Part shown: positions 1 through 64,000 of the stretch, in pieces | Position numbering within the stretch: the stretch's first letter is position 1 | Layout of the letters: each line of letters begins with the position of its first letter | Source: Terriglobia bacterium | GTDB lineage: Bacteria; Acidobacteriota; Terriglobia; UBA7540 | Assembly: GCA_035277665.1 (NCBI GenBank) | Contig: DATEKC010000148.1 | Span: 3,164 to 67,163, forward strand | Direction of reading: 5' to 3' | DNA: 64,000 nt | Notes under the pieces: model-generated | Databases searched by the model: none | What the model saw: only the letters and a program-made list of their open reading frames with translations | Told to the model about the DNA's origin: nothing | Program-made: the position numbers and the translations under genes

Positions 1-1277
1 CTCTTTGGCTCATCGCCGTCACTCCAATTTCGATTCCGGTAAGTGCTGCGCAAGGCAATGAACAGTCTGTACCGACACAGGCCACCAAGGCTGCCATGCC
101 CTTATCGCAATTGGTAAAGGAAGCGGAACAGAACAACCCGCAGATCATCGCGGCCCGGCGCCAATGGCAAGCGGCCACGCAGGTGCCCTCCCAAGTTTCG
201 ACCTTGCCGGACCCCGAAGTGATGGTGGAGCAGATGTCTGCCGGGACGCCTCTTCCCTTCGACGGCTTCAACTCAGTCGAGATGACGTACCTCGGGTTCG
301 GCGTTTCGCAAAGCATCCCTTACCCCGGCAAGCTTCGTTTGCGCGGCGAAATTGCCCATCGCAAAGCGGACGAGTTCCAGCAACAGGCCGACTCCGTGCG
401 CCGCTCTGTTATTGAAAAAGTCAAGACCGCGTATTTCCGCCTCAGCTATGTTCAGCAGACCCTCGGGATCCTGGAAAAGGACGAAAATCTGCTCGGCCAG
501 GTCGAGAAGATCGCCGAAGCGCGATACCGCGTGGGCCAGGGCAACCAGCAGGACGTGCTGAAGGCCCAGTTAGAGCAGACAAAACTTCTCAGGGACACCG
601 CCCAATACCGCCAGCAAATGCAATCCCTGCAGGCGCAACTGAAACAGCTTCTCAACCGGGCGCAGGATTCCGCGGACATCACTGCGGAAAGACTCACAGA
701 AACGCCGCTGCCGTTCAGTTCCGATGACCTCCTGTCCGCCGTTCGCACAGGCAATCCGGAAGTGGGCGTCCGCCATGAGGAAGTGCAAGGCCAAAGCCTG
801 CAGGTGGAACTGGCCAAGAAGGATTTCTACCCCGACTTTGACGTTCAGTACTTGTACCAGCACACGGCAGCCCCGTTCCCCGAGCGCTACATGCTCAGCG
901 TCGGGGTGAAAATCCCCATCTACCGCAGCCGCAGGCAACGGCCTGAAGTTGCTGAAGCCGCCGAGCAGCTCAACGGCGCTCGCCGGATCTACGAAGCCCA
1001 GGTCCAGCAGGCCTATTTCGAGGTCCGGGACCAGTACCTTGTCGCTGATTCCGATTCCAAAGTGCTCAGGATCTACCGTGAGGGTCTGATTCCTCAGGCA
1101 ACGGCGACCTTCCATGCGGGTTTGGCCGCATACCAATCGGCCCAGCAGGATTTTCAGACCCTGTTGGATTCATTTCTCGACGTCTACAACCTCGATGTCG
1201 AGTACTGGCGAACGCTGGCGGAACATGAAACCGCTCTGGCGCGCCTCGAACAACTGACCGGGATCCAGATTCCCTGA
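1..1277 (+). CDS. cusC: TolC-family outer-membrane efflux protein (CusC/CzcC-like), 5' end outside the window
   Basis: The reading frame stays open back to base 3 (LWLIAVTPISIPVSAAQG..., a signal-peptide tail), so the true start is upstream of the window. The N-terminus LSQLVKEAEQNNPQIIAARRQWQAA and the duplicated coiled-coil/beta repeat pattern are typical of OMF proteins. It is the first gene of an OMF-MFP-RND operon. Confidence 0.85.
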   Translation, partial: LWLIAVTPISIPVSAAQGNEQSVPTQATKAAMPLSQLVKEAEQNNPQIIAARRQWQAATQVPSQVSTLPDPEVMVEQMSAGTPLPFDGFNSVEMTYLGFGVSQSIPYPGKLRLRGEIAHRKADEFQQQADSVRRSVIEKVKTAYFRLSYVQQTLGILEKDENLLGQVEKIAEARYRVGQGNQQDVLKAQLEQTKLLRDTAQYRQQMQSLQAQLKQLLNRAQDSADITAERLTETPLPFSSDDLLSAVRTGNPEVGVRHEEVQGQSLQVELAKKDFYPDFDVQYLYQHTAAPFPERYMLSVGVKIPIYRSRRQRPEVAEAAEQLNGARRIYEAQVQQAYFEVRDQYLVADSDSKVLRIYREGLIPQATATFHAGLAAYQSAQQDFQTLLDSFLDVYNLDVEYWRTLAEHETALARLEQLTGIQIP

Positions 1278-1305
1278 TCGATTCGGCCGAAGAGAGGGAT
1301 ATGTC

Positions 1306-2883
1306 ATGAAGGATTATCGCAAAGCATTCCAGATCACACTTGGGGTGAGCATTGCGCTCGCGGCGCTTGCGGCTTTGTTCGGATGGCGCTACTTTGCGCA
1401 GGAACGGAGCACTGCTGCGTCGAAAGAGATGGCTAAACCGGCTGCCACGACTGGCCCGGCCTCAGCGGCTGAAGGCAACTCCACGCCGGCCGCCGCGCCT
1501 GTGAAGCTCACTCCGCTTCAGCTTTCGCCCCAGCGGCTGCAAAGCATTGGCGTCACAACCGGCGTGGTGGACTTCCGGGAACTTACAAATGAAATCCGTG
1601 CGGTGGGCAACGTGGCACTGGATGAACAACTGGAAGCCTACGTCCAAACGCGCTTTTCCGGATGGATTCATAAGGTCTACGCCAACTCGACATACCAGTA
1701 CGTCAAAAAGGGCCAGCCGCTGTTTACCATCTACAGCCCTGAACTCGTGACGACAGAGAACGAATACCTGCTGGCAAAGAAAGATCAGAATCTGCTTCAA
1801 AGCAGCACCGTGCCGGGAGTCGCCTCGGGCGCCGATTCCCTGCTCGCCGCCGCCCGCGAGCGCCTAAAGCAATGGAACATCCCCGCAGGAGAGATCCAGC
1901 ATCTGGAATCCACCGGCCAGGTCCGGCACGACCTTGAAGTTGATTCCCCCGTCTCCGGCTACATTACGGAGTACAACGCCCTGCCGAACCTTTACGTACA
2001 GCCAGCCACCCGGCTCTACACCATTGCCGACCTTTCTACTGTCTGGGTCCTGGCGGAGATCTTCCAGTCCGACCTGGAGCAGATTCGGCCCGGCGAGTCG
2101 GCCACCGTTACCAGCGACGCCTATCCCGGCCGAACATTTTACGGGCGCGTGGATTTCATCTATCCCGAAGTCAATATGAACACCCGCACCATTAAAGTGC
2201 GGCTGGTGTTCCGGAATCCCGGCCTGAAACTCACGCCGGGCATGTTCGTTAACGTCAGTCTGAAAGCGCCGCTGGGCCGGCATCTTGCAATCCCCGCTTC
2301 CGGAGTGTTCCACACCGGCACTCGAGATGTCGTGTTTATCGATCACGGCAACGGTTATCTCGACCCGCAGGATGTGACCCTGGGGCCGCAAACAGGCGGC
2401 TACTACAGCGTGCTAAAAGGGCTGAAGCAGGGCGAGAAAATCGTGACTTCAGCAAACTTCCTGATCGATTCAGAAAGTCAACTCCAGGCTGCGCTGGGCT
2501 CATTTGTGCCGCCCCCGCCGGGCGCGGGCGCCGCCGCCTCAATGAACAAGGTGAACGCCTCGCAGATAAATGTGGAGTTCACCACTTCGCCTTCGCCGCC
2601 AGGCAAAGGGCTGAACACTGTTCGGGTCAAATTGGCTGACGCCCAGGGCAAACCCATCACGGGCGCAGAAGTAAAGGTCCGATTCTTTATGGCTGCCATG
2701 CCGGCTATGGGGATGTCGGCCATGCAAAGCGTGTTCCAACTCACGGACAAAGGGGGCGGCTACTATGAAGGCAGCGGAAATCTCCAAAGCGGTGGCACCT
2801 GGCAGGTGACGATCTCTGCTCAGAAGAACGGCCTGACCCTGGCCAGCAAGCAATTGAGCGTGAACGCAGAAGGAGGGATGTAA
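1306..2883 (+). CDS. cusB: RND efflux periplasmic adaptor (CusB/CzcB, HlyD family) with a C-terminal Met-rich extension
   Basis: It has an N-terminal TM anchor and membrane-fusion-protein motifs (PVSGYITEYN, GMFVNVSL, SANFLIDSES). It lies 28 nt after the OMF gene and 1 nt before the RND pump. About 110 extra C-terminal residues contain MAAMPAMGMSAM. Confidence 0.85.
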   Translation: MKDYRKAFQITLGVSIALAALAALFGWRYFAQERSTAASKEMAKPAATTGPASAAEGNSTPAAAPVKLTPLQLSPQRLQSIGVTTGVVDFRELTNEIRAVGNVALDEQLEAYVQTRFSGWIHKVYANSTYQYVKKGQPLFTIYSPELVTTENEYLLAKKDQNLLQSSTVPGVASGADSLLAAARERLKQWNIPAGEIQHLESTGQVRHDLEVDSPVSGYITEYNALPNLYVQPATRLYTIADLSTVWVLAEIFQSDLEQIRPGESATVTSDAYPGRTFYGRVDFIYPEVNMNTRTIKVRLVFRNPGLKLTPGMFVNVSLKAPLGRHLAIPASGVFHTGTRDVVFIDHGNGYLDPQDVTLGPQTGGYYSVLKGLKQGEKIVTSANFLIDSESQLQAALGSFVPPPPGAGAAASMNKVNASQINVEFTTSPSPPGKGLNTVRVKLADAQGKPITGAEVKVRFFMAAMPAMGMSAMQSVFQLTDKGGGYYEGSGNLQSGGTWQVTISAQKNGLTLASKQLSVNAEGGM

Positions 2884-2884
2884 C

Positions 2885-5800
2885 GTGATAGCCCGTTTGA
2901 TTGACTGGTGCGCGCGCAATCGCTTCCTGGTTTTTTCTGGGGTGTTCCTGCTGGTCATGGGTGGGATCTGGTCGATGAAGAACATTCCCCTCGACGCGCT
3001 CCCTGACATTTCCGACGTTCAGGTGGTTATCCACACGGCCTGGGCAGGCCAGCCTCCAGACATCATCGAGGACCAGGTCACATACCCAATTGTCACCACC
3101 ATGCTTGCCGCGCCACGGGTGAAAAACGTCCGGGCTGAAACAATGTTTGGCGACTCCTACGTGTACGTGATTTTTCAGGACGGCACCGATCTCTACTGGG
3201 CCCGTTCCAGGGTGCTGGAATACCTCCAGCAACTACAGGGCAGACTGCCGGCAGGAGCCAATCCCGTGCTGGGGCCGGACGCCACCGGCGCAGGCTGGGT
3301 TTATGAATACGTTCTGGTGGACCATAGCCACAAGCAGAACCTCGCCGATCTTCGCAGCCTGCAGGATTGGTATATCCGCTACCAGCTTGAGACCGTTCCC
3401 GGTGTGGCGGAAGTGGCGACCATCGGCGGATATGTGCGCCAATACCAGGTGAGGCTGGATCCTGAAAAACTCCAGGCGCTTAATATTCCGCTCTCAACGG
3501 TTATCGACCGTGTCCGCGCGAGCACCAACGAAGTCGGCGGACGCCTGCTCGAATTCGGCGGCGCGGAATACATGGTGCGCGGGCTCGGCTACTTCAAATC
3601 GCTCGATGACCTTGGCAACATACCCGTGGGTACACACAATGGCGTGCCAGTACTGGTAAGCGACCTGGGGACGGTTTCCTTTGGGCCGGACATTCGCGAA
3701 GGGGCCATCGACTGGAACGGGGTGGGCGAAACAGTAGGCGGAATTGTCGTGATGCGTTTTGGGCAGAACGCGCTTAACGTCATCAACGGCATTAAAGAGC
3801 GAATCTCAGAGATCAGGATGTCGCTCCCTCCAGGTGTCGAAATCGTTCCCTCGTACGACCGCTCCGAACTGGTCAATGACTCCATCGGAACCTTGCAGCG
3901 AGACCTTCTGGAAGAAGCCATCATCGTCAGCCTTGTCATCATCATCTTCCTTTTTCACTTTCGCTCCGCACTCATTCCGATCCTCACCCTGCCTATTGCC
4001 GTCATCGCTTCTTTTATTCCGATGTATTACTTCCATGTGACGGCCAACATCATGTCCCTTGGCGGGCTGGCGCTTGCCATCGGGGTCCTGGTCGACGCTG
4101 CCATTGTAATGGTGGAGAACGGATACCGGGTGCTCTCTGAACGCCAGCATGAACTTGAAACAAGCGCATCACCGGCCCAGTCGCCGGCCGCAGAACAAAC
4201 GCCGGAATCCGGCGCCAAAGACGCGAGCGCGCCTGTGTCCGCTGGGGCTGCTCCCCGCGCGATTAGCGGCCGGGAGCGCGCCGGGCTTCTGCTTTCTGCA
4301 GCCAAGCAGGTCGGGGCTCCCATCTTCTTTTCGCTCATTATCATTGTTGTTTCGTTTCTTCCCGTCTTTCTGTTGGAAGCGCAGGAAGGCCGGATGTTCC
4401 GCCCGCTGGCCTGGACCAAGACGCTGGCCATCGGCTTCTCGTCAGCCCTTGCAATCACGCTGGTCCCCGTGCTGATGCTTATGTTCATTCGCGGGCGCCT
4501 GAGGCCGGAATCGGCCAATCCAGTTTCGCGATTGACGCAGGCAACTTACCTCCCTGTCCTGCGCTGGTGCCTGCGCCACCGTGTCATCACTCTGCTTGCC
4601 AATCTGCTATTCTTTGCTCTGACCATTCCTCTGGCGTTTCGAATCGGCAGTCAGTTCATGCCGCCGTTTTATGAGGGCGACGCCTTATACATGCCGACGG
4701 CCTATCCGGGCATTTCCATCACGCAGGCGTCCAGACTGATGCAGGAGCAGGACCGCATCATCAAATCCTTCCCCGAAGTTATAAGCGTGATGGGGGCGGT
4801 GGGCCGGTCTGACAGCGCAACCGATAACGCTCCGCTCTCAATGTACGACACAACGATCCAACTGAAGCCTCGGTCCGAATGGCCCAAAGGCATGACGTAT
4901 TCCAAACTGATCCAGGACATGGATGCCAGGCTGCAATTTCCCGGCCTCACCAACACTTGGACAATGCCCATCCAAAACCGCCTGGATATGGAACTCACCG
5001 GGATAAAAACACCCGTCGGCCTGAAAATCCAGGGGCCGACCGTCGACGAGATTCAGCAGGCCGGCGAGCGCGTCGAGAGCCTGCTCTCCGGCCTGGACGG
5101 CGTGCGTTCGGTTTTTGCAGAGCGAGTGTCTCAGGGCTTTTATGTCAACATACAGGTGGACCGCTCCAAGGCCGCGCGCTACGGCTTGACGGTGGCAGAC
5201 GTGCAGAGCGCCGTGACCTCTGGAATCGGAGGTGAGAACATTGCAGTCAATATCCAGGGGCGCGAACGGTACCCGGTGAACGTCCGTTACAATCGCGACT
5301 TCCGCGACAACCTGGGTGCCCTCGGGCGCGTTCTACTTTCCATACCCACCGGAGCACAGGTGCCCATCAACGAGGTGGCAAGCATCAGTTACTCGCGTGG
5401 CCCGGCAACCATCCGTGATGAAGACGGCCAGTTGACCGGTTACGTGTATTTCGACTTGAATACCAGCGACTACGGCGGTTTCGTTCAAAGGGCTGACGCA
5501 GCGCTCCGGCAAAAGTTGCATCCGCCTCCGGGAGTTTCCTACCGCTGGTCGGGCGAATACGAGTTTGAGGTCCGGGCGAAGAAGCGGCTTGAATTAATTA
5601 TCCCGCTTGTGTTTTTCGTTATTTTCCTGCTGCTCTATCTCGTGTTCCGTTCAGCCACTGAAGCCGGTGTGCTGATCCTCCCGACATTCTACGCCCTGAC
5701 CGGCGGCTTGATTTTGCAATGGTTGCTCGGTTATCAGTTCAGCGTGGCTGTCTGGGTGGGTTACATCGCGTTGTTTGGAATTGCGATTGAAACCGGCGTC

Positions 5801-6151
5801 GTGATGGTTGTTTACCTGCACGAAGCGCTCGATAAGCGCCTCGCTGCTGCCCGGCCCGTTGCGCACGAGGACATCGAAGCCGCGGCCATTGAAGGCGCGG
5901 TGATGCGCCTGCGGCCCAAGCTGATGACCGTCAGCGTGGTGCTGGCCAGCCTGATCCCAATCCTGTGGGAAAGCGGCGTGGGATCAGACGTCATGAAGCC
6001 CATTGCCGCGCCGATTGTCGGCGGCATGGTGACGTCAACAATTCACGTATTGATCCTGGTTCCAGTGTTCTTCACCATGATGAAAGAACGCGCGCTTCGT
6101 CGGGGCACGCTAAGGCCGTCGCAGGAGAACACCAATAACGAGATACCATAA
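2885..6151 (+). CDS. cusA: Heavy-metal-efflux RND pump, CusA type
   Basis: 1088-aa, 12-TM RND protein. By-eye alignment to E. coli CusA keeps the three methionine-triad contexts (EGDALYMP, APLSMYDTTIQLKP, NRLDMELTGIKTP). GTG start. Confidence 0.93.
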   Translation: MIARLIDWCARNRFLVFSGVFLLVMGGIWSMKNIPLDALPDISDVQVVIHTAWAGQPPDIIEDQVTYPIVTTMLAAPRVKNVRAETMFGDSYVYVIFQDGTDLYWARSRVLEYLQQLQGRLPAGANPVLGPDATGAGWVYEYVLVDHSHKQNLADLRSLQDWYIRYQLETVPGVAEVATIGGYVRQYQVRLDPEKLQALNIPLSTVIDRVRASTNEVGGRLLEFGGAEYMVRGLGYFKSLDDLGNIPVGTHNGVPVLVSDLGTVSFGPDIREGAIDWNGVGETVGGIVVMRFGQNALNVINGIKERISEIRMSLPPGVEIVPSYDRSELVNDSIGTLQRDLLEEAIIVSLVIIIFLFHFRSALIPILTLPIAVIASFIPMYYFHVTANIMSLGGLALAIGVLVDAAIVMVENGYRVLSERQHELETSASPAQSPAAEQTPESGAKDASAPVSAGAAPRAISGRERAGLLLSAAKQVGAPIFFSLIIIVVSFLPVFLLEAQEGRMFRPLAWTKTLAIGFSSALAITLVPVLMLMFIRGRLRPESANPVSRLTQATYLPVLRWCLRHRVITLLANLLFFALTIPLAFRIGSQFMPPFYEGDALYMPTAYPGISITQASRLMQEQDRIIKSFPEVISVMGAVGRSDSATDNAPLSMYDTTIQLKPRSEWPKGMTYSKLIQDMDARLQFPGLTNTWTMPIQNRLDMELTGIKTPVGLKIQGPTVDEIQQAGERVESLLSGLDGVRSVFAERVSQGFYVNIQVDRSKAARYGLTVADVQSAVTSGIGGENIAVNIQGRERYPVNVRYNRDFRDNLGALGRVLLSIPTGAQVPINEVASISYSRGPATIRDEDGQLTGYVYFDLNTSDYGGFVQRADAALRQKLHPPPGVSYRWSGEYEFEVRAKKRLELIIPLVFFVIFLLLYLVFRSATEAGVLILPTFYALTGGLILQWLLGYQFSVAVWVGYIALFGIAIETGVVMVVYLHEALDKRLAAARPVAHEDIEAAAIEGAVMRLRPKLMTVSVVLASLIPILWESGVGSDVMKPIAAPIVGGMVTSTIHVLILVPVFFTMMKERALRRGTLRPSQENTNNEIP

Positions 6152-6278
6152 TCAACGCAGCTTAATGAAGAAGATACGGGGACAGCCTCTGGCCGTGCAG
6201 CGGGATAAAAGCTTCGTCTCCGGCTGATTGTTCAGTGGCGTATCTTCAGAGTGGTACAATGGGAGGTAATCCCAGGAG

Positions 6279-6785
6279 ATGACCATGAGGGGCAAACGGC
6301 TCTCGATCACCATTCTGATTGTCGCACTTGGGGTCGGAGCGGCATGGCTGGTCCACCGCATGTCCACTCCGAAGCAGCCGGCCGTCTGTGAGATTTGCGG
6401 GCGCGGGATGATGAAGCAGGTGGAATTCCGAATCGAGACTTCCCACAGAGCCATCTACGCCTGCTGCCCCGGCTGCGCGATACACCACATCATCAACCAC
6501 CCCGGTGAAGCGCGCAAGGAACTGGCGACCGACTTCAACAGCGGGCGTCTGATTCCTGCGCAGTCGGCTTATTATGACATGGGCGGCGACGTGCAGTATT
6601 GCACCCGCCACGATCCCTCCATCCAGCGGGCGCCAGGGCAAGGAGTGGAAATGCGCGTCTACGACCGTTGCCTGCCCGTGCTGGTCGCCTTCGCCTCGAA
6701 GGACGGAGCTGAAGCGTACCGCCAGCAGCATGGCGGGCAAGTCGTCACCTTCGACCAGGCCCTCGAAACCGTCCGCAAGCGCTAG
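6279..6785 (+). CDS. Membrane-anchored TRASH-motif (putative metal-binding) protein
   Basis: N-terminal TM helix (ITILIVALGVGAAWLV), then C-x2-C-x21-C-x3-C (CEICG...ACCPGC), which fits the TRASH/YHS metal-binding pattern. It lies directly downstream of cusCBA. AGGAG at 6274-6278 favours the second ATG (6285) as the start. Confidence 0.6.
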   Translation: MTMRGKRLSITILIVALGVGAAWLVHRMSTPKQPAVCEICGRGMMKQVEFRIETSHRAIYACCPGCAIHHIINHPGEARKELATDFNSGRLIPAQSAYYDMGGDVQYCTRHDPSIQRAPGQGVEMRVYDRCLPVLVAFASKDGAEAYRQQHGGQVVTFDQALETVRKR

Positions 6786-6906
6786 TCGCATTCAGACGCC
6801 TTTCTGTTTGGATTATTACTCCAGCTAAAGGCCGGGCATTGCGGAAATCCGGTTTACCCGATGGGGCAAAGCTTGATTGGGGGTGGGTACGAAAGCAGAC
6901 TCTTCT

Positions 6907-7353
6907 CTACCGCCTTCCGGGCGCCTCTGCGGGCTGCGTCAAGGTAATGTCCAATTCGTCGGAAATCTCTGGCAGCAGTCGCTGGATGGCGGCCAGCAGG
7001 TTTGGAAAGCGGACTGGTTTGGCAACGTAATCATCCATGCCAGCCGCCCGGCACCGCTCTTCATCGCCTTTCAGGGCATGAGCAGTCAAGGCAATAATAG
7101 GGAGGTGATCGCCGGTCAATTCCTCTTTTTTGCGGATCAGGGCCGTCGCTTCGAAACCATTCATTTCCGGCATCTGGACGTCCATCAGGACGAGGTCAAA
7201 CGGCTGCTTCTCCAGGTCGGCCAGCGCTTCCTTTCCATTCCCCACCGGGATAACCGCAATCCCCCGTTTCTCCAGCAGCCTGATGATGAGCTGCTGGTTG
7301 ACGGCGTTGTCTTCGGCCAGCAGAATGCGGGCCGTTTTTTGCCTTTCGCGCAG
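6907..7353 (-). pseudogene. Second receiver domain (REC2), in frame with REC1, with no canonical start for its beta-1 strand
   Basis: My translation from 7353 downward gives LRERQKTARILLAEDNAVNQQLIIRLLEKRGIAVIPV(GTG 7245)GNGKEAL...FDLVLMDVQMPEMNG...YVAKP. The only ATG/GTG/TTG start (7245) would delete beta-1 and the acidic pocket. It is in the same frame as 7354-7806, separated by a single TAG. Confidence 0.5.
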
Positions 7354-7806
7354 CTAATGCCGGGTGATCAGGGAGCTCCGCTCAGCCGTGGCGGCGGGTT
7401 TCCCAAGCGCTTCGAGGATGGCGCGCAGCAGTTCGCTTTGCCGGATGGGCTTGACCAGATAAGCAGAAATCCCCAGCTTGCGGCATCGCGAGGCGTCGCC
7501 CCGCTGGCCTGCCGAGGTGAGCATCATGATTGTGGCGCCTGCCAGCCTGGGATTCTCCTTGATCTTCTGCGCCACGGCAAACCCGTCGATGCCCGGCATC
7601 TGGACATCCAGTAGAACCAGGGAAAAGGTTGACCCTCGCGCCGCATTCTTCTCCATCACGTCGAGCGCGCGTTCTCCGCCCCCGGCCAGCGTCGGCTCCA
7701 TCCGCCAGTGGCGCAGCATGGCATCCAGTATTTTCCGGTTGGTGGCATTGTCGTCCACCACCAGCACGGCCATGCCGTCCAGCACCACCGTTTCCCGCGG
7801 TTCCAT
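7354..7806 (-). CDS. Response-regulator receiver domain protein (REC1 of a split tandem-REC gene)
   Basis: Complete REC signature: VLVVDDN, LVLLDVQMPGIDG, MMLTSAG, AYLVKP. It ends at TAG 7356-7354. Confidence 0.85.
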   Translation of the reverse strand: MEPRETVVLDGMAVLVVDDNATNRKILDAMLRHWRMEPTLAGGGERALDVMEKNAARGSTFSLVLLDVQMPGIDGFAVAQKIKENPRLAGATIMMLTSAGQRGDASRCRKLGISAYLVKPIRQSELLRAILEALGKPAATAERSSLITRH

Positions 7807-8114
7807 CCGGTGCGAGCAATAGTAGCACCGTTTTTATCTCTCGTTAAGTAAGTCCACAGACCGGCAGCTTCAGGCTTTACACGCTCGCTACCCTTTTGAC
7901 GATGGCGTTTGCCGGCGAGCACGTCCCGTAGACCACGGCCGATGCAGAAGAATTGCGGAGAGAAAAGCCCGTGGCGCTCACTGCCGTAAAATGCACACTT
8001 CCTCGAGTCGCCGTTCAAGGTTGCCGTGCAAACGGATGCTGAGGGTTACGGCTGCGTGAAGGCGCGGCCTTCACTGTTTGACGAAGTGGCAAGAGTTGCT
8101 GAAAAACTGATATT

Positions 8115-9542
8115 TCACTGTTTACCGAAGGGCGCGGTCCCGCCGATCCTCCCGTTGTTCGCTGTAAAGACGTTCCGCTGTGAACTGACGTCCCAAATTT
8201 CCTGTGTGTGGGTTGTTCCGGTCACTTCGTTGTTTGAAAAGGTTGAGGAGGCGTTTCCGTGAGCGATGTAAATTCCATAGTTATTGCCATGGTCACTGCG
8301 GATTTTGTTCCCGGTGATCACATCATTCCCTGTTTGAGAACGGGAGGTACACCCATAACAGACTTCGTTGGAGGTTCCCGCCCTGAGGCCATTGTGGTAG
8401 ATCACGTTGTTCGAGATAACATCATTTTCGCCGTCAATCATCAGGCCCGAAAGCTGATTGGAATAAATCGTGTTCCCTGTCACGGTCCAGTGTGTGCCAT
8501 CAACCTGTATCCCCTGTGAGTCATTGTCATGGGAAACGTTATCGGTTGCCGTCGAATAGGCCGGATCGCTCCCGCGCGGCGGGTAATATTCCATCAGGTC
8601 GAAGCCTTCCTGGTGGTTGCGGTAGGAGGTGTTGCCCGAAACCGTTAGATAGGTCTCAAAGTTGGAGCCTCGCGAATCTTCCTGGCCGATCTTGATGCCC
8701 GTTTCCGAGCTGTCGTGGACAACGTTCCCTGTGACGCGGATGTGCTGGCCACCGTAAATGAGAATTCCGTTATGCACCGCGTAAGAAATGTTGTTCGAGT
8801 CGGCGACATTGTTGTAGCTGAGCGCCCCATGATCATTAGTCGCGTCCACAAACGCGATGGCTCCGGGTACGGCCTCCGGGAAGCCCCCGATAACTGTATT
8901 GTTGATCGCCTCAGAATCGTGGCACCTGTCAAAATAGATTCCGAAAAATCCTTTGTTGACGCTGTGCAAACCGCTTACGGTAATGTGGTCGCTGTTGATA
9001 AAGACAATGTGCGAGGCAAAAGTGGTGGCGCTTGAAGCCTCGGCTTTCTGGGCCGGGGACATTCTGGCCCAGGCGTCGCCGTCATCAGAGGGCTCGGGGA
9101 TGTAGCCGAAGCCGGTCAAGTGGCGATCGAGGACGATGATCTGTTTGGGATTCGCCGTCGGCAACTCTGCGACTGTCACCACTTTCGGCACGGTACGGTT
9201 TTGAATGCCGATGTTTTTGATCGTGACATAAGAACAATGTGTGCATACAAAGGCCCCGCCATCTTTCAGGATCACCGCTCCATCCTGGCCCTCGATCGTC
9301 ACGTTTTTGATGTTTGAGAGAACAATTCTTGAATCGAAGCGATAGACGCCCGGCGGCAGGATGACGGTTCCGCCGGTACGATTGGCCGCCTGCACGGCGG
9401 CGCTAAAGGATGGCCCGTCATTGTGCGTTCCGTCGCCTTTGGCGTTGAACCCTCGAATATCATAGGTCCCCGTTCCAGTCTGTGCCTGAGCAAAAGCGAG
9501 AGCAGCCGGGAGGAGCAGAATGGCTATCAGGAGCTTTTTCAT
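8115..9542 (-). CDS. Secreted right-handed parallel beta-helix protein (pectate-lyase/NosD-like fold)
   Basis: Sec signal MKKLLIAILLLPAALAFAQA. The start DIRGFNAKGDGTHNDGPSF is typical of pectate_lyase_3/GH28-like proteins. Many repeats of the type N-x-I-x-N-N-x-x-x-G-I are present. Confidence 0.8.
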   Translation of the reverse strand: MKKLLIAILLLPAALAFAQAQTGTGTYDIRGFNAKGDGTHNDGPSFSAAVQAANRTGGTVILPPGVYRFDSRIVLSNIKNVTIEGQDGAVILKDGGAFVCTHCSYVTIKNIGIQNRTVPKVVTVAELPTANPKQIIVLDRHLTGFGYIPEPSDDGDAWARMSPAQKAEASSATTFASHIVFINSDHITVSGLHSVNKGFFGIYFDRCHDSEAINNTVIGGFPEAVPGAIAFVDATNDHGALSYNNVADSNNISYAVHNGILIYGGQHIRVTGNVVHDSSETGIKIGQEDSRGSNFETYLTVSGNTSYRNHQEGFDLMEYYPPRGSDPAYSTATDNVSHDNDSQGIQVDGTHWTVTGNTIYSNQLSGLMIDGENDVISNNVIYHNGLRAGTSNEVCYGCTSRSQTGNDVITGNKIRSDHGNNYGIYIAHGNASSTFSNNEVTGTTHTQEIWDVSSQRNVFTANNGRIGGTAPFGKQ

Positions 9543-9602
9543 TTTGCCTCCACTTCGCCGTAGCGGTCCTGGCCCGACTGTTACGGCTATCGGGTCTCCA
9601 GA

Positions 9603-10904
9603 TTAGATGCTCACAACCGTCTTGACGATGGCGTCGCCGTTCCTGAATAACTCCGGCCTGATTTCGGCGCCGATGCCCGGCGCTTCCGGGGCCCGGACGT
9701 GGCCATCGACGGGCGCCGGCGCGTTGTTCACAAAGTAGGGATACTGGTGCGCCCACTTCCAATAGTTGCTTTCCATAATCAGAAAATTCGGAACGGCGGT
9801 TGAAACGTGCATGGCGCAGATGAAGAGCAGAGGACCGCCGCAGGTGTGGGGCGAAGTGGGAATGGAATAGGCTTCGGCCATGTCGGCGATCTTTTTCGCC
9901 TCCGTGGGGCCGCCGCACCAGCAGAGGTCATACATCGCCACCGAACAGGCCTTGCGCTCAAAGAATTGCCGGTACTCGTAGCGGGTGGCGAGCGTTTCGC
10001 TCATGTTCAGCGGCACGCTGGTCTTGGCGGCCAGCGCGGCGTAGCTGTCGGCGTTGGTGTTCACCATTACATCTTCGAGGTACATGATGTTGTAAGGCTC
10101 GAGCGCCCTGGCGATCCGCTCGGCGCTGGGCAAATCAAAATTCCCCCAGCAGTCCACGCAGATATCCATGCGGTTGCCGACCCCGTCACGGATGTCGCGA
10201 ATCCATTTCAGGCCCTCTTCGAGCGCCTCGTTGGAGAGATATTTTTCCGGGGCGCGGAAGGGGTAGATCTTCATGCCGGTGATTCCGCGGTCCAGAAGAA
10301 AATGGACGATCTTCATGGTGTCCGGGCCCATCTTCATGTTGTTGATGGCCCAGTAGTCGGTGGTGGTGTTGTAGACGCGCACGCGGTCGCGGGTTTTTCC
10401 GCCCAGCACGCGGTAAAGAGGCAGCCCCGCAGCCTGCCCCAGAATATCGAGTTGGGCCATGTTGAGAGCACTCAACAGGCGCATGTCCGCCCCGCCGGCG
10501 TTCCGCATGGCCATCTGAAAATAGAAATCGCGCCAGACGCCCTCGATGTCCCGCGGGTCGCGCCCGATCAGCTCGAGTTCCCTGGAGTAATCCTCGATCA
10601 CGCCAAGCTGGCCGTTGTCCCACGGGTAGGTCTCGCCGGTCCCGATGATTCCCTTGTCCGTGTGCAGCCTCACCCACATGAACTCCGCACCATCATTCTT
10701 GCTGCCGGAACCGCCGCCGATGTGGAGGTCCTTGCGGAAAGTGACGGCCTCAATCCGGGTGATCTTCATCGATTCGGTACGGTCTCGTGCGGCCTTGGCC
10801 GATTGCGGAAGCGCGCTCATTCCCACCGCCGCCAGCGATCCTGCGCCGGCCTGCCCCAGAAATTTCCTTCGCGTCGTGGCATTCTCGCTCATCTTTCTCT
10901 CCAT
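9603..10904 (-). CDS. Enolase-superfamily enzyme (mandelate racemase/muconate lactonizing family) with a Tat signal
   Basis: Twin-arginine leader TTRRKFLGQAGAGSLAAVGMSALPQSAKA. Capping and barrel domains are typical of MR/MLE dehydratases (ITRIEAVTF, DICVDCWGNF, YLEDV). Confidence 0.85.
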   Translation of the reverse strand: MERKMSENATTRRKFLGQAGAGSLAAVGMSALPQSAKAARDRTESMKITRIEAVTFRKDLHIGGGSGSKNDGAEFMWVRLHTDKGIIGTGETYPWDNGQLGVIEDYSRELELIGRDPRDIEGVWRDFYFQMAMRNAGGADMRLLSALNMAQLDILGQAAGLPLYRVLGGKTRDRVRVYNTTTDYWAINNMKMGPDTMKIVHFLLDRGITGMKIYPFRAPEKYLSNEALEEGLKWIRDIRDGVGNRMDICVDCWGNFDLPSAERIARALEPYNIMYLEDVMVNTNADSYAALAAKTSVPLNMSETLATRYEYRQFFERKACSVAMYDLCWCGGPTEAKKIADMAEAYSIPTSPHTCGGPLLFICAMHVSTAVPNFLIMESNYWKWAHQYPYFVNNAPAPVDGHVRAPEAPGIGAEIRPELFRNGDAIVKTVVSI

Positions 10905-10943
10905 GATCCAGGAATCACTTTGAACGGCCGTCGGGCACCCTTC

Positions 10944-12221
10944 CTACCACGCCGTCATAGCGTTGGAGAAGAGCTGGGCCAGGTCGTTGGCCTCGGCGGG
11001 CCGGGGAGAAAGTTTCGTGACGCGGTGCTGGGGCAGCGTACCTTCCACCAGCGCCGGGATGTCGCTGGGTTGATAGCCAAGCTCATGCAGGCCGTTGGGA
11101 ACCTCAAGATCGTGCATAAACTCGACCACGCGGTCGGCAAGAATTTTGCCCGCATCTTCCAGGCGCGCGCCCGCGACCTTGGCCCCAAGAATTTCCGCCG
11201 CCTTCAAATGGCGCTCCGGGCAGGCTTGCGCGGTGAAGCGATAGACGGCTGGGGCGTTCAGGATCACCGAGATTCCGTGCGGCACGAGCGAATGGTCAAC
11301 CGTGTACCCGCGAGGCCGGAAGTCCCGCACCAGGCCCGACACCGGATACGACATGCCGTGCGGCAGGTGCACGCCGGCGTTGCCGAATCCGATGCCGGCG
11401 TAGGAAGACGCCAGCAGCATGGACGCCCGCGCCTCATCATCGGACGGGTCGGCCACGGCGCGCTTCAGATACGCGGCCACAAGTCTCAGAGATTCCAGGC
11501 TCCAGAGGTCGCTGATGGGGTTCGAGCCCTGGTAGGAGGGCCGCATGATGGGCCGCTCCGGCCGCGGGCGCTGGAGAAACGGCAGCGCGGTGTAAGACTC
11601 AATGGCGTGCGACAGCACATCGAGCCCTGAGGAGGCGGCCACCGCCGGGGGCAGCGTGCGGGTATTCTCCGGATCGACGATTCCCAGAGTTGGCTTCAGC
11701 CGGCGATGCGCGATTCCTGTCTTGGCATGGAGCGCGCTGTAGTCAAAGATGGACACGCCCGTGGTTTCGCTGCCCGTGCCCGCCGTGGTGGGAATTGCAA
11801 TCAGGGTCTTCAAAGGGCCGGGGACGGGCTGCCCTTTGCCGACGGGAGGGTTGACGTACTCCAGAAAATCAGCGGGATAGCAGGAGTAAAGGTTGGCGGC
11901 CTTGGCGGTGTCCATGGTGGAACCGCCACCCACGGCGACAAAGGCATCGAAGTCATCAGCCTGCGCCGCGGCAATCGCTTCCTGGAAGGATTCGTCAGTG
12001 GGCTCGGTGCGCACGCGGTCAAACACCGAATGGCGGATCTTGCGAGCGTCGAGCGATTCCAGCACCGTGGTAACCGGCGGCAGGTTGCGCAGGTTTGCGT
12101 CAGTAAATATCAGAGCGTGCCGCTTCCCCAGATCAACCAGTTCTGCGCCAATCTCGCGAGTGGCTCCCGCTCCAAACCGGATGCCGGAAGTCACCATCTC
12201 AAAGGCATATTCGCGTTCCAT
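10944..12221 (-). CDS. Iron-containing alcohol dehydrogenase family (hydroxyacid-oxoacid transhydrogenase-like)
   Basis: Fe-ADH motifs: AVGGGSTMDTAKA, IAIPTTAGTGSE, and His-rich metal-site contexts (SHAIES, LPHGMS, VPHGI). Confidence 0.9.
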   Translation of the reverse strand: MEREYAFEMVTSGIRFGAGATREIGAELVDLGKRHALIFTDANLRNLPPVTTVLESLDARKIRHSVFDRVRTEPTDESFQEAIAAAQADDFDAFVAVGGGSTMDTAKAANLYSCYPADFLEYVNPPVGKGQPVPGPLKTLIAIPTTAGTGSETTGVSIFDYSALHAKTGIAHRRLKPTLGIVDPENTRTLPPAVAASSGLDVLSHAIESYTALPFLQRPRPERPIMRPSYQGSNPISDLWSLESLRLVAAYLKRAVADPSDDEARASMLLASSYAGIGFGNAGVHLPHGMSYPVSGLVRDFRPRGYTVDHSLVPHGISVILNAPAVYRFTAQACPERHLKAAEILGAKVAGARLEDAGKILADRVVEFMHDLEVPNGLHELGYQPSDIPALVEGTLPQHRVTKLSPRPAEANDLAQLFSNAMTAW

Positions 12222-12584
12222 ACCAACCTCCTGCGGCGGCCCCGTCTACACCCTGCCCGCCCGATGCATTTAATTGGAAGAATCGACGCGCCCAGTATAC
12301 TACGCGCATGGGGAAGAAGCTGTGAGATAGATTCCTCCTGGTCCTTACAGCCGCCCCCGCCATTAAATCAATGATTCGGAAGTGGACTTTATGAAACCAG
12401 GACGGCCAGAGGCCCGTCGCCTTAACGGAAATAGAACTAAAGTGGCATTGGCATCCTGCGGCAGAAAGGCTACCATACCGGTGCGATGCAAAAAGTTGCA
12501 CACGCAACTCAGCGCATCACATGATGGTAGTTTTCGAGATCCTGGCACGATGGACCGTCCCGGCCCGTAAGGGAGAGGACAAGC

Positions 12585-13052
12585 GTGAAGTTTATGAAAA
12601 GTTTCAACTTAATGCTGAAATCCCTGACTGAACGTGCTTGCTGCAGAGTTTTTGTGGCGAACAACTCGGCCCACCGGAAAGTACTGATTGTGGCGGATGA
12701 AGCCGCAATCAAGAACCTGCTGTCGCTGGTGAAAAAACTGGACAGCCGGCGGGTGACAACAAATACAGGGCTTTGCCTTTCTACCATTCATCGAAAGTCG
12801 TTTGATACCGCCATTCTTGACATGAGGTGTGCCCAGGGGCGGCCTGCCGGCAGGGGTTACGGCTTCGGCGAAGTCTGGACAAGCATGACAGGGAAAGTAC
12901 TTGTGATCAACGCCGAGGTCAACAATCTGAAAACCCTGGAATTAGCCGAGCGCTATATCTATCATCGCCACACCATCGAGGGCCTTTTGTTCGATCTGGC
13001 AGACCTCGTCAGAACGGTGATTGGGCGTTCGCCCGCGCCACACCGCGTCTGA
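12585..13052 (+). CDS. Hypothetical protein with a degenerate receiver-like fold
   Basis: GTG start preceded by GGGAGAGG. KVLIVADEAA...FDTAILDMR...KVLVINA resembles REC beta1/beta3/beta4, but the acidic pair and the conserved Lys are not evident. Confidence 0.4.
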   Translation: MKFMKSFNLMLKSLTERACCRVFVANNSAHRKVLIVADEAAIKNLLSLVKKLDSRRVTTNTGLCLSTIHRKSFDTAILDMRCAQGRPAGRGYGFGEVWTSMTGKVLVINAEVNNLKTLELAERYIYHRHTIEGLLFDLADLVRTVIGRSPAPHRV

Positions 13053-13283
13053 TTCCACTGGCCGGGTAAACCGGCACAGGTCGAAACAGAAGCGGCCATT
13101 GTGCGGCTTAAGCGCTTTCCAGGCGCTCCCAATCACAAAATTTTAAACAACCCCAGTGTCCCCTCGGGTCATAGATCAAGTCTCTTTCGCCTCGTGCGGC
13201 CGCATGATCGCCGCGCCTATGGGGGAGCTATCAGCCATCCCGCACAAAACTCGGGTATCACCTGCTTTAGTACTAAAGTTGAA

Positions 13284-13312
13284 TTGTCAGGTCTGGAAGT
13301 GCAAGGTACGAT
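13284..13312 (+). promoter_or_regulatory. Candidate sigma-70 promoter (TTGTCA-17 nt-TACGAT)
   Basis: The -35 TTGTCA is at 13284-13289, the spacer is 17 nt, and the -10 TACGAT is at 13307-13312. It lies in an 870-bp non-coding stretch, about 130 nt upstream of the terminator at 13441. Confidence 0.3.
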
Positions 13313-13440
13313 GTAAGCGTCATTTCAGATGATGCGTGCCGGGGAGGGGGGCATCTCGTATGACGCTGTTCCTGGAGTTTCTGGCTGTTTTGAGCATCCT
13401 TTTCCTTTGTTTTTTCCATTTGTTTCACGGGAAGGAAGCA

Positions 13441-13476
13441 GGGCGGAAGAGGCACTTACGCTTTTCCGCCCTTTTT
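13441..13476 (+). terminator. Rho-independent terminator
   Basis: GGGCGGAAGAG / CTTTTCCGCCC stem (11 bp, one G-U), 9-nt loop, followed by TTTTT. The T-run is present only on the + strand. Confidence 0.6.
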
Positions 13477-13920
13477 CGTTCACCTGCGCGCCGGTCCGTT
13501 ACGCGCTCAGAGTGGAAAAAGAAGCAGTATTGAGCCGCGCAGCCGCCGGCTGGTGGTCTACAAAGGATAAGGATTGAATTTCCGCCGCAAAGAGCCTTCT
13601 CACCCTGAAGTCTGAATTTCAATCTCCACCCGCTTTCAACCGGGCTTCGTCCTACCCGCAAATTAAGGATACCCAGCAATATTCCCTGTGCAGATGCGGA
13701 CCGCTGCAGGACCGCTTTCTCTGGGCGCAAGATCACCAGCATGAGGCCCGCTTCAGGGCAAGGTAGATGCGGAACGCGCCTGGTTTTTTGGGACTTGACT
13801 TTATTTACCGTCTGGTTAATAGTTCTCTCAAGTTTATTGTTGTCACAGGTTTTCCTTCATAGAGGTTTGGGGTTAATTCACAGTTGTCTGAAGTTCAACT
13901 CAGCCTGGAGGTGAACCGCG

Positions 13921-15723
13921 ATGTCGAATGGCAATAGCTCCTTCCAAAAGGGAACCTGGAACAGTCTTCCGTCAAATTGCACCCAAAGTTTCACACTGAC
14001 GTATCTCCGCTGTGCCGAATACGGGCTGGTGGCATTAACCGAATGTATATCGTGGGCTGTCACGACAGAGCAGGAATGTGTCCAGTGGGCGTGGCAGACC
14101 GTGAAGAAATGCAGCTGGTGGTCGTGGCTGTTCTGCGTGCTCTTTGCGATCATCACGACGCTTGTGTGCGTTGCTTTTGCGATTGTCACCATCATCGTGT
14201 GCACGGCTGTGGTAATTGTGTGGCAGGTTGTCTGCCTGCTCTGGACCCTCGTCTCGATTATCTTCTGCCTTTCCTATGCGAATGGCGGCACGGCCTTCCT
14301 GCTGACCGACGGGACAGTGATGATGCAGGAATTCAAGTCGTTTTTCGGGGCCACCTGGGCCACTCGAAGATGGTGGAAGCTGACGCCCGACCAGACTGGA
14401 AGTTACTCGGGAGGCAAGTGGAGCCGGCTGGACGATTCCAATCTTGCCAGGACCTATTTTTCTTCCTCGGTGCTGGCCGATGGCAGGATCGTGGTCTGTG
14501 GCGGGGAATATTCTGACGCCTCCGGCACCATCAAGAACGACTGGAACAATTCGTGCGAAATCTATGACCCTGTCGCTAACACCTGGGCTGCTTTCAACAC
14601 TCCTCCCAACCCGGGGGCTGTTGCGTCAATCTGGGACGAAATCGGAGATGCTTCCTGCACCGTCCTGCCTGACGGCACGTTCCTGATGGGTTCCGTTGAC
14701 AGCGCCAACGTGGCGAAACTGGATCCCTCCAGTCTCACCTGGACGGCCATGACTCCCCGGCCGGGGGTCGGCACCAGCGACGAGGATTCGTGGGTGTTGA
14801 TGCCGGACAATACGGTGGTTGCGCCCAGTTGCCAGAACCCTCCCACAACCTGGGTGTATGACATTTCGAGCGACGTGTGGGTCCAAGGAAACTCGCTTTC
14901 CCCCAGCATCGTTGACGTCGTCAATGAAGTTGGTCCTGCCTTGCTTCGATATGACGGTACCGCGTTCTTCCTGGGAAGCAACGAACACACTGCCATATAC
15001 TCACCCACGGCACCGGCAAACCAGCAGTGGACAAACGGCCCTGACCTGCCGAATCAGAACGGCAGCAAAATCGGGATAGTCGATGGCCCGGCGGCATTGA
15101 TGGTGAACGGAAACGTTCTGTTCGGCGCGGGTCCGACGGACGCCTCGGGCGACTGGACCAACCCTTGCTGGTATTTTGAGTTTGACGGGACAACTTTCAA
15201 CCGAACAAATGATCCTCCGAATAACGATTGCCCCACCTACAGCACGCGGCTTCTGCTGCTGCCGAATGGCGAGATTATGTTCTGCAGAGAGGGAGATTCG
15301 TCGTTTTACGCCTACCATTCCGATTCGGCACAGCCGCAGGATAGTTGGCGGCCGGTGATCCAAACCTGCCCGGCGACCATGGCTCCGGGGGACACCATCC
15401 AGGTTTCGGGCCTCCAGTTCAACGGGCTCTCCCAGGCCGTGGCCTATGGCGACGACTCTCAAACCCCGACGAACTACCCGCTGGTGAGGGTTGTCCACAA
15501 GCAAACCGGGCACGTCCGCTACTGCCGCACTTTCAACCACACAACTATGGATAGCAACGGCAACGTGATTCCCTCAATGGGAGTTGCGACTGGCGCGGCC
15601 GTCATCATCACGAATGTCGAGATTCCGGGAGATATCGATCCTGGCGACGCTTCCTTATACGTGGTGGCAAACGGCATCGCTTCGCAACCGTTTGACGTGA
15701 GTATCTGGCCGGTTATTGTCTAA
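13921..15723 (+). CDS. Kelch-type beta-propeller protein (galactose/glyoxal-oxidase-like) with a Cys-rich two-TM N-terminus and a C-terminal Ig-like domain
   Basis: Repeated blade motifs: ADGRIVVCGG, LPDGTFLMGS, MPDNTVVAPS, RYDGTAFFLGS, MVNGNVLFGAG, LPNGEIMFCRE. The C-terminal GDTIQVSGLQFNG...NYPLVRV resembles the E-set domain of galactose oxidases. The N-terminal 120 aa hold 11 Cys and two hydrophobic helices. An AT-rich stretch lies upstream. Confidence 0.75.
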   Translation: MSNGNSSFQKGTWNSLPSNCTQSFTLTYLRCAEYGLVALTECISWAVTTEQECVQWAWQTVKKCSWWSWLFCVLFAIITTLVCVAFAIVTIIVCTAVVIVWQVVCLLWTLVSIIFCLSYANGGTAFLLTDGTVMMQEFKSFFGATWATRRWWKLTPDQTGSYSGGKWSRLDDSNLARTYFSSSVLADGRIVVCGGEYSDASGTIKNDWNNSCEIYDPVANTWAAFNTPPNPGAVASIWDEIGDASCTVLPDGTFLMGSVDSANVAKLDPSSLTWTAMTPRPGVGTSDEDSWVLMPDNTVVAPSCQNPPTTWVYDISSDVWVQGNSLSPSIVDVVNEVGPALLRYDGTAFFLGSNEHTAIYSPTAPANQQWTNGPDLPNQNGSKIGIVDGPAALMVNGNVLFGAGPTDASGDWTNPCWYFEFDGTTFNRTNDPPNNDCPTYSTRLLLLPNGEIMFCREGDSSFYAYHSDSAQPQDSWRPVIQTCPATMAPGDTIQVSGLQFNGLSQAVAYGDDSQTPTNYPLVRVVHKQTGHVRYCRTFNHTTMDSNGNVIPSMGVATGAAVIITNVEIPGDIDPGDASLYVVANGIASQPFDVSIWPVIV

Positions 15724-16310
15724 CCGCCAGGGCCGGCAGGACCCGGCAGAGGCAGGATGGGGATGCGCAGGCTCACAGTTGGTGCGGACTGGCCGTGCGG
15801 AATGAAGATTTCCGGCGGTGAGCCAAATAGGCGATAATGCCGACGGTCTTGCCGGCAAGTGCGGCGAGGAGCAACCAGAGGAAAACGCGGAGCAGGCTGG
15901 CCCACGGTGCATGCAGAAAAGCTGGCCAGTGCCAGGCATACCATACGCTGGCCAGCACCATGGCCGCCGCCAGGAAGCGCGCTCCCATCTCGCAGCCGCA
16001 ACTGTCTCCGGGAGACCAGGCCAGACTCCGAGGAAAGCCTCCCCGCCTTGCGCTGTGGCGGCCTCTTCGGGTCCGGCCTTTCAGCGACTGGAGCATAAAG
16101 AGGATTTTTCCCTCCAATTGACTCCGCCGGGCGGCCAAGCCAAATTCGCTCGCACAGGCGCCACGGCACCCCACAGTATAACCGAATACCGGGCAACAGC
16201 CTCCAGAACCTCTCGCGCCACGCGGCGGCAGGGACTACAATAATAAATTTCGATACTGTCGAACATTCATCCATGGGTGAGGCCGTCTCTGCCGACCCGA
16301 TTGCGAGGAT

Positions 16311-17516
16311 ATGATCAAAAAGATGAAAGCACTCTTTCTGGAAAACATTCATGATGCCGCCGCCACTCCGTTCACACGCGACGGTTATGAAGTGAAGACC
16401 CTGCCGGGAAGCCCGGACGAAGCCACGCTGCTGAAGGAAGTCCGGGACGTGGAGGTGCTGGGGATCCGCTCCAAAACAAAAATCACCGCACGCGTGCTGG
16501 ACGCCGCCCCGAAGCTGCTGGTGGTGGGCGCGTTCTGCATTGGTACTGACCAGATTGACCTGCCCGCCTGCTCAGACCGCGGCATCGCCGTCTTCAACGA
16601 TCCCCACAGCAACACGCGCAGTGTGGCGGAGCTGGCCCTGGGCGAAATCATCATGCTGGCCCGCCGCGTCTTCGACAGCAGCGTGGCCCTGCACCAGGGC
16701 TCGTGGCAAAAGAGCGCGGCGGACTGCCACGAAGTGCGCGGCCTGACGGTGGGCATTGTGGGCTATGGCAAAATCGGCTCGCAGCTCTCAGACCTGGCCC
16801 AGGCCATTGGAATGAAGGTGATTTTTTGCGACGTGACGGAGGTTCTGGCGCGTGGCAATGCCATGAAGATCACTTTCGAGGAGTTGCTTGAGAAATCGGA
16901 TTTCGTCACTCTTCATGTTGACGGCCGGCCGCACAACCGCGGCTTCTTTGGCGCAGACGAATTCCGCGCGATGAAGGAAGGATCGTATTTCCTGAACCTG
17001 AGCCGCGGGTTTGTGGTGGATCACGAGGCGCTGGCCGAAAACCTGCGCAGCGGCAAGCTGAAGGGCGCGGCGATTGATGTCTTTCCGAAAGAGCCCAAAA
17101 CCAAGGGCGGCGATTTTTCCGACAAATTGCAGAACCTGCCCAACGCCATCCTCACGCCGCACATTGGCGGCAGCACGGAGGAAGCCCAGCTCCACATCGC
17201 ACACCTGGTTTCAGCGCGGCTGCATCGTTACGTCGAGGCCGGCGACACCATCCTCAGCGTCAACTTTCCCCACTGCCGGCTCGAGCGTACGCCGGACAAC
17301 CATCGCCTGGTTCACATCCACCGGAACCAGCCCGGCATGCTGCTGGCCATCAACAAGGTGATCGGCGAACGGGGAATCAACGTCGAGCGCCAGGTGCTGG
17401 ACACCAAGGGCGAAGTGGGTTACGCCATTCTCGATATTAATCAGAAATTGGACACGGGCCTGATCAATGCGCTGGAAAGCATTCCCCACACTGTCCGGTC
17501 CAGGGCGCTTTACTAG
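16311..17516 (+). CDS. serA: D-3-phosphoglycerate dehydrogenase with a C-terminal ACT domain
   Basis: 2-hydroxyacid dehydrogenase NAD motif GIVGYGKIGSQL and catalytic context LTPHIGGST. The ACT-like tail (HRLVHIHRNQPGML) and ~400-aa length match E. coli-type SerA. Confidence 0.9.
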   Translation: MIKKMKALFLENIHDAAATPFTRDGYEVKTLPGSPDEATLLKEVRDVEVLGIRSKTKITARVLDAAPKLLVVGAFCIGTDQIDLPACSDRGIAVFNDPHSNTRSVAELALGEIIMLARRVFDSSVALHQGSWQKSAADCHEVRGLTVGIVGYGKIGSQLSDLAQAIGMKVIFCDVTEVLARGNAMKITFEELLEKSDFVTLHVDGRPHNRGFFGADEFRAMKEGSYFLNLSRGFVVDHEALAENLRSGKLKGAAIDVFPKEPKTKGGDFSDKLQNLPNAILTPHIGGSTEEAQLHIAHLVSARLHRYVEAGDTILSVNFPHCRLERTPDNHRLVHIHRNQPGMLLAINKVIGERGINVERQVLDTKGEVGYAILDINQKLDTGLINALESIPHTVRSRALY

Positions 17517-17519
17517 GTC

Positions 17520-18827
17520 CTAGAGCTCGAAATTGCGGGAGTCGGCAGGTTCCTCGACGGGCTTAGTGCCCGCTGCAGGCAATCGCGAATACGCCCTTTT
17601 CAGCAGGAACGGTGTCGCGAAGGTCGTCACCACCGCCATCAGGACGAGCATGGTGAACAGCCGCTCATCGATAAAGTGGTTGGCCAGGGCGATGTTGGCG
17701 ATCACCAGTTCCATGATTCCCCTGCCGTTCAGGCCGATCCCGATGGCCCAGCTTTCCTGCCGGGTCAAACGTGCGAGCCGGCCGCCCAGATATCCGCCGA
17801 AGATCTTCCCGACCACCGCGGCTGCCAGGATCGCCGCGACCAGCCCCCAATCTCTCAGGGCGGCGGCATCGAATTCAAGTCCGATCGCCGCGAAGAAGAT
17901 GGGGCCCAGAAAACCCATGGTGATGTCGGAAGCCGTTTTCTGGACCTCCATGAACTTGTCTTTACCCAGGATCTCGTGACTGAGCAGCATGGATCCAAAG
18001 AACGCTCCCACCACAAACTGCAGGCCCAACACTTCAGAGAAACTCGCAAAGGCAATAACAAAAAGCATAACGACGGCAAAGACAGACTCTTTCCCCTTCA
18101 GCCGGACCAGAAAGCGGTCTAAGCGGTCTTTCGGCCAACGGAAGCGCTGGGGGGAAAAGTGCTTGGCGATCCGCGCAACCAGGATGAACCCGGCCATGAA
18201 GGTGACGGCCTTAACCAGCGCCAGCCCTGTGGAGGAAAGAGCTGTGCCGGTCCCGCCTCCCTTTACTTTCACGTCCAGAATGACGCCCAGAATGAGCAGC
18301 GAGGTCGCATCGTTAAAGACGGCTGCCGAAATGATCCTCTGTCCGATTTCGGTTTGCACCTTGTCCATATCCATCAGGATCCGGACGCTGACCGGGAGAG
18401 CCGTGATGGCGATGCAGAGACCTATAAAGATGGACCTCGTGGGGTCGAGCCGAAACATATAGCCCACCAGGATTCCCAGCAACATGGGAAAGAAAAACCC
18501 GGCGACCCCGACCAAAGCCCCCCGGCCGCGAAAAGAGTTCCAGAGCGTTTTCAGATTCATCTCCATGCCGACCATGAAGACCAGCAGCAGCACGCCCAGG
18601 TCCGCCACCGCCCTGATTTCATCATTAAAGTGGACCACGCCAAGCAGCGAAGGCCCCAGCACCACACCCGCGGCGATCTCCCCAAGCATGGCCGGCTGGC
18701 CAAAATGTTCCGCGATTTCTCCGAAAGTACGGGAGAGAATCAGGAGTAGCAGTAGCGCTTCAATAAGCGGCAAGCAGATTCTCCTCATTGACCAGGAAGG
18801 AACACGACACCCTGGCCAAGCCCCCAT
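17520..18827 (-). CDS. Cation:proton antiporter (CPA2 / Kef-NapA type)
   Basis: It has 12-13 hydrophobic helices and the N-terminal motif GQPAMLGEIAAGVVLGPSLLG typical of Na_H_Exchanger family proteins. The start is uncertain (ATG 18827 or 18788). Confidence 0.85.
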   Translation of the reverse strand: MGAWPGCRVPSWSMRRICLPLIEALLLLLILSRTFGEIAEHFGQPAMLGEIAAGVVLGPSLLGVVHFNDEIRAVADLGVLLLVFMVGMEMNLKTLWNSFRGRGALVGVAGFFFPMLLGILVGYMFRLDPTRSIFIGLCIAITALPVSVRILMDMDKVQTEIGQRIISAAVFNDATSLLILGVILDVKVKGGGTGTALSSTGLALVKAVTFMAGFILVARIAKHFSPQRFRWPKDRLDRFLVRLKGKESVFAVVMLFVIAFASFSEVLGLQFVVGAFFGSMLLSHEILGKDKFMEVQKTASDITMGFLGPIFFAAIGLEFDAAALRDWGLVAAILAAAVVGKIFGGYLGGRLARLTRQESWAIGIGLNGRGIMELVIANIALANHFIDERLFTMLVLMAVVTTFATPFLLKRAYSRLPAAGTKPVEEPADSRNFEL

Positions 18828-18905
18828 TGTAATCTTCCGGCAGCGGAACAGTCGAGTGGAGCAAAGGAGAGAAAACGATGGGCCGGCGGGGGCCCAGGCG
18901 GAGCG

Positions 18906-19316
18906 CTACCGCAGAAAAAGGCTGTAGGTGAGCACGCTAAGCACGACGGCGGTGAAGACGGTGTACTTCCAGTTCTTGAGGACCCCCAGGAAGTAACCCA
19001 CCGACGCCGCCACCCGAATAAAAGGTGTGAGCATCAGGACGGCGATCCCCAGGTTGATGAGCAGGCGCGGCCGGACGCTGCCGTGCAGGGCCAGCCGGAT
19101 TTCATCAACCACGAATTGAAAGAGATTCATGCCCGCGATTTGGTAGTCGAGCGCCAGCCCGCCCGTGCGGACATATCGCCAGCACAGGCCGGCCAGGATG
19201 AGCGCCAGGCTGAGCAGTACGCCATCCTGTAGGATGGTTCCCACCAGGACGTCCATATCAAACTGGCCTGCCCTTCCGGCTGGCTCGGTTTTGGCGGCAG
19301 ATACGGATTGGCTCAT
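18906..19316 (-). CDS. DUF1634-like small membrane protein
   Basis: 136 aa with 3-4 TM helices. It lies 2 nt downstream of a TauE/SafE gene, the usual partner arrangement for DUF1634. Confidence 0.6.
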   Translation of the reverse strand: MSQSVSAAKTEPAGRAGQFDMDVLVGTILQDGVLLSLALILAGLCWRYVRTGGLALDYQIAGMNLFQFVVDEIRLALHGSVRPRLLINLGIAVLMLTPFIRVAASVGYFLGVLKNWKYTVFTAVVLSVLTYSLFLR

Positions 19317-19318
19317 GG

Positions 19319-20149
19319 CTAGATACCTCGCAGGCCCCTGGCGATCATTTCAACGGCCAGGACCAGCAAAATCACGAGAAAGAAAATTCGCACTGACTGG
19401 TTCGTCAGGCGCACCAGCACTCGCGTACCGAGAAAAGCGCCGGCTACTACTCCCAGGATGATGGGCACGGCCAGCCCGGGATTAATGTACCCGGCAGCCA
19501 GGTAAACGCTAGTTCCGGCCAGCGCCGTGACCCCGATAATCAGATTGCTGGTGGTGGTGGAAACCTTGGCGGGAAGGCCCATCACCAGATCGTGGATCAG
19601 CACCTTTAACGCGCCCGCGCCGATGCCCAGCAGGCCGGCCACGATTCCCGCCCCAAACATCAGGGGCGCGCCCAGGTAGGCCCGCCGGGCCTTGTACGCA
19701 ACGGTCTTGCCTGTGGCCAGGTCCGGGTAGCTGCCTTCAAGCTCCAGCCAGCGGGTGAAAGCATCCTGCTCCGCCACCTGGCCTAAGGAAAGGTACTTGT
19801 CCATCAGTAACACCACCCACGACCCCAGCAGGACCAACCCAAAAATGATGTAGAGGGGGCGCGGCGACGAGGCGAGCGTGATGCGCGCCCCCACCATCGC
19901 GCCGACGATGGTGAACATTTCGAGAAACATCCCCACCTTGAGATTGGTGATGTGGTCGCGGACGTAGGCCGAGGCGGACCCGCTGGAAGTGGCGATTACG
20001 GAAAGAATGCTGATGGCAATCGCGTGCTTGATGTCGATGCCAAAGAAAGTAAGTGCAGGAATGAGGATGATCCCGCCGCCCATGCCTCCCATGGCGCCGA
20101 TAAAGCCGGCCAACACTGAAACAGGAAATAACAGTTCAAATGAGACCAT
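19319..20149 (-). CDS. TauE/SafE family sulfite/anion exporter
   Basis: 276 aa, 7-8 TM helices, internally duplicated Gly-rich helices (GAMGGMGGGIILIPAL ... GLLGIGAGALKV). Confidence 0.85.
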   Translation of the reverse strand: MVSFELLFPVSVLAGFIGAMGGMGGGIILIPALTFFGIDIKHAIAISILSVIATSSGSASAYVRDHITNLKVGMFLEMFTIVGAMVGARITLASSPRPLYIIFGLVLLGSWVVLLMDKYLSLGQVAEQDAFTRWLELEGSYPDLATGKTVAYKARRAYLGAPLMFGAGIVAGLLGIGAGALKVLIHDLVMGLPAKVSTTTSNLIIGVTALAGTSVYLAAGYINPGLAVPIILGVVAGAFLGTRVLVRLTNQSVRIFFLVILLVLAVEMIARGLRGI

Positions 20150-20477
20150 GGGTTTTCAGGCGCAGGTCTCGTTCGCGTGTGCGGGTGTCAAGAACCGGCG
20201 GCATTACAGTCCTCCAGACCGAACGTCAATCCAACGGTGCGTGAAAAAGAGGATCGGCACCGTCTGTCACCATCCACTGAAACGGCCGTCTACTTCGGTC
20301 TGAAGTCTCGAACCGTCCCATTGTTGCACAACAACTCTTATTATAAATAGCCTGGGACATTTCGGGGAAAGCTCTTTCGAGGCATCGTGGGCCCTTGCCT
20401 CCAGGCGGCAGAGGACAAATCGGCGCTTTGCGGCCCGGAATGAGGGCCCGCGCCCAAAGCCCGCCTGGGGCAACCGC

Positions 20478-20506
20478 TTGACACTCTTAGCCGGCTTTGA
20501 TAGCGT
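20478..20506 (+). promoter_or_regulatory. Candidate sigma-70 promoter (TTGACA-17 nt-TAGCGT)
   Basis: Perfect -35 at 20478-20483, 17-nt spacer, weak -10 at 20501-20506. It lies about 65 nt upstream of the enolase-family gene. Confidence 0.35.
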
Positions 20507-20569
20507 CCAACGCGGTTTCGAACAGTTAAACCCGACGGTAAGAATTTATCGGCACTAAAGGAGTTTCTG

Positions 20570-21901
20570 ATGGATAGACGAGAATACTTCAAGCTTGGCG
20601 TGGCGGGAGCTATGGGCGCCGCACTTTCGGCGCAGCCGCTTGCCGCTCAAGAGCGGGAAGCGCGCGCAACGCGCGGCCTGCCCACACCCATCATCAAAGA
20701 CATTCAGGTGATCGCCACCCAGCCGGCGGGCGTGCGCCTGGTGGTGGTGAAGATCATCACAGACCAGCCGGGCCTTTACGGCTACGGCTGCGCCACATTT
20801 ACGCAGCGCGCCGACCTGGTGGTGCCTGCCGTGGAGAAATATCTCAAGCCGCTGCTGCTGGGCAAACCCTGCGACCGCATTGAGGATACCTGGCAGGCCT
20901 GCTACAACAGTTCTTATTGGCGCAATGGCGGGGTTCTGAACAACGCTATCAGCGGTGTTGACCAGGCGCTTTGGGACATCAAGGGGCGGCAGGCCAAAAT
21001 GCCCGTCTACCAGTTGCTGGGCGGCAAGGCGCGCGAAGCGGCGCTGGTCTATGGCACCACAGGGGGTACGGACGCTTCCGAGGCCGTCGATCGCGTGCGA
21101 GGGCTGATGGACAAGGGATTCAAAGTGATCAAGGTGATGGTGGGCGTGCCCGGCATGTCATCCTATGGCCCTTCGAGCGGGCCGCCCGTGCGCGGTTTGT
21201 GGCCGGGGCCGGTGTGGGAGCCGGGACCGTACATGCGCCTGACGCTGAAGATGCTGGAAGCGTGCCGCAGGCAACTGGGCGATGAAATCGAACTGATCCA
21301 CGACGTGCACGAGCGCGTGAGCCCGCACCAGGCCGTGCAGTTTGCCAAGGAACTGGAACCCATCCGGCTGTTCTATCTGGAAGACGTCCTCTCGCCCGAA
21401 CATATTGACTACTTCCGGCAGATCCGGCAGCAGTGTTCCACGTCGCTCTCCATGGGCGAGCTGTTCAACAACCCGCATGAATGGAAGCCGCTGATCGAAG
21501 GCCGATTGATCGATTACATCCGGGTGCACGTCTCGCAGGCTGGAGGGCTGACGCCGGCAAGGAAGATCGCCATCCTGTGTGAAATGTACGGAGTGAAAAC
21601 CGCCTGGCACGGCCCGGGAGACGTTTCACCTGTGGGCCACACGGCGCAACTGCACCTGGACCTCGCCAGCAGCAGCTTCGGCATCCAGGAGGGCGGCATC
21701 ATCACCGGCCTCGAGGCTGAAATGTTCAAGGGCTGCGCCACTTATAAGGACGGCTACATCTACGCCAGCGACAAACCCGGTTGGGGAATCGAAGTGGATG
21801 AGGCGCTCGCCGCCAAATATCCCTTCCGCGACGACCGCGAGCACCTGAACGGCGGCTGGGGCATCGTGCGCCGCTACGATGGCGCGGTGATCAATCAATA
21901 A
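20570..21901 (+). CDS. Enolase-superfamily dehydratase (ManD / D-galactonate dehydratase-like) with a Tat-like signal
   Basis: Leader MDRREYFKLGVAGAMGAALSAQPLAAQ. IKDIQVIAT...YGYGCATF...WDIKGR...IHDVHERV...YLEDV match the ManD/RspA subgroup pattern. Confidence 0.85.
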   Translation: MDRREYFKLGVAGAMGAALSAQPLAAQEREARATRGLPTPIIKDIQVIATQPAGVRLVVVKIITDQPGLYGYGCATFTQRADLVVPAVEKYLKPLLLGKPCDRIEDTWQACYNSSYWRNGGVLNNAISGVDQALWDIKGRQAKMPVYQLLGGKAREAALVYGTTGGTDASEAVDRVRGLMDKGFKVIKVMVGVPGMSSYGPSSGPPVRGLWPGPVWEPGPYMRLTLKMLEACRRQLGDEIELIHDVHERVSPHQAVQFAKELEPIRLFYLEDVLSPEHIDYFRQIRQQCSTSLSMGELFNNPHEWKPLIEGRLIDYIRVHVSQAGGLTPARKIAILCEMYGVKTAWHGPGDVSPVGHTAQLHLDLASSSFGIQEGGIITGLEAEMFKGCATYKDGYIYASDKPGWGIEVDEALAAKYPFRDDREHLNGGWGIVRRYDGAVINQ

Positions 21902-21909
21902 GGCGGGCA
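21842..21909 (+). repeat. Copy A of a 68-nt direct repeat (the 3' end of the enolase-family gene)
   Basis: It matches 25275-25342 at 64 of 68 positions by eye. Confidence 0.8.
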
Positions 21910-22053
21910 GAACAATCTGGAGCACGGGATCCTGAAGATCAAAAAGGCGGCGAGGTTTGTGTCACTCAACTTAGGCTACTGGGATAAAGAAGGTGCGACT
22001 CCCGGCGGGAATGGTGGCTCATGCTCTCCGGCAGCGCGAAGTTGCACTCTCCG

Positions 22054-24201
22054 TCAAGGCTGAGGGACTGCAACCCGCGCAAGCGCTGTCAGTCCCAGCC
22101 CGCGCCCGCAATCGGTGGCATAGATGATGCCTTTCAAGTCGCCGGTCCAGGCCGGATGCGTGGAGTTGCAATACCCGTGAGTCAACTGGATGTCGCGGCC
22201 TGTTTTCAGATCAAGGAGCGCGAGATGCCACGCACCGCCTTTTTCCCGGCTGTAGGCGAGCCATTTTCCGTCCGGCGACTCGGCCGGAAATCGTGACGGA
22301 GCTGAGGAACCGGTCAAAATGGGTTTGACCTGGAGCGACACGGGATCGGCGCTAAAAATTTGAAGGGTTCCGCTGGGGCGCGCCGAGTACAGGATCCGGC
22401 CATTCGAACCAAATGACACGTCCCAGACGTCGTCATTGGGCCCGGCGATTTCGCGCGCCCGCAGGCCGTCAGGCTGCTGCTTTCCCTCCGTCAGATTAGC
22501 TACCCAGAGGCTCCCTCGGCCTTTATCATCCCTGATAAATGCAAGCCACCGCCCGTCAGCTGAAACCGCCGGCATGGTGGCATCCTCGACCATTGTGACC
22601 GGAAGAGCGCGGTGGTTTGGATTGTCCAGTTGGTCGATTCGCACGATGCGCGAACGCGAGCCGGAGAGTTCCACCCAAAGTTGGTCTCCGGCAGACGACC
22701 ATGACGGGTGGAAGGCGTCCGAGTCGAAGTTGAAGTTCCGGGCGTTTGTGCCTTGCAGGAAGGTCAGCCCGAAACCGGCCGACGTGAGCCTCACAAACCA
22801 GGTCCCGAGGCGGCTTGCAACGGGGTCGGTCGCCATGATACTGTCCGAAGAGGCGATCACCCGGCCGGAATAGTTTTCGAACTGGCCGCGCAAGCTTCGA
22901 AAACCGGCCGCTGCTCCCACGCCATACAAGAAGATAAACCCCAACGCTGCGGCTTCTCGCGTACGCAGCCGCAGTTTGAGAGGCGTATCATTGGCCCGGT
23001 TAAGCTCTCTGAGCAGGAACATCCATAGCCCAAGCTCCGCGTAAAGCCTTGAAAAGCCTAGTATGGCCTGCCAACCCGGCGGAGATGAAGGTGTCCAACG
23101 GTAAATTGGCAGACAGACGAGCGTGTACAGGGCAATCCATGCAGCCAGTGCGGGCATTTTTCCCGTTTGTGTCAGGTAATCCGCAATAAGCGTTGCCGAA
23201 AGAATCAGCGCGCAGTAGTGGTAAGGAGACGGGGCCGTCGAAAGAACCAAAAGCAGGGCGGTGTAGCTTCCCCATTCCAGCATGTCCCGCCCTGGGTTCC
23301 TTCGGCGCGGATTAACAAACCAGAAAAAGGAGACGAAAAGCACTGCCTGACAGATTGGCTGCAGGAGAGCGAAAGCCGGCGGGAAATTCACCAAAGGATA
23401 TGGATTGAGGTTTGGCTCAGCGATGAACAGCCGGCGAAACAGTGCGGATAATGAGTTCCACCTTACGGCGTAAGGGTCTAATGAGGTTCCTGAGAGCAAC
23501 CGTGGAAGAACCTCGAACAGGTAACTCCGGTTGGCCGCCCACCCGAAAAGCGCCACTGAAAGTCCTGCAAGCAGAATGCAGCCCGCCACCAGTCCGAAGA
23601 CGGCCCGCCATTGCTTCTTCGAAAGGAAATAGAACAAAAACAAGGCAGGATAAATCTTGAGGGCCGATGCCACAGCCAAAGCAGCTCCGGAAGTTGCAGG
23701 CCGACCTCTCAAGTAAGCCCAGGCGGCTACAGTCAGCAGGAAAAGCACGAGAACGTGCATCTGGCCGAAGAGGAAGTTGATCAACAGCGGGTCTAGCGCA
23801 AGAAAGGTCAAAAGCATGACCCGCCGCAACCCGAGCTTTGACATCCTGGCCAGGAGAAGGATGACCAGCCCTAACAGGATCAGATTCACGATCAGCCACA
23901 ACCGCTTGGCTGTAAGCGGCGGAAAGGATGCAAGTGGCTCGACCGGAAGCATCGAGAGCAGTGTCAGTCCGACAAAACCTATGATCGAGTTCTTGATTCC
24001 GGCGTGATCTTTCTGCCGAATAAACCAGGCCCAGTCATTCACCCGATCCAGCGTAAAGCCCTGCCGATGAAGGCGGGCCGCCAGGTAGTAATTGGGGAAA
24101 TCAGTGTTGAGGTTCGTCCACGCCGGTTGAAATCCGAACCAAAAAAACAGGCCGATGAGGACAAGCAGTACGGCAGATTCGGCCCACGGAAGCGCCTTCA
24201 T
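22054..24201 (-). CDS. Fusion protein: GT-C fold membrane glycosyltransferase-like domain (DUF2029/GT87-like) plus a C-terminal TolB-like PD40 beta-propeller
   Basis: About 11 TM helices follow MKALPWAES, with the FPNYYLAARL motif. The C-terminal 300 aa carry PD40-type repeats (SADGRWLAFIRDD, NGRILYSARPSG, SPDGKWLAYSREKGG). ATG 24201 is preferred over the 73-codon hydrophilic upstream extension. Confidence 0.7.
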   Translation of the reverse strand: MKALPWAESAVLLVLIGLFFWFGFQPAWTNLNTDFPNYYLAARLHRQGFTLDRVNDWAWFIRQKDHAGIKNSIIGFVGLTLLSMLPVEPLASFPPLTAKRLWLIVNLILLGLVILLLARMSKLGLRRVMLLTFLALDPLLINFLFGQMHVLVLFLLTVAAWAYLRGRPATSGAALAVASALKIYPALFLFYFLSKKQWRAVFGLVAGCILLAGLSVALFGWAANRSYLFEVLPRLLSGTSLDPYAVRWNSLSALFRRLFIAEPNLNPYPLVNFPPAFALLQPICQAVLFVSFFWFVNPRRRNPGRDMLEWGSYTALLLVLSTAPSPYHYCALILSATLIADYLTQTGKMPALAAWIALYTLVCLPIYRWTPSSPPGWQAILGFSRLYAELGLWMFLLRELNRANDTPLKLRLRTREAAALGFIFLYGVGAAAGFRSLRGQFENYSGRVIASSDSIMATDPVASRLGTWFVRLTSAGFGLTFLQGTNARNFNFDSDAFHPSWSSAGDQLWVELSGSRSRIVRIDQLDNPNHRALPVTMVEDATMPAVSADGRWLAFIRDDKGRGSLWVANLTEGKQQPDGLRAREIAGPNDDVWDVSFGSNGRILYSARPSGTLQIFSADPVSLQVKPILTGSSAPSRFPAESPDGKWLAYSREKGGAWHLALLDLKTGRDIQLTHGYCNSTHPAWTGDLKGIIYATDCGRGLGLTALARVAVPQP

Positions 24202-24732
24202 CCCTTGACGCGGCGGATGGCCCGCCGCCGTGACGATTTCCAGCGGTCGTCTATCCGGCGAACCTTGCCGGGCGGCTGTCGAGCGCGAGGTGGTGTCCAA
24301 TCTGTCGAGAATACTAGTGAACCCGCCTCCAGAATGTGTCTCCGTGGCGTCAAGGGGCCGCAAAATGTTTGTCGGCAGTGATATTCCAACGTCTGGGTCT
24401 TTCGCGCTGCAGGAGGGCAAGCTCTACGGCCTCAACGTGGAAGTGGAGAAATCAATTTCGGCCCGTATCAATTTGTTCCAGCTCTTGCAAAACCGTGGAG
24501 CCTGAACCTGAAGGACGGATTCATTTACGCTGCGACCTCGCAGGGATGCGAGTGAAAAGCGGAAATGACCCGCGAATGCTGATATGATGCGAACGGGTTT
24601 TTAACCTTACATCTTAATCAGAATCCGGACCATTGCGGGCCCTGCGGGGATAAGCCCCGATCGCTGGAGAGAATCCGGCGGTGAAAACACCGGTGCCGCA
24701 ATGATTTAAGATCGGCCGGTCGATTATACGCT

Positions 24733-25248
24733 ATGCCGCGAACGCGCAATCTGATGGCTGCAACTATGGGCGAGGCTCTTTTGATCCTCATCGTTGCCGC
24801 AATCGGGCGGGCAACCGGGATGCCTCTAATTTTCGCCAGCCTGGGCCCAACCGCCTACGAACTCCTCGAACAGCCACACTCGAAATCCGCAAGGACCTAC
24901 AATATTGTCGTCGGGCATCTGGTCGGATTGGGCGCAGGCTTTTTTGCCCTCTGGGTTTTCAACGCCTGGGGCAGCCCGAAGGTCCTGTCGGCGGGATTTG
25001 TTCCGGGGATCCGGATATGGGCAACCGTGCTTGCGGGCGCTTTGACAAGCGGCATCACCCTGGCAATCGATGCAAATCAGCCGGCTTCTCTTGCCACATC
25101 TTTGCTCGTATCGTTAGGGTCCATGCAAACCGTCCGTAGCGCAGTTGCGATCATCATCGGAGTCCTGATACTGGCCGGTGTTGGTGAACCGGTAAGGCGT
25201 CAACGCGCGAAGTACCGCCCGGAAGTAAAAGTTCTTCCTCAAAAATGA
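24733..25248 (+). CDS. HPP-family-like integral membrane protein
   Basis: 171 aa with 4-5 TM helices. FASLGPTAYEL and QPASLATSLLV resemble HPP-family motifs. Confidence 0.55.
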   Translation: MPRTRNLMAATMGEALLILIVAAIGRATGMPLIFASLGPTAYELLEQPHSKSARTYNIVVGHLVGLGAGFFALWVFNAWGSPKVLSAGFVPGIRIWATVLAGALTSGITLAIDANQPASLATSLLVSLGSMQTVRSAVAIIIGVLILAGVGEPVRRQRAKYRPEVKVLPQK

Positions 25249-25259
25249 AAGCTCCCTCC

Positions 25260-25334
25260 CGCGATGGACCCGACCACCTGAACGGCGGCTGGGGCATCGT
25301 CCGCCGCTACGATGGCGCGGTCATCAATCAATAA
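25260..25334 (+). pseudogene. Relic of the last ~25 codons of an enolase-family paralog (copy B of the repeat)
   Basis: It translates to RDGPDHLNGGWGIVRRYDGAVINQ*, against RDDREHLNGGWGIVRRYDGAVINQ* at 21827-21901. The two coding differences in the conserved part are synonymous (GTG to GTC, twice). No upstream ORF is attached. Confidence 0.75.
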
Positions 25335-25426
25335 GACGGGCGGAAAAAAGCCAAACGTGGGACCGCACCCTAGGCGTCAATCCGGAAGCCCCATGCGAAA
25401 AGTTTTACAGCTATGCAATAATTTCC

Positions 25427-25456
25427 TTGACAAGAGCTGACAGGGGGGGGTAGTAT
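25427..25456 (+). promoter_or_regulatory. Sigma-70 promoter TTGACA-18 nt-TAGTAT with a G8 tract in the spacer
   Basis: -35 at 25427-25432 and -10 at 25451-25456. The spacer ends in GGGGGGGG (25443-25450). AAAGGAG lies 6-7 nt before ATG 25511. Confidence 0.6.
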
Positions 25457-25510
25457 CCGCGACAAGGGGAAATAGGCACACAATCGAACCTTCGCAGAAA
25501 GGAGCTGTTC

Positions 25511-25957
25511 ATGAAAACCATCCTTATTTCGGTTTTTATCGCGGTGGTTTCTCTAAGCACACAGGCCCACGCGCAGTGTGGATGTCGCCATATAACGACC
25601 AAACAGATTAATTGCTGTGGACAGTATAAGGGTATCCAAACTTGTGCGGGACCAACTGGTAATTGCAACACTTGCAACTCGTGTGCTCAACAAATCATGT
25701 GCTGTTCGGACAACCTCTGCTCTGCCGGCCTGGGGGGATCCTGCTCGAGCTCTGTGACCTCGCTCAACGGTGGGAATTCAGTTCTTCTAGCGAGCGGGAC
25801 AAACGGCTGCGCAGGAGCAAGCAAGGCCACATTACAAACTAGTCCCGCGGCGCGAGGCGTCTTGCCAGGTAAAGCCGATCCAAAAACGACTGGGCCAGCG
25901 GAGGACAGCCGGAAGGCTTCCGCTTCCACGGCCCCGCAGGGAGGGGGTGCGCAATGA
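25511..25957 (+). CDS. Sec-exported Cys-rich mini-protein 1 (13 Cys in the ~60-aa core, disordered tail)
   Basis: Signal MKTILISVFIAVVSLSTQAHA, then QCGCRHITTKQINCCGQYKGIQTCAGPTGNCNTCNSCAQQIMCCSDNLCSAGLGGSC. Good promoter and RBS. Its stop overlaps the next start (ATGA, 25954-25957). Confidence 0.7.
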   Translation: MKTILISVFIAVVSLSTQAHAQCGCRHITTKQINCCGQYKGIQTCAGPTGNCNTCNSCAQQIMCCSDNLCSAGLGGSCSSSVTSLNGGNSVLLASGTNGCAGASKATLQTSPAARGVLPGKADPKTTGPAEDSRKASASTAPQGGGAQ

Positions 25958-27045
25958 AGAAGAATTCAACCAATGCGATAAAACATGCGCTTCTGATTCT
26001 CGTGCCCTTGCTTTCTGTCGGCGCTCTCCTCCCTCAAGAATCGCCAACGCTGGTTGCAAAGGCAGTGGTCCCCCTGACTGGTACTTTAGCCAGCCTGGGA
26101 CCCCTGATGGAGCCTTCGAGATGCGACCCGGACGGGGGTGTTTATTTACGCGTCTACAGCTCACCGCAGTGGGGTCTCATGCCCGTCATCAGGGTCTCGA
26201 CCGATGGCAAGGAAGCGGCGGAGTTCAGGATTGACCAGATCAGCGACCCGCCGCTGAAGGAGGGCGTTTTACAGGATTTCGCTGTCGACTTGCGGGGCAA
26301 CGTTTATGGCCTGGTATTCCTCAGCAAAACCAACGAGTCGTACGTCGCACGTTTCCAACGCGATGGCCAATTCGATTCAGCCATCAAGCTGGACTCGAAG
26401 GTTTTCCCGACCGCTCTGGCGGTGTTTCCGAGCCGGGAGTTCCTCATGTCCGGCATCGTTCCTGGCTCTGCGGGTCTCAAGGATGGCAAACCGTTCACCG
26501 GCATATTCGATTTGAGCGGGGAACTTGTTAGAAGTGTGCGACTGCCGGGGGACGTCAAGCTTGGATCCGGTCCGGCGGGAGCGAAGAAGGATAACGGAAA
26601 GAAGACGAGCGAGCCGAGAAAATTCTTTGATGCGCAGGCTGACCCGGCCATTCCTTTGACATTGGGTGCCGTTGACGTGGGTGATGACGGGAACGCCTAT
26701 TTGATGCGGGCTTCCCAGCCACCCACAGTGTATGTCGTTTCGCCATCGGGCGACGTTTTGCGCCAGTGGCGTCTGAAAGCGCCTTCGCCGGACTTCTTTC
26801 CTGTGGCGATGAAAGTTTCGAGCGGCAGAATCGCCCTTGCTTTCCAGGAAAACTCCGTCGCTGCCGGATCCAAACCGGCGATCGTCTACTCGGTGTACGA
26901 CTCCTTAAGCGGCGACTTTCTAGCTGAGTATGGTGAGGGAGACGGGGTGGTTGGTGCGCTCGCCTGCTACTCACCCGACGAGTTTACATTCGTCGGGCGG
27001 GACAAAGAGCACCCGCCAGCGATTGTTGAAGCAGTTCCAAGATAG
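25954..27045 (+). CDS. Secreted or membrane-anchored hypothetical protein, beta-rich (propeller-like)
   Basis: N-terminal anchor/signal HALLILVPLLSVGALL. Recurrent beta-strand repeats (GNVYGLVF, GNAYLMRAS, GRIALAFQ, PAIVYSVYD). No family recognised. Translationally coupled to the upstream gene. Confidence 0.65.
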   Translation: MKKNSTNAIKHALLILVPLLSVGALLPQESPTLVAKAVVPLTGTLASLGPLMEPSRCDPDGGVYLRVYSSPQWGLMPVIRVSTDGKEAAEFRIDQISDPPLKEGVLQDFAVDLRGNVYGLVFLSKTNESYVARFQRDGQFDSAIKLDSKVFPTALAVFPSREFLMSGIVPGSAGLKDGKPFTGIFDLSGELVRSVRLPGDVKLGSGPAGAKKDNGKKTSEPRKFFDAQADPAIPLTLGAVDVGDDGNAYLMRASQPPTVYVVSPSGDVLRQWRLKAPSPDFFPVAMKVSSGRIALAFQENSVAAGSKPAIVYSVYDSLSGDFLAEYGEGDGVVGALACYSPDEFTFVGRDKEHPPAIVEAVPR

Positions 27046-27190
27046 ACTATGCTAACGGAACGCTCGGATTATGGTGCTCCTTCACGCGGGTGGGGGGTGA
27101 CAACTCAGGGAATATTTAAGGGGGCAGCGAATAGCACGTCGGCCCGAAGATTTAGCGGGTGCCCTGAGCGCCTGAACTAACGGGACGGAG

Positions 27191-27451
27191 GTGATTAATG
27201 AAGCGACGAAGGTTTATTTTTTTGCAACATTGGCGCTGGCTGTCGCGCTCGGAGCGCCAGTGACTCCAACGACGGCTATCGTACCCTGCTGTCAACAACC
27301 CTGCAGTCAGTGCGGCGGCACGGGAGGTACTGGCTGCTCAACCGGCCAGAGGCCCTGTGACGATTGCAGTTGCTTTTGCGATGGGACGCATGCGAAATGT
27401 TGCTGTAGGACAGGCAACACTATGGTTTGCTTTTCGCTACCCTGTGGTTAG
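27191..27451 (+). CDS. Cys-rich mini-protein 2 (14 Cys in 57 C-terminal residues)
   Basis: IVPCCQQPCSQCGGTGGTGCSTGQRPCDDCSCFCDGTHAKCCCRTGNTMVCFSLPCG. The ORF-track GTG start has no spacing to the SD. A well-spaced ATG at 27198 is in the +1 frame and meets this frame at a T7 tract (27217-27223); see findings. Confidence 0.6.
   Translation: MINEATKVYFFATLALAVALGAPVTPTTAIVPCCQQPCSQCGGTGGTGCSTGQRPCDDCSCFCDGTHAKCCCRTGNTMVCFSLPCG
27217..27223 (+). repeat. T7 homopolymer at the frame junction of Cys-rich gene 2
   Basis: Read directly: ggtttaTTTTTTTgca. Confidence 0.9.
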
Positions 27452-27479
27452 GGACATCACGTGAGAAGGAGGTCTTAAG

Positions 27480-28073
27480 ATGAAGACCGTATTTCTGGTA
27501 TTCCTCGCGGCAGGCACGCTGGGATGCGTGGTGAGTTCCGGCCGGCCCGGGCAGGGCGCCTTCGGGGTGAAAGCGACCAACAATTCCAGCTACCCCCTCC
27601 AAATTGTCTCGATCTCGCCCCAGGTCTCCGAGGACGCGACGGCATTCGAGGGCGCCAGGGTCACCTTGAAAAACAACGGAGACGTCCCATGTAATGCCTT
27701 CGCTGTATCCTTTATTATCACCTTCAGCGACGGCGAGACACGCAGGGCTACGTGGCAAGAGGATCACGTCGCTCTCGGATACACCACACAAATTCCCGCA
27801 ACCGACAATAGGATAATGCAAAACCAAACCTACAACGGGGACGCGACGGGAATGCGGCTGTCTTCCCCGGAATCCGCCGCAGTCAGTGGAATCGAGGCGC
27901 GTCTCGATTACATCGAGATGGCTGACGGAAAGAGGTACGGCGACGACCCGGATAAAGTGGGCCAGGAGTTTCGGATGTCGAGATGGGGCGCCTCCAGCGA
28001 GCGTAAGAGGCTCCTAGCCGTTTATAAGTCGGGCGGAACTGAAGCACTGGTGAATGAACTAGAGCGGAAGTAG
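27480..28073 (+). CDS. Lipoprotein, unknown function
   Basis: Lipobox LAAGTLG-C. AAGGAGG RBS 6 nt upstream. It lies 28 nt after Cys-rich gene 2. Confidence 0.75.
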   Translation: MKTVFLVFLAAGTLGCVVSSGRPGQGAFGVKATNNSSYPLQIVSISPQVSEDATAFEGARVTLKNNGDVPCNAFAVSFIITFSDGETRRATWQEDHVALGYTTQIPATDNRIMQNQTYNGDATGMRLSSPESAAVSGIEARLDYIEMADGKRYGDDPDKVGQEFRMSRWGASSERKRLLAVYKSGGTEALVNELERK

Positions 28074-28351
28074 CACGAAGCGAGCGGCTAGATTCACCTC
28101 CGAATTGCAAGCGAATTGCTTTCCCTCTTTAAGGTGCGGGCTTTTTTCCCTTTTTTTAGGCGGAGGTCTCCGTTATGGGAGTTTTCTGAAGCGGGGAGCA
28201 CGCATCCGTAAGGGTGTGGCGTTGCTAAACCATGCTTGGCAAGGCTGATGCCGTTGCAGGCACGCTACCTACAACAAATTGACCACAGATCGCACCTTGC
28301 GATCACATGCATGCCAAAAGGCGGCACGCACTGCGCCACCAAGAATACAGC

Positions 28352-31126
28352 TCACACTGCGGGGACCTGGTTTTTCAAATTGTAGACGGCGTGCACGGTT
28401 GATTCGTCGGCCTTTTCGAGTGCAAAGCCCACCTTCTCTACCATGCGCTGCATTTCGGGATTCTCGCGCAGGATTTCCGCCGCTACAAAATCGAGTTTCT
28501 CGTCGCGGCCGATCTGGAGCAGCCGGTTCAGAAGCTCGGTGCCCAGTCCTTTGCGCTGATAGTCGTCACTGATAACGATGGCAACTTCCGCCCCGCGCAT
28601 TTCGTGCAGTTTGCTGAGGCGGCCCACGCCCAGCACCTGCTTCTCGCCGCTTGCGGGATCAGCGTGTTCAACCACCAGCGCCATCTCGCGGTCGTAATCG
28701 ATGAAGCAGATGCGCGTGAGGCGGTCGTGCTCGATGCGGCGGCTGAGCGAGAGCATGTGGAAATAGCGCATGTAGACGCTGCGCTCCGAGAGCGTGTGGT
28801 GGAATTTCACCATCAGCGGCTCGTCTTCAGGACGGATGGGACGGATGACAACCGGCGTGCCATCCTTCAGTTTCCACTTGTAGCTGTACTGCGTTGGATA
28901 CGGGCGGATGGCCAGTTTGGGAAGACGATCTTCCGTAACCTCGCTGCTGTGCAGGACCACGCGGGCGTCCAGGGCGATCATTCCGTCAGCCGAGATCAGC
29001 AGCGGATTGATATCAATTTCGCGGATACGGCGCTGTTCGATGACCAGCTGGCTGAAGCGCACCATCAGGCGTTCCAGCGCGGCAAGGTCGACGGCTTTCT
29101 GCCCGCGCACTCCTTGGAGAGCTGTCCAGATGCGCGTTTGCTCCATCATGCGCCGGGCCAGGGTGGTGTTGAGCGGCGGCAGGGCCAGCGCGCGGTCTTT
29201 GTAAACCTCCACCAGTTGCCCGCCCGACCCGAACAGCAGTACCGAACCGAACTGCGGATCAAAGGTGCTGCCCAGAATGACCTCGTAACCCTTGAACTCG
29301 ATCATGGGCTGCACGGTGACGCCGCTGAAATTCCCCGGGCCGGTCTTTTCCAGCACGGAGCTCCTGATGGCGCGATAAGCCTGCCGGACGGCGGCTTCAT
29401 CACGCAAACGCAACTGAACTCCGCCCACATCGGTCTTGTGGGTGATGGTTTCAGACAGCAGCTTCAACACCACGGGGTAGCCGGCCTTCTCTGCAAGCTG
29501 CGCCGCCTCATCTTCCGTCGTTGCCGCAAAGGTCGGCACTGTGGGGATGCCATAGGCCGCAAGCAGACGCTTGGATTCATACTCGTCCAGCAGCGACCTT
29601 CCGGACTGTTGGACCCTCTGAATGATGCCCTGGGCATCCTCACTCCGGATGCCGTTCTCCTCGCTGCCTGAAACCAGCATGGGCGTTTCATAAAGGCCGC
29701 GCAGGTTGTAACTGTACTGCCACATGTATTGGAACGTGCGGACTGCGGCGTCAGGATAGGGAAAATTCGGAATGTCGGACCGGTTCAGGATTTCCTGGCC
29801 GGCCAGGACTTCAACACCGCCCATCCAGCTTGCCAGAATCGGCTTGCCCTTCAGCTTTGCAAAGCGTTTCAGCTTTTCAGCGGTCTCCGACGGGTCGGTC
29901 ATGGCCTGCGGCGCCAGAATGACCAGCACTCCGTCGGCGTTGGGGTCCTGGGCCACAATCTCGACCGCTTTCGCATAGCGGTCGGGCTCAGCGTCGCCCA
30001 GAATATCGACGGGATTGTTGTGGCTCCAGTGTGGCGGAAGAAATCCGTTCAGCGATTCGATGGTTTCATCCGACAGCACGGCCAGTTCACCGCCGTGGAT
30101 GGAAAGCGCATCGGTGGCCAGCACTCCCGGGCCGCCCGCATTCGTCAGAATGGCCAGGCGCGGGCCCTTCGGGCGCGGCTGCTTGGCCAGAACTTCCGCC
30201 ATGGAGAACAGATCGGCGATGCTGGAAACACGCAGCACGCCGGAACGGCGGAACGCGGCTTGCAGGACCTCATCGCTGCCCGCGAGCGCCCCCGTGTGCG
30301 AAGCGGCAGCACGCGCCGCCGCTTCGGTGCGGCCCGCCTTGATCACAATAATAGGTTTTGAAAGCGCGACTTCCCGCGCGGCAGAAAGAAACGCCCGCGG
30401 GTCGCCAATCGATTCCATGTAGAGAATAATGCTGTGGGTGTTGGGATCGTCGCCGAGGTGGTTGATGAGGTCGCCCCAGCCCACATCCAGCATCGAGCCG
30501 ACGGAAACAAATGCGCTGAAGCCCACGTGCTCGTGCAGGCTCCAGTCAAGGATGGCGGTGCAGAGCGCCCCGCTCTGGCTGACGAATGCCACGTTGCCCG
30601 GCTGCGCGCCGGTGCGGGCAAAGGTGGCGTTCATGCCGGAAAGAGGGCTCATCACCCCCAGGCAATTGGGGCCAATCAGCCGGGTCCTGCCGCGGCGAAG
30701 CTGCGCCAGGATTTCCTGTTCCATCTCGACGCCGGCGGCGCCGCATTCCTTGAAACCTGCCGAAATGACAATAACGCCCTTTACTCCGGCGTCGACGCAC
30801 TCGCCGACAAGGCCGGGCACCGTGCGGGCCGGGGTGATAATCACGGCCAAGTCCACAGGCTCGGGCAGCGCGCCGATGCTGGGATAAGCTTTGACGCCCA
30901 GCACCTGGCTGCGCTTGGGGTTGACGGGATAGACTGTGCCGCCGAACGGGCTGCTGATCAGGTTCCACAGGAGCGTGCGGCCCACGCTGGCCGCGGCCTC
31001 GGTCGCGCCAATGACGGCAACACTCTCAGGCGAGAAAAAAACGTCCAGCGGATGGTGCGTCTGGCGGTAGATGTCATGTGCGCCTTCGATGGTCTGCTTC
31101 GCGGATGGTTTCGCTGCGTTTGCCAT
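28352..31126 (-). CDS. pat: Pat-type protein lysine acetyltransferase (ADP-forming acetyl-CoA synthetase-like domains fused to C-terminal GNAT)
   Basis: 924 aa. CoA-binding, succinyl-CoA-ligase-like and ATP-grasp regions ([10 protein letters not shown]..., [15 protein letters not shown]), then the GNAT motif [10 protein letters not shown]. Confidence 0.9.
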
Positions 31127-31257
31127 AATGACCTTTCATTTTGAAACGAACAGGGCCTCAATTCAAGCCTCGTTGAAGACCGGCGTTGTCGTCGCTGACG
31201 CCAACATGATCGCAACCTCGAGGCATCACTGACTCTTTCTCCAAGCGGAGCAATTTC

Positions 31258-31893
31258 CTATGGCTCTTCATGTCCGGGCGGGCCTGGCTCGGTCTCGTGA
31301 TAGTGGCCCGCCGCTGAGGCATTGGCTGCTTGATAGATCCGCTCAACGTAATGAACATATTCGACGTAGATTTTCACGTAGGCACGCCCAGCCTCGATAT
31401 CGTCTACGTTGTAATCTTTCTTAGCAAGCGCTTCTCTGAATCGGGCGCGGACTCCATCCTGGAGCGAGTTGCTCAGCAGCCCAAGCAGGTGTTCAACAGA
31501 ACCGCTCTCAAGCGCTGCGTCGGCGGCAGGAATGGCCGGGCCGAGATCCCGTCCCGCAGGTTTCAGACCGGTGTACGGCTCGCCTTCTCCAGAGCGATGA
31601 AGGCGCACGACCGTTTCAAAAAAGTACATGTCTGCAAGACTTCTGGCCTCGGGACTCAGCTTGCGCACAGTCTGCGTCTTCTGGAATGCCTTGCGAACCT
31701 CGCCTTCATTTTCCTCTTGAACCCAAATCAGGACAATGTTGACGTTGCCGGATTCGAGCGCTTGCCTGGCCGCCTTCACCACGGGACCGTCCATTCCGTC
31801 GCAATGAGCAAAAACTCCGGAAGGCGCAACAAGCCCCACCAGTAACAAAGCGGTCAACACAACGATGCGCCTGAGAATTTCCTTCGTTTTCAT
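31258..31893 (-). CDS. Secreted DUF6448-like protein
   Basis: Signal MKTKEILRRIVVLTALLLVGLVAPSGVFA, then HCDGMDGPVVKAARQALESGNVNIVLIWV, a pattern I associate with DUF6448. ATG 31893 was chosen over the upstream extension. Confidence 0.55.
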   Translation of the reverse strand: MKTKEILRRIVVLTALLLVGLVAPSGVFAHCDGMDGPVVKAARQALESGNVNIVLIWVQEENEGEVRKAFQKTQTVRKLSPEARSLADMYFFETVVRLHRSGEGEPYTGLKPAGRDLGPAIPAADAALESGSVEHLLGLLSNSLQDGVRARFREALAKKDYNVDDIEAGRAYVKIYVEYVHYVERIYQAANASAAGHYHETEPGPPGHEEP

Positions 31894-31987
31894 TATCTTC
31901 TCCTGCCTTATCCCGCCCCGGTTGACCTGTGAATCGCGCGCCATGGTCGCGTTAACAATGCAGATGGCTTCTCAGGCGAATTCCTTC

Positions 31988-32869
31988 TCAGAGGTGCACG
32001 GCCAGGACGGGACTGGTTCCCAGTTGGATGACGCGGTGCGTCGTAGAGCCGAACAAGGCGAGGTCCACCGCATTGCGGCCGCGCACTCCCATGATGACAA
32101 GGTCCGACTCATTCTCAATAGTCATCTGAAGGATTTGCTGGTAAGGCCTCCCGATACGGACTGCAGTTTGCACGTTGCACCAGTCGCCTGCTTCCGGGGG
32201 CGCCAGTTCTTCAAGCCTTCTCGTAACTTCGCCAAGGCCCGCTTGCAGATCATCCGTGGCGGGTACATCTTCAAGCACGTGGAGCAGAGTGAGGTCCGCG
32301 TTATATTCCATGGCCAGTGACAGCGCGTAAGTGAGGGCCCGCGCGGAATGATCGGAAAAATCGGTGCAAAAGAGAATCTTTTTCAGTTGCACCGGCTCCT
32401 CGACATCTACCGGATGAACGAAATCATGTGCGGGCTTGCGGACCGCCAGGACGGGACAATGGGATTTTCTCAAAACCTTTTCGGTGACTGAACCCATGGT
32501 GAAGTGGTCAAAACCGTGGCGCCCATGCGTTCCCATTACAATCAGATCAGCGGCCTGGCTCATAGCAAAAGCCAGAATGCAATCCGGCGCGATACCCTTG
32601 TGCACGAACCGCTGAACAGCCCCATTCCCCAGGTCCTCTGAAATCATTTCAGCGAGCTGCTGCTTGGCGCTGGTTTCAAGGTTCGAGAAAACTTCATTTA
32701 GGGCGTCGGGAAAAGCGTAGTAGGGGTAAATGGAAGTCAGCGGCTGGACAACGTGCTGCAGCAGAAGCTTGGCACCATAATGCCGGGCCAATGAGCGGGC
32801 ATAATCGTAAGCTTTGACCGAGTACTCAGAAAAGTCGACCGGGCAGAGGATCTTTTCGATTCTGAGCAT
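31988..32869 (-). CDS. Tandem universal stress protein (two UspA domains)
   Basis: Two copies of the Usp fold, each ending in GxxGxxxxxxxxxGSxxxxVxxxxxCPVL (MGTHGRHG...GSVTEKVLRKSHCPVLAV and MGVRGRNA...GSTTHRVIQLGTSPVLAV). Confidence 0.9.
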   Translation of the reverse strand: MLRIEKILCPVDFSEYSVKAYDYARSLARHYGAKLLLQHVVQPLTSIYPYYAFPDALNEVFSNLETSAKQQLAEMISEDLGNGAVQRFVHKGIAPDCILAFAMSQAADLIVMGTHGRHGFDHFTMGSVTEKVLRKSHCPVLAVRKPAHDFVHPVDVEEPVQLKKILFCTDFSDHSARALTYALSLAMEYNADLTLLHVLEDVPATDDLQAGLGEVTRRLEELAPPEAGDWCNVQTAVRIGRPYQQILQMTIENESDLVIMGVRGRNAVDLALFGSTTHRVIQLGTSPVLAVHL

Positions 32870-33212
32870 GATCGGTTCCTCTCAAGAGCCGCTGGGAGGA
32901 GCGAGTCCCCGTCTTGCTGGGGTCGGCTGGCTCGCCTCTCCTGCCCAGAAGCTAACCTGCACTCCTCGCGGCTTTCCTCCCAGCGCGTTTTACTTTAACA
33001 AATGCAATTCCATGCCTCCGTGACCGCGATTACTTGTGATTGTGACGGTGCTCACATTCCGGACGTGCAAATCGCGGGAGAATTAAAAAGGAGGGTCAGG
33101 CTTGGGGGATATGGGAACCCGGGCAGGGTCCGCCATCGAGAGGGTCCCGCTTGCAGGCTTCCGAACGCGTCCCAGAACCTTCCGTCGCCTGAAGCGGAGA
33201 AAGGAGCAAGCC

Positions 33213-33716
33213 ATGGAAAAGCCAAAAGTTATGGTGGCTCTGCGAGATACTGAAACGGCAGGAAGCCTGACCGAGCTTGCCTGCCAGATGGCCAGTCTCG
33301 CTGGAACAACCGTGATCGCATTGCATGTGATTGAGGTACCGCCGGGATTGCCCATCGATGTCGTGGACCCCATCTTCGAACAGCCCGGGCAACAGGTGCT
33401 TTCATTGGCCCGGCAGGTTGCTTCCAACAATTTTTCTATGCGCATCTCGACCAAGCTGCTGAAGGCGCGCAGCGCGGGCGAAGCCATTGTGGGCGAAGCA
33501 ACAGATGAAGGAATTGAGCTGCTTATCATCGGATACCACCACAATCATGGCCTGGCTGAAACGCTGCTGGGTTCCACAGTGCAGCATGTCACCCACCATG
33601 CCCCCTGCAGGGTGCTGGTGCAGGTCCCGCCACCGAAATCGAAAGCCAGGCCGGTTGTAGTGAGCGGGGACGTGGCTGAGGAAGGCATAGGAAGCAGGAA
33701 AACGGAAGCAGCTTAG
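33213..33716 (+). CDS. Universal stress protein (single domain)
   Basis: AAGGAG RBS at 33201, ATG at 33213. IGYHHNHGLAETLLGSTVQHVTHHAPCRVLV is the Usp C-terminal motif. Confidence 0.85.
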   Translation: MEKPKVMVALRDTETAGSLTELACQMASLAGTTVIALHVIEVPPGLPIDVVDPIFEQPGQQVLSLARQVASNNFSMRISTKLLKARSAGEAIVGEATDEGIELLIIGYHHNHGLAETLLGSTVQHVTHHAPCRVLVQVPPPKSKARPVVVSGDVAEEGIGSRKTEAA

Positions 33717-33891
33717 GAGATTGCTGAAAAACCGCTCAGAGCCCGTTATTCCGAGCCCGTTCGCCCTGCGCCGGCGAGCAGCCCTGAACGAAGTGAAAGG
33801 GCCGAGGATAAATTCCGCGAGGAAACTGCATTTGGACAAGCAATTGAAAACAAATCAGATCCGTTGAGTCGACAAAGAACGCCGCCCTGGA

Positions 33892-34221
33892 ATGGCATTT
33901 GTGGGCGCTTTTCAATTACCTCCATCGCGCACGTCTGGTACCCCTGTGAAAAGAAGGTTCAAACGCTTCATTGTTCTTACTGCCGGATGGAGTTTCATTG
34001 CCCTGGGCGTGGCAGGGCTTTTGCTGCCATTCCTCCAGGGCGTTCTGTTCCTGCTGGTGGGGCTGGCGATCCTTTCCACGGAATACGTATGGGCGCACAA
34101 TCTGCTCCAGAAATTGCGAAGGCGCTTCCCTTCTCTCTCCAGATGGCTTGATACAGCCAGACTGCGGGCCGGTTCCTGGCTGAAGCGCGTTTTTTCAAAA
34201 TCTGAAAACATGGAGCGCTAA
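33892..34221 (+). CDS. Small two-TM protein (PGPGW-like)
   Basis: RRFKRFIVLTAGWSFIALGVAGLLLPFLQGVLFLLVGLAILSTEY resembles the PGPGW transmembrane family, although the PGPG itself is replaced by PFLQG. Confidence 0.45.
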   Translation: MAFVGAFQLPPSRTSGTPVKRRFKRFIVLTAGWSFIALGVAGLLLPFLQGVLFLLVGLAILSTEYVWAHNLLQKLRRRFPSLSRWLDTARLRAGSWLKRVFSKSENMER

Positions 34222-34344
34222 TGCTGTTGTTGGCCGGCTGACCAAGCGGGGCATCATCAGGGACGATGATTCCCGGCATCGTCACAAGGTCTTGTGACCC
34301 CACGCACTGTAGAACAGGCGAATCTGGACAATGATACAAGCGGA

Positions 34345-34459
34345 AGGAGGGTGGGCGCAGGCGAATAGGAAGCACCCTATAAGCGGAGCCCGGCGGCAGC
34401 AAAACGGGAGCTCCGCAAGGCCAGCGACTTAACGCGGCCGATTCGCCCCCCACCCTCCT
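34345..34459. ncRNA. Candidate structured RNA: 115-nt four-way junction (strand undetermined)
   Basis: Closing helix 34345-34355/34449-34459 (11 perfect bp) stacked on 34360-34366/34441-34447 (7 bp). It encloses three hairpins: 34367-34369/34376-34378 (AGG/CCT, extendable to 5 bp only at the expense of the 7-bp helix), 34383-34389/34410-34416 (7 bp), and 34419-34426/34433-34439 (7 bp with one bulge). It is intergenic and no ORF is present. Confidence 0.4.
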
Positions 34460-34963
34460 GAGCAGTCCCTCATTGCGGGTTTTTGCGGGTATCTACACAC
34501 CAGCCCGACGGGTCTTCCTTCCCTTGAATCCCATTTAATAAGAGTGTTATGTTAGCTGCAGGTTTTCCTGCCGGGTGTGGGGTAAAAGCATGGCTTGGGA
34601 AGTAGAAAGTCGCCGATCCCTTCCAAACATTGAATGGACGAATATCCCCCGCGAGCGTTACACTTCACTTATTTCAGGGGCCGCTATACTTCCCCCATCG
34701 GGCAGGCTCACCCGGCTTTCCGGACCACATATTCCACGTTTCCGGCCGGGGAAAGAACCAGCCTATTTTGCCAAAAAAGTGTGCACACGAAACCAGAATC
34801 CGGCGTGCTACGTCAATGTTTATAATTCAGAAGGTTCGTTAAAATGTGCTTTCCCTCTCAGTTCAGATCAAGATCTTCCAGTCGTCACGGGATTCACCAG
34901 CAAGAAGGCTGGTAAGGCTGAAACGACCGCAAGTTTCGGCTGATCTTTGCATTTGAGGTAGCG

Positions 34964-37321
34964 GTGGCTTTTAACAAAACTTCCGAACACGAAAGCCTCG
35001 ATCCGCAGCGTGCCAGCCAGGTGGTCTCCAAACGGCCTGAGCTCAGCAATACGGAAACCCATGCCCTTTTCGAACAATTCTTTGAGGCATCGCCTGACGG
35101 CGTCCTGGTAGTGAACTCAAAAGGATTGATCACGCGCGTGAACGCCCAGACAGAAAAAATGTTCGGCTACAGCCGCTCGGAGCTGCAAGGCCAGCCCATC
35201 GAAATCCTCGTTCCTGACCGTTTCCACCAAGCACATGAAAGGGACCGCAGGAATTATCAGGATGCACCTCACATGCGCGCCATGGGCGCGGGATTGGAGC
35301 TTTTTGCCAAACGCGGGGACGGAAGCGAATTTCCCGTAGAAATCATGCTGAGCCCGATCAATTCCAGTGAAGAAACCATGGTGCTGACGGTGGTTCGCGA
35401 CATCACCCTGCGCAAACAGGCACAGGACGCTCTGCGCACCAGTGAACAGCAGCTCCAAAGCGTTTTGGACAATTCCACCGCGGTCATCTACGTCAAAGAC
35501 CTGGAAAGCCGCTATCTTCGCGTCAACCGGCGTTTTGAGGAAATTTACAACATCGCGAAGGGCCAGGCCAAAGGGAAAACCGATTTCGACCTGTTCCCGA
35601 AAGACCTTGCGGAGGCACTCCGGGCCAATGATCAAAAGGTGCTCGAAGCTGGCAGCCCGATGGAATTTGAAGAAGTAGTGGCGCACTCCGGTGGGATTCA
35701 CACTTACATCTCCATCAAAGTTCCGTTGTTTGACCCCTGGAGACGGCCTTACGCTGTCGCCGGCATCTCCACCGACATCACCGAGCGGAAGAAGGCCGAA
35801 GAAGCTCTGCTGATGGAAATCGGAACAGTCCTGCTGCGGAACCTGGATGTTCGAGAGCTTTTCACCGCGATCTCAGCAACACTTCGCCGAATCATGCCCC
35901 ATGAGTACGCCTCACTCGCCCTTTACGGGCCCGAAGGCAAAGACCTGCGGCTGCTTTCGCTGGAACAGCCTGAAACCGAAGCGGCGCTGGGAAGGGAGAT
36001 GCTATCGCCGGCCCAGGAAGCGCTGGCGGGCCGGGCGATGAATTCCCGCCAGCCGCTCGTCCTCAATGACTTTGAAAGCATCCCTGCCAGATCCAAAGCC
36101 ACGGATCGCCTGATGGCTGAGGGCGTGAAGTCCGCCTGTTTCCTGCCCATGATTACGCAGGACCACGTACTCGGCACCTTGAACCTAGTGAGCCGGCAGA
36201 AAGGCGCCTTTGACCAGCGGCGCGTCGATCTGCTTCAGCAGGTGACGGGCCACGTTGCCATTGCCCTCGACAACGCCCTCACTTACCGCAAGGTGGCGGA
36301 ACTGAAGGAGCGGCTGGCTGAAGAGAAACTCTACCTCGAGGAAGAAATCCGCACCGAGTACCACTTTGAGGAGATCATCGGTGAGAGCCCTACCCTCAAA
36401 CGAATTCTGAAGCAGGTGGAATCCGTGGGCCCCACCAACGCCACCGTTCTGGTCCTCGGTGAAACAGGTACCGGAAAAGAACTGATTGCGCGCGCCATTC
36501 ACGATTTAAGCCCCCGTCGCAACCGCACCTTCGTCAAGCTGAATTGTGCCGCCATCCCCACAGGGCTGCTGGAAAGCGAGCTGTTCGGACACGAGAAGGG
36601 AGCGTTTACCGGCGCCATCTCGCAAAAAATCGGCCGGCTGGAGCTGGCGCACGAAGGGACCCTCTTCCTGGACGAAGTCGGTGACATCCCTCTTGAACTT
36701 CAGCCCAAGCTGCTACGCGCCCTCCAGGAAAAAGAGTTTGAAAGGCTGGGCAGCACAAAAACAATCCCCGTGGATGTGCGCCTGCTGGCGGCAACCAATC
36801 GCGACTTGGCGAAAATGGTCGCGGAGCGGCAGTTCAGGAGCGATCTCTACTACCGCCTGCGAGTTTTCCCCATTACCGTTCCTCCTTTGAAGGAGCGTGC
36901 CGAGGATATCCCCATCCTGGTCCGTTACTTCGCCCAGAAACATGCCGAGAGAATGCACCGGCATATTGAAATTATCCCTCCCGAGGCCATGGAGGCCCTC
37001 ACCCGGTGGCATTGGCCCGGCAATGTGCGAGAGCTTGAAAATATTATTGAGCGGGCCGTCATCCTTTCTCCCGGCCCGGTCCTGCGCATCCCCCTTGCCG
37101 AACTTGTGCCGACTAACGGAGAAGCAGCCGGCGGTGACGGTTCCGGGACCCTCGAAGACGCTGAACGCGATCACATCCTTCGCATACTGAAAGAGACCCG
37201 TGGAATCATCGGAGGCCCCGGTGGCGCGGCAGCCCGCCTGGGGCTCAAGCGAACGACACTGAATTCCAAAATGCGGAAATTGGGAATCTCGCGGGAAGAA
37301 ATCGGCAAAACGCCTTCCTGA
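34964..37321 (+). CDS. Sigma-54-dependent transcriptional activator (PAS-PAS-GAF-AAA+-Fis HTH)
   Basis: AAA+ EBP motifs GETGTGKE, GAFTGA (the sigma-54 contact loop) and WPGNVRELEN. C-terminal HTH AAARLGLKRTTLNSKMRKLGI. Two PAS modules and a GAF module precede it. Confidence 0.92.
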   Translation: MAFNKTSEHESLDPQRASQVVSKRPELSNTETHALFEQFFEASPDGVLVVNSKGLITRVNAQTEKMFGYSRSELQGQPIEILVPDRFHQAHERDRRNYQDAPHMRAMGAGLELFAKRGDGSEFPVEIMLSPINSSEETMVLTVVRDITLRKQAQDALRTSEQQLQSVLDNSTAVIYVKDLESRYLRVNRRFEEIYNIAKGQAKGKTDFDLFPKDLAEALRANDQKVLEAGSPMEFEEVVAHSGGIHTYISIKVPLFDPWRRPYAVAGISTDITERKKAEEALLMEIGTVLLRNLDVRELFTAISATLRRIMPHEYASLALYGPEGKDLRLLSLEQPETEAALGREMLSPAQEALAGRAMNSRQPLVLNDFESIPARSKATDRLMAEGVKSACFLPMITQDHVLGTLNLVSRQKGAFDQRRVDLLQQVTGHVAIALDNALTYRKVAELKERLAEEKLYLEEEIRTEYHFEEIIGESPTLKRILKQVESVGPTNATVLVLGETGTGKELIARAIHDLSPRRNRTFVKLNCAAIPTGLLESELFGHEKGAFTGAISQKIGRLELAHEGTLFLDEVGDIPLELQPKLLRALQEKEFERLGSTKTIPVDVRLLAATNRDLAKMVAERQFRSDLYYRLRVFPITVPPLKERAEDIPILVRYFAQKHAERMHRHIEIIPPEAMEALTRWHWPGNVRELENIIERAVILSPGPVLRIPLAELVPTNGEAAGGDGSGTLEDAERDHILRILKETRGIIGGPGGAAARLGLKRTTLNSKMRKLGISREEIGKTPS

Positions 37322-37542
37322 TGGCGATATTTCGTCACCTGATTATTCACCGTCATCTCCCACCTGATCACCGTTGCCAGTTGCCCCGTAAGACGCTTCT
37401 AAACAGTTGAAAGTAAAACACCAATCATGGGTTAAATTATTTGAATCTTTGGAAGGTCGAGTGCTCCCCACGGGCGTGGCGGGGCAGGTCCGTCCGCTCG
37501 GGATGCAAACAGACGTAACCCATAGGCTGGAGACAAGAAACC

Positions 37543-37959
37543 ATGGCGGAACAAATCAACGCATTACTGGTTCACGCGAACAATGAGTCGTACAACGACT
37601 TAACGCGGGTTCTGGGGTTGCTTGGCATCAGGGTGATCCACGCCCAAAGTTGCAAAGAGGCCGCAATTTTTCTGGAGCGGAAAGGCTCAATCGACCTGGT
37701 CTTTACGGGGACAAATTTACAGGACGGTGGATGGGCCAACGTGCTGGGGCTGGCGCAGCGGGCAAACGGTTATCTGCCCGTCATTGTGGTCTCCCGAATG
37801 GCGGACGTAGCGCTCTACCTGGAGGCGCTCGGGAATGGAGCTTTCGATTTTGTGACCCCTCCATTCGTGAGTTCTGATTTGGCGCACATTGTTCGTTCCG
37901 CCATCTATAAAGAGCTTATCAGCGTGAAGCAGGGCCTCGCCGCTCCGCCCGCGGCGTGA
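37543..37959 (+). CDS. Pseudo-receiver (REC fold without phospho-acceptor residues)
   Basis: REC-like topology, but the acidic pair is HANN and the acceptor position reads DLVFTGTNLQDG rather than DLVxxDxxMP. Confidence 0.7.
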   Translation: MAEQINALLVHANNESYNDLTRVLGLLGIRVIHAQSCKEAAIFLERKGSIDLVFTGTNLQDGGWANVLGLAQRANGYLPVIVVSRMADVALYLEALGNGAFDFVTPPFVSSDLAHIVRSAIYKELISVKQGLAAPPAA

Positions 37960-38113
37960 GTGAGAAGGAACCTTGCGGTCGCCTGCGCGAGTGCAGGAAG
38001 AAAGATGGTAATTCGTGGTTGCAGGCCCGGCGTAAAATTGCCGGCAGCATTCACAAAATGAGGAGGTTATAACGCGATGCTTCGCCTTTTCTTATACCAA
38101 AGGACGGTGATAG

Positions 38114-38410
38114 ATGCTTAAAATAACGTTTCAGGACACCCCGGGAAGCACAAAGGTGAAACTGGAAGGGAAGCTCTCAGGACCGTGGGTGGAAGAACTC
38201 GAAAGGAGTTGGAGTGAACACTCGCCTCAGGCCTCTGAACATGTCATAATAGATCTATCAGACGTGACCTACATTGACCCCGAAGGGAAACGACTTCTGG
38301 CCCGCATGGTAGACCGGGGGGTTTGCTTCGAGGGCACGCACTTGATGACAAAATATGTGATAGAAGAAATCACCCGTGCCGGAATGCGATCTGGAAGGAG
38401 CGGAGGGTAA
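38114..38410 (+). CDS. STAS-domain-like small protein
   Basis: 98 aa. KVKLEGKLSGPWVEELERSW...VIIDLSDVTYIDPEGKRLL matches the anti-sigma-antagonist/STAS pattern. No phosphorylatable Ser context was verified. Confidence 0.55.
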   Translation: MLKITFQDTPGSTKVKLEGKLSGPWVEELERSWSEHSPQASEHVIIDLSDVTYIDPEGKRLLARMVDRGVCFEGTHLMTKYVIEEITRAGMRSGRSGG

Positions 38411-38414
38411 AACG

Positions 38415-39131
38415 ATGCGATCGCCATACGGATTAGAGCTGGTTGAAGACTGCCGCACCTGCTCGAGCAAGGCCGACGGGTTCTTCTGTGACCTTTCTCC
38501 CGAAGGGCTGAAAGCATTCGAGGCGATCAAGTACACAACTGCCTACCCGTCGGGCGCGGTACTTTTCGTAGAAGGACAATCCGCCCAGGGGGTCTTTCTG
38601 CTCTGCAAGGGCCGGGTGAAGCTCTCGATGACCTCCAGCGAGGGCAAGACGCTGATTTTGAGAATTGTGAAGCCGGGAGAAATCCTGGGCTTGCACGCCA
38701 CGGTCTCTGACACTGCATTTCAGGCCACCGCTGAAACTCTTGAGCCCTGCCAGGTAAACTTTATCAAGCGGGACGACTTCCTGCGGTTACTCCGTGACCA
38801 TGGAGACGCCTCCATTCACGCCGCGGAGCAACTGAGTGGCAGCTATCAGACGGCGTGCGAGCAGGTACGGTCATTGGGGCTTTCACAGTCAGCGCCGGAA
38901 AAGCTGGCGCGCTTTCTGCTGGAATGGTCGGCGAAAGGGCAGACTTCCAAGCAGGGGATCCGGGTGAAGCTCACACTGACTCACGAGGAGATCGGGCAGA
39001 TTATTGGTACCTCACGGGAGACCGTGACGCGCACACTCGGCGAATTTAAGTCCAAGCACCTTGCCGAGCTTAAAGGTTCCACTCTGGTCATTCAAAATAA
39101 GGCCGCTCTTGAAGCCTTCCTGGGCGGCTAA
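38415..39131 (+). CDS. Crp/Fnr-family transcription factor
   Basis: GGAGGG RBS and ATG 38415, 4 nt after the STAS stop. cNMP-binding beta-roll (GAVLFVEGQSAQGVFLLCKGRVKL). HTH LTHEEIGQIIGTSRETVTRTLGEFK. N-terminal C-x2-C-x8-C cluster. Confidence 0.88.
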   Translation: MRSPYGLELVEDCRTCSSKADGFFCDLSPEGLKAFEAIKYTTAYPSGAVLFVEGQSAQGVFLLCKGRVKLSMTSSEGKTLILRIVKPGEILGLHATVSDTAFQATAETLEPCQVNFIKRDDFLRLLRDHGDASIHAAEQLSGSYQTACEQVRSLGLSQSAPEKLARFLLEWSAKGQTSKQGIRVKLTLTHEEIGQIIGTSRETVTRTLGEFKSKHLAELKGSTLVIQNKAALEAFLGG

Positions 39132-39346
39132 CCCCCGCAGGCACAACCACATACATCCTGCGGGCGCCAGGGCGGAAACGCCGGCGCCAGCGGTAAGCGT
39201 CCCAACCTGCGATTCACGACCTCGAACGACCCGCCGAAGTAGCCAGGCGAAACGGCAGAAGCCAAGCGTGAACCTCGTCACAATCATGAGTGATGTGGCT
39301 CACTGCGAGGGTTGAATCCCCTATGTAGAGTATACCTAACATACCG

Positions 39347-39418
39347 CCCGGGAATCCGCCCCAGCGGCCGACGGTTTGCCCCACACGCGCCGTTCGATTC
39401 CCGGGCCTACTTTTTTTT
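39347..39418 (+). terminator. Large hairpin followed by T8 (terminator or 3' end of an unannotated RNA)
   Basis: CCCGGGAATC (39347-39356) pairs with GATTCCCGGG (39396-39405). After 5 nt comes TTTTTTTT (39411-39418). The 39-nt loop is atypically long. Confidence 0.35.
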
Positions 39419-39849
39419 ATCACTCGTTCAATCCTCAGCGCGGTTCCGTGGTGGCTCATGCTGGTCTTGTGGTGCTTGGCCTCAGTCCGGAACGGCTCCA
39501 AAATGCCAGCCTGAAGTTAAGCGCTGCGGCAAGCTGAGCCGTTGTCCAGCGTCCAAGCTCGACTTCTGTTCAACACCTGCGCACCCATTCACCGGAGGCG
39601 CACCTGTCCCGGTTTCGCACTCGATCGTGCGCAGCAGGAAAGCCGACTCCAAAATAGAATTTCAGTATCGCGACGTGTACTTGATGCCAGCCCATTCATG
39701 CAAGACAAGCATGGCCATTCCTCCACGATACTGATTCGGCTGGATCGCAATCACAACGGCTTGTGAATAGAGGCACTAGGCAAGGTGACAGTCATCACTG
39801 CCTGCATCAGTTGATCCTTATAAACTCACCACAGGTTAAGGGCAGAGCC

Positions 39850-40323
39850 ATGAAAGGAATTCAGCAGCCAGTTATCGGAACTCCCAAGCCAGGCAAGCTC
39901 AGGAATCCCCTGCCGCCTGTGGCCCTCACGGCATTGAGGTCCATTCAGACAACAAAAGTTTTCCCCAAAGGACACGAGTTTTTCCTGGAGGGACAATCGC
40001 CGCAGGGCATCTACATCCTTTACTCTGGCCGGGTGGAACTTTCCGTAACGGACGCATATGGGCGGCAAATGGTGCTGGGTGCAGCGCTGCCGGGCGATGT
40101 TCTGGGGCTGAGCGCAGCGCTGTCAGGGAAATACTACGAGGAAAATGCCGTTGCAACTGTCCCCTGCCAGACGGGCTTCGTCAAGTGCCCGGAATTTCTC
40201 AAGTTCCTGGGCCATCATCCCGAGGCTGCCTTCTGGGTTGTCCAGCTTTTGAGCGACCGCGTAACCACCACTCTCGACCAGCTCTCCTGCATCCATCGCC
40301 TGCCGCTGAAGGCCCTCCATTAA
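39850..40323 (+). CDS. Stand-alone cyclic-nucleotide-binding domain protein (Crp-like, no HTH)
   Basis: The beta-roll motif HEFFLEGQSPQGIYILYSGRVEL and dimerisation helix are present. The ORF stops right after the C-helix. Only 43 nt remain before the convergent cydB stop. Confidence 0.7.
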   Translation: MKGIQQPVIGTPKPGKLRNPLPPVALTALRSIQTTKVFPKGHEFFLEGQSPQGIYILYSGRVELSVTDAYGRQMVLGAALPGDVLGLSAALSGKYYEENAVATVPCQTGFVKCPEFLKFLGHHPEAAFWVVQLLSDRVTTTLDQLSCIHRLPLKALH

Positions 40324-40366
40324 TAGCAAGGCGGGCCAGCCCCTCTGCTTTTGGATTTCGACCGTC

Positions 40367-41383
40367 TCAGTAGTGGCCTTCCTCCAGCCGTACCTTGCCG
40401 TGGAACACCCGGTGGACGTAAATGCTGTAAACAACCACGGCAATCATGCCAACTAAATTAGCAATCAGCGACACGCGAAGTGCGTGCGGCGAAGAGGCGG
40501 AATTGTAAATGTTCAGGCTGTATTGCGGGCTGACAGTGGAAGGAAGAAGGTTTGGAAACACCGTCAGGGCAGCCGTCAGCATCAGAGCAACGATGAGCAG
40601 GATGGAAGACCGGAAGGCGGCGCTGCTGCGGTCCGTCCCTCGGGACAAAAAGCCCCAAACCAGTGCAGCCAGGATAAAGAAGGGTATCACCCAGGCCGCA
40701 GGATAAACCTGAAACGTGCGCGGGCTGCCGGAAAGGACAATGAACGTGGCGATCGTAACCACGATTACCATCGCCACCACAAGCCGCCAAAGCGTCCGCG
40801 ACCACCTGACGGCCCTCTCGAACAGTGCGCCATCTGTCTTGACCCGCAGATAATTTGTCCCATGCCAGGCCAGCGCCACCACGGACAGAATGCCCGTGAG
40901 CAGCGAATAGGGGTTAAGCATCAGGCCAAAAGTTCCCTGGAAATTTCCGTCCGCGCCAATGGGCAAGCCTCGGACAACGTTCCCGAGGGCAACGCCCAGC
41001 AGCAAAGCCAGTAGGATGCTGCCCACCCAGAAACCTGCGTCCCAAAGCGCCCGCCACAAAGGATTCTGAGACTGGCTCCGGAACTCGATGGAAACGCCGC
41101 GAAGGATCAAAAGCCAGAGGACCAGCATCAGGGCCAGATAAAAACCGCTGAAGCCCACGGCATAAATCCGCGGGAATGACACCACCATCATGCCTCCCGC
41201 AGCTATCAGCCAAACTTCATTGCCGTTCCAGACGGGCCCGATAGAATTGAGGGCCAGGCGCCGCTCCTCGTCGGTATTTGCGATCCAGAGCGAGATGGAC
41301 CCAACACCCAGATCATACCCGTCCAGCACGGCGTAAGCTGTCAACATCGCTCCAAGCACCCAGAACCAGATTATGTTGATCAC
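40367..41383 (-). CDS. cydB: Cytochrome bd ubiquinol oxidase subunit II
   Basis: N-terminal IWFWVLGAMLTAYAVLDGYDLGVG is the CydB signature. 8-9 TM helices. GTG start with a GGAGG RBS. Confidence 0.9.
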   Translation of the reverse strand: MINIIWFWVLGAMLTAYAVLDGYDLGVGSISLWIANTDEERRLALNSIGPVWNGNEVWLIAAGGMMVVSFPRIYAVGFSGFYLALMLVLWLLILRGVSIEFRSQSQNPLWRALWDAGFWVGSILLALLLGVALGNVVRGLPIGADGNFQGTFGLMLNPYSLLTGILSVVALAWHGTNYLRVKTDGALFERAVRWSRTLWRLVVAMVIVVTIATFIVLSGSPRTFQVYPAAWVIPFFILAALVWGFLSRGTDRSSAAFRSSILLIVALMLTAALTVFPNLLPSTVSPQYSLNIYNSASSPHALRVSLIANLVGMIAVVVYSIYVHRVFHGKVRLEEGHY

Positions 41384-41479
41384 TCCAAACCTCCATCGGC
41401 CGGTATCTGTTCTGTCTTTGCCCGGCTTCCAAAGGGATTGCGGCGGTGGTTTTGCCTTCTCCGCCCTTCAGTCGGCATG

Positions 41480-42814
41480 TTACGCATGTGCCCCCGTTTC
41501 TTTCTGCGGCCCGCGGTGGATGATGCGGGCCACCAGGAACAGGAAAAGTATGCCCAGGATGGCATAAATTCCGGCAAATCCCATCGTGGTGAAGATGGTC
41601 TCTCCGGCGGCAACATTGGCGGAGGTCCCCGCGGGCGTCTTCATCAACCCGTACACAAGCCAGGGCTGCCGGCCCACTTCAGAAACCACCCACCCGGCCT
41701 CATTGGCGATGTACGGAAAAGGGATCGTGACCATCAGCATCCACAGAAACCATCGGCTAGAGTAAAGCTTGCGCCTCCACAAAAGGAACAGGCCGATCAG
41801 CATCTGGGCAATGAAGATTGTGCCCAGCCCGACCATGATGTGATAGCAGTAGTAGGTGAGTTCGACAGGCGGCCAGAGGTCCCTCGGATAGCTGTTCAGC
41901 CCGCTGACGGTGGCGCGGAAATTGCCATAAGCCAGGAAGCTGAGAAATTCCGGAACGTAGATGGGATCAATCAGCTTGTCGGTTTCCGTGTCCGGCATCC
42001 CCACAATCGCCAGTGCCGCGCCCCGCTCGGTTTCAAACAGGCCTTCCATGGCGGCAAGCTTGGTGGGCTGGTACCGGACCACGCTTGCGCCGTTCATGTC
42101 TCCAGTGGGGAACAATTGTGTGAGCGAAAGAATCACTCCGGCCACAATCGCGGTCTTCACCGACAGCATGCCAAATTCCCTGTGGCGCTCCGAAAGAAGG
42201 TAGAACGCGCCGAGACCGCCAATCACAAAAGCGGCCGTCAGCAGCGCACCATTGATGGTGTGGGCATATTGCCAGATCGCGTAGGGATTCAGCAGCACAG
42301 CCCAGAAGGACTTCAATTGAATGGCCCCTGAAGCGTCCATCACGTACCCCACCGGGTGTTGCATCCAGGCGTTGGTGGCAACGATAAAATAGCCCGACAG
42401 CAGGGAGCCGAAGGCCACGCCGAGGCCGGAAATCCAGTGCATCGTCCTGCCCACGCGCTTCTCGCCCGCCAGAAACATTCCCAGGAATCCGGACTCCAGA
42501 AAGAACGCATAGACGCCCTCCAGGGGGAGCGTTTGGCCGAACACTCCGCCGCCGAAACTTGAGAATCGGCTCCAGTTGGTTCCGAACTCAAACTCCAGAG
42601 GAATGCCCGTCACAACTCCGATTGCAAAATTGACGGCGAAGATCTTTGCCCAGAATTGCGCGGCGCCGGCATAGCGTTCGTCTTTTGTCCAAATGTGCAG
42701 CGTTGAAAAAAGGGCGATGAAAAAACCCAGCCCCATGGTGAGAATGGGGAAAAGGTAGTGGAACATCACCGTGAATGCGAACTGAATGCGGTGAGCAAAA
42801 ACAGCTTCGTTCAT
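41480..42814 (-). CDS. cydA: Cytochrome bd ubiquinol oxidase subunit I
   Basis: RIQFAFTVMFHYLFPILTMGL, the Q-loop region and GWVVSEVGRQPW are canonical CydA motifs. Confidence 0.95.
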   Translation of the reverse strand: MNEAVFAHRIQFAFTVMFHYLFPILTMGLGFFIALFSTLHIWTKDERYAGAAQFWAKIFAVNFAIGVVTGIPLEFEFGTNWSRFSSFGGGVFGQTLPLEGVYAFFLESGFLGMFLAGEKRVGRTMHWISGLGVAFGSLLSGYFIVATNAWMQHPVGYVMDASGAIQLKSFWAVLLNPYAIWQYAHTINGALLTAAFVIGGLGAFYLLSERHREFGMLSVKTAIVAGVILSLTQLFPTGDMNGASVVRYQPTKLAAMEGLFETERGAALAIVGMPDTETDKLIDPIYVPEFLSFLAYGNFRATVSGLNSYPRDLWPPVELTYYCYHIMVGLGTIFIAQMLIGLFLLWRRKLYSSRWFLWMLMVTIPFPYIANEAGWVVSEVGRQPWLVYGLMKTPAGTSANVAAGETIFTTMGFAGIYAILGILFLFLVARIIHRGPQKETGAHA

Positions 42815-42989
42815 AGACCCTCCCTCAAGCGGATGCGGACCACCCTGGCGGTGCCCCCCGCCACAGCATCAGGAAGAAGGCGCCGGCGCGCGGGCAGGCT
42901 GGAGGGGGGCATCCATGCGTCGCGCTATGCTCGAGAGGGTGGCGGACCGGCCAGCCACCTTGACGATTCTCCAGTCAAAAATTCGATGC

Positions 42990-44234
42990 TCAGGCTGACC
43001 GGGCAAACCTCCAGCATTCCTGCGCAATCGCCCATTCTTCACGCGCCGCCACCACCACCACCGGAATAGCGGAATCCGCACTGGCAATGTCGCAATCCAC
43101 AGGCGAGCCGCCATTCTTTTGCCGGTCAAGCTTGAGGCCAAGAAAATCCCAGCCGGAGCAGGCAGCGGCGCGCACCTCAGGCGAGTTCTCACCGATGCCG
43201 CCGGTAAAGGCCAGTGCGTCCACGCCGCCGAGCGAAGCGATCATCGCTCCAATGTATTGCCGCAAACGGTGAATGAACGTATCAAAGGCCAGGCCGGCGC
43301 GGGCGTTGCCTTTCTTGATGGCGGAGAGAATTTGCCGCATGTCGTCGGACACTCCCGACACTCCCAGCAGGCCGGATTCGCGGTTCAGGAGCTCCTCCAA
43401 CCGGTCAGCGGAATATTTTTCTTCCCTCAGCAGATGGATGAGAATTCCAGGATCGATGGTGCCGCAGCGGCTGGCCATCATCAATCCTTCGAGAGGCGTA
43501 AAGCCCATGGTCGTATCTACGCCGTGCCCATTCCGCACGGCCGCCAGCGAGCAACCGTGGCCCAGATGGCAGGTGACGATTCGCAATCGTTCAACGTCCT
43601 TGTGCAGGATCCCGGCCGCGCGCCAGGCGCAGTACTGGTGGCTGATGCCGTGAAAGCCATAACGCCGGATGCCGCGTTCGTACCAGGCGTAGGGGCCGGG
43701 ATAGATAAAAGCGTGTTTCGGAAGTGTCTGGTGAAATGCCGTGTCAAACACAGCCACCTGGGGCCGCGATTTGAAAATCCCTTCGGCGATCTCAATGCCG
43801 CTGACCTCGGCGGGATTATGCTCCGGAGCAAACGGCGACAGGCTTTTGATCTCCTGCTTCATTTCTGCCGTCACTCGCGTAGGCTCGGAATATTTCTCGC
43901 CCCCGTGGACGACGCGATGGCCCACCACGTCCACCTCTTCCGGGCCGGCAAGCACGCTCGCCGGGCCTTCCCAGAGGGTCTGCAACAGATAACCGGCGGC
44001 CGCGCTTTCCGAATCAAGGTCGGGCTGCTCGTCCATCACCTGGCGCCCTTCGCGTTTGGCCCGGAGCCGCACATTGCCGAACGGCTCTTCCCATTCCAGG
44101 CGGCCTTCCCACAAAGGAACAGGAGGCGCTTGCGGCAAGGAATCCGCCAGCTCGTAGAGGCAGCTTTTCAGGCTGCTTGAGCCCGCGTTGAGCACCAGGA
44201 CTTTCTTGCGATCTTTGATTGCTTCATGGAGCAA
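42990..44234 (-). CDS. ackA: Acetate kinase
   Basis: VLVLNAGSSSLK, VGHRVVHGG, YGFHGISH and FTGGIGENS motifs. Confidence 0.95.
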   Translation of the reverse strand: MLHEAIKDRKKVLVLNAGSSSLKSCLYELADSLPQAPPVPLWEGRLEWEEPFGNVRLRAKREGRQVMDEQPDLDSESAAAGYLLQTLWEGPASVLAGPEEVDVVGHRVVHGGEKYSEPTRVTAEMKQEIKSLSPFAPEHNPAEVSGIEIAEGIFKSRPQVAVFDTAFHQTLPKHAFIYPGPYAWYERGIRRYGFHGISHQYCAWRAAGILHKDVERLRIVTCHLGHGCSLAAVRNGHGVDTTMGFTPLEGLMMASRCGTIDPGILIHLLREEKYSADRLEELLNRESGLLGVSGVSDDMRQILSAIKKGNARAGLAFDTFIHRLRQYIGAMIASLGGVDALAFTGGIGENSPEVRAAACSGWDFLGLKLDRQKNGGSPVDCDIASADSAIPVVVVAAREEWAIAQECWRFARSA

Positions 44235-44375
44235 TTTTCGCGCCTTCCTTAATAAGGCAGGTAAAGGCCTTGGGCAACCGGTCAGACAGGTGTTGGGTTA
44301 GATACTTACAGGGCAGAATATCATCCAGCACGAGCATTCGCAACCCGAAGCGCCACCGAAGATGCCGGCCCACCC

Positions 44376-45848
44376 CTATTGAGCTGGCCCGGTGGTTCCG
44401 CCCAAACCAAGGTCCGTCAGAATCTTGGGGTTGGCCTCGCCCATCGAAAGCAGGTTGTGGCAAACACTGCAATCCTGCGTAATCATTTTGCTCGTATCGG
44501 AAGCCTCGTGCAGAGTTCCATGGCAGCGGAAGCATCCGGGGAAGTTCATGTGCCCGAGGTTGTTGGGATAAGTTCCCCAGTTGACGTTCATTTTGGGGAA
44601 AACGTTCTCCTGGTAGATGGCAGCAAGCTCCCTGGCGGCCTTGGATACTTCCGCGCGGTGCTGAGAAAGCACCTGTGGGTAATTCTGGCTGTAGTACTGG
44701 ACCAGCCCGGAAGAGATCTTTTCCGCGGCTTCGTTCTGAGTGTTGTACCTGGCCTGCAGAAGCGTCAGACCTTCCTTCTTCACAAACGGAAGCGACGGCG
44801 GAATGTCACCGCGCGCCATGGCTTCGTCCACGGCGTCGCCGGGAAGGTGAAAAATGTGGGTCGGCTGATTGTGGCAATCAATGCAATCCATCACCCGGCC
44901 GCTTGCAGGGTTGACGGTCCTGGGATTCATCTTGTCATTGACAAAGAGCGTTTTCTTGCCCGTCGTGGTGTTGACGTATTCGACCCAGTTCATTTTCTGG
45001 CGGCTCGAATCAGACCCGTACCGGATGGTAATTCCCGGCCCCACGTGAGCGCCGTGGATTCCGCCGCGGCCGTCCCCTCCGCCGATATGCATCAGCAGCA
45101 CCGTCCTGGTCATGGTATTTGCCGCGTCGTCAGCGTAGTGCGGGATGACCACCAGGCGGTTACCTTCAAACCGCGCCGGCCAGTGGCACTGCTCGCAGGT
45201 TTGCCGCGCCGGCCGCAGGTTGGAGACCGGAACGGGAATGGGGCGAGGATAGACATTGAAGATGGTTGCAAAAACCTGATAGGAGCCCGACAACTTGCTG
45301 CGCACAAACCAGGAAGCTCCCGGACCAATATGACATTCCACGCAGGCCACCCGCGCGTGGGGGGAGTGTTCGTAGGCAACATATTGCGGCTGCATGACGG
45401 TGTGGCAGGTCTTCCCGCAAAAGGTCACGCTGTCCATATAATTCACGCCGGAGTAAAGAAGCTGGGCGCCGATGATCAGGTTGACGACGGTTGTCACCCC
45501 CACGAAGAAAAGCAATTTGCGCAGTTCCGCGTTCCTGAAATCCAGGGGAGGAAAATCGGAAGGATAAATGCCGCGGTGCCGCTCACGCCGCGCGCGAAGA
45601 ACAATGCCCAAAGGGATGAGAATGAGCCCGCCGAAAAAGACCGCGGGCAGGCCCATAAAAGTCAGAATCCCGGCATAAGGATTGTCCGTAAAACCGCGCA
45701 AAGTAACAGGCAGCAACAACAACCACAGAACAGCGCCAGTGGTGACAAGCACAACCCCGATCAGGCTGAGGCAATTCCCTGAGAGATACACATACGGTGT
45801 GAGCCATTTCTTCAGTCCCTTCTCTTGATTAACCATCCGTGCTCCCAT
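44376..45848 (-). CDS. Membrane-anchored multiheme cytochrome c, NapC/NirT-related (6 CXXCH; ImcH-like architecture)
   Basis: Two to three N-terminal TM helices, then CGKTCH, CVECH, CEQCH, CIDCH, CFRCH and CSVCH. The start is ATG 45848 or 45836. Confidence 0.8.
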   Translation of the reverse strand: MGARMVNQEKGLKKWLTPYVYLSGNCLSLIGVVLVTTGAVLWLLLLPVTLRGFTDNPYAGILTFMGLPAVFFGGLILIPLGIVLRARRERHRGIYPSDFPPLDFRNAELRKLLFFVGVTTVVNLIIGAQLLYSGVNYMDSVTFCGKTCHTVMQPQYVAYEHSPHARVACVECHIGPGASWFVRSKLSGSYQVFATIFNVYPRPIPVPVSNLRPARQTCEQCHWPARFEGNRLVVIPHYADDAANTMTRTVLLMHIGGGDGRGGIHGAHVGPGITIRYGSDSSRQKMNWVEYVNTTTGKKTLFVNDKMNPRTVNPASGRVMDCIDCHNQPTHIFHLPGDAVDEAMARGDIPPSLPFVKKEGLTLLQARYNTQNEAAEKISSGLVQYYSQNYPQVLSQHRAEVSKAARELAAIYQENVFPKMNVNWGTYPNNLGHMNFPGCFRCHGTLHEASDTSKMITQDCSVCHNLLSMGEANPKILTDLGLGGTTGPAQ

Positions 45849-46087
45849 CCTCCTCAGCCTGCCTGGCTTTGCGCCCCTGTTCGCGCTCGCGCGTCACAGC
45901 ATTTCCCCCGCTTTTTGAATCGCTCCGCTAGATGGTAGGACCGGCCAGCCCTGCTGGTCAACCCACTTGCTACCAGGGGCGGGCCTGGCGGAATGCCCCA
46001 CAGGGCTCCTTGCTGATGAGGCCGCAGGAATCGCTGCATTAGGAGGATGCCCGAGGCATTTTCCTGAAGCCCCACCTCAGGCTATGC

Positions 46088-46915
46088 TCACTGGCGGAAC
46101 GAAAACAGGGTGAGCAGGAGCAGAACGAAACCCGTGGCGATAGCGGCAAAGCCCACCACCTTGCCGGCCACGACAAACCATCTCTGCGGTTGCTCTGCCC
46201 GGAGGCCCTCAAGGCTGCCCTGTGCCAGCAGGCGCTCATACTCCGCGGGGTGCTTTTCCTCCAATTCCTTCCTGGTTTGACGGCCCGTGAAAATCACCGT
46301 GTCCATCGGGAAGCTGCCGGGACGCAGGTGGGTGTTGAAAAAGTGAATCGTGAAAATGAACCAGACGGCAAGCAGGGCCTCGTCTCCATGGAGAAGCAGT
46401 GCAACGTTGAACCACGACCCCGGCAAAAGCCTCGCGACGGGTTGCGCAAACCACATGCTGTAGCCGGAGAACCCGATGATGGCCATGCCCCAGAAGACAG
46501 CCCAGTAATCGAACTTTTCCCAGTAGGCGTAGCGGTCAAATTTGGGTTTCGGCCCCAATCCCAGGAACCAGCGAAAATGGGCCCCCAGTTGCATAATATC
46601 CCTGGGTTGCGGCACAAGAGATTCAGGCCCCCAAAGCATTCCAAACCTTTTCTGGACGAAAACCAGGCGGAGAATGTTTCCCACATGAACAAGAAAGGCC
46701 GCCGTCAACAAAACGCCAAAGGCTTTGTGGAAAAAGAGGATGGCGCCAAGCCCACCCACTCCATGCGCGAAGGCCGAGGCCCACCCGGCAGAGCCGAAGC
46801 GAAGCGTCAGCCCCGTCAGTGCCAGGCCCAGAAACGAGGAGAACAGCATCCCGTGAAGCAATCGCTTGCCAGGCGAAAACCGGTAGTAGTAGCTCTGCTC
46901 CTGTCGATTTTCCAT
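46088..46915 (-). CDS. Membrane b-type cytochrome (FdnI/HydC, Ni/Fe-hydrogenase cyt b family-like)
   Basis: 275 aa, 4-5 TM helices with conserved His in helices (RLLHGM, FFHKAF, LVHVGN, LLHGDE). It lies 15 nt after the 11-heme cytochrome gene. Confidence 0.72.
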   Translation of the reverse strand: MENRQEQSYYYRFSPGKRLLHGMLFSSFLGLALTGLTLRFGSAGWASAFAHGVGGLGAILFFHKAFGVLLTAAFLVHVGNILRLVFVQKRFGMLWGPESLVPQPRDIMQLGAHFRWFLGLGPKPKFDRYAYWEKFDYWAVFWGMAIIGFSGYSMWFAQPVARLLPGSWFNVALLLHGDEALLAVWFIFTIHFFNTHLRPGSFPMDTVIFTGRQTRKELEEKHPAEYERLLAQGSLEGLRAEQPQRWFVVAGKVVGFAAIATGFVLLLLTLFSFRQ

Positions 46916-46930
46916 TTCACCTCTGCGGCG

Positions 46931-48172
46931 TTATTTGGACGCAACTTCTTCGCCACTTCTCCCATTCTTCCGGCGCTCCACCAGGGAGCGGAGAAACCAG
47001 AGAATCGTATGCAAACCGAAAAAGGTAAAGACCGCCAGCATCAGGAAATTCATAAAGCGCGCCGTGTAATAAAGTCCCGGGTAATGCGTGCTGTCGCGAG
47101 GGTTGGCGTGCGGATCGTATGACACAAAGCCCTTCGAGACGTTTTCATGGCATTGCCCGCAGGTCTTTTGCAGGTTTGCCGGGGCAATGGAGGATTCCGG
47201 GTCAGACGCCGGGAGAATCTCGTGGGCGTGGTGGCAATTCCAGCAGCGGGCTGTCACCACGAAGCCCAGCGCCGTCACCTGGCCGTGGAAAGTGTCCTGA
47301 TAAGTGGCCGCCCGGGCGGAGTGGCAACTTCCGCATCTGGATGTCGTCTTTAACTGAAAGGAGGCTGTCCGCACACTCACAATGGAATGTGCCGTATGAC
47401 AATTGGTGCAGACAGGCACCTCGGAATTGCCGGCGCGCAAGCCCTTCCCATGAGCGCCACGGAAATATTTTGCCTCAATCCCGGCATGGCAGGCGCCGCA
47501 CGTCGCCGGAATATTCTTGCGTGACACGGGGCTGTGCGGGTTATTGGGAGCCAGAATTTTGTGCGCCCCATGGCAGCTTGTGCAGGTGGCGGCGACCAGC
47601 AGACCGTCGCGGGTTAGCGCAAATCCATGGATGGAATCGATGTAGAGCGAATAAACATTCGGCAGGCCGTACTCCCTGGCCAGGCGGGGATTTCCATGAC
47701 AGGTGCCGCACGTACGTGGAAGGTTCAGCGCATAGACCGGCGAACGGGAGTCATGCACAGAAACGACGGCGTGCGGGTCCCCGTGGCAGTTCAGGCACGC
47801 CGATGAAGAAGGGTCCTTCATCACCAGGTGATGAACGCTCACTTGAAAATCCGAGTCGGCGCTGGCATGGCAGCCGGCGCATGCAACCGTCTTGACCGGC
47901 AGTTTGTGAGGGAATTCCGTGACGCCGGAGTGGCAAGCCTGGCAGCCCAGCGCGCTGTGGACGGAAGTACTGAATACCTTCGGATCAACGGAAGCGCTGT
48001 GACCTTTAGAATCTTTGAAGCCCGCCTCACCGTGGCAGGCCAGGCAGTCGCTGCTCGATAGAGAGCCGGAACCCTCTGCCCAGCTTACGGATGCGAGCAC
48101 AAGCAATGCAACCGACACCCCGACGCACCGCTGCCAAGCGTTCATGTTGAGCCGTTGTTTCGAGGGAGTCAA
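46931..48172 (-). CDS. Undecaheme c-type cytochrome with a C-terminal membrane anchor
   Basis: Signal peptide, then 11 CXXCH motifs (CLACH, CQACH, CAGCH, CLNCH, CGTCH, CTSCH, CGACH, CTNCH, CGSCH, CWNCH, CGQCH). Terminal TM helix FMNFLMLAVFTFFGLHTILWFL. Confidence 0.9.
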   Translation of the reverse strand: MTPSKQRLNMNAWQRCVGVSVALLVLASVSWAEGSGSLSSSDCLACHGEAGFKDSKGHSASVDPKVFSTSVHSALGCQACHSGVTEFPHKLPVKTVACAGCHASADSDFQVSVHHLVMKDPSSSACLNCHGDPHAVVSVHDSRSPVYALNLPRTCGTCHGNPRLAREYGLPNVYSLYIDSIHGFALTRDGLLVAATCTSCHGAHKILAPNNPHSPVSRKNIPATCGACHAGIEAKYFRGAHGKGLRAGNSEVPVCTNCHTAHSIVSVRTASFQLKTTSRCGSCHSARAATYQDTFHGQVTALGFVVTARCWNCHHAHEILPASDPESSIAPANLQKTCGQCHENVSKGFVSYDPHANPRDSTHYPGLYYTARFMNFLMLAVFTFFGLHTILWFLRSLVERRKNGRSGEEVASK

Positions 48173-48175
48173 AAC

Positions 48176-48457
48176 TCATCCCGGCAATTTGGCGCCTTGC
48201 TGCCACACGAATTGCAGATACAGGGCTCCAATCACCAGGCCATAAACCACAACGATGGCGGTCAGGATCTTCCCCCACCGCTCGATGACTTCCAGTCTAT
48301 GGCTGAGTTTGACCTGGGCGGCGACCTGGGGTGCATCGCCGTCCAGAACATGAAGAGTTTCGTCTTCGTGGCTGGCCATCATATTCCGATAGATGGCCAG
48401 CACCCCCACCACTACCGCAAGAGGGATCCATGTTGCAAGATAGAACGTGAGGTTCAT
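48176..48457 (-). CDS. Small two-TM membrane protein
   Basis: 93 aa with hydrophobic helices at both ends. It is tightly packed between cytochrome genes (3-nt gap downstream). No family recognised. Confidence 0.5.
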   Translation of the reverse strand: MNLTFYLATWIPLAVVVGVLAIYRNMMASHEDETLHVLDGDAPQVAAQVKLSHRLEVIERWGKILTAIVVVYGLVIGALYLQFVWQQGAKLPG

Positions 48458-48514
48458 ACTAACCTCCAGTCGCGATTTCTGCGTGTCTCTGATCCGGGAA
48501 AATTCCCGGAGCGG

Positions 48515-48745
48515 CTACTGGCCTGCCTTGGCCGCAGATTCGCAAGCCTTCAGGTCTTTCTTCTTGGCATAGCATTTGCCTACATCGTTCAGGTCTTTTT
48601 GTCCCATTTTCACGTGGCACGTGGTACACGAAGTTTTTTCCTTCTTCGCAATTTCCATGGTGCCAGATGAAGAAATGGAAGACATCGCAAGGGCCACGCC
48701 CAGGGTGATGCCGAATACTGCAAGCTTCCTGATGGTGCTCATCAT
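48515..48745 (-). CDS. Small exported monoheme c-type cytochrome
   Basis: GGAGG 5 nt before ATG 48745. Signal MMSTIRKLAVFGITLGVALAMS, single CTTCH, Lys-rich. Confidence 0.65.
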   Translation of the reverse strand: MMSTIRKLAVFGITLGVALAMSSISSSGTMEIAKKEKTSCTTCHVKMGQKDLNDVGKCYAKKKDLKACESAAKAGQ

Positions 48746-48797
48746 GATTACCTCCGAACGCATCCGGCAGGTGATGGCGCAAGTTCTGAATCGTTCC

Positions 48798-49151
48798 TTA
48801 CTTCTTCTTGCCCAACTGGTGAATATAGGCTACAAGGTCGTCAATTTCTTCCTTGGAAAGCTGGCTGCCATAGCCCGGCATGATCCCTTTGCCGTTGGCG
48901 ATGAAGCTGTGAAGGTCAGCGTTCGACATGGACTGCACAGCCTTCGAGCGCAGGTCGGGAACCTTCATGTTCTTACCCATGGGACTGTTTCCACTGCCGT
49001 CCTTCGCATGACACATTGCGCACTTGGCATCAAATGTGGGTGCAGCGTCTTTGGCCTGGGCCCTGTAGGCTGGAGTCAGAAGCCATGCGCCGGCCAGCAG
49101 GGCTGAGAAAATTGCAAGTGCTGCAGTGTTAACGACCTTGTTCATTATCAT
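48798..49151 (-). CDS. Class I monoheme cytochrome c (c551/c6/MtoD-like)
   Basis: Signal peptide, CAMCH, distal GIMPGY Met ligand context, and a C-terminal helix EEIDDLVAYIHQL. Confidence 0.85.
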   Translation of the reverse strand: MIMNKVVNTAALAIFSALLAGAWLLTPAYRAQAKDAAPTFDAKCAMCHAKDGSGNSPMGKNMKVPDLRSKAVQSMSNADLHSFIANGKGIMPGYGSQLSKEEIDDLVAYIHQLGKKK

Positions 49152-49238
49152 TTCCTCCTTGTGACATTCCTCTTTGGGAAACCACGCTTCAATAAATCAT
49201 CCTTTGTTTCCGGTCCAATTTCAACCGGCCTGTTACTG

Positions 49239-51254
49239 CTAAAAGTCACGCGTCCAGCGAATCATCAATATGTTGGCGCCAAAATTGTTGGCGCTGATCG
49301 GGTAGAGCTGTTGGGTGTAATAGGTGCGCTGCAGGTCAACAGAAAGCCTGCCGGCCCCGGGGATATTGAAGTAAACCGTGCCCGTGCCGAGCGGCCAGGT
49401 CAACGGCCCGTAAACGGGAGAGATCCCGCCCTCTTCACCTTGACCGGTGGTGCGGACAAAATTCCCGGTAAAGCTGATTCCGAAGTACTTCACGGGTTCA
49501 GCAGCTAGCCCGCCCTGCCAGACGCGGTTGAGGGCCTGGTCGCGAAGCGGGAACGGCGTCCCGGCGACAGGCACGCCGCGCTGGTAGGCGATGATGCCGG
49601 TAGCCAGTTCATTATCGTAGGTGAAACCACCAAACACCGAGTATTTCGGGCTAAAGGTGTACGTCAGCATCGTGGCGTTGGACTGGACTTTGCCCTCAAA
49701 CTGCGTCTCCAACAGCCTCTGACTCACCGTATAGATCTCATCGCTCAGAGTGAACTTGCTCGTCAGGTGGGCGTTCGCAACCACGCGCCCGGTGGTATTG
49801 GTGTGCGCGGTCAGCGCGGTGTAGGAAGCGCCATTATTGTAGGTGTGGATCTCGCCCCGCACATCGAACCACTTCGAGGGACGATAGAAGGCGCTGAGAG
49901 CGGGCGACACGGCGCGGTTCCGGAGCGTGCGTGCGGGATCGGCCTCACCGTCCTCCAGGACCTCGGCATCGGACTTGTACATCGTGACCCCGGGGCTGAT
50001 TACCAGGTTGTTGAGGGGCGTGAAGATCATTTTGAGGCTGCCCTCGTGAAGGCCGAATTTCCAGTTATTGGCATTCTCCTCGCTCGAAGCTACCGGAAGA
50101 GCAGCAACTCCTCCCGTGATTGCCGTGAATGTGCTGGTGAAGGTGCCGGTGGCCTCAGTTGTAAACCTCGAATAGCGGTAATCCAGGTCGATGTCCCACC
50201 AGGGCTTGATATGAAACGTTAAACCCTGCTCCGCAATATTGTTCGGTTCGCTGACTTGTACCCGCCCGCTTTGAGACACGGTGTAGGTTGTTGGCGGATT
50301 GACGCCGCTGAATGACTGGTCAAGGGTGGCAGGTCCACTGTAACGGTAAAAGAGGTAACTGCCGCGGACTTCCACCCAGGAATTTGGATTTCCGGTGTAG
50401 GAAAATTCACTGACCGGCGTCGTCAGCCTCCGGAAATCGGTCCATGACGCCGCCGTGAGGGGCGCGCCGGCCGTTCCAGCTATGGACAGCTCGCCCGGAG
50501 AAGTCGGGTTCAGTGTGATATTGTCGTCAAAAGTCTGGTAACCAACGTTGTAGTGGAAATTCCAATTGTTCCAGGTGTAGTCGATGCCTCCCGCAATGCG
50601 GTTGGCATTATCAAATGTGGGTGCGTATAAAGAATAGGCGTTGGCACGAGCATAGCCGCCCCAGCTTCCCGGCGAGTCCAGAAAATCCGGAGAGAACGTC
50701 GTGAAGGTCGGACCGGTGAACGATGTCTTGTAATACTGGAAGTGGAATCGCAGGTTGTTGGTGGCATGCACCGTAAAATCAACGGACCCGATTTTGCGCA
50801 CCGTGGACCAATCGTGATTATTGGTGAGCCCGGGCACGTTGAGCGTCGGAAGAATGACTCCGTCGTTCTGGTTCCAGTAGAAGTATGACTGGCGCCAGCT
50901 GGCGCGGAAATCGTAGACCTTGGATTTGGACAGAGTAAGCTGGGCGCCGGGATAAGGGTCGCCGCCCATGCCACTCATGGTGAGCGAAAAATCGTTGGCA
51001 AAAGCATTAGGATCGTTATTGTGTCCGAACAGGCTGAAGTCCATGAGCCGGGGTCCGCTCTTCAGGTCAAAAAGCTCCTCAAACATCGGCTCATAACCTT
51101 TCACATCTGTGAAGCGGTACCCCACGCTGGCGGAGCCCTGGACGCCGAAACCTCCCCACTGGAGTTGAGGTTCGCTCTGGTCCTGCGCCCTGAGCACAGG
51201 CAAACTTACCAGCAAAGCTAACACCAGGAAGAACAAGCTACGTCTGATTTTCAC
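49239..51254 (-). CDS. Large outer-membrane beta-barrel, MtrB/PioB-like (cytochrome-associated porin)
   Basis: GTG 51254 with GGAGG 6-7 nt upstream. Signal VKIRRSLFFLVLALLVSLPVLRAQ. About 670 aa of alternating-polarity strands rich in Y/F/T/N/G. C-terminal ...IRWTRDF ends in an aromatic residue. It lies 10 nt after the MtrA-like gene. Confidence 0.7.
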   Translation of the reverse strand: MKIRRSLFFLVLALLVSLPVLRAQDQSEPQLQWGGFGVQGSASVGYRFTDVKGYEPMFEELFDLKSGPRLMDFSLFGHNNDPNAFANDFSLTMSGMGGDPYPGAQLTLSKSKVYDFRASWRQSYFYWNQNDGVILPTLNVPGLTNNHDWSTVRKIGSVDFTVHATNNLRFHFQYYKTSFTGPTFTTFSPDFLDSPGSWGGYARANAYSLYAPTFDNANRIAGGIDYTWNNWNFHYNVGYQTFDDNITLNPTSPGELSIAGTAGAPLTAASWTDFRRLTTPVSEFSYTGNPNSWVEVRGSYLFYRYSGPATLDQSFSGVNPPTTYTVSQSGRVQVSEPNNIAEQGLTFHIKPWWDIDLDYRYSRFTTEATGTFTSTFTAITGGVAALPVASSEENANNWKFGLHEGSLKMIFTPLNNLVISPGVTMYKSDAEVLEDGEADPARTLRNRAVSPALSAFYRPSKWFDVRGEIHTYNNGASYTALTAHTNTTGRVVANAHLTSKFTLSDEIYTVSQRLLETQFEGKVQSNATMLTYTFSPKYSVFGGFTYDNELATGIIAYQRGVPVAGTPFPLRDQALNRVWQGGLAAEPVKYFGISFTGNFVRTTGQGEEGGISPVYGPLTWPLGTGTVYFNIPGAGRLSVDLQRTYYTQQLYPISANNFGANILMIRWTRDF

Positions 51255-51264
51255 GCGAAACCTC

Positions 51265-52662
51265 CTATCGCAGCAGGAACTCATCAAAGTTTGAGCCATG
51301 GATCGCCACATGGCAGCGTGTGCAGTCTCCGGAAGTCTGGAACCCGTGCCGGCCGTGCGGCACGTTGGCTTGACCGTGAAAACCACCATCGGCTCCATGT
51401 AGATCAACGTGGCATTGCAGGCACAGCAGCCGTTGCTCGCGCCGCTTCAGCAAGAAATTGTTCACGCTGCCGTGCGGAGTGTGGCAGGAGGTGCAGCCCT
51501 CCACTCTCACGACTGCGTGCTCAAAAACAAACGGACCGCGCTTTTCCACGTGGCATTTCACGCAACTCTCCCAGTTGGTCTTGTTCAACTGGAAGTGGTT
51601 CATGGTGCCGTGCGGGTTGTGGCAATCCGTGCACTTCATGAAGCCTTCGCCCACCCGGTGGTGTTCCGGCAGCGCGAATTGCGCCTGCACCGTCTGGTGG
51701 CAGCCGAAGCAGAGCTCGGGCTGCGGCTTCTTCAACAACCCATCCGTCAGCCAGGCGTTCTCCTCTTTCAGCCTGGGAACGGAGAAGAACGCGGCCTGGG
51801 CCGGCTGCAGCCTGGGCTTCCCGGCATCCGCCACTTCAACCGGATGGATGCTGTGGCAGTCAATGCAACCAACGCCCGCCGTGGCGTGTACTGAATGCGG
51901 GAAGGAATCCTGCGGTGTTCCGGTCTGGTGGCATTGCATGCACCGCTCCGAGTTTTCTTTGGGGCTGCCGCCGAACTTGTAGATCAGCTTCATGCCGGCT
52001 TCCATCTTTGTCGGGTCACCCGCAGCTTCCTGCTCGGCGTGCGCATGGGCGGCGCCCGGCCCGTGGCAGACTTCGCACCCGGTCACATGCCTGGGGCCTG
52101 AGGTGGCGGGGGCTTGCGCCGATTGGTTCTGGTCCTGCCCCTTCAGCGTCATCAGGTAATCAACCAGTTCGTTAAGACTCTTCGTGGGAGTGTCGGGAGG
52201 AAGCGTGGGCATGATGGTTCCAGCCCGCCGCTTGAGCATGCGGTCCATCAAATCCTCGTGGGTCCTGCGGGCACCCACATCGCCCAGGGCCGGGCCGGCC
52301 GTGCCGCCTTTGCCGCCTATCTGGTGGCAGCCTGCGCACATCATGTCGATGTAAAGCTTCCGGCCTGCCGCGACGGAGGGAGACTCCGCCGCTCCGGAGG
52401 AGGCTGGAGCAGCCTCGACTTCTCCGCCCTGCTCACCGTGAGGGGACTTGAAAAACTGACGGGCCTCCGCACGGTGGCAACCCGCGCAAACCTGCGGCCC
52501 CACATAATCATTGGGGTTGGTCTCCACAGGCGCCTTCCAGGCAACCGATGGCCCCTTGGCAGGGGCCGGCTGCCTCTGAGCGTAGAGAAATGCCGTTGGC
52601 AGGAATCCAGCCAGGCAGATCAACAACGCAGCGATCTTGATGGAACTCAGCAGTCGCTTCAT
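51265..52662 (-). CDS. Periplasmic multiheme cytochrome c, MtrA/DmsE-family-like (11 CXXCH including one class-I module)
   Basis: ATG 52662 with RBS GAGGGGA. Signal MKRLLSSIKIAALLICLAGFLPTAFLYA. Heme motifs CAGCH (twice), CEVCH, CMQCH, CIDCH, CFGCH, CTDCH, CVKCH, CTSCH, CLQCH and CTRCH. DmsE/MtrA-like contexts RGPFVFEH, GCTSCHTPHGS and CHVAIHGSN. Confidence 0.85.
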   Translation of the reverse strand: MKRLLSSIKIAALLICLAGFLPTAFLYAQRQPAPAKGPSVAWKAPVETNPNDYVGPQVCAGCHRAEARQFFKSPHGEQGGEVEAAPASSGAAESPSVAAGRKLYIDMMCAGCHQIGGKGGTAGPALGDVGARRTHEDLMDRMLKRRAGTIMPTLPPDTPTKSLNELVDYLMTLKGQDQNQSAQAPATSGPRHVTGCEVCHGPGAAHAHAEQEAAGDPTKMEAGMKLIYKFGGSPKENSERCMQCHQTGTPQDSFPHSVHATAGVGCIDCHSIHPVEVADAGKPRLQPAQAAFFSVPRLKEENAWLTDGLLKKPQPELCFGCHQTVQAQFALPEHHRVGEGFMKCTDCHNPHGTMNHFQLNKTNWESCVKCHVEKRGPFVFEHAVVRVEGCTSCHTPHGSVNNFLLKRREQRLLCLQCHVDLHGADGGFHGQANVPHGRHGFQTSGDCTRCHVAIHGSNFDEFLLR

Positions 52663-53286
52663 GTCGCTCTCCCCTCTTTCACATTGGTTGACCATTGAAC
52701 TCCTCTTCTCAGACAAACTAAGTCATCAACAACAGGTAACCCTTGTCTGGCTCATCGGCCCAATGCCCCGACGCCTTCAGCGGAAACGCCGGCGCCGGCG
52801 ACGCCCCAGCCGGGTCCCCGGCCGGAGCTATGCGCCTGGCTTGCGCGCGATTAAGGTTTGAACCTGAACTTTTGTGATTTGGCTCAGTTTGCGACCGTCC
52901 CCGACGGCTCATCGCTTCACCGGCAGTCTGAGAAGGAGCAGTTTGAACCAGACTCAAGGAAAAGCCGGATATATGAACCGACAGGAGGCTCGATTTGTGG
53001 CGAACGTCGCATACCGGATTCATGGTAGTGAAGTAATGAAAATATTTTATGTCGGTAATATTTTTGATTGCTCTCCTCGGCCTGAGAGAAGTTTTTCTGC
53101 AGGCAAGAGACATTTTCCTGGGGCTGGCATGGCATTCGGCTTTCGGAATTGTTCTCAATTCCATCTCAACGATCCCTATCGGGCTCGCCATGGTTCTTCG
53201 CCATATGAGCGGTCCCGACCTTACCTTCAAGTAACCATTTCTATCAGTCGGCCGACCACCCGGCAGTGAGCTTGCTCACGGTCGCG

Positions 53287-53302
53287 TGTGACCGAAATCA
53301 CA
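53287..53302. promoter_or_regulatory. Perfect CRP-type palindrome TGTGA-N6-TCACA
   Basis: TGTGAccgaaaTCACA read directly. It lies in the 1.1-kb non-coding region upstream of the cytochrome operon. Confidence 0.4.
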
Positions 53303-53812
53303 TAAAGGAGCTTGCGGCTGTTTCGGCCTTTGTTTTCATTCAATTCTGAAAGAATTACAGGTCGCTGGGTGGGTGAAAATTTTGAGGTTGTTTCGGGTCC
53401 CTATGTGACCTGGCGGCAATGGAAATAAAGGCTGCGGACACAGAGATTCAGGGAGAAGATTTCCCCGGCATCTGGGCTGATTTCCCTGTTGAGTTCAAGG
53501 AACAGTCAGCTTGGGACTGGCCCGAGGCCACGCCGCACAAAGCGAAGCTTTTCGATGAAAATTGGACGGACCTTCAGGTCGCCAGACGCACTGGTCCGAG
53601 GCCGAGTCCGGCCCAGGGGGTAATTTTCATTTTTGGCGGTTTTTTCTGCAGGCGGGTTGAAGGCAGGCAAGCCTGTTAGCCACCGGGCTTTATTCGCCCT
53701 GCTTGGAGTGCGGCAACGCCAGCACTGCCATGGAATCGAACAAGGCGGCAGATCTGCTGCCGCACTCCAGGAGCTTCGCCGTAAGCCGCATCAAAATGCC
53801 GGCCGCACAATA

Positions 53813-54181
53813 CTAGCCCGGCAGATGCGACTCCATCCGGCTGATAGCCTGCCGCAGCCAGGCCTTTACGGCTTCCTGCATCTGATTTTGATTTCCCTTT
53901 TCTTCCAGTCTCTCGACGGTTTGTCCGGATGAATCCAGTGGAATATGGTGGCAGGGCATCGGCGACACTCGACTGTCCTCGGGAACAAATTCCATCAGAG
54001 GGCACTCGCCGCAGGGGTGAACTCGATAGGGGTATCCATAATTGAGACAGGTGAGAGAGTCTGAAAACATCGTTGCCGCCGCACCCGATTGTAGTTTGTC
54101 CGGGGCCCCATATCCGCCGCGTTCAATAAACTCCAGCTCAGACTTCAAGATTTCCAGAATATCCTGCTGATCTTTGGGCAT
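53813..54181 (-). CDS. Hypothetical Cys/His-containing small protein
   Basis: AGGGGGA RBS 7 nt before ATG 54181. 122 aa with C-x13-C-x2-C ... C-H-H. No family recognised. Confidence 0.5.
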   Translation of the reverse strand: MPKDQQDILEILKSELEFIERGGYGAPDKLQSGAAATMFSDSLTCLNYGYPYRVHPCGECPLMEFVPEDSRVSPMPCHHIPLDSSGQTVERLEEKGNQNQMQEAVKAWLRQAISRMESHLPG

Positions 54182-54520
54182 AGCGTTTTCCCCCTTCGAA
54201 GTACTCCATTCGACATGGGCCACGCCACACGTGTCCTTCTGAGTGCGAAGCCTAAGACTCTTTAAGCGCTCAATCCGTGATGCCCGTCACACTGAGATGT
54301 GATTTTCGTAATGCACTGCGGGATTCGCACCATGGTTGTTTCCGCGCGAGACGGGCCAAAGATACACCCTGCCCTTCGCTTCAATCGACATCTCCTTCTC
54401 AGTCGCTGAAACTGCTTTAGTGGTCGCGCTCTGCTTCGGATTTCCGCCCAATTCTGGTCAGCGCTTCTGGCAAACTCGCGCCCGCCCCGGCCCACCTTAG
54501 CGAGCTTCCTGGTTCCGTCC

Positions 54521-54958
54521 TCACGCCGCGAGGGGCTCAAGAGCGGAGGTCGAAAAACAATTCCGGACAACTTCTGCAATTTCCTCACGAGGGTCCCATT
54601 TGCGCACAATGGCGGCCGCTCCCAGGTTCATAAAGTATTTTCTCATTTCAGGCATCAGTGAACTTTCCGTCAGGATGATCAGCGGCCGGTTCGCCACGGC
54701 GCGGATCTCGCCGAAGATTTCTTCGTGCTCAATGTCGCGAAGGTAGTCGTCCAGAAGGACGAGGTCAAACGCATTTGACCGCAATAAAGCCAGGCCTTCC
54801 TGGCCGCTCCAGGCTGTCATGGTTTCGTAGCCTTCGCTTTCAAGCAGGCCTTCCAGGGAAAGCAGCACGCGATCGTCGTCATCGATCACCAGAATCCGTT
54901 TTTTGGCAGTTTCTTCCCGCACCATGTCCTCCGGGCTGCAGTGCCTATGCTTCCGCAC
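54521..54958 (-). CDS. Single-domain response regulator (CheY-like)
   Basis: RILVIDDDD, FDLVLLDDYL and PLIILTES motifs. The start is GTG 54958 or ATG 54925. Confidence 0.8.
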   Translation of the reverse strand: MRKHRHCSPEDMVREETAKKRILVIDDDDRVLLSLEGLLESEGYETMTAWSGQEGLALLRSNAFDLVLLDDYLRDIEHEEIFGEIRAVANRPLIILTESSLMPEMRKYFMNLGAAAIVRKWDPREEIAEVVRNCFSTSALEPLAA

Positions 54959-55114
54959 TTCAAGGATGCGCCGCGGCCGGCGCTATCGCGGTGACTCAGG
55001 TCACGCCCTGCTGTGACAGGAGCAGGCAGCGCGATTCGCGGGGATGCGCTGCTGGAATAAATGAGGACCAGAGGATATTCCCTCTGGTCCCCGAATTTTC
55101 TGAACGGAGATGAA

Positions 55115-57445
55115 CTAGCTGATGGTGAGTGGCACGTTTACCGTGTTGGTGATTTTTCCGGTGGAGTCCCTTCCGGTGATGGTCAGCGTGTAGGCCCCCG
55201 TTCTGGCATTACGGTTGACCTTGACTGTCAATCTGGAATTTATCGAACCGCTCCCGGTGAATGTTACCGAAGTAGGGCTCAAGCTCACGCTGGTGCGCGA
55301 AGGCACTCCGCTAACGCTCAGCGAGATCGTACCAGCAAAGTTTGAGGACGTAACCGTAATGGTGCTTGTTCCTGTGGAGTTGCGGGGAACGTTCAATGAG
55401 CTCGGGCTGGCGCTGAGGGTAATGCTCCCCGTAGGCGCTGGAGCATTGACCACCAAAGTGACGCTGGTGGAGAAATTCAGGCTGCCGCTCGATCCTGTCA
55501 CCGTGATGTTATAGGTTCCCGCCGCCGTGTTCGACGCGGTGGCCAGCACCAGGTTGAATGAGGTAGTTTGACTCACGCTCACCGAAGTCGGGCTGGAAAG
55601 AGTAACGCCTGCCGGCTGGCCGGAAATGGCGATGTTAACCGTCCCGCTAAACCCGTTGTTCGGCGTGATGGTGAGGTGATTGAAAGTGGCAGGATTTCCC
55701 GCCGTTACCGTCTGCGCCGAGGAACTGTTCGTCAAAGTGAAACTCGGCCCCGCCGGGCTTCCGCATCCCGGAAAAACGAAGGAAGCGATCTGCGTCGACC
55801 AATTGAAACTCCCGTTGTAGGGCAAATACTCATTGGTATACCAGAAGGTGCAATCGTCAGCCGGGTCGACAGACATGGAACTGTAATCGCCCCATCGGGA
55901 AAGGCCGCTGGTCTGCGAAAACGCTCCCTGCAGGATGGGCGCCTCGGATTCCAGCGTGCCGACGGGATCACTCGCCAGCCTGCCCGTGTAATAAATCGAG
56001 GGCGCCACGGATGAACTGGACTCGCTGTACCCCACCGCGATATCGCCGTTTTTGTCCATGGCGATGCTGGGCATCCAGCGATAATTAGAATCCGGCGCAA
56101 AGGTCCCCTGCTGATAGACGGAGGGGGAAGAACCGGGGCTGCGAATTTCATACCAGCGGATGCCGGAAGTTCCGTTCCCCGGGTCCACCGAGTGCGAGAT
56201 CACCAGCGACTCGTAGCTGCCAAAATTCCGGTAAGCCAGGCGGTACATCAGGCGGTCGGCCAGGGAATCAAGCGTGTTGTTCGTATTCGGCTGGGGAATG
56301 CAGGTCCCGCCGCCACAGGCCTCGTTAAACGCACTGACGGCAATCAGGGTCGGGCCGGTAAACGTGGAATTGGAAGGGTTGGCCCAATCGACGTGATATT
56401 GGAACAAGGCCAGCTTGGTGTTATCCGGAGCATAGATGCCGACATAATAGGCGGGTGAACCGGCGGGCGGACCTTGTGTGGTGCCGGTAACGCCCGGAAC
56501 ATTCCCATCCAGGTCGGAAGAGAGCCAGCTATCAATTTCTGTATTTGAGGGAGGGATGGTGGCGCACTGCATGGTTGCGGCCTGGCCCGCCAGCATGCTT
56601 GCCCGGTCCATGACGCAAGCCTGCGGGCCTGCCCACTGGCTTCCATTCGTAAAGCTGTTATAGGAAATGTAATAGCCGTCAGACCAGACGGAGAGCTTTG
56701 GGTAATCCGGGAAATTGTGGCTGTTATTGGGAACATTAAACTGATATCGGTTCCAGGTAATCCCGCTGCCGGTCCAGTTGGAGGTGGTGGAAACCGCGAC
56801 GCAAAGCGAGTAGGGAGAAGAGAAAACCGGCTGCATCACCACCCATCGGCCGGCTTGTTTATCGTACTCAGCGATGGGATCCCCGCTGTTCGTGGTCTGG
56901 CAGGAGCCGCCGAACCCGCTCCAGATGCTGTTGCCGGCCGCCGGGCCAAACACCAGTTTTCCGCTCGATTTATCGTAGACGGCAAATCTGACGTTGACCC
57001 ACTGCATGTATTGCGTTGCGCCTGCCGCGCCGTTCGTGTCGGGCGGCGCGTAGCCATTGGCGCCAACTCCGCTAAAGTTCGCTCCGGCGGTTGCCGCCAC
57101 CGTAGGACCGGTGGAGATTTGAAGGGCAGGGTCCTGCAAACTTGTAACAATGCCCGGCGCATGTGTGCGGCGCAGAACAATTTCCTTGTTGGCGGCAGCC
57201 TGCCCCCCGGGATAAGGAAGCACATCGTCCGGCCCTAAAGCGTGCTGATCATGCTTCGATTCATGAATGACAACAGTGCTGGATTTTCCTTGGGCGCTCA
57301 CTGGCGCTGCGCCTGGTTCCCAAAGTGCTCCCGCAACCAGGACGGCCAAACCCAACATCATGAAACCTGCAGTTTTCTTGCTCAAAGCTGAATCCTCCAT
57401 CAATGACATCTGCCCCATTGCTTTCTTCCGGACTTGAGAAGACAC
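55115..57445 (-). CDS. Large secreted protein: beta-propeller-like N-terminal region plus C-terminal Ser/Thr-rich Ig-like repeats
   Basis: Signal/anchor FMMLGLAVLVAGALW. Motifs PPDTNGAAGATQYMQWVN, GDPIAEYDKQAGRWV and RWGDYSSMSVDP. The last ~230 aa are tandem beta-sandwich-like segments (TVTAGNPATF..., YNITVTGSSG..., YTLTITGRDS...). Confidence 0.7.
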   Translation of the reverse strand: MSSQVRKKAMGQMSLMEDSALSKKTAGFMMLGLAVLVAGALWEPGAAPVSAQGKSSTVVIHESKHDQHALGPDDVLPYPGGQAAANKEIVLRRTHAPGIVTSLQDPALQISTGPTVAATAGANFSGVGANGYAPPDTNGAAGATQYMQWVNVRFAVYDKSSGKLVFGPAAGNSIWSGFGGSCQTTNSGDPIAEYDKQAGRWVVMQPVFSSPYSLCVAVSTTSNWTGSGITWNRYQFNVPNNSHNFPDYPKLSVWSDGYYISYNSFTNGSQWAGPQACVMDRASMLAGQAATMQCATIPPSNTEIDSWLSSDLDGNVPGVTGTTQGPPAGSPAYYVGIYAPDNTKLALFQYHVDWANPSNSTFTGPTLIAVSAFNEACGGGTCIPQPNTNNTLDSLADRLMYRLAYRNFGSYESLVISHSVDPGNGTSGIRWYEIRSPGSSPSVYQQGTFAPDSNYRWMPSIAMDKNGDIAVGYSESSSSVAPSIYYTGRLASDPVGTLESEAPILQGAFSQTSGLSRWGDYSSMSVDPADDCTFWYTNEYLPYNGSFNWSTQIASFVFPGCGSPAGPSFTLTNSSSAQTVTAGNPATFNHLTITPNNGFSGTVNIAISGQPAGVTLSSPTSVSVSQTTSFNLVLATASNTAAGTYNITVTGSSGSLNFSTSVTLVVNAPAPTGSITLSASPSSLNVPRNSTGTSTITVTSSNFAGTISLSVSGVPSRTSVSLSPTSVTFTGSGSINSRLTVKVNRNARTGAYTLTITGRDSTGKITNTVNVPLTIS

Positions 57446-57708
57446 ACCTTCCCCTCCAGAAGAGCACTTAGTTCGTTTTCGTCATGGAAACCACCTTTCA
57501 GTGGCTCAAGCAGGTTTGGTCCGAACGGGCACCCCAAGGGAACCCTGCTGGAAGGGGATTCTAAATTGTTTGGTACCAAAATGGCAAGTGGCATTTTAGT
57601 TAATAGCAACGGCACAAATTTTGGCCGAAACGCCCTTTCGCCCCACCCTGCCCGGAAGCGAACACTTCTTCTCATGAGGCAGACTATGCATGCGACATTA
57701 ACTCTTTG

Positions 57709-57733
57709 CCAATCAGGTAATCACCCTGATTGG
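57709..57733. promoter_or_regulatory. Perfect 9-bp inverted repeat CCAATCAGG-N7-CCTGATTGG
   Basis: Read directly. It lies in the 560-bp divergent intergenic region between the 776-aa secreted-protein gene and the flp-like gene. Confidence 0.3.
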
Positions 57734-57784
57734 TTGCAGGCAATTCGTGGAGTCAAATTGCTGGTTTCTCCGAATTGTGACTTG

Positions 57785-57798
57785 AAGCGCATGCGCTT
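57785..57798. promoter_or_regulatory. Perfect 14-bp palindrome AAGCGCATGCGCTT
   Basis: Read directly, in the same divergent intergenic region. Confidence 0.3.
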
Positions 57799-58005
57799 AT
57801 CCTTAGGGTGTCTCAAGCGGAAGTAAGGCATTCCCAGCCTGGGACGGATGTGGGCATCAGGTGGATTGGGAAATATGACGATGAGAATGGTGGGGTCTAA
57901 GGAACGTACGGTCCAGGAAAGCTCGCTCATCCTTGATGGCCACTCAGAATTTTCCCGACTCCTGCAAAGCAAACGTTGAGCGAACCTCGTTGAAGGAGGA
58001 GCAGG

Positions 58006-58281
58006 ATGACAAAGTACCTCAAAAAGTTATGGTCAGGACAGGAAGGCCAGACCCTCCCGGAATTTGCATTGCTCTTGCTTCTGGTTTGCCTGACTGTGGT
58101 TTCGTCCATGATTGGCGTAGCCATTAAAGTGGACGGCATGTATGGCAACGCTTCCACGCGCGTGGTTGTCGCCAGCAACCCGACCCTGACGGGCAGCGGG
58201 GCGAACGGCTATGCTGGCGTGCCTGCCACCGAAACACTGATTAAGTTGAAGGACACAACAAAACAGAAGCCGGCCAAATAG
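58006..58281 (+). CDS. Flp/Fap-family type IVb pilin-like protein
   Basis: GGAGGAG RBS. MTKYLKKLWSGQEG-QTLPEFALLLLLVCLTVV fits the Flp prepilin motif G/xxxxE[YF] followed by a hydrophobic helix. Confidence 0.65.
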   Translation: MTKYLKKLWSGQEGQTLPEFALLLLLVCLTVVSSMIGVAIKVDGMYGNASTRVVVASNPTLTGSGANGYAGVPATETLIKLKDTTKQKPAK

Positions 58282-58449
58282 CACGGTCACCCGCAGGTGG
58301 GACGGTCTCCCCCACCCGCCACCTGTCCCCTGAAAACACCCGGCGCTCCGTTTCGAGCCATCCCTCCGTTTTTAGAGAGACTTACGTCCGGCAGTTAGCG
58401 GGGCAGGAACGGATTTCAGCATCCTGCAGCGCCTGCCCTGCTAGAATTT

Positions 58450-59781
58450 TCAAGGCCTCGCGCCCCCGCCCTTCAGCAAGGGAGGTAGCCGGTCCAAAGC
58501 TTCCTCAATGACATCGTAAATAAAATGGAGCTCCGCGGGGGTCGTGACGTAAGGCGGCAGGATATAGAGAATGCTGCCGAGCGGGCGCAGCAGCACGCCC
58601 TTTTTCAGAAAGAAATCATAGAGAAAAGGCCGCACCTTTGACAGGTATCCCGCGTCTTGGGCCTCGATTTCGATGGCCGCGACCGTCCCGATAGAACGGA
58701 CATCCCCGGCGGCGGGATGCTTCTTCAGCGCCGGAAGCCGCTCCGCATGGGTCCTTTCGATCGAGGCGATGCGCTCAAACACCGGCTCGGATTCAAAAAT
58801 CTTCAGGCTGGCGATTCCGGCCGCGCAAGCCAGCGGGCTGCCGGTGTAGGAATGGCCGTGGAAAAAAGTTCGAATGCGGTCTTGGGAGCGAAAAACTTCA
58901 CGAACAGCGCCGGTGCAGACGGTGGCGCCGAGCGGCAGAAAACCGCCCGTGATGCCTTTTGAGAGGCACATGATGTCCGGAACGACCTCGGCGCGCTCGC
59001 AGGCAAACATCCGGCCGGTGCGCCCGAATCCTGTTAGCACCTCATCAGCAATCAGCAGCACGTTGTACCGCGTCGCAAGCCCGCGGATTCGCTGGAGAAA
59101 CTCCACCGGGTGGACAATCATGCCGCCGGCGGCTTGCAGCAGCGGTTCCACAATCACTGCCGCGATTTCCTGATGTTTCTCTTCCAGCAGCTTTTCCAGC
59201 GGGACAATACAATCGATGTCGCAGGTTTCGCGCTTTTTCCCCACCGGGCAGCGGAAGCAATACGCCGACGGAACGCGATAGACCGGGAACCGCAGGCTGT
59301 CAAACGCCGTGACGAAGGAAGAATCCTCTCCAACGGACATCGCGCCCGCCGTGTCGCCGTGATAGGCATGTTCCAGGGCCACAAACTTCCGCTTTTCGCG
59401 GTTGCCCTGGTTCCACCAGAACTGCACTGCCATTTTCAGCGCCACTTCCACGGCAGTCGATCCGTCATCGGAAAAAAAGATGTGTTCGAGATCGGCGGGA
59501 AGGGCTTTCCTCAGCCGGGCAGCCAATTCTTCCGCAGGCCCGTGGGTAAACCCGGCAAAGATCACCTGCTCCAGCTTGCGCGCCTGCCCGGCAATAGCCT
59601 CGGCAATCAACGGATGCGCGTGGCCGTGAAGGTTCACCCACCAGGATGAAATCGCGTCCAGGATCCGGCGGCCATCCGAGGTGTAAAGCCAGGCGCCTTC
59701 GGCGCGTTCAATGAAGATGGGCGCAGGTTCCAGCGCGTCCTGGGTAAAGGGATGCCAGATGGAAAGAGGTTTTGCAGGCAT
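58450..59781 (-). CDS. bioA: Adenosylmethionine-8-amino-7-oxononanoate aminotransferase
   Basis: Class-III aminotransferase, with WHPFTQ, SWWVNLHGH, ADEVLTGFGRTG and the PLP-lysine context CLSKGITGG. Its start abuts the bioD stop. Confidence 0.93.
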   Translation of the reverse strand: MPAKPLSIWHPFTQDALEPAPIFIERAEGAWLYTSDGRRILDAISSWWVNLHGHAHPLIAEAIAGQARKLEQVIFAGFTHGPAEELAARLRKALPADLEHIFFSDDGSTAVEVALKMAVQFWWNQGNREKRKFVALEHAYHGDTAGAMSVGEDSSFVTAFDSLRFPVYRVPSAYCFRCPVGKKRETCDIDCIVPLEKLLEEKHQEIAAVIVEPLLQAAGGMIVHPVEFLQRIRGLATRYNVLLIADEVLTGFGRTGRMFACERAEVVPDIMCLSKGITGGFLPLGATVCTGAVREVFRSQDRIRTFFHGHSYTGSPLACAAGIASLKIFESEPVFERIASIERTHAERLPALKKHPAAGDVRSIGTVAAIEIEAQDAGYLSKVRPFLYDFFLKKGVLLRPLGSILYILPPYVTTPAELHFIYDVIEEALDRLPPLLKGGGARP

Positions 59782-60414
59782 TCAGTCGAAATCGCCCCTG
59801 TTGAATTCGCGGTCGAAAACTTCCAGGAGCGCCGCGCGGTTGATCACTTCCAGCAGCGGCACGCGGCCGATGACGGGCGCGTGGCCGTACTGCTCGATGG
59901 CGCGCTCATTGTCCGCGTTGGGCGTCCCCACCACCACGACTCCCTTCACCTCGAGCCCGGCGCCCTGCAGCGCCCGCAGGGTCAGCACCGAGTGGTTGAT
60001 GGTCCCCAGCGCGCTGCGCGCCACCAAAACCACGGGCAGCGCCAGCCGGCGCATCAGGTCCAGCACAAACTCTGTTCCGTTCACCGGCACCATCACGCCG
60101 CCGGCGCCCTCAACAATCAGCGGCCCCGGCAACTTGCCCGCCGGGCGGCGAATCGTTCCAAGATCGATCGTCGCTCCGGCCCGCTCGGCAGCCAGATGCG
60201 GCGAAACCGGCGGATCGAATACGTAACTTTCCGGGAGCGTCCGCTCCGCGCCGAGCTCCGCCAGTTCCATCACCGTGCGCCGGTCGCTGTCTTCCGTGGC
60301 GCCCGTCTGGATGGGCTTCCAGTAAACGCCCTCCAGCGCCGCGCAGAGCAGCGCCGAAACCAGGGTTTTGCCGACGCCCGTGTCCGTGCCGGTCACAAAA
60401 AGATCGCTAGCCAT
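59782..60414 (-). CDS. bioD: Dethiobiotin synthase
   Basis: P-loop FVTGTDTGVGKT, YWKPIQTG and EGAGG motifs. Confidence 0.9.
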   Translation of the reverse strand: MASDLFVTGTDTGVGKTLVSALLCAALEGVYWKPIQTGATEDSDRRTVMELAELGAERTLPESYVFDPPVSPHLAAERAGATIDLGTIRRPAGKLPGPLIVEGAGGVMVPVNGTEFVLDLMRRLALPVVLVARSALGTINHSVLTLRALQGAGLEVKGVVVVGTPNADNERAIEQYGHAPVIGRVPLLEVINRAALLEVFDREFNRGDFD

Positions 60415-60666
60415 AACGTCTCACCGATTAAACGCGCCCGTGCCCCCGCAGCCTTCATCTTTCTTTGATTTGCACCCGCTTTGGGCGTATAAAGGAAGCA
60501 GCTTGCCGATTCAAAAGCGTAGCAGAAATCCCGGAGGAAAGGCCAGCGCAGAGTCGGGTGGAGGTTGTCGCCCACATCTCAGTGTTCTGTATCAGACGAA
60601 AAGCCGCACCGATTTGTGGGTCTGAACGTTGGTCCGTCCGCACGGCACGAAAGTGGGGGAAGCACA

Positions 60667-61911
60667 ATGAGCACAGCAGGCATCTGGAACCGGCGCATTT
60701 TTCTCTCCAGCGTTGGAGCGATGGCGGCGGCCGCCTGGCCCGGCAGCGCATTGGCGCGCGGCAGGAAGGCTGCGGCCTCCGCATCCGGCGACATTTACAA
60801 AGAACTTGGCGTGAAGACCATCATCAACGCCTGGGGCACCATTACGCTGATCGGCGGCTCTCTGATTCCGCCCGAGGCCGTGGCCGCCATGAGCGCCGCC
60901 GCCGAGCATTATGTGAGCATTCCGGACCTGCTCGAAGCCACCGGCGATCGCATTGCCAAAATGCTGAAAGACCTGCCTGCCGACCACTCCGCCACCATCA
61001 CTTCCGGCGCCGCGGGCGCCATCATGTCCGGTGTTGCCGGAACACTGACGGGAGAGAACAAGGAATTGATCCGCCAGTTGCCTGACCTGACCGGGATGAA
61101 GAGCGAAGTCCTCATGCTGAAGAGTCAGCACCGGCACTACGGATACAATCCGCAGATTCTGGCCAGCGGGGTGAAGATCGTCGAGGTGGAATCGCCCGAC
61201 GACGTCAGCCGGGCGGTGAGCGAGAAAACGGCTCTCATGTTCTTTGCGAATTATATGGACGACAACAGCGAGATCAAAGTGGCGGACTGGGCCAAACTCG
61301 GCAAGCAGCACAATGTTCCAACCTTTAACGACTGTGCGGCGGACACGCCTCCCGTCTCGCACCTGACGGACTATAACAACATGGGTTACGACCTGGTCGC
61401 CTTCAGCGGCGGCAAGGGGCTGCGCGGCCCGCAGTGCTCCGGGCTGCTGTTGGGCCGCAAGGACCTGGTCCGCGCCGCGCGCTTTAATGGCGCCCCCTTC
61501 GCTCCCACCATCGGGCGCGGCATGAAGGTGGGCAAGGAAGAAATTGTGGGGATGTGGAAGGCGCTGGAAGTCTATCTCAGCAGCGACCACGAGAAGCTGA
61601 CCCAGGAATGGTGGGACCGGCTGCACTACATTTCGAAAGAGCTCCGCAGTTTTTCGGGGGTCTACACGGCGGATCTGGTCCCGCCGATTGCCAATCACGT
61701 TCCCACCATGCGCGTCGAGTGGGACGCGCAAAAGGTGGGGCTCACCTCGGCCCAGGCGCGCGCCTTCCTCGAGAGCGATGATCCCGCCGTGATGGTAGGC
61801 GGCGGGCCAGGCGACAATGCAATCACCATGACGTCTTTCATGCTGAAGCCGGGCGAGGAACGCCTCATCGCCTCGCGCCTGAAAGCAATGTTCAAAGCCC
61901 ACAAAGCCTGA
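60667..61911 (+). CDS. Tat-signal PLP-dependent enzyme, SelA/DgaE-like
   Basis: Leader GIWNRRIFLSSVGAMAAAAWPGSALA. FSGGKGLRGPQCSGLLLGRKDLV matches the PLP-lysine region of SelA-related proteins. Confidence 0.7.
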   Translation: MSTAGIWNRRIFLSSVGAMAAAAWPGSALARGRKAAASASGDIYKELGVKTIINAWGTITLIGGSLIPPEAVAAMSAAAEHYVSIPDLLEATGDRIAKMLKDLPADHSATITSGAAGAIMSGVAGTLTGENKELIRQLPDLTGMKSEVLMLKSQHRHYGYNPQILASGVKIVEVESPDDVSRAVSEKTALMFFANYMDDNSEIKVADWAKLGKQHNVPTFNDCAADTPPVSHLTDYNNMGYDLVAFSGGKGLRGPQCSGLLLGRKDLVRAARFNGAPFAPTIGRGMKVGKEEIVGMWKALEVYLSSDHEKLTQEWWDRLHYISKELRSFSGVYTADLVPPIANHVPTMRVEWDAQKVGLTSAQARAFLESDDPAVMVGGGPGDNAITMTSFMLKPGEERLIASRLKAMFKAHKA

Positions 61912-62022
61912 GTGTACCGCAGCCCGCCGGTTTTGCGGTCTGCGGCTCTTGTCTTAACCCGTGAGGGAAGGACCGCACTACGCCCTTTGCAATCCGACAA
62001 CAAGAAGTGGAAGAGGACATCT

Positions 62023-63312
62023 ATGCACAGGCGGAAGTTTCTCCGCAACACGGCAGCAGGGCTTGGCGGCATCGTGGCTGCGGGGAAACCCGCTCGCGTC
62101 GCGGCCGAGACCTCCGCATCTGCGGATGAAACGGCATCGGCGCCCGGCAAATCCGGCCTGACGTTTTCGACCGGCTTCGAAGGTGGCAGCCTGGGCAAAA
62201 TTATCAGGGTCACGGACACCTACACGCGCTGCATCTTGCTGGGCGAAGTGGACCAGTTTGGCCGCAACCGGCAGATCAGTTGGTATTACTTCCGGATTGA
62301 CAACGCGCCCGATTCAGAGCTGACCATCGATTTCACCGACATTGTTGGAGAGTATAACTTCCGGCCTGGGGCCCAGGCCATCACTCCCGACACTCCTCCC
62401 GTCTATAGCTACGACAACCATCACTGGACCCACGTTTCCAAGAAAAACTGGACCGCCCTTGCCAGCAGCATGAGGCTTCGCATCAGGCCCACCGAACGCC
62501 GGTTGTGGATTGCCCACGTCCCGCCCTACACCAACCGGAATCTTGCGCGGCTGCTGGAGTCGATCAAACGCTCGCCTGAACTGCGCTACGAGGTGATCGG
62601 CAAGTCCGTCCAGGGCCGCGATATTCCGCTGCTGACCATCACCGATCCCGGCCGCGGCAAGCAGCAGAAAAAAGTGGTGTGGCTGATGTTCCGCCAGCAC
62701 TCCTGGGAGGGAGGATCGTCGTGGGTGAGCGAAGGAGCCATTCGATTTCTGCTTTCGTCAGACCCCGCCGCGGCCCGGATCCGCAGGGAAACCGTCTTCA
62801 AGATTCTTCCCATGCAGGACCCCGACGGCGTCTTCCGCGGCGGCGTGCGCTACAACGCCTACGGCTATGACCTCAACCGTAACTGGGACACCGACGATCC
62901 GGTGAAAATGCCGGAGATTACGGCGGCGTGCAACTCGATTGCAGACTGGACGAACCAGGGCAAGCGGACCGACTTTTTCCTCTCACTCCATAATGATGAG
63001 GAGAACGAATATCTCAGCCCGCCGCTCTCGCCAAAGTTCAGCACGCTGGGGCAAAAAATTTACGATGAGCTCACGCGGACAACATCCTTTGACCCGAGCC
63101 GCGCCTATGAGGCGAGTCCGCCCCAGGCCACGCCGCCTGCCCCCGGCCGTATGCAGGTCAACGAGGGCCTCTATAGCAAGCTCCACATTCCCGCTTTTTT
63201 GATGGAGCAAAGGGTCGCTTACAGCCGCAAGCTCGGCCGCTGGCCCACGGTGGACGATCGGCTGGAATTCGGCAAAGGCCTCGTCAAGGCCATCCGGGCC
63301 GCCCTGGCGTAG
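62023..63312 (+). CDS. Tat-signal M14-family zinc carboxypeptidase
   Basis: Leader MHRRKFLRNTAAGLGGIVAAG. Zn-binding HxxE (QHSWEGG), then PMQDPDG and YGYDLNRNW motifs. Confidence 0.85.
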   Translation: MHRRKFLRNTAAGLGGIVAAGKPARVAAETSASADETASAPGKSGLTFSTGFEGGSLGKIIRVTDTYTRCILLGEVDQFGRNRQISWYYFRIDNAPDSELTIDFTDIVGEYNFRPGAQAITPDTPPVYSYDNHHWTHVSKKNWTALASSMRLRIRPTERRLWIAHVPPYTNRNLARLLESIKRSPELRYEVIGKSVQGRDIPLLTITDPGRGKQQKKVVWLMFRQHSWEGGSSWVSEGAIRFLLSSDPAAARIRRETVFKILPMQDPDGVFRGGVRYNAYGYDLNRNWDTDDPVKMPEITAACNSIADWTNQGKRTDFFLSLHNDEENEYLSPPLSPKFSTLGQKIYDELTRTTSFDPSRAYEASPPQATPPAPGRMQVNEGLYSKLHIPAFLMEQRVAYSRKLGRWPTVDDRLEFGKGLVKAIRAALA

Positions 63313-63390
63313 CCGCGCCACAGATCAACTCGCGCGGCCGGGTAGCGCACAGTTTTGCGCGAAGCACAACACTCTGCGGCTCTTGGTTTT

Positions 63391-63462
63391 GTAGCGCCGG
63401 GCTTCAGCCCGGCATGTCATCCAGGCAGTACCCAAACGTGCCGGGCTGAAGCCCGGTCCTAC
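63391..63462. repeat. REP-like pair of inverted GC-rich hairpins
   Basis: GTAGCGCCGGGCTTCAGCCCGGC (63391-63413) and its near reverse complement GCCGGGCTGAAGCCCGGTCCTAC (63440-63462) match at about 20 of 23 positions. Each half is itself a 7-bp hairpin. Confidence 0.55.
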
Positions 63463-63538
63463 GGGGGGGCGCTGCGAATTGCATTGACATCGGCCTCGCG
63501 CTTTGCCATACTCCTGTGCATAAACCACAGGAGCGGTC

Positions 63539-63880
63539 ATGGCGGAAAAATCGGACATCCTTCAAGGCACACTCGACCTCATGGTGCTGACGACCCTTGC
63601 GGCCATGGGGCCTCTGCACGGATACGGCATCGCGCGCCGTATTGAGCAAATCAGCGAGAACGTGCTGCAGATCAACCAGGGAACCATCTACGCCTCGCTG
63701 GTTCGCCTGCTGCAAAACGGCTGGATCACCGCTGCATGGGGCACTTCCGAGAACAACCGTAAGGCCAGGTTCTACTCCATCACCAAGGCCGGCCGAAAAC
63801 GGCTTCGGCATGAAGAAGAGAATTGGTCGCGCGTCTCGGGCGTGATTGGACGGTTGCTGCAACTCGCGGACCGGAGATAA
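63539..63880 (+). CDS. PadR-family transcriptional regulator
   Basis: LDLMVLTTLAAMGPLHGYGIARRIE...NQGTIYASLVRLLQNGWI...FYSITKAGRKRL is the canonical PadR winged HTH. Confidence 0.92.
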   Translation: MAEKSDILQGTLDLMVLTTLAAMGPLHGYGIARRIEQISENVLQINQGTIYASLVRLLQNGWITAAWGTSENNRKARFYSITKAGRKRLRHEEENWSRVSGVIGRLLQLADRR

Positions 63881-63884
63881 CCGC

Positions 63885-64000
63885 ATGCTGAACCGAATCA
63901 AAATGCTGGGCCAGCGAATTCACGGGTTGTTCTCGCGCCGCCGACTGGATGAAGAGTTCCAGCAGGAACTCGATGCGCACCTGGGGATGCTCACGGAGGA
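63885..64000 (+). CDS. ADOP-type (FtsX-like) ABC permease, N-terminal fragment cut by the window end
   Basis: MLNRIKMLGQRIHGLFSRRRLDEEFQQELDAHLGML is the characteristic N-terminal extension of acidobacterial duplicated orphan permeases. It lies 4 nt after padR. Confidence 0.7.
   Translation, partial: MLNRIKMLGQRIHGLFSRRRLDEEFQQELDAHLGMLTE

Follow-up and report, generated by a model that had tools for sequence, protein, structure and literature searches.

Candidate units of a Cys-rich head and a beta-rich carrier, A-B and C-D, encoded in a Terriglobia genome

Four adjacent reading frames, here called A, B, C and D, in a 64-kb stretch of Terriglobia DNA (the whole of which is referred to as the window) appear to encode two extracytoplasmic units, each consisting of a Cys-rich head and a beta-rich carrier, that would assemble as an A-B and a C-D complex; the reading is tentative, and we put its probability at about 0.45. 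In outline, A would be exported by the Sec route, its 12-Cys head folding as a disulfide-knotted mini-domain and its flexible tail carrying an unpaired Cys, and would be translated together with B through an ATGA overlap, the two proteins most likely forming a complex of fixed stoichiometry, periplasmic or on the cell surface, in which B is the docking scaffold and the head of A is displayed. The same logic would apply to the second unit, in which the 14-Cys head C would be joined by D, a beta-sandwich lipoprotein serving as membrane anchor; the two are separate genes here, with the conserved start of C broken, and a single chain in relatives. Such units may bind an external ligand or surface, or the head may have an antimicrobial or protective function. 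In soil, Terriglobia belong to the most abundant bacteria, and a large part of what they secrete lacks annotation; four "hypothetical proteins" here become a defined, testable object, a two-gene module present in dozens of species-level genomes, with a putatively disulfide-rich head, a lone-Cys tail and a propeller partner, and with natural fusions that predict the binding partners. If it turns out that the complex serves at the surface in binding, protection or catalysis, a whole family would gain an annotation at once.

Layout of the region and its division into two units

The four ORFs and their associated signals, all on the forward strand, are as follows.

25427..25456, + strand: sigma-70-type promoter (TTGACA at 25427-25432, 18-nt spacer, TAGTAT at 25451-25456; 10/12 matches)
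25457..25510, + strand: 5' leader with the Shine-Dalgarno sequence AAGGAG for A, conserved in DNA alignment A9
25511..25957, + strand: gene A, 148 aa, with Sec signal peptide, Cys-rich head and flexible tail
25954..27045, + strand: gene B, 363 aa, with N-terminal signal sequence and a stop-start ATGA overlap with A at 25954-25957
27187..27263, + strand: Shine-Dalgarno GGAGG (27187-27191) and ATG 27198, the start of C in relatives (DNA alignment A8)
27191..27451, + strand: ORF C, 86 aa from GTG 27191, with hydrophobic leader and 14-Cys domain (residues 33-85)
27480..28073, + strand: gene D, 197 aa, predicted lipoprotein, its lipobox ending in LAAGTLG before the Cys (TLGC, Cys16)

Judged from their sequences, all four ORFs are real and under purifying selection, with dN/dS values against a relative of 0.19 for A, 0.18 for B and 0.20 for D; dN of C is 0.51. 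The gaps of 145 nt between B and C and 28 nt between C and D, and the ATGA coupling of A to B, were already given in the first-pass annotation and came out the same on recheck. When all six frames of the whole window were searched for stop-to-stop segments with at least 9 Cys per 60 aa, only three were found, namely A, C and a segment at 13938-14513, which was rejected as a third gene since it is an out-of-frame artefact within a 600-aa gene. The description of the region as a patch less GC-rich than its surroundings is not borne out, its GC of 0.567 (window mean 0.581) falling at the 28th percentile of segments of the same size, and a low-GC compositional island is not supported. The view of the region as a single four-gene cassette likewise has to be given up: A-B is also found alone, in other genomic contexts, and C-D is one polypeptide in relatives, so that two units are distinguished instead.

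The region was first described as uncharacterised, with HMM and structure searches proposed as the check, and the description stands: searches of Pfam, NCBIfam, PADLOC, PHROGs, PDB sequences and Rfam gave no significant match, the matches of B and D being at the level of the fold, and a full-text literature search returned nothing on such a module. A defence-system or phage origin was rejected on the strength of zero PADLOC and PHROGs matches, and the sequences, read directly, lack CxxCH and ferredoxin-type spacing, i.e., heme or Fe-S motifs. The remark that this is no known RiPP or bacteriocin layout is upheld, as no radical-SAM, LanB/M, peptidase or ABC genes are found by Pfam within about 10 kb to either side. 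Both the Cys pattern and the order of the genes, the loss of which from relatives had been named as a ground for abandoning the interpretation, are kept in relatives.

The promoter, described at the outset as near-consensus, does match at 10 of 12 positions and is nearly invariant in relatives, but by itself it is no better than chance, with one such promoter found against 1.3 expected from shuffles. Its spacer includes a G8 tract (25443-25450), the length of which varies among relatives. In L007, L008 and L009 neither the -35 hexamer nor the A/T-rich stretch preceding it shows any change (DNA alignment A9), and the promoter and 5' leader together are nearly invariant in relatives in which the A gene has reached a dS of about 1. 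Homology to relatives starts at about position 25405, the left-hand limit of the shared unit. A regulatory RNA in the conserved leader was considered and rejected: there is no Rfam match, and a candidate stem, inspected by eye, lacks compensatory changes in L007.

Gene A, the propeller B and their pairing

The leader of A, MKTILISVFIAVVSLSTQAHA, is followed by Q, with cleavage predicted after AHA21, and the mature protein comprises 127 aa. The 13 Cys in about 60 residues originally credited to A are 13 in total, but only 12 of them lie in the core, a head of 56 residues (23-78), the 13th being C100, the one lone conserved Cys of a flexible tail rich in Ser, Gly, Ala and Pro. All 13 are invariant in the homologues P0002-P0004 (72-85% identity). 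An exhaustive search of 1.8 billion representatives yielded a single distant sequence relative of A, P0037, which, in an unrelated genomic context, overlaps by 4 nt a downstream gene homologous to B (33% identity).

The product of B is, as modelled, an exported six-bladed NHL/Mal s 1-like beta-propeller. The AlphaFold2 model (pLDDT 84, pTM 0.82) is all-beta with about 24 strands, the count of six blades being taken from the strand list together with the Foldseek matches, and agrees at fold level with six-bladed NHL-type propellers, which Foldseek retrieved with a target-normalised TM of about 0.67 (up to 0.70) and E of about 1e-9 at 10-16% identity; the top matches include the NHL domains of Brat, TRIM2 and Mei-P26 (probability 1.00). 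Two of its Cys, C57 and C338, are conserved, and residues 205-226 form a disordered insert rich in Lys. Against the Mala_s_1-like family (PF22701) B scores 19.3 bits over one stretch (E 1e-3), and weak sub-threshold matches to that family occur in 10 of 25 members of the B family (best E 8e-5); since the score of B lies under the Pfam gathering threshold of 27.5 bits, B is regarded as belonging to a separate unannotated family restricted to Acidobacteriota, which consists of 25 protein clusters at 67 genome loci, with several copies per genome. Conservation in this family falls on Gly, Phe, Tyr and Pro and on repeated Asp-Gly turn motifs, and no conserved His, Glu or Lys is present in its alignment. 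From its model and its conservation B looks like a scaffold, a generic binding-type propeller devoid of conserved catalytic-looking residues.

What lies beside B in relatives speaks for an A-B unit. An exported Cys-rich ORF stands directly upstream of the B homologue in about 27-30 of 67 species-level genomes of Terriglobia. With a threshold of at least 8 Cys per 60 aa, 29 Cys-rich segments fall, on the strand of B, within the kilobase immediately before it, as against 1-6 per other 1-kb bin (both strands); an HMM of the canonical family finds its ORF at 27 of the 67 loci, always directly upstream of B, and across 71 loci the Cys-rich ORF is the sole conserved neighbour of B, which sets the module apart from the lanthipeptide, sactipeptide and ranthipeptide classes of RiPPs. 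Sec-type leaders are present on A, on A-like proteins and on B homologues, and the stop-start overlap is seen again in L011 and L087. In L023, an Illumina MAG, a signal peptide, Cys-rich head, linker and propeller form one frame of 536 aa, the B part of which has no signal peptide of its own, and this fusion, together with the C-D fusions described below, points to physical association. Roughly half of the B homologues lack a Cys-rich neighbour, and B can thus exist without A. The A-like ORF in L011 and ORF C of the window were both left uncalled by gene callers. As gene callers miss several of these small ORFs, the family is under-counted in databases.

The canonical upstream-of-B family (alignment A6) is defined by a signal peptide, a head in which 10 Cys positions are near-invariant and each member has 8, 10 or 12 Cys, and a tail with the motif VPDRCxH(S/T)Y, in which the Cys is invariant and the Tyr nearly so. 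Gene A agrees with this family in position, coupling, signal peptide, even-numbered Cys head and lone tail Cys, but lacks the tail motif. Because the canonical HMM does not detect A and the only link is a profile-profile comparison (probability 71%, E 3.6e-5), A may be an analogous rather than a homologous partner of B.

Stable association is not the only way to account for such a pair. A (and C) could instead be secreted, disulfide-rich peptides resembling defensins or bacteriocins, with B a periplasmic maturation enzyme, chaperone or self-protection factor whose action on A is transient, a reading that we regard as unlikely. It would agree with the somewhat faster evolution of the small exported A (70% identity to its L007 relative, compared with 82% for B), with the presence of the peptide-modifying propeller CylK among the top Foldseek matches of B, with the N-terminal Gln predicted for many mature A-like proteins and with the several family copies per genome. 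Set against it are the lack in B of a conserved His, Glu, Lys or Ser-type catalytic set, the finding that neither an exporter nor an immunity gene is a conserved neighbour at the 71 loci, and the similar divergence of A and B at long range (32% and 33% identity); the L023 fusion and the strict translational coupling also fit a stable association better.

Whether the Cys would be paired bears on the nature of the head. The first-pass annotation left a choice between metallothionein-like and disulfide-knotted proteins, and the counts favour the latter and disfavour the former. All 14 canonical members have heads with 8, 10 or 12 Cys, any extra Cys coming in pairs, and 13 of the 14 have the lone tail Cys, A itself having 12 + 1; even head counts argue for disulfides over metal thiolates. 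Conserved Gly and aromatic residues, moreover, abound in the canonical heads, as in folded knots. An alternative, which we consider quite improbable, would make the Cys-rich domains extracytoplasmic metallothionein-like metal buffers or carriers of sulfur whose thiolates stay reduced, with B and D as binding partners. The CC, CxC and CxxC spacings of A and C, and their wealth of Gly, Ser and Thr with few aromatic residues (A has only two), would suit such a role, as would the lone conserved tail Cys, which in most relatives lies within a C-x-H-x-Y motif, the occurrence of 13 as well as 14 Cys among relatives of C, and the origin of many MAGs that host the B family in peat or anoxic soils. Sec leaders, however, would send these proteins to an oxidising compartment, no metallothionein match was found in Pfam or NCBIfam at E up to 1, and no metal-resistance genes lie within about 10 kb on each side of the cassette. 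The formation of disulfides in the head of A therefore remains the preferred reading on parity, with bonding itself predicted.

The C-D unit and the broken start of C

ORF C does contain the 14 Cys with which it was credited, but over a span of 53 residues and not 57. Twelve of the 14 are invariant in six relatives, down to 37% identity, and because the total is 14 or 13, depending on the relative, the counts of C are not strictly even. The AlphaFold2 model of the domain is of low confidence (pLDDT <55). The idea of C as a diverged copy of A was discarded, profile-profile probabilities being 11% against A6 and 0.8% against A1.

In relatives C starts at an ATG, placed 6 nt downstream of GGAGG, from which they read MKRRRFMLFAILALAV... 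in frame. In the window the same ATG (27198) opens only 21 codons, MKRRRFIFLQHWRWLSRSERQ, before a stop; the T-run at 27217-27223, a T7, lacks one base and so puts this ATG out of frame, and the only in-frame start left for C is the poorly placed GTG 27191. Sequencing error was rejected as the cause, six independent assemblies being identical over 2.9 kb with the T7 and G8 runs included, and these six assemblies show zero length variation of the kind that phase variation at T7 or G8 within the strain would produce, differences being found only between relatives. As the conserved start codon is out of frame, export of C in this strain is doubtful; of the products that had all been taken as exported, A, B and D carry export signals and C is uncertain. 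From the state of its start, the C-D unit may be half-dead in this strain.

Gene D encodes a lipoprotein with an Ig-like beta-sandwich and a long C-terminal helix, lipidation being predicted from a leader, MKTVFLVFLAAGTLG followed by C, of a pattern that is repeated in P0032-P0035; it has one lone conserved Cys, C71. In a model of the fusion the beta-sandwich of D reaches pLDDT >90 (AlphaFold2), and Foldseek relates it, at fold level only, to ApaG-like, SadB and RbmA-type sandwiches. The score of D against DUF5780 (PF19092) is 18.7 bits, under the gathering threshold of 28.2, and one of seven members matches. The C-D unit is rare (7 clusters), and a metagenome scan for relatives of D gave a single 1.1-kb contig.

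The suggestion that C is a toxin and D its immunity lipoprotein draws on a small exported Cys-rich ORF with a lipoprotein gene 28 nt on, and on the fast evolution of C seen in its dN. It fares badly with the relatives P0030 and P0031, in which a single open reading frame covers both C and D, with the interdomain linker of the fused protein aligning to the lipoprotein signal peptide of D: such a fusion argues against a toxin-immunity pair, which would consist of two separate products. The conserved start of C is broken while D is intact, a state that is compatible with decay of the unit and not specific to it. We hold a toxin-immunity pair to be extremely unlikely, and a C-D complex, with D as the putative membrane anchor, is the reading that we retain.

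Comparison with known systems

The module is new by exclusion, in that it falls outside the known families and systems with which it was compared; its parts are common folds, and no new mechanism is demonstrated. In methylamine dehydrogenase (MauB/MauA) and quinohemoprotein amine dehydrogenase (QhpB/QhpC), a propeller and a small cross-linked Cys-rich subunit form a periplasmic complex, and A-B recalls these pairs, by analogy, in having a small exported Cys-rich subunit encoded beside an exported propeller. That A-B is itself a quinoprotein- or radical-copper-like enzyme, with A as the small subunit contributing, through the lone Cys and nearby His and Tyr, a protein-derived cofactor or metal site on propeller B, would be in line with this architecture and with the invariant Cys and nearly invariant Tyr of the canonical tails, and is hardly probable at all. 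The propeller B has six blades and not seven, there is no detectable sequence or Pfam relation, A has no Trp for TTQ or CTQ, its tail lacks the His/Tyr motif and it has few aromatic residues, and no mauG, mauD, mauE or qhpD-type maturation gene, amicyanin or cytochrome partner or other electron acceptor gene is present, or conserved, nearby. A broader analogy, for which the probability is slim, is that A-B represents a new periplasmic two-subunit class in Acidobacteriota in which a disulfide-knotted small subunit would supply the lone reactive Cys, so that a metal centre or a cofactor derived from the protein itself forms on the six-bladed propeller; if true, it would be an unrecognised family of redox or binding enzymes, analogous but unrelated to methylamine dehydrogenase and galactose oxidase.

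In its fold B resembles the six-bladed NHL/Mal s 1 propellers (Brat and TRIM2 NHL domains, PON1, YncE, XusB, BtuG), whereas a Cys-rich upstream partner is a feature of the B family and not of theirs. Bufferins and other Sec-exported Cys RiPPs of MNIO enzymes are likewise small Cys-containing envelope proteins that bear a signal peptide, but mature A is longer, at the 127 aa given above, and has the even-numbered Cys head typical of disulfides, and MNIO (DUF692), DUF2063 and DoxX genes are absent from the neighbourhood in the window and from all 71 related loci. The metallothioneins SmtA and BmtA share with A and C their Cys density, CxC and CxxC spacings and paucity of aromatics; metallothioneins are cytosolic and lack a signal peptide, whereas A carries a Sec-type leader, has no Pfam match and has a Cys parity that favours disulfides. 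Among eukaryotic Cys-rich proteins no significant sequence match was found, the best being CD5L (E 0.03) and scorpion toxins (E 0.4). Defensins, knottins and fungal effectors nevertheless resemble the heads described here in their signal peptide, compact head with several disulfides (predicted here) and fast turnover on a fixed Cys scaffold, and differ from them in that the present proteins are bacterial, their head being attached to a tail or carrier and linked genetically with either a propeller or a lipoprotein.

Layout, promoter and history of the cassette

The window lies on a contig from a Terriglobia (Acidobacteriota) MAG of soil-metagenome origin, and the 2.9 kb of the cassette are base-for-base identical in six assemblies. 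All four ORFs proposed in the first-pass annotation are present at these positions, preceded by a candidate promoter:

25427-25456, promoter: TTGACA, 18 nt, TAGTAT
25511-25957, A: 148 aa
25954-27045, B: 363 aa, ATGA stop-start overlap with A
27191-27451, C: 86 aa from GTG, after a 145-nt gap
27480-28073, D: 197 aa, starting 28 nt after C

The 13 Cys claimed for A were recovered but not their clustering within about 60 residues, as 12 lie within residues 23-78 and one stands apart at residue 100; C has 14, within residues 33-85. A six-frame screen of the 64 kb for stop-to-stop segments with at least 9 Cys per 60 aa gave A, C and one out-of-frame artefact, and no others. The artefact (13938-14513) scores by chance and is an alternative frame inside a 600-aa ORF (13921-15723), which has a hydrophobic N-terminus rich in Cys/Trp and, by eye, resembles a putative kelch or glyoxal-oxidase-type propeller. 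With a GC content of 0.567 the cassette ranks 28th in percentile terms among windows of equal size, which does not bear out the less GC-rich patch described earlier. What had been taken for a gene relic (25260-25334) corresponds to a 29-aa ORF at 25245-25334, MKAPSRDGPDHLNGGWGIVRRYDGAVINQ, which shares an ATGA with the stop of an HPP-family gene; gene finders report this ORF in 6/6 assemblies.

The promoter motif alone is not above chance (1 found, 1.3 expected), but it is probably functional, because both the motif and its 55-nt leader hardly change among relatives with A genes at a dS of ~1. Its spacer contains a G8 homopolymer (25443-25450) with no length variation among the six assemblies; in the related loci L007 and L008 the tract is, respectively, G10 with a 19-nt spacer and interrupted.

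Against L007, A has a dN/dS of 0.19, B of 0.18 and D of 0.20. Across 25511-28073, neighbouring genes show very unequal synonymous divergence (B 0.52, A 1.0, D 1.6, C saturated), a hint that the cassette may have a mosaic or recombinant past. In L007 (3106-4389) and in another relative, L085 (1174-2457), D is closely followed by an IS110-family transposase gene that the window lacks at this place, and homology with relatives ends upstream of ~25405; the cassette therefore occupies different contexts across strains.

The propeller B and its Cys-rich partner

An AlphaFold2 model of B built with 25 homologues is all-beta (pLDDT 84, pTM 0.82), with a Lys-rich insert (205-226) predicted as disordered. 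Its Foldseek neighbours are six-bladed NHL-type propellers (Brat, TRIM2, Mei-P26, CylK, XusB, YncE, PON1), a relation at the fold level only, since identity is 10-16%. The family conserves Gly, Phe, Tyr, Pro, repeated Asp-Gly turns and two Cys, with no conserved His, Glu or Lys, and by its sequences B would be a scaffold rather than an enzyme. C57 and C338 are placed by the model on the innermost strands of the first and last blades, where they may staple the propeller ring.

The B family is acidobacterial: with each species represented by one genome, a scan gave 67 loci with B homologues, nearly all in Terriglobia MAGs and often several per genome. These homologues carry Sec-type leaders. The first kilobase upstream of B on the same strand holds 29 Cys-rich segments, as compared to 1-6 in any other bin, and when neighbouring ORFs were clustered all against all, no conserved neighbour emerged other than an upstream Cys-rich ORF. 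A-B is thus the conserved unit. The HMM A6, built from 14 of these proteins, matches at 27 of the 67 loci, in each case directly upstream of B; a few further loci have Cys-rich types of other kinds, and roughly half of the B genes lack a Cys-rich partner.

Canonical A6 proteins consist of a signal peptide, a Cys-rich "head" with a near-invariant 10-Cys scaffold (C..C.G.GGC..C..GC...C..G.G.CCG...C..C), a variable linker that is basic or Pro/Thr-rich, the tail motif VPDRCxH(S/T)Y, and an ending GG[MLI] that places the Shine-Dalgarno sequence of B within the coding sequence. Head Cys number 8, 10 or 12 in 14/14 members, and 13/14 have exactly one tail Cys. Cys are thus gained and lost in pairs, as disulfides would predict; thiolate metal or sulfur chemistry is less likely.

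Window A appears to be a divergent version of this family: the A6 HMM does not detect it, and profile-profile comparison relates the two with a probability of 71% (E 3.6e-5). When 1.8 billion representatives were searched exhaustively with HMMER, the protein P0037 was the single distant relative found. Its gene overlaps by 4 nt a following B homologue (33% identity); this pair lies among housekeeping genes, in a setting unrelated to that of the window, and C-D is missing there.

A single 536-aa frame joins head, linker and propeller in the Illumina MAG L023, where the propeller part lacks a separate leader. A second such fusion, L063, is less reliable, its MAG being a Nanopore assembly. B homologues are frame-split in several MAGs (L072, L073, L075, L078-L080), some of them long-read assemblies, and are either pseudogenes or indel errors there; fusions or splits known solely from such assemblies, e.g., L063, call for caution. 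In one clade (L012, 1-5049; L013, 1-3755) genes for a GAF/PAS histidine kinase, a response regulator and a sigma-54 activator immediately precede the Cys-rich gene with its one or two propeller genes, after which come three conserved hypothetical genes (126, 310 and ~240 aa), the last with a putative histidine-kinase H-box motif, noted by eye.

The best-supported reading of the cassette is that of two extracytoplasmic units, each a disulfide-knotted head plus a beta-rich carrier. In the first, for which coupling, co-occurrence and fusion are observed, A would bind the propeller B; a processing-factor or antimicrobial-peptide system and a cofactor-bearing small subunit are less likely.

C and D as halves of one protein

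In the second unit, C would pair with lipoprotein D. L007, whose B is 82% identical to that of the window, has a single 292-aa ORF made of leader, 14-Cys domain, linker and D domain, and the protein P0031 is a second C-D fusion. The split form, with a C-like ORF just upstream of D in each case, occurs in the window, L085, L086 and the 47%-identical L082, and in alignments the fusion has its linker where split D has its lipoprotein signal peptide. C and D are judged to be two halves of one protein, and their fusion argues against the toxin with immunity lipoprotein suggested earlier, making that option less likely.

Twelve Cys are invariant among C relatives and two vary; no relation to A is detectable. 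The model of D shows an Ig-like beta-sandwich (pLDDT >90) followed by a long helix at the C-terminus, a fold with generic structural matches. C-D proteins are rare: 5.8 billion proteins yielded 7 clusters, to which one JGI contig is added. The C leader of L086 (~40-120), MKRRRFMLF..., resembles a twin-arginine motif that is not conserved, other relatives having FRK or ARK in its place.

Relatives start C at an ATG preceded by GGAGG, reading MKRRRFMLFAILALAV... and MKFRKSTF.... The equivalent, well-spaced ATG of the window (27198) is followed by T7 (27217-27223), as compared to TTTATGTTATTC in L086, and this tract is one base short, so the frame ends after 21 codons. A 5-nt deletion upstream brings GTG 27191, which overlaps the Shine-Dalgarno sequence, into frame with the Cys-rich ORF. 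This leaves three options for C: weak initiation at GTG with a poor n-region, expression through T7 slippage, or decay into a pseudogene at a very recent date. The six assemblies do not differ in sequence here.

Comparison with known systems

Gene callers skip C (27191-27451) in 6/6 assemblies, as well as the A-like ORF of L011 (5549-6001), so small Cys-rich genes of these kinds are under-represented in protein databases. Pfam, NCBIfam, PADLOC and PHROGs gave no significant match for A, B, C or D, in keeping with the first-pass description of the cassette as uncharacterised; B reached 19.3 bits against Mala_s_1-like (cut-off 27.5) and D 18.7 bits against DUF5780 (cut-off 28.2). PDB sequence searches with A, C and the wider A-like family gave no significant match (best E 0.03), Rfam gave none, and a full-text literature search found no description of such a module. 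None of the known systems compared was matched in its defining features, and the module, which is real, conserved and uncharacterised, is new by exclusion from those systems rather than through a demonstrated mechanism.

Follow-up and report, generated by a model that had tools for sequence, protein, structure and literature searches.

The described systems closest to the present locus are MtrCAB with CymA in Shewanella (PMC7198977; PMC4417206), where the mtr genes are directly activated by CRP (PMC4417206), and the Mto clusters of Fe(II) oxidizers. In Sideroxydans lithotrophicus ES-1, the Mto pathway consists of MtoA, MtoB, MtoD, ImoA/CymA and PmcA (PMC13390432); the betaproteobacterial Fe(II) oxidizers Gallionella capsiferriformans ES-2 and Dechloromonas aromatica RCB carry the gene order mtoA-mtoB-mtoD-mtoC (PMC6295460). 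At the inner membrane, the relevant precedents are ImcH and CbcL of Geobacter sulfurreducens, encoded by unlinked genes and working with the Pcc/Ext/Omc outer-membrane systems (PMC6295460). ImcH is defined by three transmembrane (TM) helices, a CX3CH motif and CXXCH motifs on a NrfH/NapC-like core; its homologs come exclusively from Fe(III) reducers, quinol oxidation being the one role in which they have been implicated, and a 2018 survey found no mtrAB or mtoAB genes adjoining imcH (PMC6295460).

The 64-kb stretch of DNA analyzed here (the window) shares features with each of these systems. Eleven open reading frames occupy positions 40367-52695 of its minus strand. An earlier note, made from the sequence of the window, had described them as eleven co-directional genes; all are present, and the gaps separating them (from g1 to cydB: 10, 93, 52, 57, 3, 15, 251, 141, 175 and 96 nt) agree with the figures given then. 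The identical eleven genes are also called on independent contigs that stem from the same organism in soil metagenomes. The host, suspected to be an acidobacterium, is indeed one, an uncultured soil member of the Terriglobia, the closest species-level genome being “Terriglobia bacterium SMAG_U1107” (98% identical). Most of the gene families originally named were confirmed by profile matches, while the identities of g1, g6+g7 and g8 had to be refined. We consider it reasonably probable that the first eight genes, g1-g8 (44376-52695), constitute an Mtr/Mto-type porin-cytochrome electron-transfer operon with a conduit, carriers, inner-membrane modules and low-O2 regulation, through which electrons more likely flow outward than inward. 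The envelope-spanning path drawn in the earlier note is thus recovered within these eight genes, as an MtrAB-type conduit (g1-g2), monoheme carriers in the periplasm and quinol-level cytochromes of the inner membrane. CXXCH motifs number 11 in g1, one each in g3 and g4, 11 in g6 and five in g8, which also has one CX3CH (CGKTCH), making 30 c-heme sites within 8.3 kb. In the rest of the window CXXCH occurs in just one further ORF, as a single motif, and nowhere in the 64 kb is an MtrC/OmcA-like outer-surface cytochrome encoded.

The g1 gene (51265-52695; all coordinates of the eleven genes include the stop codon) encodes a 476-aa periplasmic multiheme cytochrome. Its start lies at 52695, position 52662, chosen previously, being an in-frame Met 11 codons downstream. 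Profile searching places the protein in the MtrA/MtoA/DmsE family (TIGR03508, 209.3 bits for a cut-off of 192.2), and among PDB chains it most closely matches 6r2q_A (E 4e-32), which has 333 residues and is the heme chain of the Mtr complex. The MtrA-like label therefore stands, with the refinement that the decaheme core carries a class-I monoheme cytochrome c domain (approximately residues 108-181; PF00034 and PF13442 matches) as an insert that separates heme motif 1 from heme motif 2. This insert sets the protein apart from the MtrA-type component of ES-2 and RCB. The product of g2 (49239-51254; 671 aa) has a signal peptide but no match of its own in Pfam, NCBIfam or PDB sequences, so that its description as MtrB-like needed evidence at the level of structure. 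An AF2 model of moderate confidence (mean pLDDT 65.7) shows 26 long strands, and the top Foldseek match is 6r2q_B of the Mtr complex (E 1.6e-11, TM 0.62), followed by TonB-dependent transporters with TM of 0.3-0.4. Moreover, PF11854 (MtrB_PioB) is matched by 6 of 22 g2 family members (best E 7e-7). In agreement with the original assignment, g2 is predicted to be an MtrB-like outer-membrane barrel of about 26 strands. The protein is devoid of cysteine and hence of the CXXC motif typical of metal-reducing gammaproteobacterial MtrB.

Two small monoheme cytochromes follow. The first, the periplasmic class-I cytochrome g3 (48798-49145), matches PF13442 (E 4e-15) and has Kuenenia c-552, CcoP and cytochrome c6 as PDB relatives; a GIMPGYG motif suggests His/Met ligation. 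Although g3 occupies the MtoD position in the cluster, it differs from the bis-His MtoD of Sideroxydans in this Met-ligand motif and has no detectable similarity to it, and none of the 48 PDB matches is a chain named MtoD. Heme potentials are not readable from sequence; they are -143 mV for His/Met PmcA and +155 mV for bis-His MtoD (PMC13390432). Of the 44 distant loci whose MtrA has 10 hemes, 40 have a separate monoheme gene after the barrel, whereas none of the seven whose MtrA has 11, the insert included, has such a gene (Fisher p 2.9e-6); its absence where MtrA carries the insert argues for functional coupling between the monoheme cytochrome and MtrA. The second, g4 (48515-48745), is a mini cytochrome of 76 aa that has a signal peptide and a single CXXCH motif and whose identity across the subclade is 50-92%; it also adjoins ImcH-like genes in three other loci (L028, L030 and L060). 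Next comes g5 (48176-48457), whose 93-aa product has two TM helices by hydropathy and no Pfam or NCBIfam match. Its identity across the subclade (66-91%) exceeds that of its neighbors, and its stop codon lies 3 nt ahead of the g6 start.

The remaining three genes would provide the connection to the quinone pool. The periplasmic cytochrome g6 (46931-48172) has 11 CXXCH motifs, terminal TM segments, including a C-terminal membrane anchor, and matches to PF14522 and PF14537; g7 (46088-46915) is an FdnI/HydC-type membrane cytochrome with two b-type hemes (PF01292, 33.8 bits for a cut-off of 30.1) that weakly matches TIGR01583 (formate dehydrogenase gamma). In relatives, a 9-heme domain is fused to the cytochrome b domain (593 aa in L009, 569 aa in L011), an architecture shared with Geobacter CbcL, which has 9 hemes and an FdnI/HydC-like cytochrome b (PMC6295460). 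From this likeness, g6 and g7, both correctly recognized in the earlier note, are assigned as the c-type and b-type halves of one split CbcL/MtoC/MtrH-like module. As for g8 (44376-45836), previously called a 6-heme NapC/NirT-like cytochrome, the six heme sites and the PF03264 match (residues 113-198) hold, and NrfH (2j7a_C) aligns over residues 102-221 (E 3.6e-4). Its three N-terminal TM helices, together with the atypical CX3CH straight after TM3 and five CXXCH, nonetheless fit the published ImcH architecture better than a plain NapC/NirT protein. Geobacter ImcH has the same layout, with seven heme sites instead of six (PMC6295460). Both module types are thus present in one organism, as in Geobacter, but here in one operon with mtrAB; in Shewanella the quinol dehydrogenase is CymA instead.

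Comparison of 80 species-level Acidobacteriota loci, all from metagenome-assembled genomes (MAGs), revealed mtrA-mtrB in 80/80 and a monoheme cytochrome c gene after the barrel in most. Genes g4-g8 are restricted to one subclade; in distant loci the order is mtrA, mtrB, monoheme cytochrome c and a small NapC/NirT-type gene of about 210 aa. Across these loci the whole block is only partly conserved, ackA and cydAB being absent after the cluster in most. Gene content and order indicate that g1-g8 are a conserved eight-gene cluster, with ackA and the bd oxidase genes outside it.

Upstream of g1 lies a distal CRP-type palindrome, TGTGATTTCGGTCACA (53284..53305), 592 nt from the g1 start and a putative site for a Crp/Fnr-family regulator. 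It matches TGTGA-N6-TCACA perfectly and has the top PWM score (20.2 bits) in an 18-kb region. A degenerate proximal box, TGCGACGTTCGCCACA (52993..53014), has two mismatches and scores 7.3 bits; in close relatives its place, at about -150 to -300, is taken by a second box that matches perfectly. At least one box precedes mtrA in 14/17 close loci and 14/51 distant ones, and over the 800 nt that precede mtrA boxes are 13 times as dense as in the rest of the loci. No box was found upstream of g8, ackA or cydA, where the best PWM score was 3.3 bits. The candidate regulator of the operon is a 238-aa Crp/Fnr-family protein (38415..39131, plus strand; PF00027, PF13545 and PF00325 matches); three distant loci (L054, L061 and L087) encode a homolog of it immediately ahead of mtrA. 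In an ortholog alignment its recognition helix, TSRETVTR, resembles that of E. coli CRP, which the TGTGA-N6-TCACA box matches; we infer the pairing of regulator and box from this fit. Conserved cysteines (N-terminal C-x2-C-x8-C and others) are FNR-like and suggest O2 or redox sensing, a departure from the plain cAMP receptor of Shewanella. Further upstream, a Cys-rich 136-aa protein, hyp136 (53813..54223, minus strand), without Pfam or NCBIfam match, is conserved ahead of mtrA in the subclade. It has its own box (54273-54294), and all 11 scanned orthologous loci that hold the gene and sequence upstream of it show a box 53-100 nt ahead of the gene. A stand-alone 145-aa response-regulator receiver protein (54521..54958, minus strand; PF00072) is in turn conserved upstream of hyp136, with a weak box at 54987-55008. 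Another conserved companion upstream of the cluster is a 776-aa secreted protein.

Taken together, these features point to a mechanism in which the decaheme wire g1 would sit inside the barrel g2 and span the outer membrane, its extra class-I heme domain at the periplasmic end; g3 and g4 would ferry electrons across the periplasm, and the quinone pool would be reached through the split CbcL/MtoC-like g6+g7 and the ImcH-like g8. Transcription would most likely start downstream of the boxes, bound by the nearby Crp/Fnr-family regulator, which would sense O2 or redox state and turn the operon on as oxygen falls; induction at low O2 is thus probable. Outward flow, in which quinol would deliver electrons to Fe(III), Mn(IV) or humic acceptors outside the cell, is the more likely direction, since ImcH homologs are tied only to quinol oxidation and the Shewanella mtr genes are CRP-activated. 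Shewanella also resembles the window in its MtrA homolog, 26-strand MtrB-like barrel and CRP-type box upstream of the operon. Against this explanation stand the moderate pLDDT of g2, the degeneracy of the proximal box, the distance of the perfect one from the start codon and heme potentials that sequence does not reveal, besides the features favoring the opposite direction.

That opposite direction is Mto-like uptake, with Fe(II), reduced humics or minerals oxidized at the cell surface by the conduit; the monoheme cytochromes would then deliver the electrons to a terminal oxidase, or the CbcL-/ImcH-like modules would pass them via the quinone pool to the neighboring bd oxidase at low O2. We regard it as possible but distinctly less probable. 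The lack of MtrC/OmcA, a difference from Shewanella, makes an MtrAB-only layout, which is that of the Fe(II)-oxidizing MtoAB and PioAB, and the barrel has no CXXC. ES-2 and RCB have the same kinds of parts in the same order (decaheme MtrA-type protein, MtrB-type barrel, monoheme cytochrome c, CbcL/MtoC-type module) and likewise no MtrC-type protein (PMC6295460); the order in distant Acidobacteriota mirrors mtoA-mtoB-mtoD-cymA/imoA of Sideroxydans. Two cluster-encoded periplasmic monoheme cytochromes figure in the revised Sideroxydans model too (PMC13390432), as does an inner-membrane NapC/NirT-related protein. However, the small NapC/NirT protein of ES-1 is replaced in the window by the ImcH- and CbcL-like modules. 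Compared with ES-2 and RCB, the window has its CbcL/MtoC-like module split over two genes, with 11 hemes, and adds the ImcH-like gene, the mini cytochrome and the 2-TM protein; its host is a heterotroph-type soil acidobacterium. The absence of detectable MtoD likeness in g3 and the restriction of ImcH homologs so far to quinol oxidation (PMC6295460) argue against uptake. So does the use of bd oxidase as its endpoint. Adjacency of cydAB is kept in nine loci and seen once independently (L072), but cydAB does not adjoin the cluster in 70/80 loci and shares no regulator box with it, and chance alone could account for one independent case in about 60 distant loci. Furthermore, cytochrome bd is a quinol oxidase and takes electrons from quinol only; Fe(II) oxidation could feed it only if the cytochromes reduced the quinone pool.

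The earlier note had gone further, proposing a single integrated respiratory supercluster of eleven co-expressed genes, in which conduit, substrate-level ATP synthesis by AckA and bd oxidase are functionally coupled. The three downstream genes are what they were taken for: ackA (42990-44234; acetate/propionate kinase, TIGR00016, 442 bits), cydA (41480-42814; quinol oxidase subunit I, PF01654, E 1e-149) and cydB (40367-41383; subunit II, TIGR00203, 230 bits for a cut-off of 117). Co-directionality, the lack of convincing terminators in the gaps between the eleven genes, and a dense sensory/stress island beyond cydB (Crp/Fnr, STAS, response regulator, sigma-54 activator and Usp genes) are in line with the proposal, as is the fact that six species-level genomes (L014, L019-L022 and the species of L009), with 69% to 98% barrel identity to the window, retain the full block. 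Yet ackA follows the cluster in only 8/80 loci and cydAB in 9/80. L007/L017 and L023 lack ackA, whose place in the closely related L007 is occupied by an opposite-strand gene; L027, L029 and L032 keep g1-g8 with neither ackA nor cydAB, while L025 and L026 keep ackA and cydAB without g6/g7. A conserved promoter-like element (TTGCGR-N17-TATTCT, -35/-10-like) precedes ackA, no pta or phosphoketolase gene that could feed AckA lies in the window, and the box is missing upstream of g8, ackA and cydA (3.3 bits against 20). Rare co-occurrence, the separate promoter-like element and the missing box make “supercluster” an overstatement and integration of all eleven genes unlikely. Rather, ackA and cydAB are lineage-specific, adjacent, separately promoted low-oxygen genes outside the conserved core; their distribution indicates that they became linked to the operon in one subclade only.

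That the conduit instead serves an extracellular or periplasmic reductase (a DmsEF-like usage), or has a protective role under redox stress instead of one in energy metabolism, is highly improbable: the TIGR03508 model passed by g1 is a DmsE-family model, and g5, hyp136 and the 776-aa protein are conserved companions, but none of the loci examined has a gene for a molybdoenzyme or other terminal reductase within the cluster or close to it, and the quinol-level modules are those associated with metal extracellular electron transfer (PMC6295460).

At the far end of the block, a 157-aa protein consisting of a cNMP-binding domain only (39850..40323, plus strand; PF00027, no HTH) is encoded convergently to cydB. 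PWM boxes lie upstream of it at 39781-39802, 39264-39285 and 39286-39307.

Eleven successive minus-strand ORFs were called between positions 40367 and 52716, and the same eleven genes were called on independent soil-metagenome contigs from the same organism. They run from g1 (MtrA-like, 476 aa) and g2 (MtrB-like barrel, 671 aa) through the monoheme cytochrome genes g3 (115 aa) and g4 (76 aa, a signal peptide plus one CXXCH), g5 (93 aa, two transmembrane helices, no match among the family models searched), g6 (11-heme cytochrome, 413 aa), g7 (b-type cytochrome, 275 aa) and g8 (ImcH-like cytochrome, 486 aa), which together occupy 44376-52695, to ackA (414 aa, 42990-44234), cydA (444 aa, 41480-42814) and cydB (338 aa, 40367-41383). 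The intergenic gaps from g1 to cydB measure 10, 93, 52, 57, 3, 15, 251, 141, 175 and 96 nt and agree with those of the earlier note, whose account of the gene block is confirmed. Heme c motifs number 11 in g1, one each in g3 and g4, 11 in g6, and five CXXCH plus one CX3CH in g8. Because a single further ORF in the 64-kb window holds a CXXCH, and holds it once, the cytochrome genes are truly concentrated here. The predicted identities of the ackA, cydA and cydB products are unambiguous (TIGR00016, 442 bits against a cut-off of 293; PF01654, E 1e-149; TIGR00203, 230 bits against a cut-off of 117). Among species-level genomes, "Terriglobia bacterium SMAG_U1107" comes closest, with 98% identity; the host, previously a putative acidobacterium, is therefore an acidobacterium.

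Judged by its match to TIGR03508 (DmsE family decaheme c-type cytochrome; 209.3 bits against a cut-off of 192.2), g1 has the core of an MtrA/MtoA/PioA/DmsE-type decaheme cytochrome. In the PDB it comes closest to chain A of 6r2q, the Shewanella baltica Mtr complex (E 4.1e-32; g1 residues 320-471 against 174-326). Ten CXXCH motifs belong to this core, and the eleventh is accounted for by a class-I cytochrome c domain (PF00034/PF13442) inserted at residues ~108-181, between heme motifs 1 and 2; MtrA relatives without the insert have 355-376 aa and 10 motifs. The barrel was harder to place. Searches with g2 itself gave no Pfam, NCBIfam or PDB sequence match, PF11854 (MtrB_PioB) being absent even at E ≤ 1, and profile searches of the PDB were likewise empty; PF11854 was found in 6 of 22 aligned g2 relatives (best E 7.3e-7). 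Fold comparison alone gave PDB matches. An AlphaFold2 model built on the aligned relatives has 26 long strands (mean pLDDT 65.7), and its top Foldseek match is chain B of the same 6r2q complex (E 1.6e-11, TM 0.62/0.63), other barrels scoring TM 0.3-0.4. On the strength of this model, g2 is accepted as an MtrB-like barrel at the level of fold. It has no cysteine at all, and the N-terminal CXXC motif is absent; that motif is the MtrB signature in metal-reducing Gammaproteobacteria, a feature of that subgroup and not of the whole family.

Scanning a single genome for each GTDB species gave 150 matching loci, the best 80 of which were analysed by a tblastn synteny table and ORF profiling. All 80 come from MAGs, nearly all of them Terriglobia, Bryobacterales or "Acidoferrales", and the mtrA-mtrB pair is present in 80 of 80. 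Relatives of the barrel number in the hundreds, every named one from Acidobacteriota or Terriglobia, and a profile search of 1.84 billion representatives yielded 119 proteins at E ≤ 1e-30, of which many are fragments. By these searches the MtrAB-type conduit family is compact. A monoheme gene of ~115-135 aa follows the barrel in most of the best 80 loci; in the distant ones it is succeeded by a ~210-aa gene with three CXXCH motifs and transmembrane segments, and in one locus (L013) the gene after the monoheme gene matches PF03264 (NapC/NirT). Genes corresponding to g4, g5, the CbcL-like module (g6 and g7) and the ImcH-like g8 occur only where the barrel is at least ~58% identical to that of the window, a subclade of 13 species-level loci with a co-directional g8, plus L060. 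Two distant loci, L039 and L065, carry 16-heme genes (499-519 aa) and 5-7-heme genes ~0.7-2.4 kb downstream of the barrel; their products could be surface partners, a part that the window lacks. Four other related loci (L055, L081, L085 and L090) belong to MAGs with the labels Verrucomicrobiia, Saccharimonadales, Aquilonibacter and Bordetella, probably through mis-binning, with horizontal transfer as the alternative.

The first gene after the barrel, g3, begins 93 nt downstream of g2, matches PF13442 and has c-552, CcoP and cytochrome c6 among its PDB relatives. By these matches it is a class-I monoheme cytochrome in the MtoD position. It shares with MtoD this gene position and the class-I monoheme type; none of its 48 PDB matches at E ≤ 0.01 is an MtoD-named chain, and no sign of the bis-His ligation of MtoD (PMC13390432) was seen. 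Instead g3 carries GIMPGYG, a Met-ligand-type motif from which we infer Met ligation. In distant loci a separate monoheme gene follows the barrel in none of the seven with an 11-heme, insert-bearing MtrA as against 40 of the 44 with a 10-heme MtrA (Fisher p 2.9e-6), the seven being possibly one clade and hence not seven independent events. As predicted from this distribution, the class-I cytochrome in distant loci comes as a protein of its own or as a part of MtrA beside heme 1; the clade of the window has both the insert and the separate gene. Heme 1 is the periplasmic end in the solved Mtr complex. Since the insert lies next to it and the two arrangements are complementary, the data support a role for a monoheme cytochrome as partner of MtrA in the periplasm. 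The idea that the g1 insert is a recent copy of g3 was rejected, BLASTP aligning the heme-motif region alone (E 0.004). As for g4, a similar mini monoheme gene adjoins the ImcH-like gene in L028 (~2650-4400), L030 (~2186-3970) and L060 (~3052-4850), where both stand outside the mtrAB operon, which makes g4 a possible dedicated partner for the ImcH-like protein.

In g8 (490-aa ORF), three N-terminal transmembrane helices are apparent from hydropathy (peaks at 27-45, 66-84 and 112-130). A CGKTCH (CX3CH) follows at residue 140, right after the third helix, with five CXXCH motifs in addition, and the heme-motif pattern is identical in the orthologs from the related loci L009 and L011. Likeness to NapC/NirT/NrfH is confined to residues ~102-221 (PF03264 at 113-198; NrfH 2j7a_C at 102-221, E 3.6e-4). 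[quoted passage not shown] Because g8 fits that definition, "ImcH-like" appears the better label than "NapC/NirT-like", the name it had been given and which holds for the PF03264 segment but not for the whole architecture. The preceding two genes form a second module. g6 encodes 11 hemes and a C-terminal anchor, and g7 a PF01292 cytochrome b (33.8 bits against a cut-off of 30.1); they are two genes 15 nt apart and not one fused polypeptide. L009 and L011 have fused counterparts (593 and 569 aa) with 9 CXXCH motifs and a PF01292 domain. CbcL, MtrH and MtoC combine an N-terminal multiheme c domain with a C-terminal FdnI/HydC-like cytochrome b of 4-6 transmembrane helices (PMC6295460). By domain content, g6 plus g7 is a split form of a CbcL/MtrH/MtoC-type module, predicted to work like that family. 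The split 11-heme version (window, 46088-48172) and the fused 9-heme version (L009, 13061-14842; L011, 13062-14771), in which the ImcH-like gene overlaps the end of the module gene, are only ~30% identical. Two such versions in one slot look like cassette replacement. With an MtrA-type g1, an MtrB-type fold in g2, monoheme cytochromes and ImcH- and CbcL-like genes, the proposal that the block encodes an envelope-spanning electron path is supported.

Several features set this operon beside known systems. The order mtrA, mtrB, monoheme gene and ~210-aa 3-CXXCH gene of the distant loci is that of Sideroxydans mtoA-mtoB-mtoD-cymA/imoA, and Geobacter likewise has both ImcH-type and CbcL-type modules. 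A 2018 survey found no mtrAB or mtoAB adjacent to imcH (PMC6295460); an operon with ImcH-like and CbcL-like genes alongside mtrAB, as annotated here, differs from known systems. Further predicted departures are the MtrA with a class-I insert, the split CbcL-like module and a conserved CRP-type operator. The searchable papers held none describing an ImcH-like plus mtrAB operon, a class-I-insert MtrA or a CRP-type operator with an FNR-like regulator; the insert-bearing MtrA, complementary in distribution to a separate monoheme gene, is thus one of three features new to that literature. For Acidobacteria, the literature search returned survey-level mentions of Mtr, Mto or Pio homologs and no description of the cluster. 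A 2014 porin-cytochrome survey makes no mention of Acidobacteria.

The region upstream of g1 (52696-53812) is 1.1 kb long and without a convincing gene or Rfam match; it stays long in relatives (380-1000 nt), which implies an extended leader or an elaborate control region. Within it, at 53287-53302, is a perfect palindrome of the CRP type, TGTGATTTCGGTCACA, 592 nt before g1. At up to one mismatch the window has five matches to this box (TGTGA-N6-TCACA) against 1.26 expected, and four of the five are intergenic and near the locus: before g1, before the Cys-rich gene hyp136, between two regulator genes and between divergent universal stress protein (Usp) genes. The box recurs upstream of mtrA in related loci, usually twice (~-150 to -300 and -450 to -590), and upstream of hyp136 at 53-100 nt. 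Within the 800 nt preceding mtrA there are 0.72 boxes per kb, compared with 0.054 elsewhere, and 14 of the 17 close loci and 14 of the 51 distant ones have one box or more there. At the proximal-box position of the relatives, the window copy has two mismatches. A PWM scan of 38-56 kb placed its seven best sites beside g1, hyp136, the response-regulator gene and the cNMP-only gene. Searches for other signals were less productive. FNR boxes (TTGAT-N4-ATCAA, up to 2 mismatches) numbered 30 against 20 expected, with none in the relevant promoters, and were rejected; sigma-54 promoters (TGGCAC-N5-TTGCW) were fewer than expected, the gaps lacking a convincing site; terminator and sigma-70 consensus scans gave no more sites than shuffles, with no terminator in the large gaps, and were uninformative; and Rfam had no match in 39-56 kb. 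A second palindrome, GTGAGCAAGCTCAC (53265-53278), lies directly beside the distal box and is also found upstream of mtrA in L015 and L026.

A 238-aa Crp/Fnr-family protein (38415-39131, plus strand) has the recognition helix TSRETVTR. The E. coli CRP helix reads SRETVGR and recognises TGTGA. The N-terminal C-x2-C-x8-C of the regulator, with further conserved cysteines, resembles the cluster-binding pattern of FNR, and homologs are encoded directly upstream of mtrA in L054, L061 and L087. We infer both its pairing with the operon and its signal: the protein is a predicted O2/redox-responsive activator or repressor. As a precedent, CRP in Shewanella binds the promoters of omcA and mtrC and activates them (PMC4417206). 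The regulator gene belongs to a dense sensory island (34964-40323, plus strand) between the Usp genes and cydB, with a sigma-54 activator with PAS-PAS-GAF domains (34964-37321), a STAS protein (38114-38410), a 138-aa receiver protein and a 157-aa cNMP-binding-only protein. The two divergent Usp genes (31988-33716) have a perfect palindrome, TGTGACGGTGCTCACA, between them (33041-33056) and are probably in one regulon with the mtr-like operon. On the other side, hyp136 (53813-54223, minus strand; 136 aa, no family match) has its box at 54273-54294; in the subclade it is always upstream of mtrA and always has its own box at that 53-100-nt distance. Possibly it acts in the system as a hitherto overlooked accessory factor. 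Farther out, 55115-57445 (minus strand) encodes a 776-aa secreted Ser/Thr-rich protein with no Pfam match and a weak NF058595 match, whose larger homologs (968-1059 aa) occupy the same upstream position in L007 and L009.

As to the direction of electron flow, we lean towards the outward one. ImcH homologs are known only from Fe(III) reducers, and the only role in which they have been implicated is quinol oxidation (PMC6295460). The joint presence of ImcH-type and CbcL-type modules, as in Geobacter, and the apparently low-oxygen-type control of the operon count on the same side. An inward, Mto-like flow has in its favour the absence of an MtrC-like surface cytochrome from the 64-kb window, the Mto-like gene order of the family as a whole, the cysteine-free barrel and two monoheme carriers, like those of the revised Sideroxydans model; on balance we think it unlikely. 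An argument from the His/Met-type motifs, in g3 and in the g1 insert, to a high potential and hence to Fe(II) oxidation was abandoned because reported potentials run contrary to it (His/Met PmcA, -143 mV; bis-His MtoD, +155 mV; PMC13390432). Slightly less probable still is that abundant soil Terriglobia run an FNR/CRP-controlled MtrAB conduit both ways, with the insert and the monohemes as the switch-point. Under anoxia electrons would be discharged onto Fe(III), Mn(IV) or humics; at microoxic interfaces Fe(II) or reduced humics would supply them, and the MtrA insert and two monoheme carriers would route them to the ImcH/CbcL quinone modules or to oxidases. If true, a major overlooked bacterial group would take part directly in the redox cycling of iron and humics in soil.

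The compact MtrAB-type conduit family now defined spans 150 or more species-level genomes, nearly every one an Acidobacteriota MAG. The Acidobacteriota rank with the most abundant bacteria of soils, but their part in the redox cycling of iron and humics is known from a few isolates and generic marker-gene matches. The new features offer handles (regulator binding, heterologous complementation, heme potentials) on whether these organisms reduce or oxidise extracellular iron. A bd oxidase takes electrons from quinol only; a route from Fe(II) to the bd oxidase would therefore need cytochromes that reduce the quinone pool, and is possible in principle, unsupported by present evidence.

Comparison across Acidobacteriota does not bear out the single eleven-gene supercluster of the earlier note: the mtrA-mtrB pair is kept throughout, but ackA and cydAB are not co-conserved with it. 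Among the best 80 of the 150 loci, the cluster is followed by ackA in eight and by cydAB in nine. Even L007 and L017, with barrels 83% identical to that of the window, are without ackA, its position being taken by a 190-aa gene on the opposite strand; L023 lacks ackA as well; L025 and L026 keep ackA and cydAB and miss g6 and g7; L027, L029 and L032 keep g1-g8, followed by unrelated genes. These exceptions argue against one eleven-gene unit. So does the promoter-like element before ackA, a conserved TTGCGR-N17-TATTCT of its own, and a control shared by all eleven genes finds no counterpart in a common box: in the 38-56 kb scan, any PWM sites before g8, ackA and cydA score 3.3 bits at most (best site overall, 20.2). 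One distant locus (L072, 2985-5400; barrel 49% identical) has co-directional cydAB genes ~3 kb upstream of mtrA; as one case in ~60 distant loci it is within chance expectation and was not counted. The comparisons support a lineage-specific adjacency of ackA/cydAB within a low-oxygen and stress locus, and nothing beyond, which corrects the idea of acetate kinase and bd oxidase as built-in parts. About 10 kb from ackA, 28352-31126 (minus strand) encodes a 924-aa protein with an ADP-forming acetyl/acyl-CoA synthetase-like N-terminal part (TIGR02717, 553.7 bits, just below the cut-off of 567) and a C-terminal GNAT domain, by its domains the architecture of a Pat/PatZ-type protein lysine acetyltransferase.

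Follow-up and report, generated by a model that had tools for sequence, protein, structure and literature searches.

An uncultured soil bacterium of the Terriglobia probably possesses a two-component outer-membrane electron conduit of the MtrAB/MtoAB/PioAB type, one that has no MtrC-type partner, is linked to the quinone pool and most likely runs outward. Here, we describe the locus behind this proposal, found in a 64-kb window (the whole stretch of DNA analyzed), in which a multiheme cytochrome gene and a beta-barrel gene head a larger cluster on the minus strand (52662..44376). The pair looks like a genuine conduit of the MtrAB/MtoAB type, which would make it a diverged form of known machinery and not a new kind. 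A first-pass annotation of the same DNA had recognized the cytochrome-barrel module, which holds, and had missed the extension of the cluster to 44376 with its CbcL-like and ImcH-like modules.

The cytochrome-barrel pair

The leading gene encodes a 465-aa multiheme cytochrome of the MtrA/DmsE family (51265..52662, minus strand) with a Sec signal peptide and 11 CXXCH motifs (residues 59, 109, 196, 241, 266, 318, 344, 367, 390, 414, and 447). Its open reading frame spans 51265..52716 (minus strand), and the ATG at 52662 (MKRLLSS...) gives the length of 465 aa; this Met is the start also in several aligned homologues. Reading frame and motif count bear out the first-pass description of an exported cytochrome of this size and heme number, and the three contexts that had suggested the DmsE/MtrA decaheme family (RGPFVFEH, GCTSCHTPHGS, and CHVAIHGSN) are all present. 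The family placement also stood up, with a TIGR03508 score of 209.4 bits against a curated cutoff of 192.2 (a 10-heme relative, locus L018, scored 209.7 bits) and a match to solved MtrA (6r2q_A) at an E value of 3.5e-32 across hemes 5 to 10, weaker over hemes 2 to 4. The structural model of the cytochrome alone was poor (pLDDT 53); MtrA was its sole Foldseek match at an E value of ≤1e-3. Eleven heme motifs in 465 aa, taken with the family HMM score, are far beyond chance, and the protein is, as judged from its sequence, a true DmsE/MtrA-family member.

The motif at residue 59 and those at residues 196 to 447 align with MtrA hemes 1 and 2 to 10, respectively. Like Shewanella MtrA (PDB 6R2Q, MtrCAB), the protein has a decaheme core with the same motif order and with EKRGP..EH and C..CH.PHGS contexts. 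Conserved His residues outside the CXXCH motifs (H75, 206, 259, 273, 334/335, 351, 382, 397, 436, and 455 in the alignment) number 10 or 11, which is enough for the bis-His ligation that we predict for ten of the hemes.

The 11th heme is housed in an inserted class I cytochrome c domain of ~115 aa that separates heme 1 of the decaheme core from heme 2 (residues ~76 to 190; 52093..52437, minus strand). Shewanella MtrA differs in having neither this domain nor an 11th heme, and in the alignment with 10-heme relatives, the insertion stands out as a clean indel close to the N terminus. PF00034 and PF13442 match residues 97 to 170, and this part of the model resembles SorU and cytochrome c6 (Foldseek; TMt, 0.62 to 0.71). 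The heme motif is CAGCH at residue 109, with a putative Met ligand in GTIMPTLPP. The count of 11 motifs made in the first pass was correct, and the nature of the 11th as an inserted class I domain had gone unnoticed.

The second gene encodes a 671-aa outer-membrane beta-barrel protein (49239..51254, minus strand; assigned from an AF2 model, Foldseek, and sequence) with a hydrophobic signal peptide (...LPVLRA/QDQ) and a C-terminal Phe (...IRWTRDF), in agreement with the earlier description of a ~670-aa protein with these traits 10 nt downstream of the cytochrome. The intergenic spacer of 10 nt (51255..51264, minus strand) was read directly from the sequence: the cytochrome stop TAG (51267-51265) is followed by gaggtttcgc and then by the barrel GTG at 51254. 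The TAG stop and gagg together form a GGAGG ribosome-binding site ahead of this GTG, and the two genes are translationally coupled.

The AF2 model of the barrel, of moderate confidence (pLDDT 68; pTM 0.56), has 26 strands by DSSP, at the lower end of the ~26 to 28 expected in the first pass. Strand number and length thus agree with an MtrB-type barrel of 26 strands and ~650 to 700 aa, a size that would hold a decaheme chain. MtrB (6r2q_B) was the top Foldseek match (TMq, 0.61; TMt, 0.63), at 12% identity in the structural alignment; the next matches were 22-strand TonB-dependent receptors with TM scores of only 0.31 to 0.43. Sequence models, in contrast, did not recognize the protein. Neither PF11854 nor TIGR03509 matched it even at an E value of ≤10 (Pfam and NCBIfam HMMs), NF041027 (GSU2204 family) gave no match, and profiles of the barrel family found no PDB sequence, MtrB included. 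The earlier assignment to the MtrB/PioB type, for which a TIGR03509 search had been named as a check and the lack of an HMM match as a refutation, therefore stands in strand count and structural match and fails in both HMMs. Without a TIGR03509 or PF11854 match, the barrel is MtrB-like by its modeled fold and its context, and its sequence does not show it to belong to the family.

Within the barrel family, PF11854 was weakly matched by 7 of 30 members (best, 7.3e-7), and three profile-linked relatives (P0270, P0380, and P0382) pass its threshold, with 31 to 42 bits against 23. On TIGR03509, these relatives reached only 18 to 28 bits against a cutoff of 240. Distant relatives also show a likeness to Geobacter GSU2204 (NF041027), with 27 to 43 bits, equal to or above the TIGR03509 scores and far below the cutoff of 350. 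The barrel contains no Cys at all, which sets it apart from GSU2204-family proteins (CXXCH or selenocysteine) and, together with the lack of detectable sequence similarity, from Shewanella MtrB.

Neighboring genes and known systems

The remaining genes of the cluster are likewise on the minus strand. The barrel gene is followed by one for an exported class I monoheme cytochrome c of 117 aa (48798..49151; PF13442, 4e-15; cytochrome c6-like), with a CAMCH heme motif, a putative Met ligand in GIMPGYG, and PDB matches to cytochromes c552, c6, and CcoP. Two small proteins of no known family come next: an exported 82-aa protein that has one CXXCH and is conserved within the near clade (48515..48763; sequence, HMMs, and synteny), and a 93-aa protein with two hydrophobic helices (48176..48457; sequence and synteny), whose gene stops 3 nt ahead of the following one. 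The latter encodes a 413-aa multiheme cytochrome with 11 CXXCH motifs and a C-terminal membrane helix (46931..48172; HMMs and motif count), which forms a split CbcL-like c/b module with a 275-aa membrane b-type cytochrome (46088..46915; Ni_hydr_CYTB/FdnI-like by PF01292 and TIGR01583). A fused 9-heme and cytochrome b protein of ~570 to 600 aa takes the place of these two in five related loci (L005, L008, L009, L011, and L014).

The cluster ends with an ImcH-like inner-membrane cytochrome of 490 aa (44376..45848), which has TM helices at residues 27 to 45, 66 to 84, and 112 to 130, CX3CH at residue 144, five CXXCH motifs, and a NapC/NirT/NrfH-type N-terminal region. It is likened to Geobacter ImcH by the published description, with which it agrees (about 490 to 520 aa, three N-terminal TM helices, CX3CH next to TM3, and 5 to 9 CXXCH motifs; PMC6295460). 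Acetate kinase, cytochrome bd oxidase, and Crp/Fnr-type regulator genes flank the cluster.

The order of cytochrome, barrel, and monoheme cytochrome genes is kept in 22 of 22 Terriglobia loci, and ImcH-like and CbcL-like genes are kept beside the conduit in about 12 of them. A more distant clade (loci L013 and L015 to L020) has a decaheme cytochrome, a barrel, a monoheme cytochrome, and a NapC/NirT-type tetraheme cytochrome; this Mto-like gene content counts against an outward direction.

That no MtrC/OmcA-type protein follows the pair, as noted in the first pass, was found to extend further. Only six open reading frames in the 64-kb window contain any CXXCH, none of them encoding a large MtrC/OmcA-like protein, and no MtrC-type multiheme gene lies within 10 kb in the 22 related loci. 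In HMM searches, the cytochromes of the cluster itself had no significantly scoring MtrC-type domain, nor do they have a lipobox; TIGR03507 and PF22113 gave solely sub-threshold fragments, in the ImcH-like protein. The earlier view of the module as resembling Mto/Pio as much as Mtr was apt, because a class I monoheme gene follows the barrel gene in every locus.

The cluster shares with Shewanella MtrAB the barrel gene directly downstream of the cytochrome gene, in addition to the 26-strand model with MtrB as its closest structure. It differs from the Shewanella system in having no adjacent MtrC and in its ImcH-like and CbcL-like partners, which stand in place of CymA. Compared by gene content, it is like Sideroxydans lithotrophicus ES-1 MtoAB-MtoD-CymA and Rhodopseudomonas palustris PioAB in combining a decaheme cytochrome and a barrel with no surface cytochrome. 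A class I monoheme cytochrome in the same cluster is a further likeness to Sideroxydans mto, as is the NapC/NirT-type tetraheme, the latter only in the distant clade. The heme of the monoheme protein, however, is putatively His/Met-ligated, in contrast to the His/His ligation of MtoD (PMC4412085); its gene comes after the barrel gene, whereas that of Sideroxydans comes before mtoA; and the clade of the window has CbcL-like and ImcH-like genes instead of CymA. Unlike PioAB, the cluster has no PioC-type HiPIP.

Among Geobacter proteins, the cytochrome is like G. sulfurreducens OmcK (GSU2203; NF041028), with 197 bits, which is near its TIGR03508 score and far below the cutoff of 325. What is known of the OmcK/GSU2204 pair is its up-regulation with iron oxides. 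The Geobacter Pcc (OmbB-OmaB-OmcB) and Ext conduits differ from the Terriglobia cluster, whose cytochrome is MtrA-type with 10+1 hemes and not 8-heme, and which has no multiheme outer-surface lipoprotein. Compared by description, two Mtr-like clusters previously described from Acidobacteriia, Bryobacteraceae Group 5 mtrCAB (Baker et al. 2022) and Bryobacterales "EET2" (Fiorito et al. 2026 preprint), are set apart by a protein absent here: an extracellular MtrC-type cytochrome, which both contain and on which the definition of both rests.

Electron flow and alternative readings

In the proposed conduit, the 26-strand barrel would span the outer membrane and sheathe an MtrA-like chain of ten bis-His hemes, oriented so that the C-terminal heme would lie close to the cell surface and the N-terminal end of the cytochrome in the periplasm. 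The N-terminal end of MtrA is reportedly the periplasmic end in solved MtrCAB (Edwards et al. 2020), and the inserted His/Met class I domain is predicted to lie at that end, where its heme may serve as an integral docking site for, or relay to, the soluble monoheme cytochromes whose genes follow. Cytochrome and barrel would operate without a dedicated MtrC-type surface cytochrome, and the split CbcL-like c/b module and the ImcH-like cytochrome would join it to the quinone pool. Outward flow, the most likely physiological direction, would let the cell respire Fe(III) or acceptors of the humic type outside it when oxygen is low; electrons can probably pass along the wire either way.

The same conduit might instead work mainly inward, like MtoAB/PioAB, oxidizing Fe(II) or some other external reductant, e.g., reduced humics, at the surface, a possible but somewhat doubtful reading. 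Electrons would then leave the decaheme chain through the high-potential class I domain and travel via the 117-aa cytochrome c to either an oxidase or the quinone pool. Inward flow is consistent with the absence of MtrC from the window and from the 10-kb flanks of the 22 loci, and the monoheme class I gene after the barrel in every locus recalls MtoD of the Mto cluster (PMC4412085). It also fits the distant clade (L013 and L015 to L020), in which the gene content is that of the Sideroxydans mto cluster. MtrB of metal-reducing Gammaproteobacteria reportedly has an N-terminal CXXC, which MtoB and PioB lack; the Terriglobia barrel, having no Cys, resembles the latter two in this respect.

Heme potentials can be read in both directions. 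Class I His/Met hemes are normally high-potential, so the two suggested by GTIMPTLPP in the inserted domain and GIMPGYG in the 117-aa cytochrome would fit uptake better than menaquinol-driven export, and with such hemes at the periplasmic end, inward flow would be downhill. The Fe(III)/Fe(II) couple, however, is itself high-potential in acidic soils, so His/Met hemes are compatible with outward flow. Inward flow also sits poorly with the only oxidase nearby, cytochrome bd, a quinol oxidase that takes no electrons from cytochrome c, and with the ImcH-like gene kept beside the conduit, as every ImcH homologue known to date comes from an Fe(III) reducer (PMC6295460). Related Terriglobia have, moreover, been inferred to be Fe(III) reducers (PMC7980381).

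A three-component MtrCAB-like system, in which this pair would form the AB core and a surface cytochrome encoded elsewhere would dock on the barrel in trans, is improbable. The sequence in view covers 64 kb of the genome, full mtrCAB clusters occur in other Acidobacteriia, the Bryobacteraceae (PMC8805035; preprint 10.64898/2026.05.27.727921), and TIGR03507 (OmcA/MtrC) matches are known from soil Acidobacteriia (PMC7980381); yet mtrC adjoins mtrAB in known systems (PMC8805035), the 22 related loci have no MtrC-type gene within 10 kb, and the cytochromes of the cluster bear neither a lipobox nor significant MtrC-type domains. That the barrel is a large porin or transporter of unrelated type, lying beside a periplasmic decaheme cytochrome with no sheathed wire, is very unlikely: such a protein would suit the absence of a sequence match to any family and the moderate confidence of the model, but not the 10-nt coupling and 22/22 synteny with an MtrA-family gene, the 26 strands with MtrB as best match well apart from 22-strand receptors, the relatives that pass PF11854, or a barrel in which no plug or TonB-box domain was found.

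Significance for Terriglobia

Few bacteria in soil outnumber the Terriglobia, which are believed to drive the redox cycling of iron and humics; so far, however, their electron transfer machinery is known from annotation-level matches only. The barrel family comprises at least 596 clusters at 90% identity and the cytochrome family more than 2,000 clusters, nearly all labeled "hypothetical" or "CXXCH cytochrome." Since standard models detect the cytochrome but not the barrel, pipelines that need both MtrA and MtrB/PioB matches (TIGRFAM- or FeGenie-style) would miss the conduit. Adjacency of such conduits to Geobacter-type inner-membrane modules was stated in a 2018 survey as non-occurring.

More tentatively, the locus may represent a large, unannotated conduit family specific to Terriglobia of soil and peat, which would combine an HMM-invisible barrel, an 11-heme MtrA with a high-potential His/Met heme, and hard-wiring to ImcH-like and CbcL-like modules. 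If true, this would make the conduit a Shewanella-Geobacter hybrid, and the added heme would adapt it to donors or acceptors of high potential in soils that are acidic, e.g., for oxidizing Fe(II) or for the redox cycling of humics. The inserted class I heme and the adjacent ImcH-like and CbcL-like genes are testable handles on how the conduit connects to the periplasm and on the direction in which electrons travel.

The cytochrome and its inserted class-I domain

The cytochrome gene (minus strand, ATG at 52662 to TAG at 51267-51265; ORF list) encodes 465 amino acids. The product carries a hydrophobic N-terminal signal peptide, in agreement with the export proposed in the first-pass annotation, and the 11 CXXCH motifs reported there were counted at residues 59, 109, 196, 241, 266, 318, 344, 367, 390, 414, and 447. 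The strings previously associated with the DmsE/MtrA family (RGPFVFEH, GCTSCHTPHGS, and CHVAIHGSN) were all read in the protein, and the family placement was upheld by the DmsE-family decaheme model TIGR03508 (209.4 bits; curated cutoff, 192.2). The next-best NCBIfam model, the GSU2203 (OmcK) decaheme family, scored 197 bits, under its cutoff of 325. A PDB search matched the cytochrome to chain A of the solved MtrCAB complex (6R2Q; E value, 3.5e-32), which is Shewanella baltica MtrA, with a strong segment spanning six heme motifs (cytochrome residues 309-459, MtrA 174-325) and a weaker one spanning three further motifs (188-274, MtrA 92-168). Modelled by itself in AF2 from a 39-sequence alignment (A3), the cytochrome gave a poor model (pLDDT, 53; <40 in the C-terminal half), which was used only for its Foldseek match to MtrA, the sole match at an E value of ≤1e-3, and for the class-I likeness of the inserted domain.

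Among the 39 family members in A3, the 10-heme relatives join '...PHA' directly to 'GCExCHGPG', and the 11-heme relatives, the window cytochrome among them, carry an insertion of ~115 amino acids (residues ~76 to 190). The insertion matches class-I cytochrome c (PF00034 and PF13442), carries CAGCH and a conserved GT(I/V)MP, and in the AF2 model resembles SorU and cytochrome c6. Motifs of the GT(I/V)MP kind usually provide a Met ligand. Since the inserted segment matches class-I cytochrome c, the protein is, as judged from its sequence, an MtrA-type decaheme with one monoheme domain inserted between hemes 1 and 2. In the solved MtrCAB complex, the N-terminal hemes lie on the periplasmic side, so the extra domain would, by analogy, be periplasmic. 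Heme ligation and redox potentials are those we infer from motifs. An origin of the inserted domain as a duplicate of the 117-aa class-I cytochrome encoded after the barrel was rejected because their BLASTP similarity was at motif level only (E value, 0.004).

The predicted outer membrane barrel

The barrel gene (minus strand, GTG at 51254 to 49239; 671 amino acids, ORF list and junction sequence) is separated from the cytochrome gene by ten nucleotides, as had been claimed; this gap ('gaggtttcgc') makes, with the stop codon, a GGAGG ribosome-binding site. The signal peptide and C-terminal Phe attributed to the product are likewise present (hydrophobic N-terminus; end, ...IRWTRDF), and the protein contains zero cysteine. 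The expected match to the MtrB/PioB model TIGR03509 did not materialize: no Pfam or NCBIfam family matched, even at an E value of ≤10. Against PDB sequences, solved MtrB included, the barrel-family profiles A1 and A4 and the distant relative P0380 matched nothing at an E value of ≤10. The AF2 model (30 homologues; pLDDT, 68; pTM, 0.56) contained 26 beta-strands by DSSP, within the ~26 to 28 anticipated, and its top PDB structural match was MtrB (6r2q_B; TMq, 0.61; TMt, 0.63), with 22-strand TonB-dependent receptors ranked next (0.31 to 0.43).

Weak PF11854 (MtrB_PioB) matches were found in 7 of 30 aligned barrel members (best, 7.3e-7), and 949 barrel relatives were recovered when 1.84 billion representatives were searched exhaustively by profile. 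Three full-length distant relatives (P0270, P0380, and P0382) exceeded the PF11854 gathering score (31 to 42 bits versus 23) but reached just 18 to 28 bits versus 240 on the stricter TIGR03509; a Geobacter GSU2204-family model scored them about equally to TIGR03509. On our reading, these intermediates tie the barrel remotely to the MtrB/PioB superfamily, and its predicted fold and its context make it an MtrB-like, 26-strand type, not demonstrable as a member by sequence. A TonB-dependent receptor was rejected because plug and receptor domains were absent and the TM-scores were only 0.31 to 0.43.

A public contig (ENA ERZ27257062:k141_2006188) was 99.991% identical to window positions 60771 to 39239 (2 mismatches in 21,533 nucleotides). 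At 50795, the window reads AAA (Lys154, within a family-conserved V-R-K motif) and the public contig reads a TAA stop (position 9977 of that locus, L023); its record splits the barrel into two genes (153 and 510 amino acids), and the window ORF is intact. The TAA is either a real population null allele or an assembly error. In another related locus (L021:10001-11978), the barrel gene has a frameshift near residue 310, which is probably an assembly indel and not a pseudogene, since the name given to the assembly, MFD05684.bin, points to the Microflora Danica long-read project.

The gene cluster and its surroundings

A scan of species-representative genomes gave 22 related loci, all from Terriglobia or Acidobacteriota metagenome-assembled genomes of soils and peat (one labelled Candidatus Acidoferrum). 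The order cytochrome, barrel, ~117-aa class-I monoheme cytochrome c was kept in 22 of 22. An exact-sequence look-up of the monoheme cytochrome of the window (48798-49151, minus strand) returned no identical record. Between it and a CbcL-like module lie two minus-strand genes without known family, with synteny kept in at least 12 of the related loci: one for an exported, Lys-rich, 82-aa one-heme protein (48515-48763; single CTTCH and two more Cys) and one for a 93-aa membrane protein with two hydrophobic helices (48176-48457), whose stop lies 3 nucleotides ahead of the next, 11-heme cytochrome gene.

In the window clade, the 93-aa gene is followed, all on the minus strand, by genes for an 11-heme cytochrome of 413 amino acids that has a membrane helix at its C-terminus, for a cytochrome of b type (PF01292), and for a 490-aa cytochrome with three N-terminal transmembrane helices, a CX3CH beside the third, and five CXXCH. 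Multiheme and b-type cytochromes are fused in five loci into one 9-heme protein of 570 to 600 amino acids, which has the architecture of CbcL and is assigned as CbcL-like on that ground. The architecture of the 490-aa protein agrees with that published for ImcH (PMC6295460), and the protein is putatively assigned accordingly. The paper, a 2018 survey, states that mtrAB or mtoAB had not been encountered next to imcH, so the adjacency of an ImcH-like gene to a conduit is new relative to it. The distant clade (L013 and L015 to L020) has a 10-heme cytochrome, and its cluster comprises the decaheme, the barrel, the monoheme, and a ~213-aa NapC/NirT-type cytochrome, matching the Sideroxydans mto cluster (PMC4412085) in gene content. 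The absence of an MtrC-like surface cytochrome noted in the first-pass annotation held: neither the 64-kb window nor any locus, searched to 10 kb, has an ORF with three or more CXXCH beyond those named above, and therefore no MtrC/OmcA-type partner is encoded nearby.

The cytochrome cluster is followed directly, with no change of strand, by genes for acetate kinase and cytochrome bd oxidase subunits I and II (40367-44234, minus), near a Crp/Fnr-family regulator (38376-39131, plus); this order recurs in the public contig. Upstream of the cytochrome, ~1.1 kb (52663-53812) holds AT-richer patches and no convincing gene; a small plus-strand ORF is possible (53419-53679), the public record also calls no gene there, and an Rfam scan of this stretch gave nothing meaningful. 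Beyond it, a 136-aa Cys/His-containing protein without family match (53813-54223, minus) and a stand-alone response-regulator receiver protein (PF00072; 54521-54958, minus) are kept upstream of the conduit in about half of related loci and may be cluster regulators. A 776-aa secreted protein (55115-57445, minus), without heme or Pfam match, has C-terminal Ser/Thr-rich repeat-like segments and a weak C-terminal 'invert_tail' match; its gene is followed by a strong hairpin terminator (55092-55063) and, in several loci, likewise keeps its place on the upstream side of the conduit. Promoter and terminator counts across 42500-55200 were not above those of shuffled sequence and are thus unusable for operon borders. 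Unrelated to the conduit is an RND efflux pair (1306-6151, plus), a CusB/HlyD-type membrane-fusion protein with a YtkA-like C-terminal domain and the AcrB-family pump that follows.

Known conduits and direction of electron flow

Matches of MtrA and MtrB type are already on record, at annotation level, in soil Acidobacteriia (PMC7980381), as are full mtrCAB clusters in Bryobacteraceae (PMC8805035) and, in a 2026 preprint seeded on extracellular cytochromes (10.64898/2026.05.27.727921), Mtr-like conduits in Bryobacterales, so that in general terms the finding has precedents. Unlike the reported conduits, the present one has an MtrA-like wire with an 11th heme on an inserted class-I domain, a barrel unrecognised by standard family models, and conserved ImcH-like and CbcL-like linkage without a surface cytochrome.

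We tentatively consider outward or reversible flow to be somewhat likelier than inward flow. Outward flow, as Fe(III) or humic respiration, is favored by the presence of an ImcH-like gene, as reducers are the only known source of ImcH (PMC6295460), by the fermentative and microaerobic neighbor genes, and by what has been inferred of the ecology of related Acidobacteriia (PMC7980381). Inward flow, as Mto- or Pio-like oxidation, is favored by the lack of MtrC, by two class-I hemes that are putatively of high potential, by the likeness of the distant clade to Mto in gene content, and by a barrel without a CXXC motif. A DmsEF-type conduit to an extracellular molybdoenzyme was rejected because the larger ORFs scanned at 38 to 63 kb (Pfam/NCBIfam) include no molybdopterin oxidoreductase.

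The best-supported model for the pair is a two-component wire across the outer membrane, for which we propose insertion of the cytochrome in the barrel. The 26-strand barrel would ensheath the decaheme chain, whose C-terminal heme would meet soluble or colloidal substrates at the cell surface, and electrons would pass between the wire and the soluble monoheme cytochromes, in or out, at the inserted, putative His/Met heme on the periplasmic side. Linkage of this conduit to the quinone pool would fall to the CbcL-like and ImcH-like modules.
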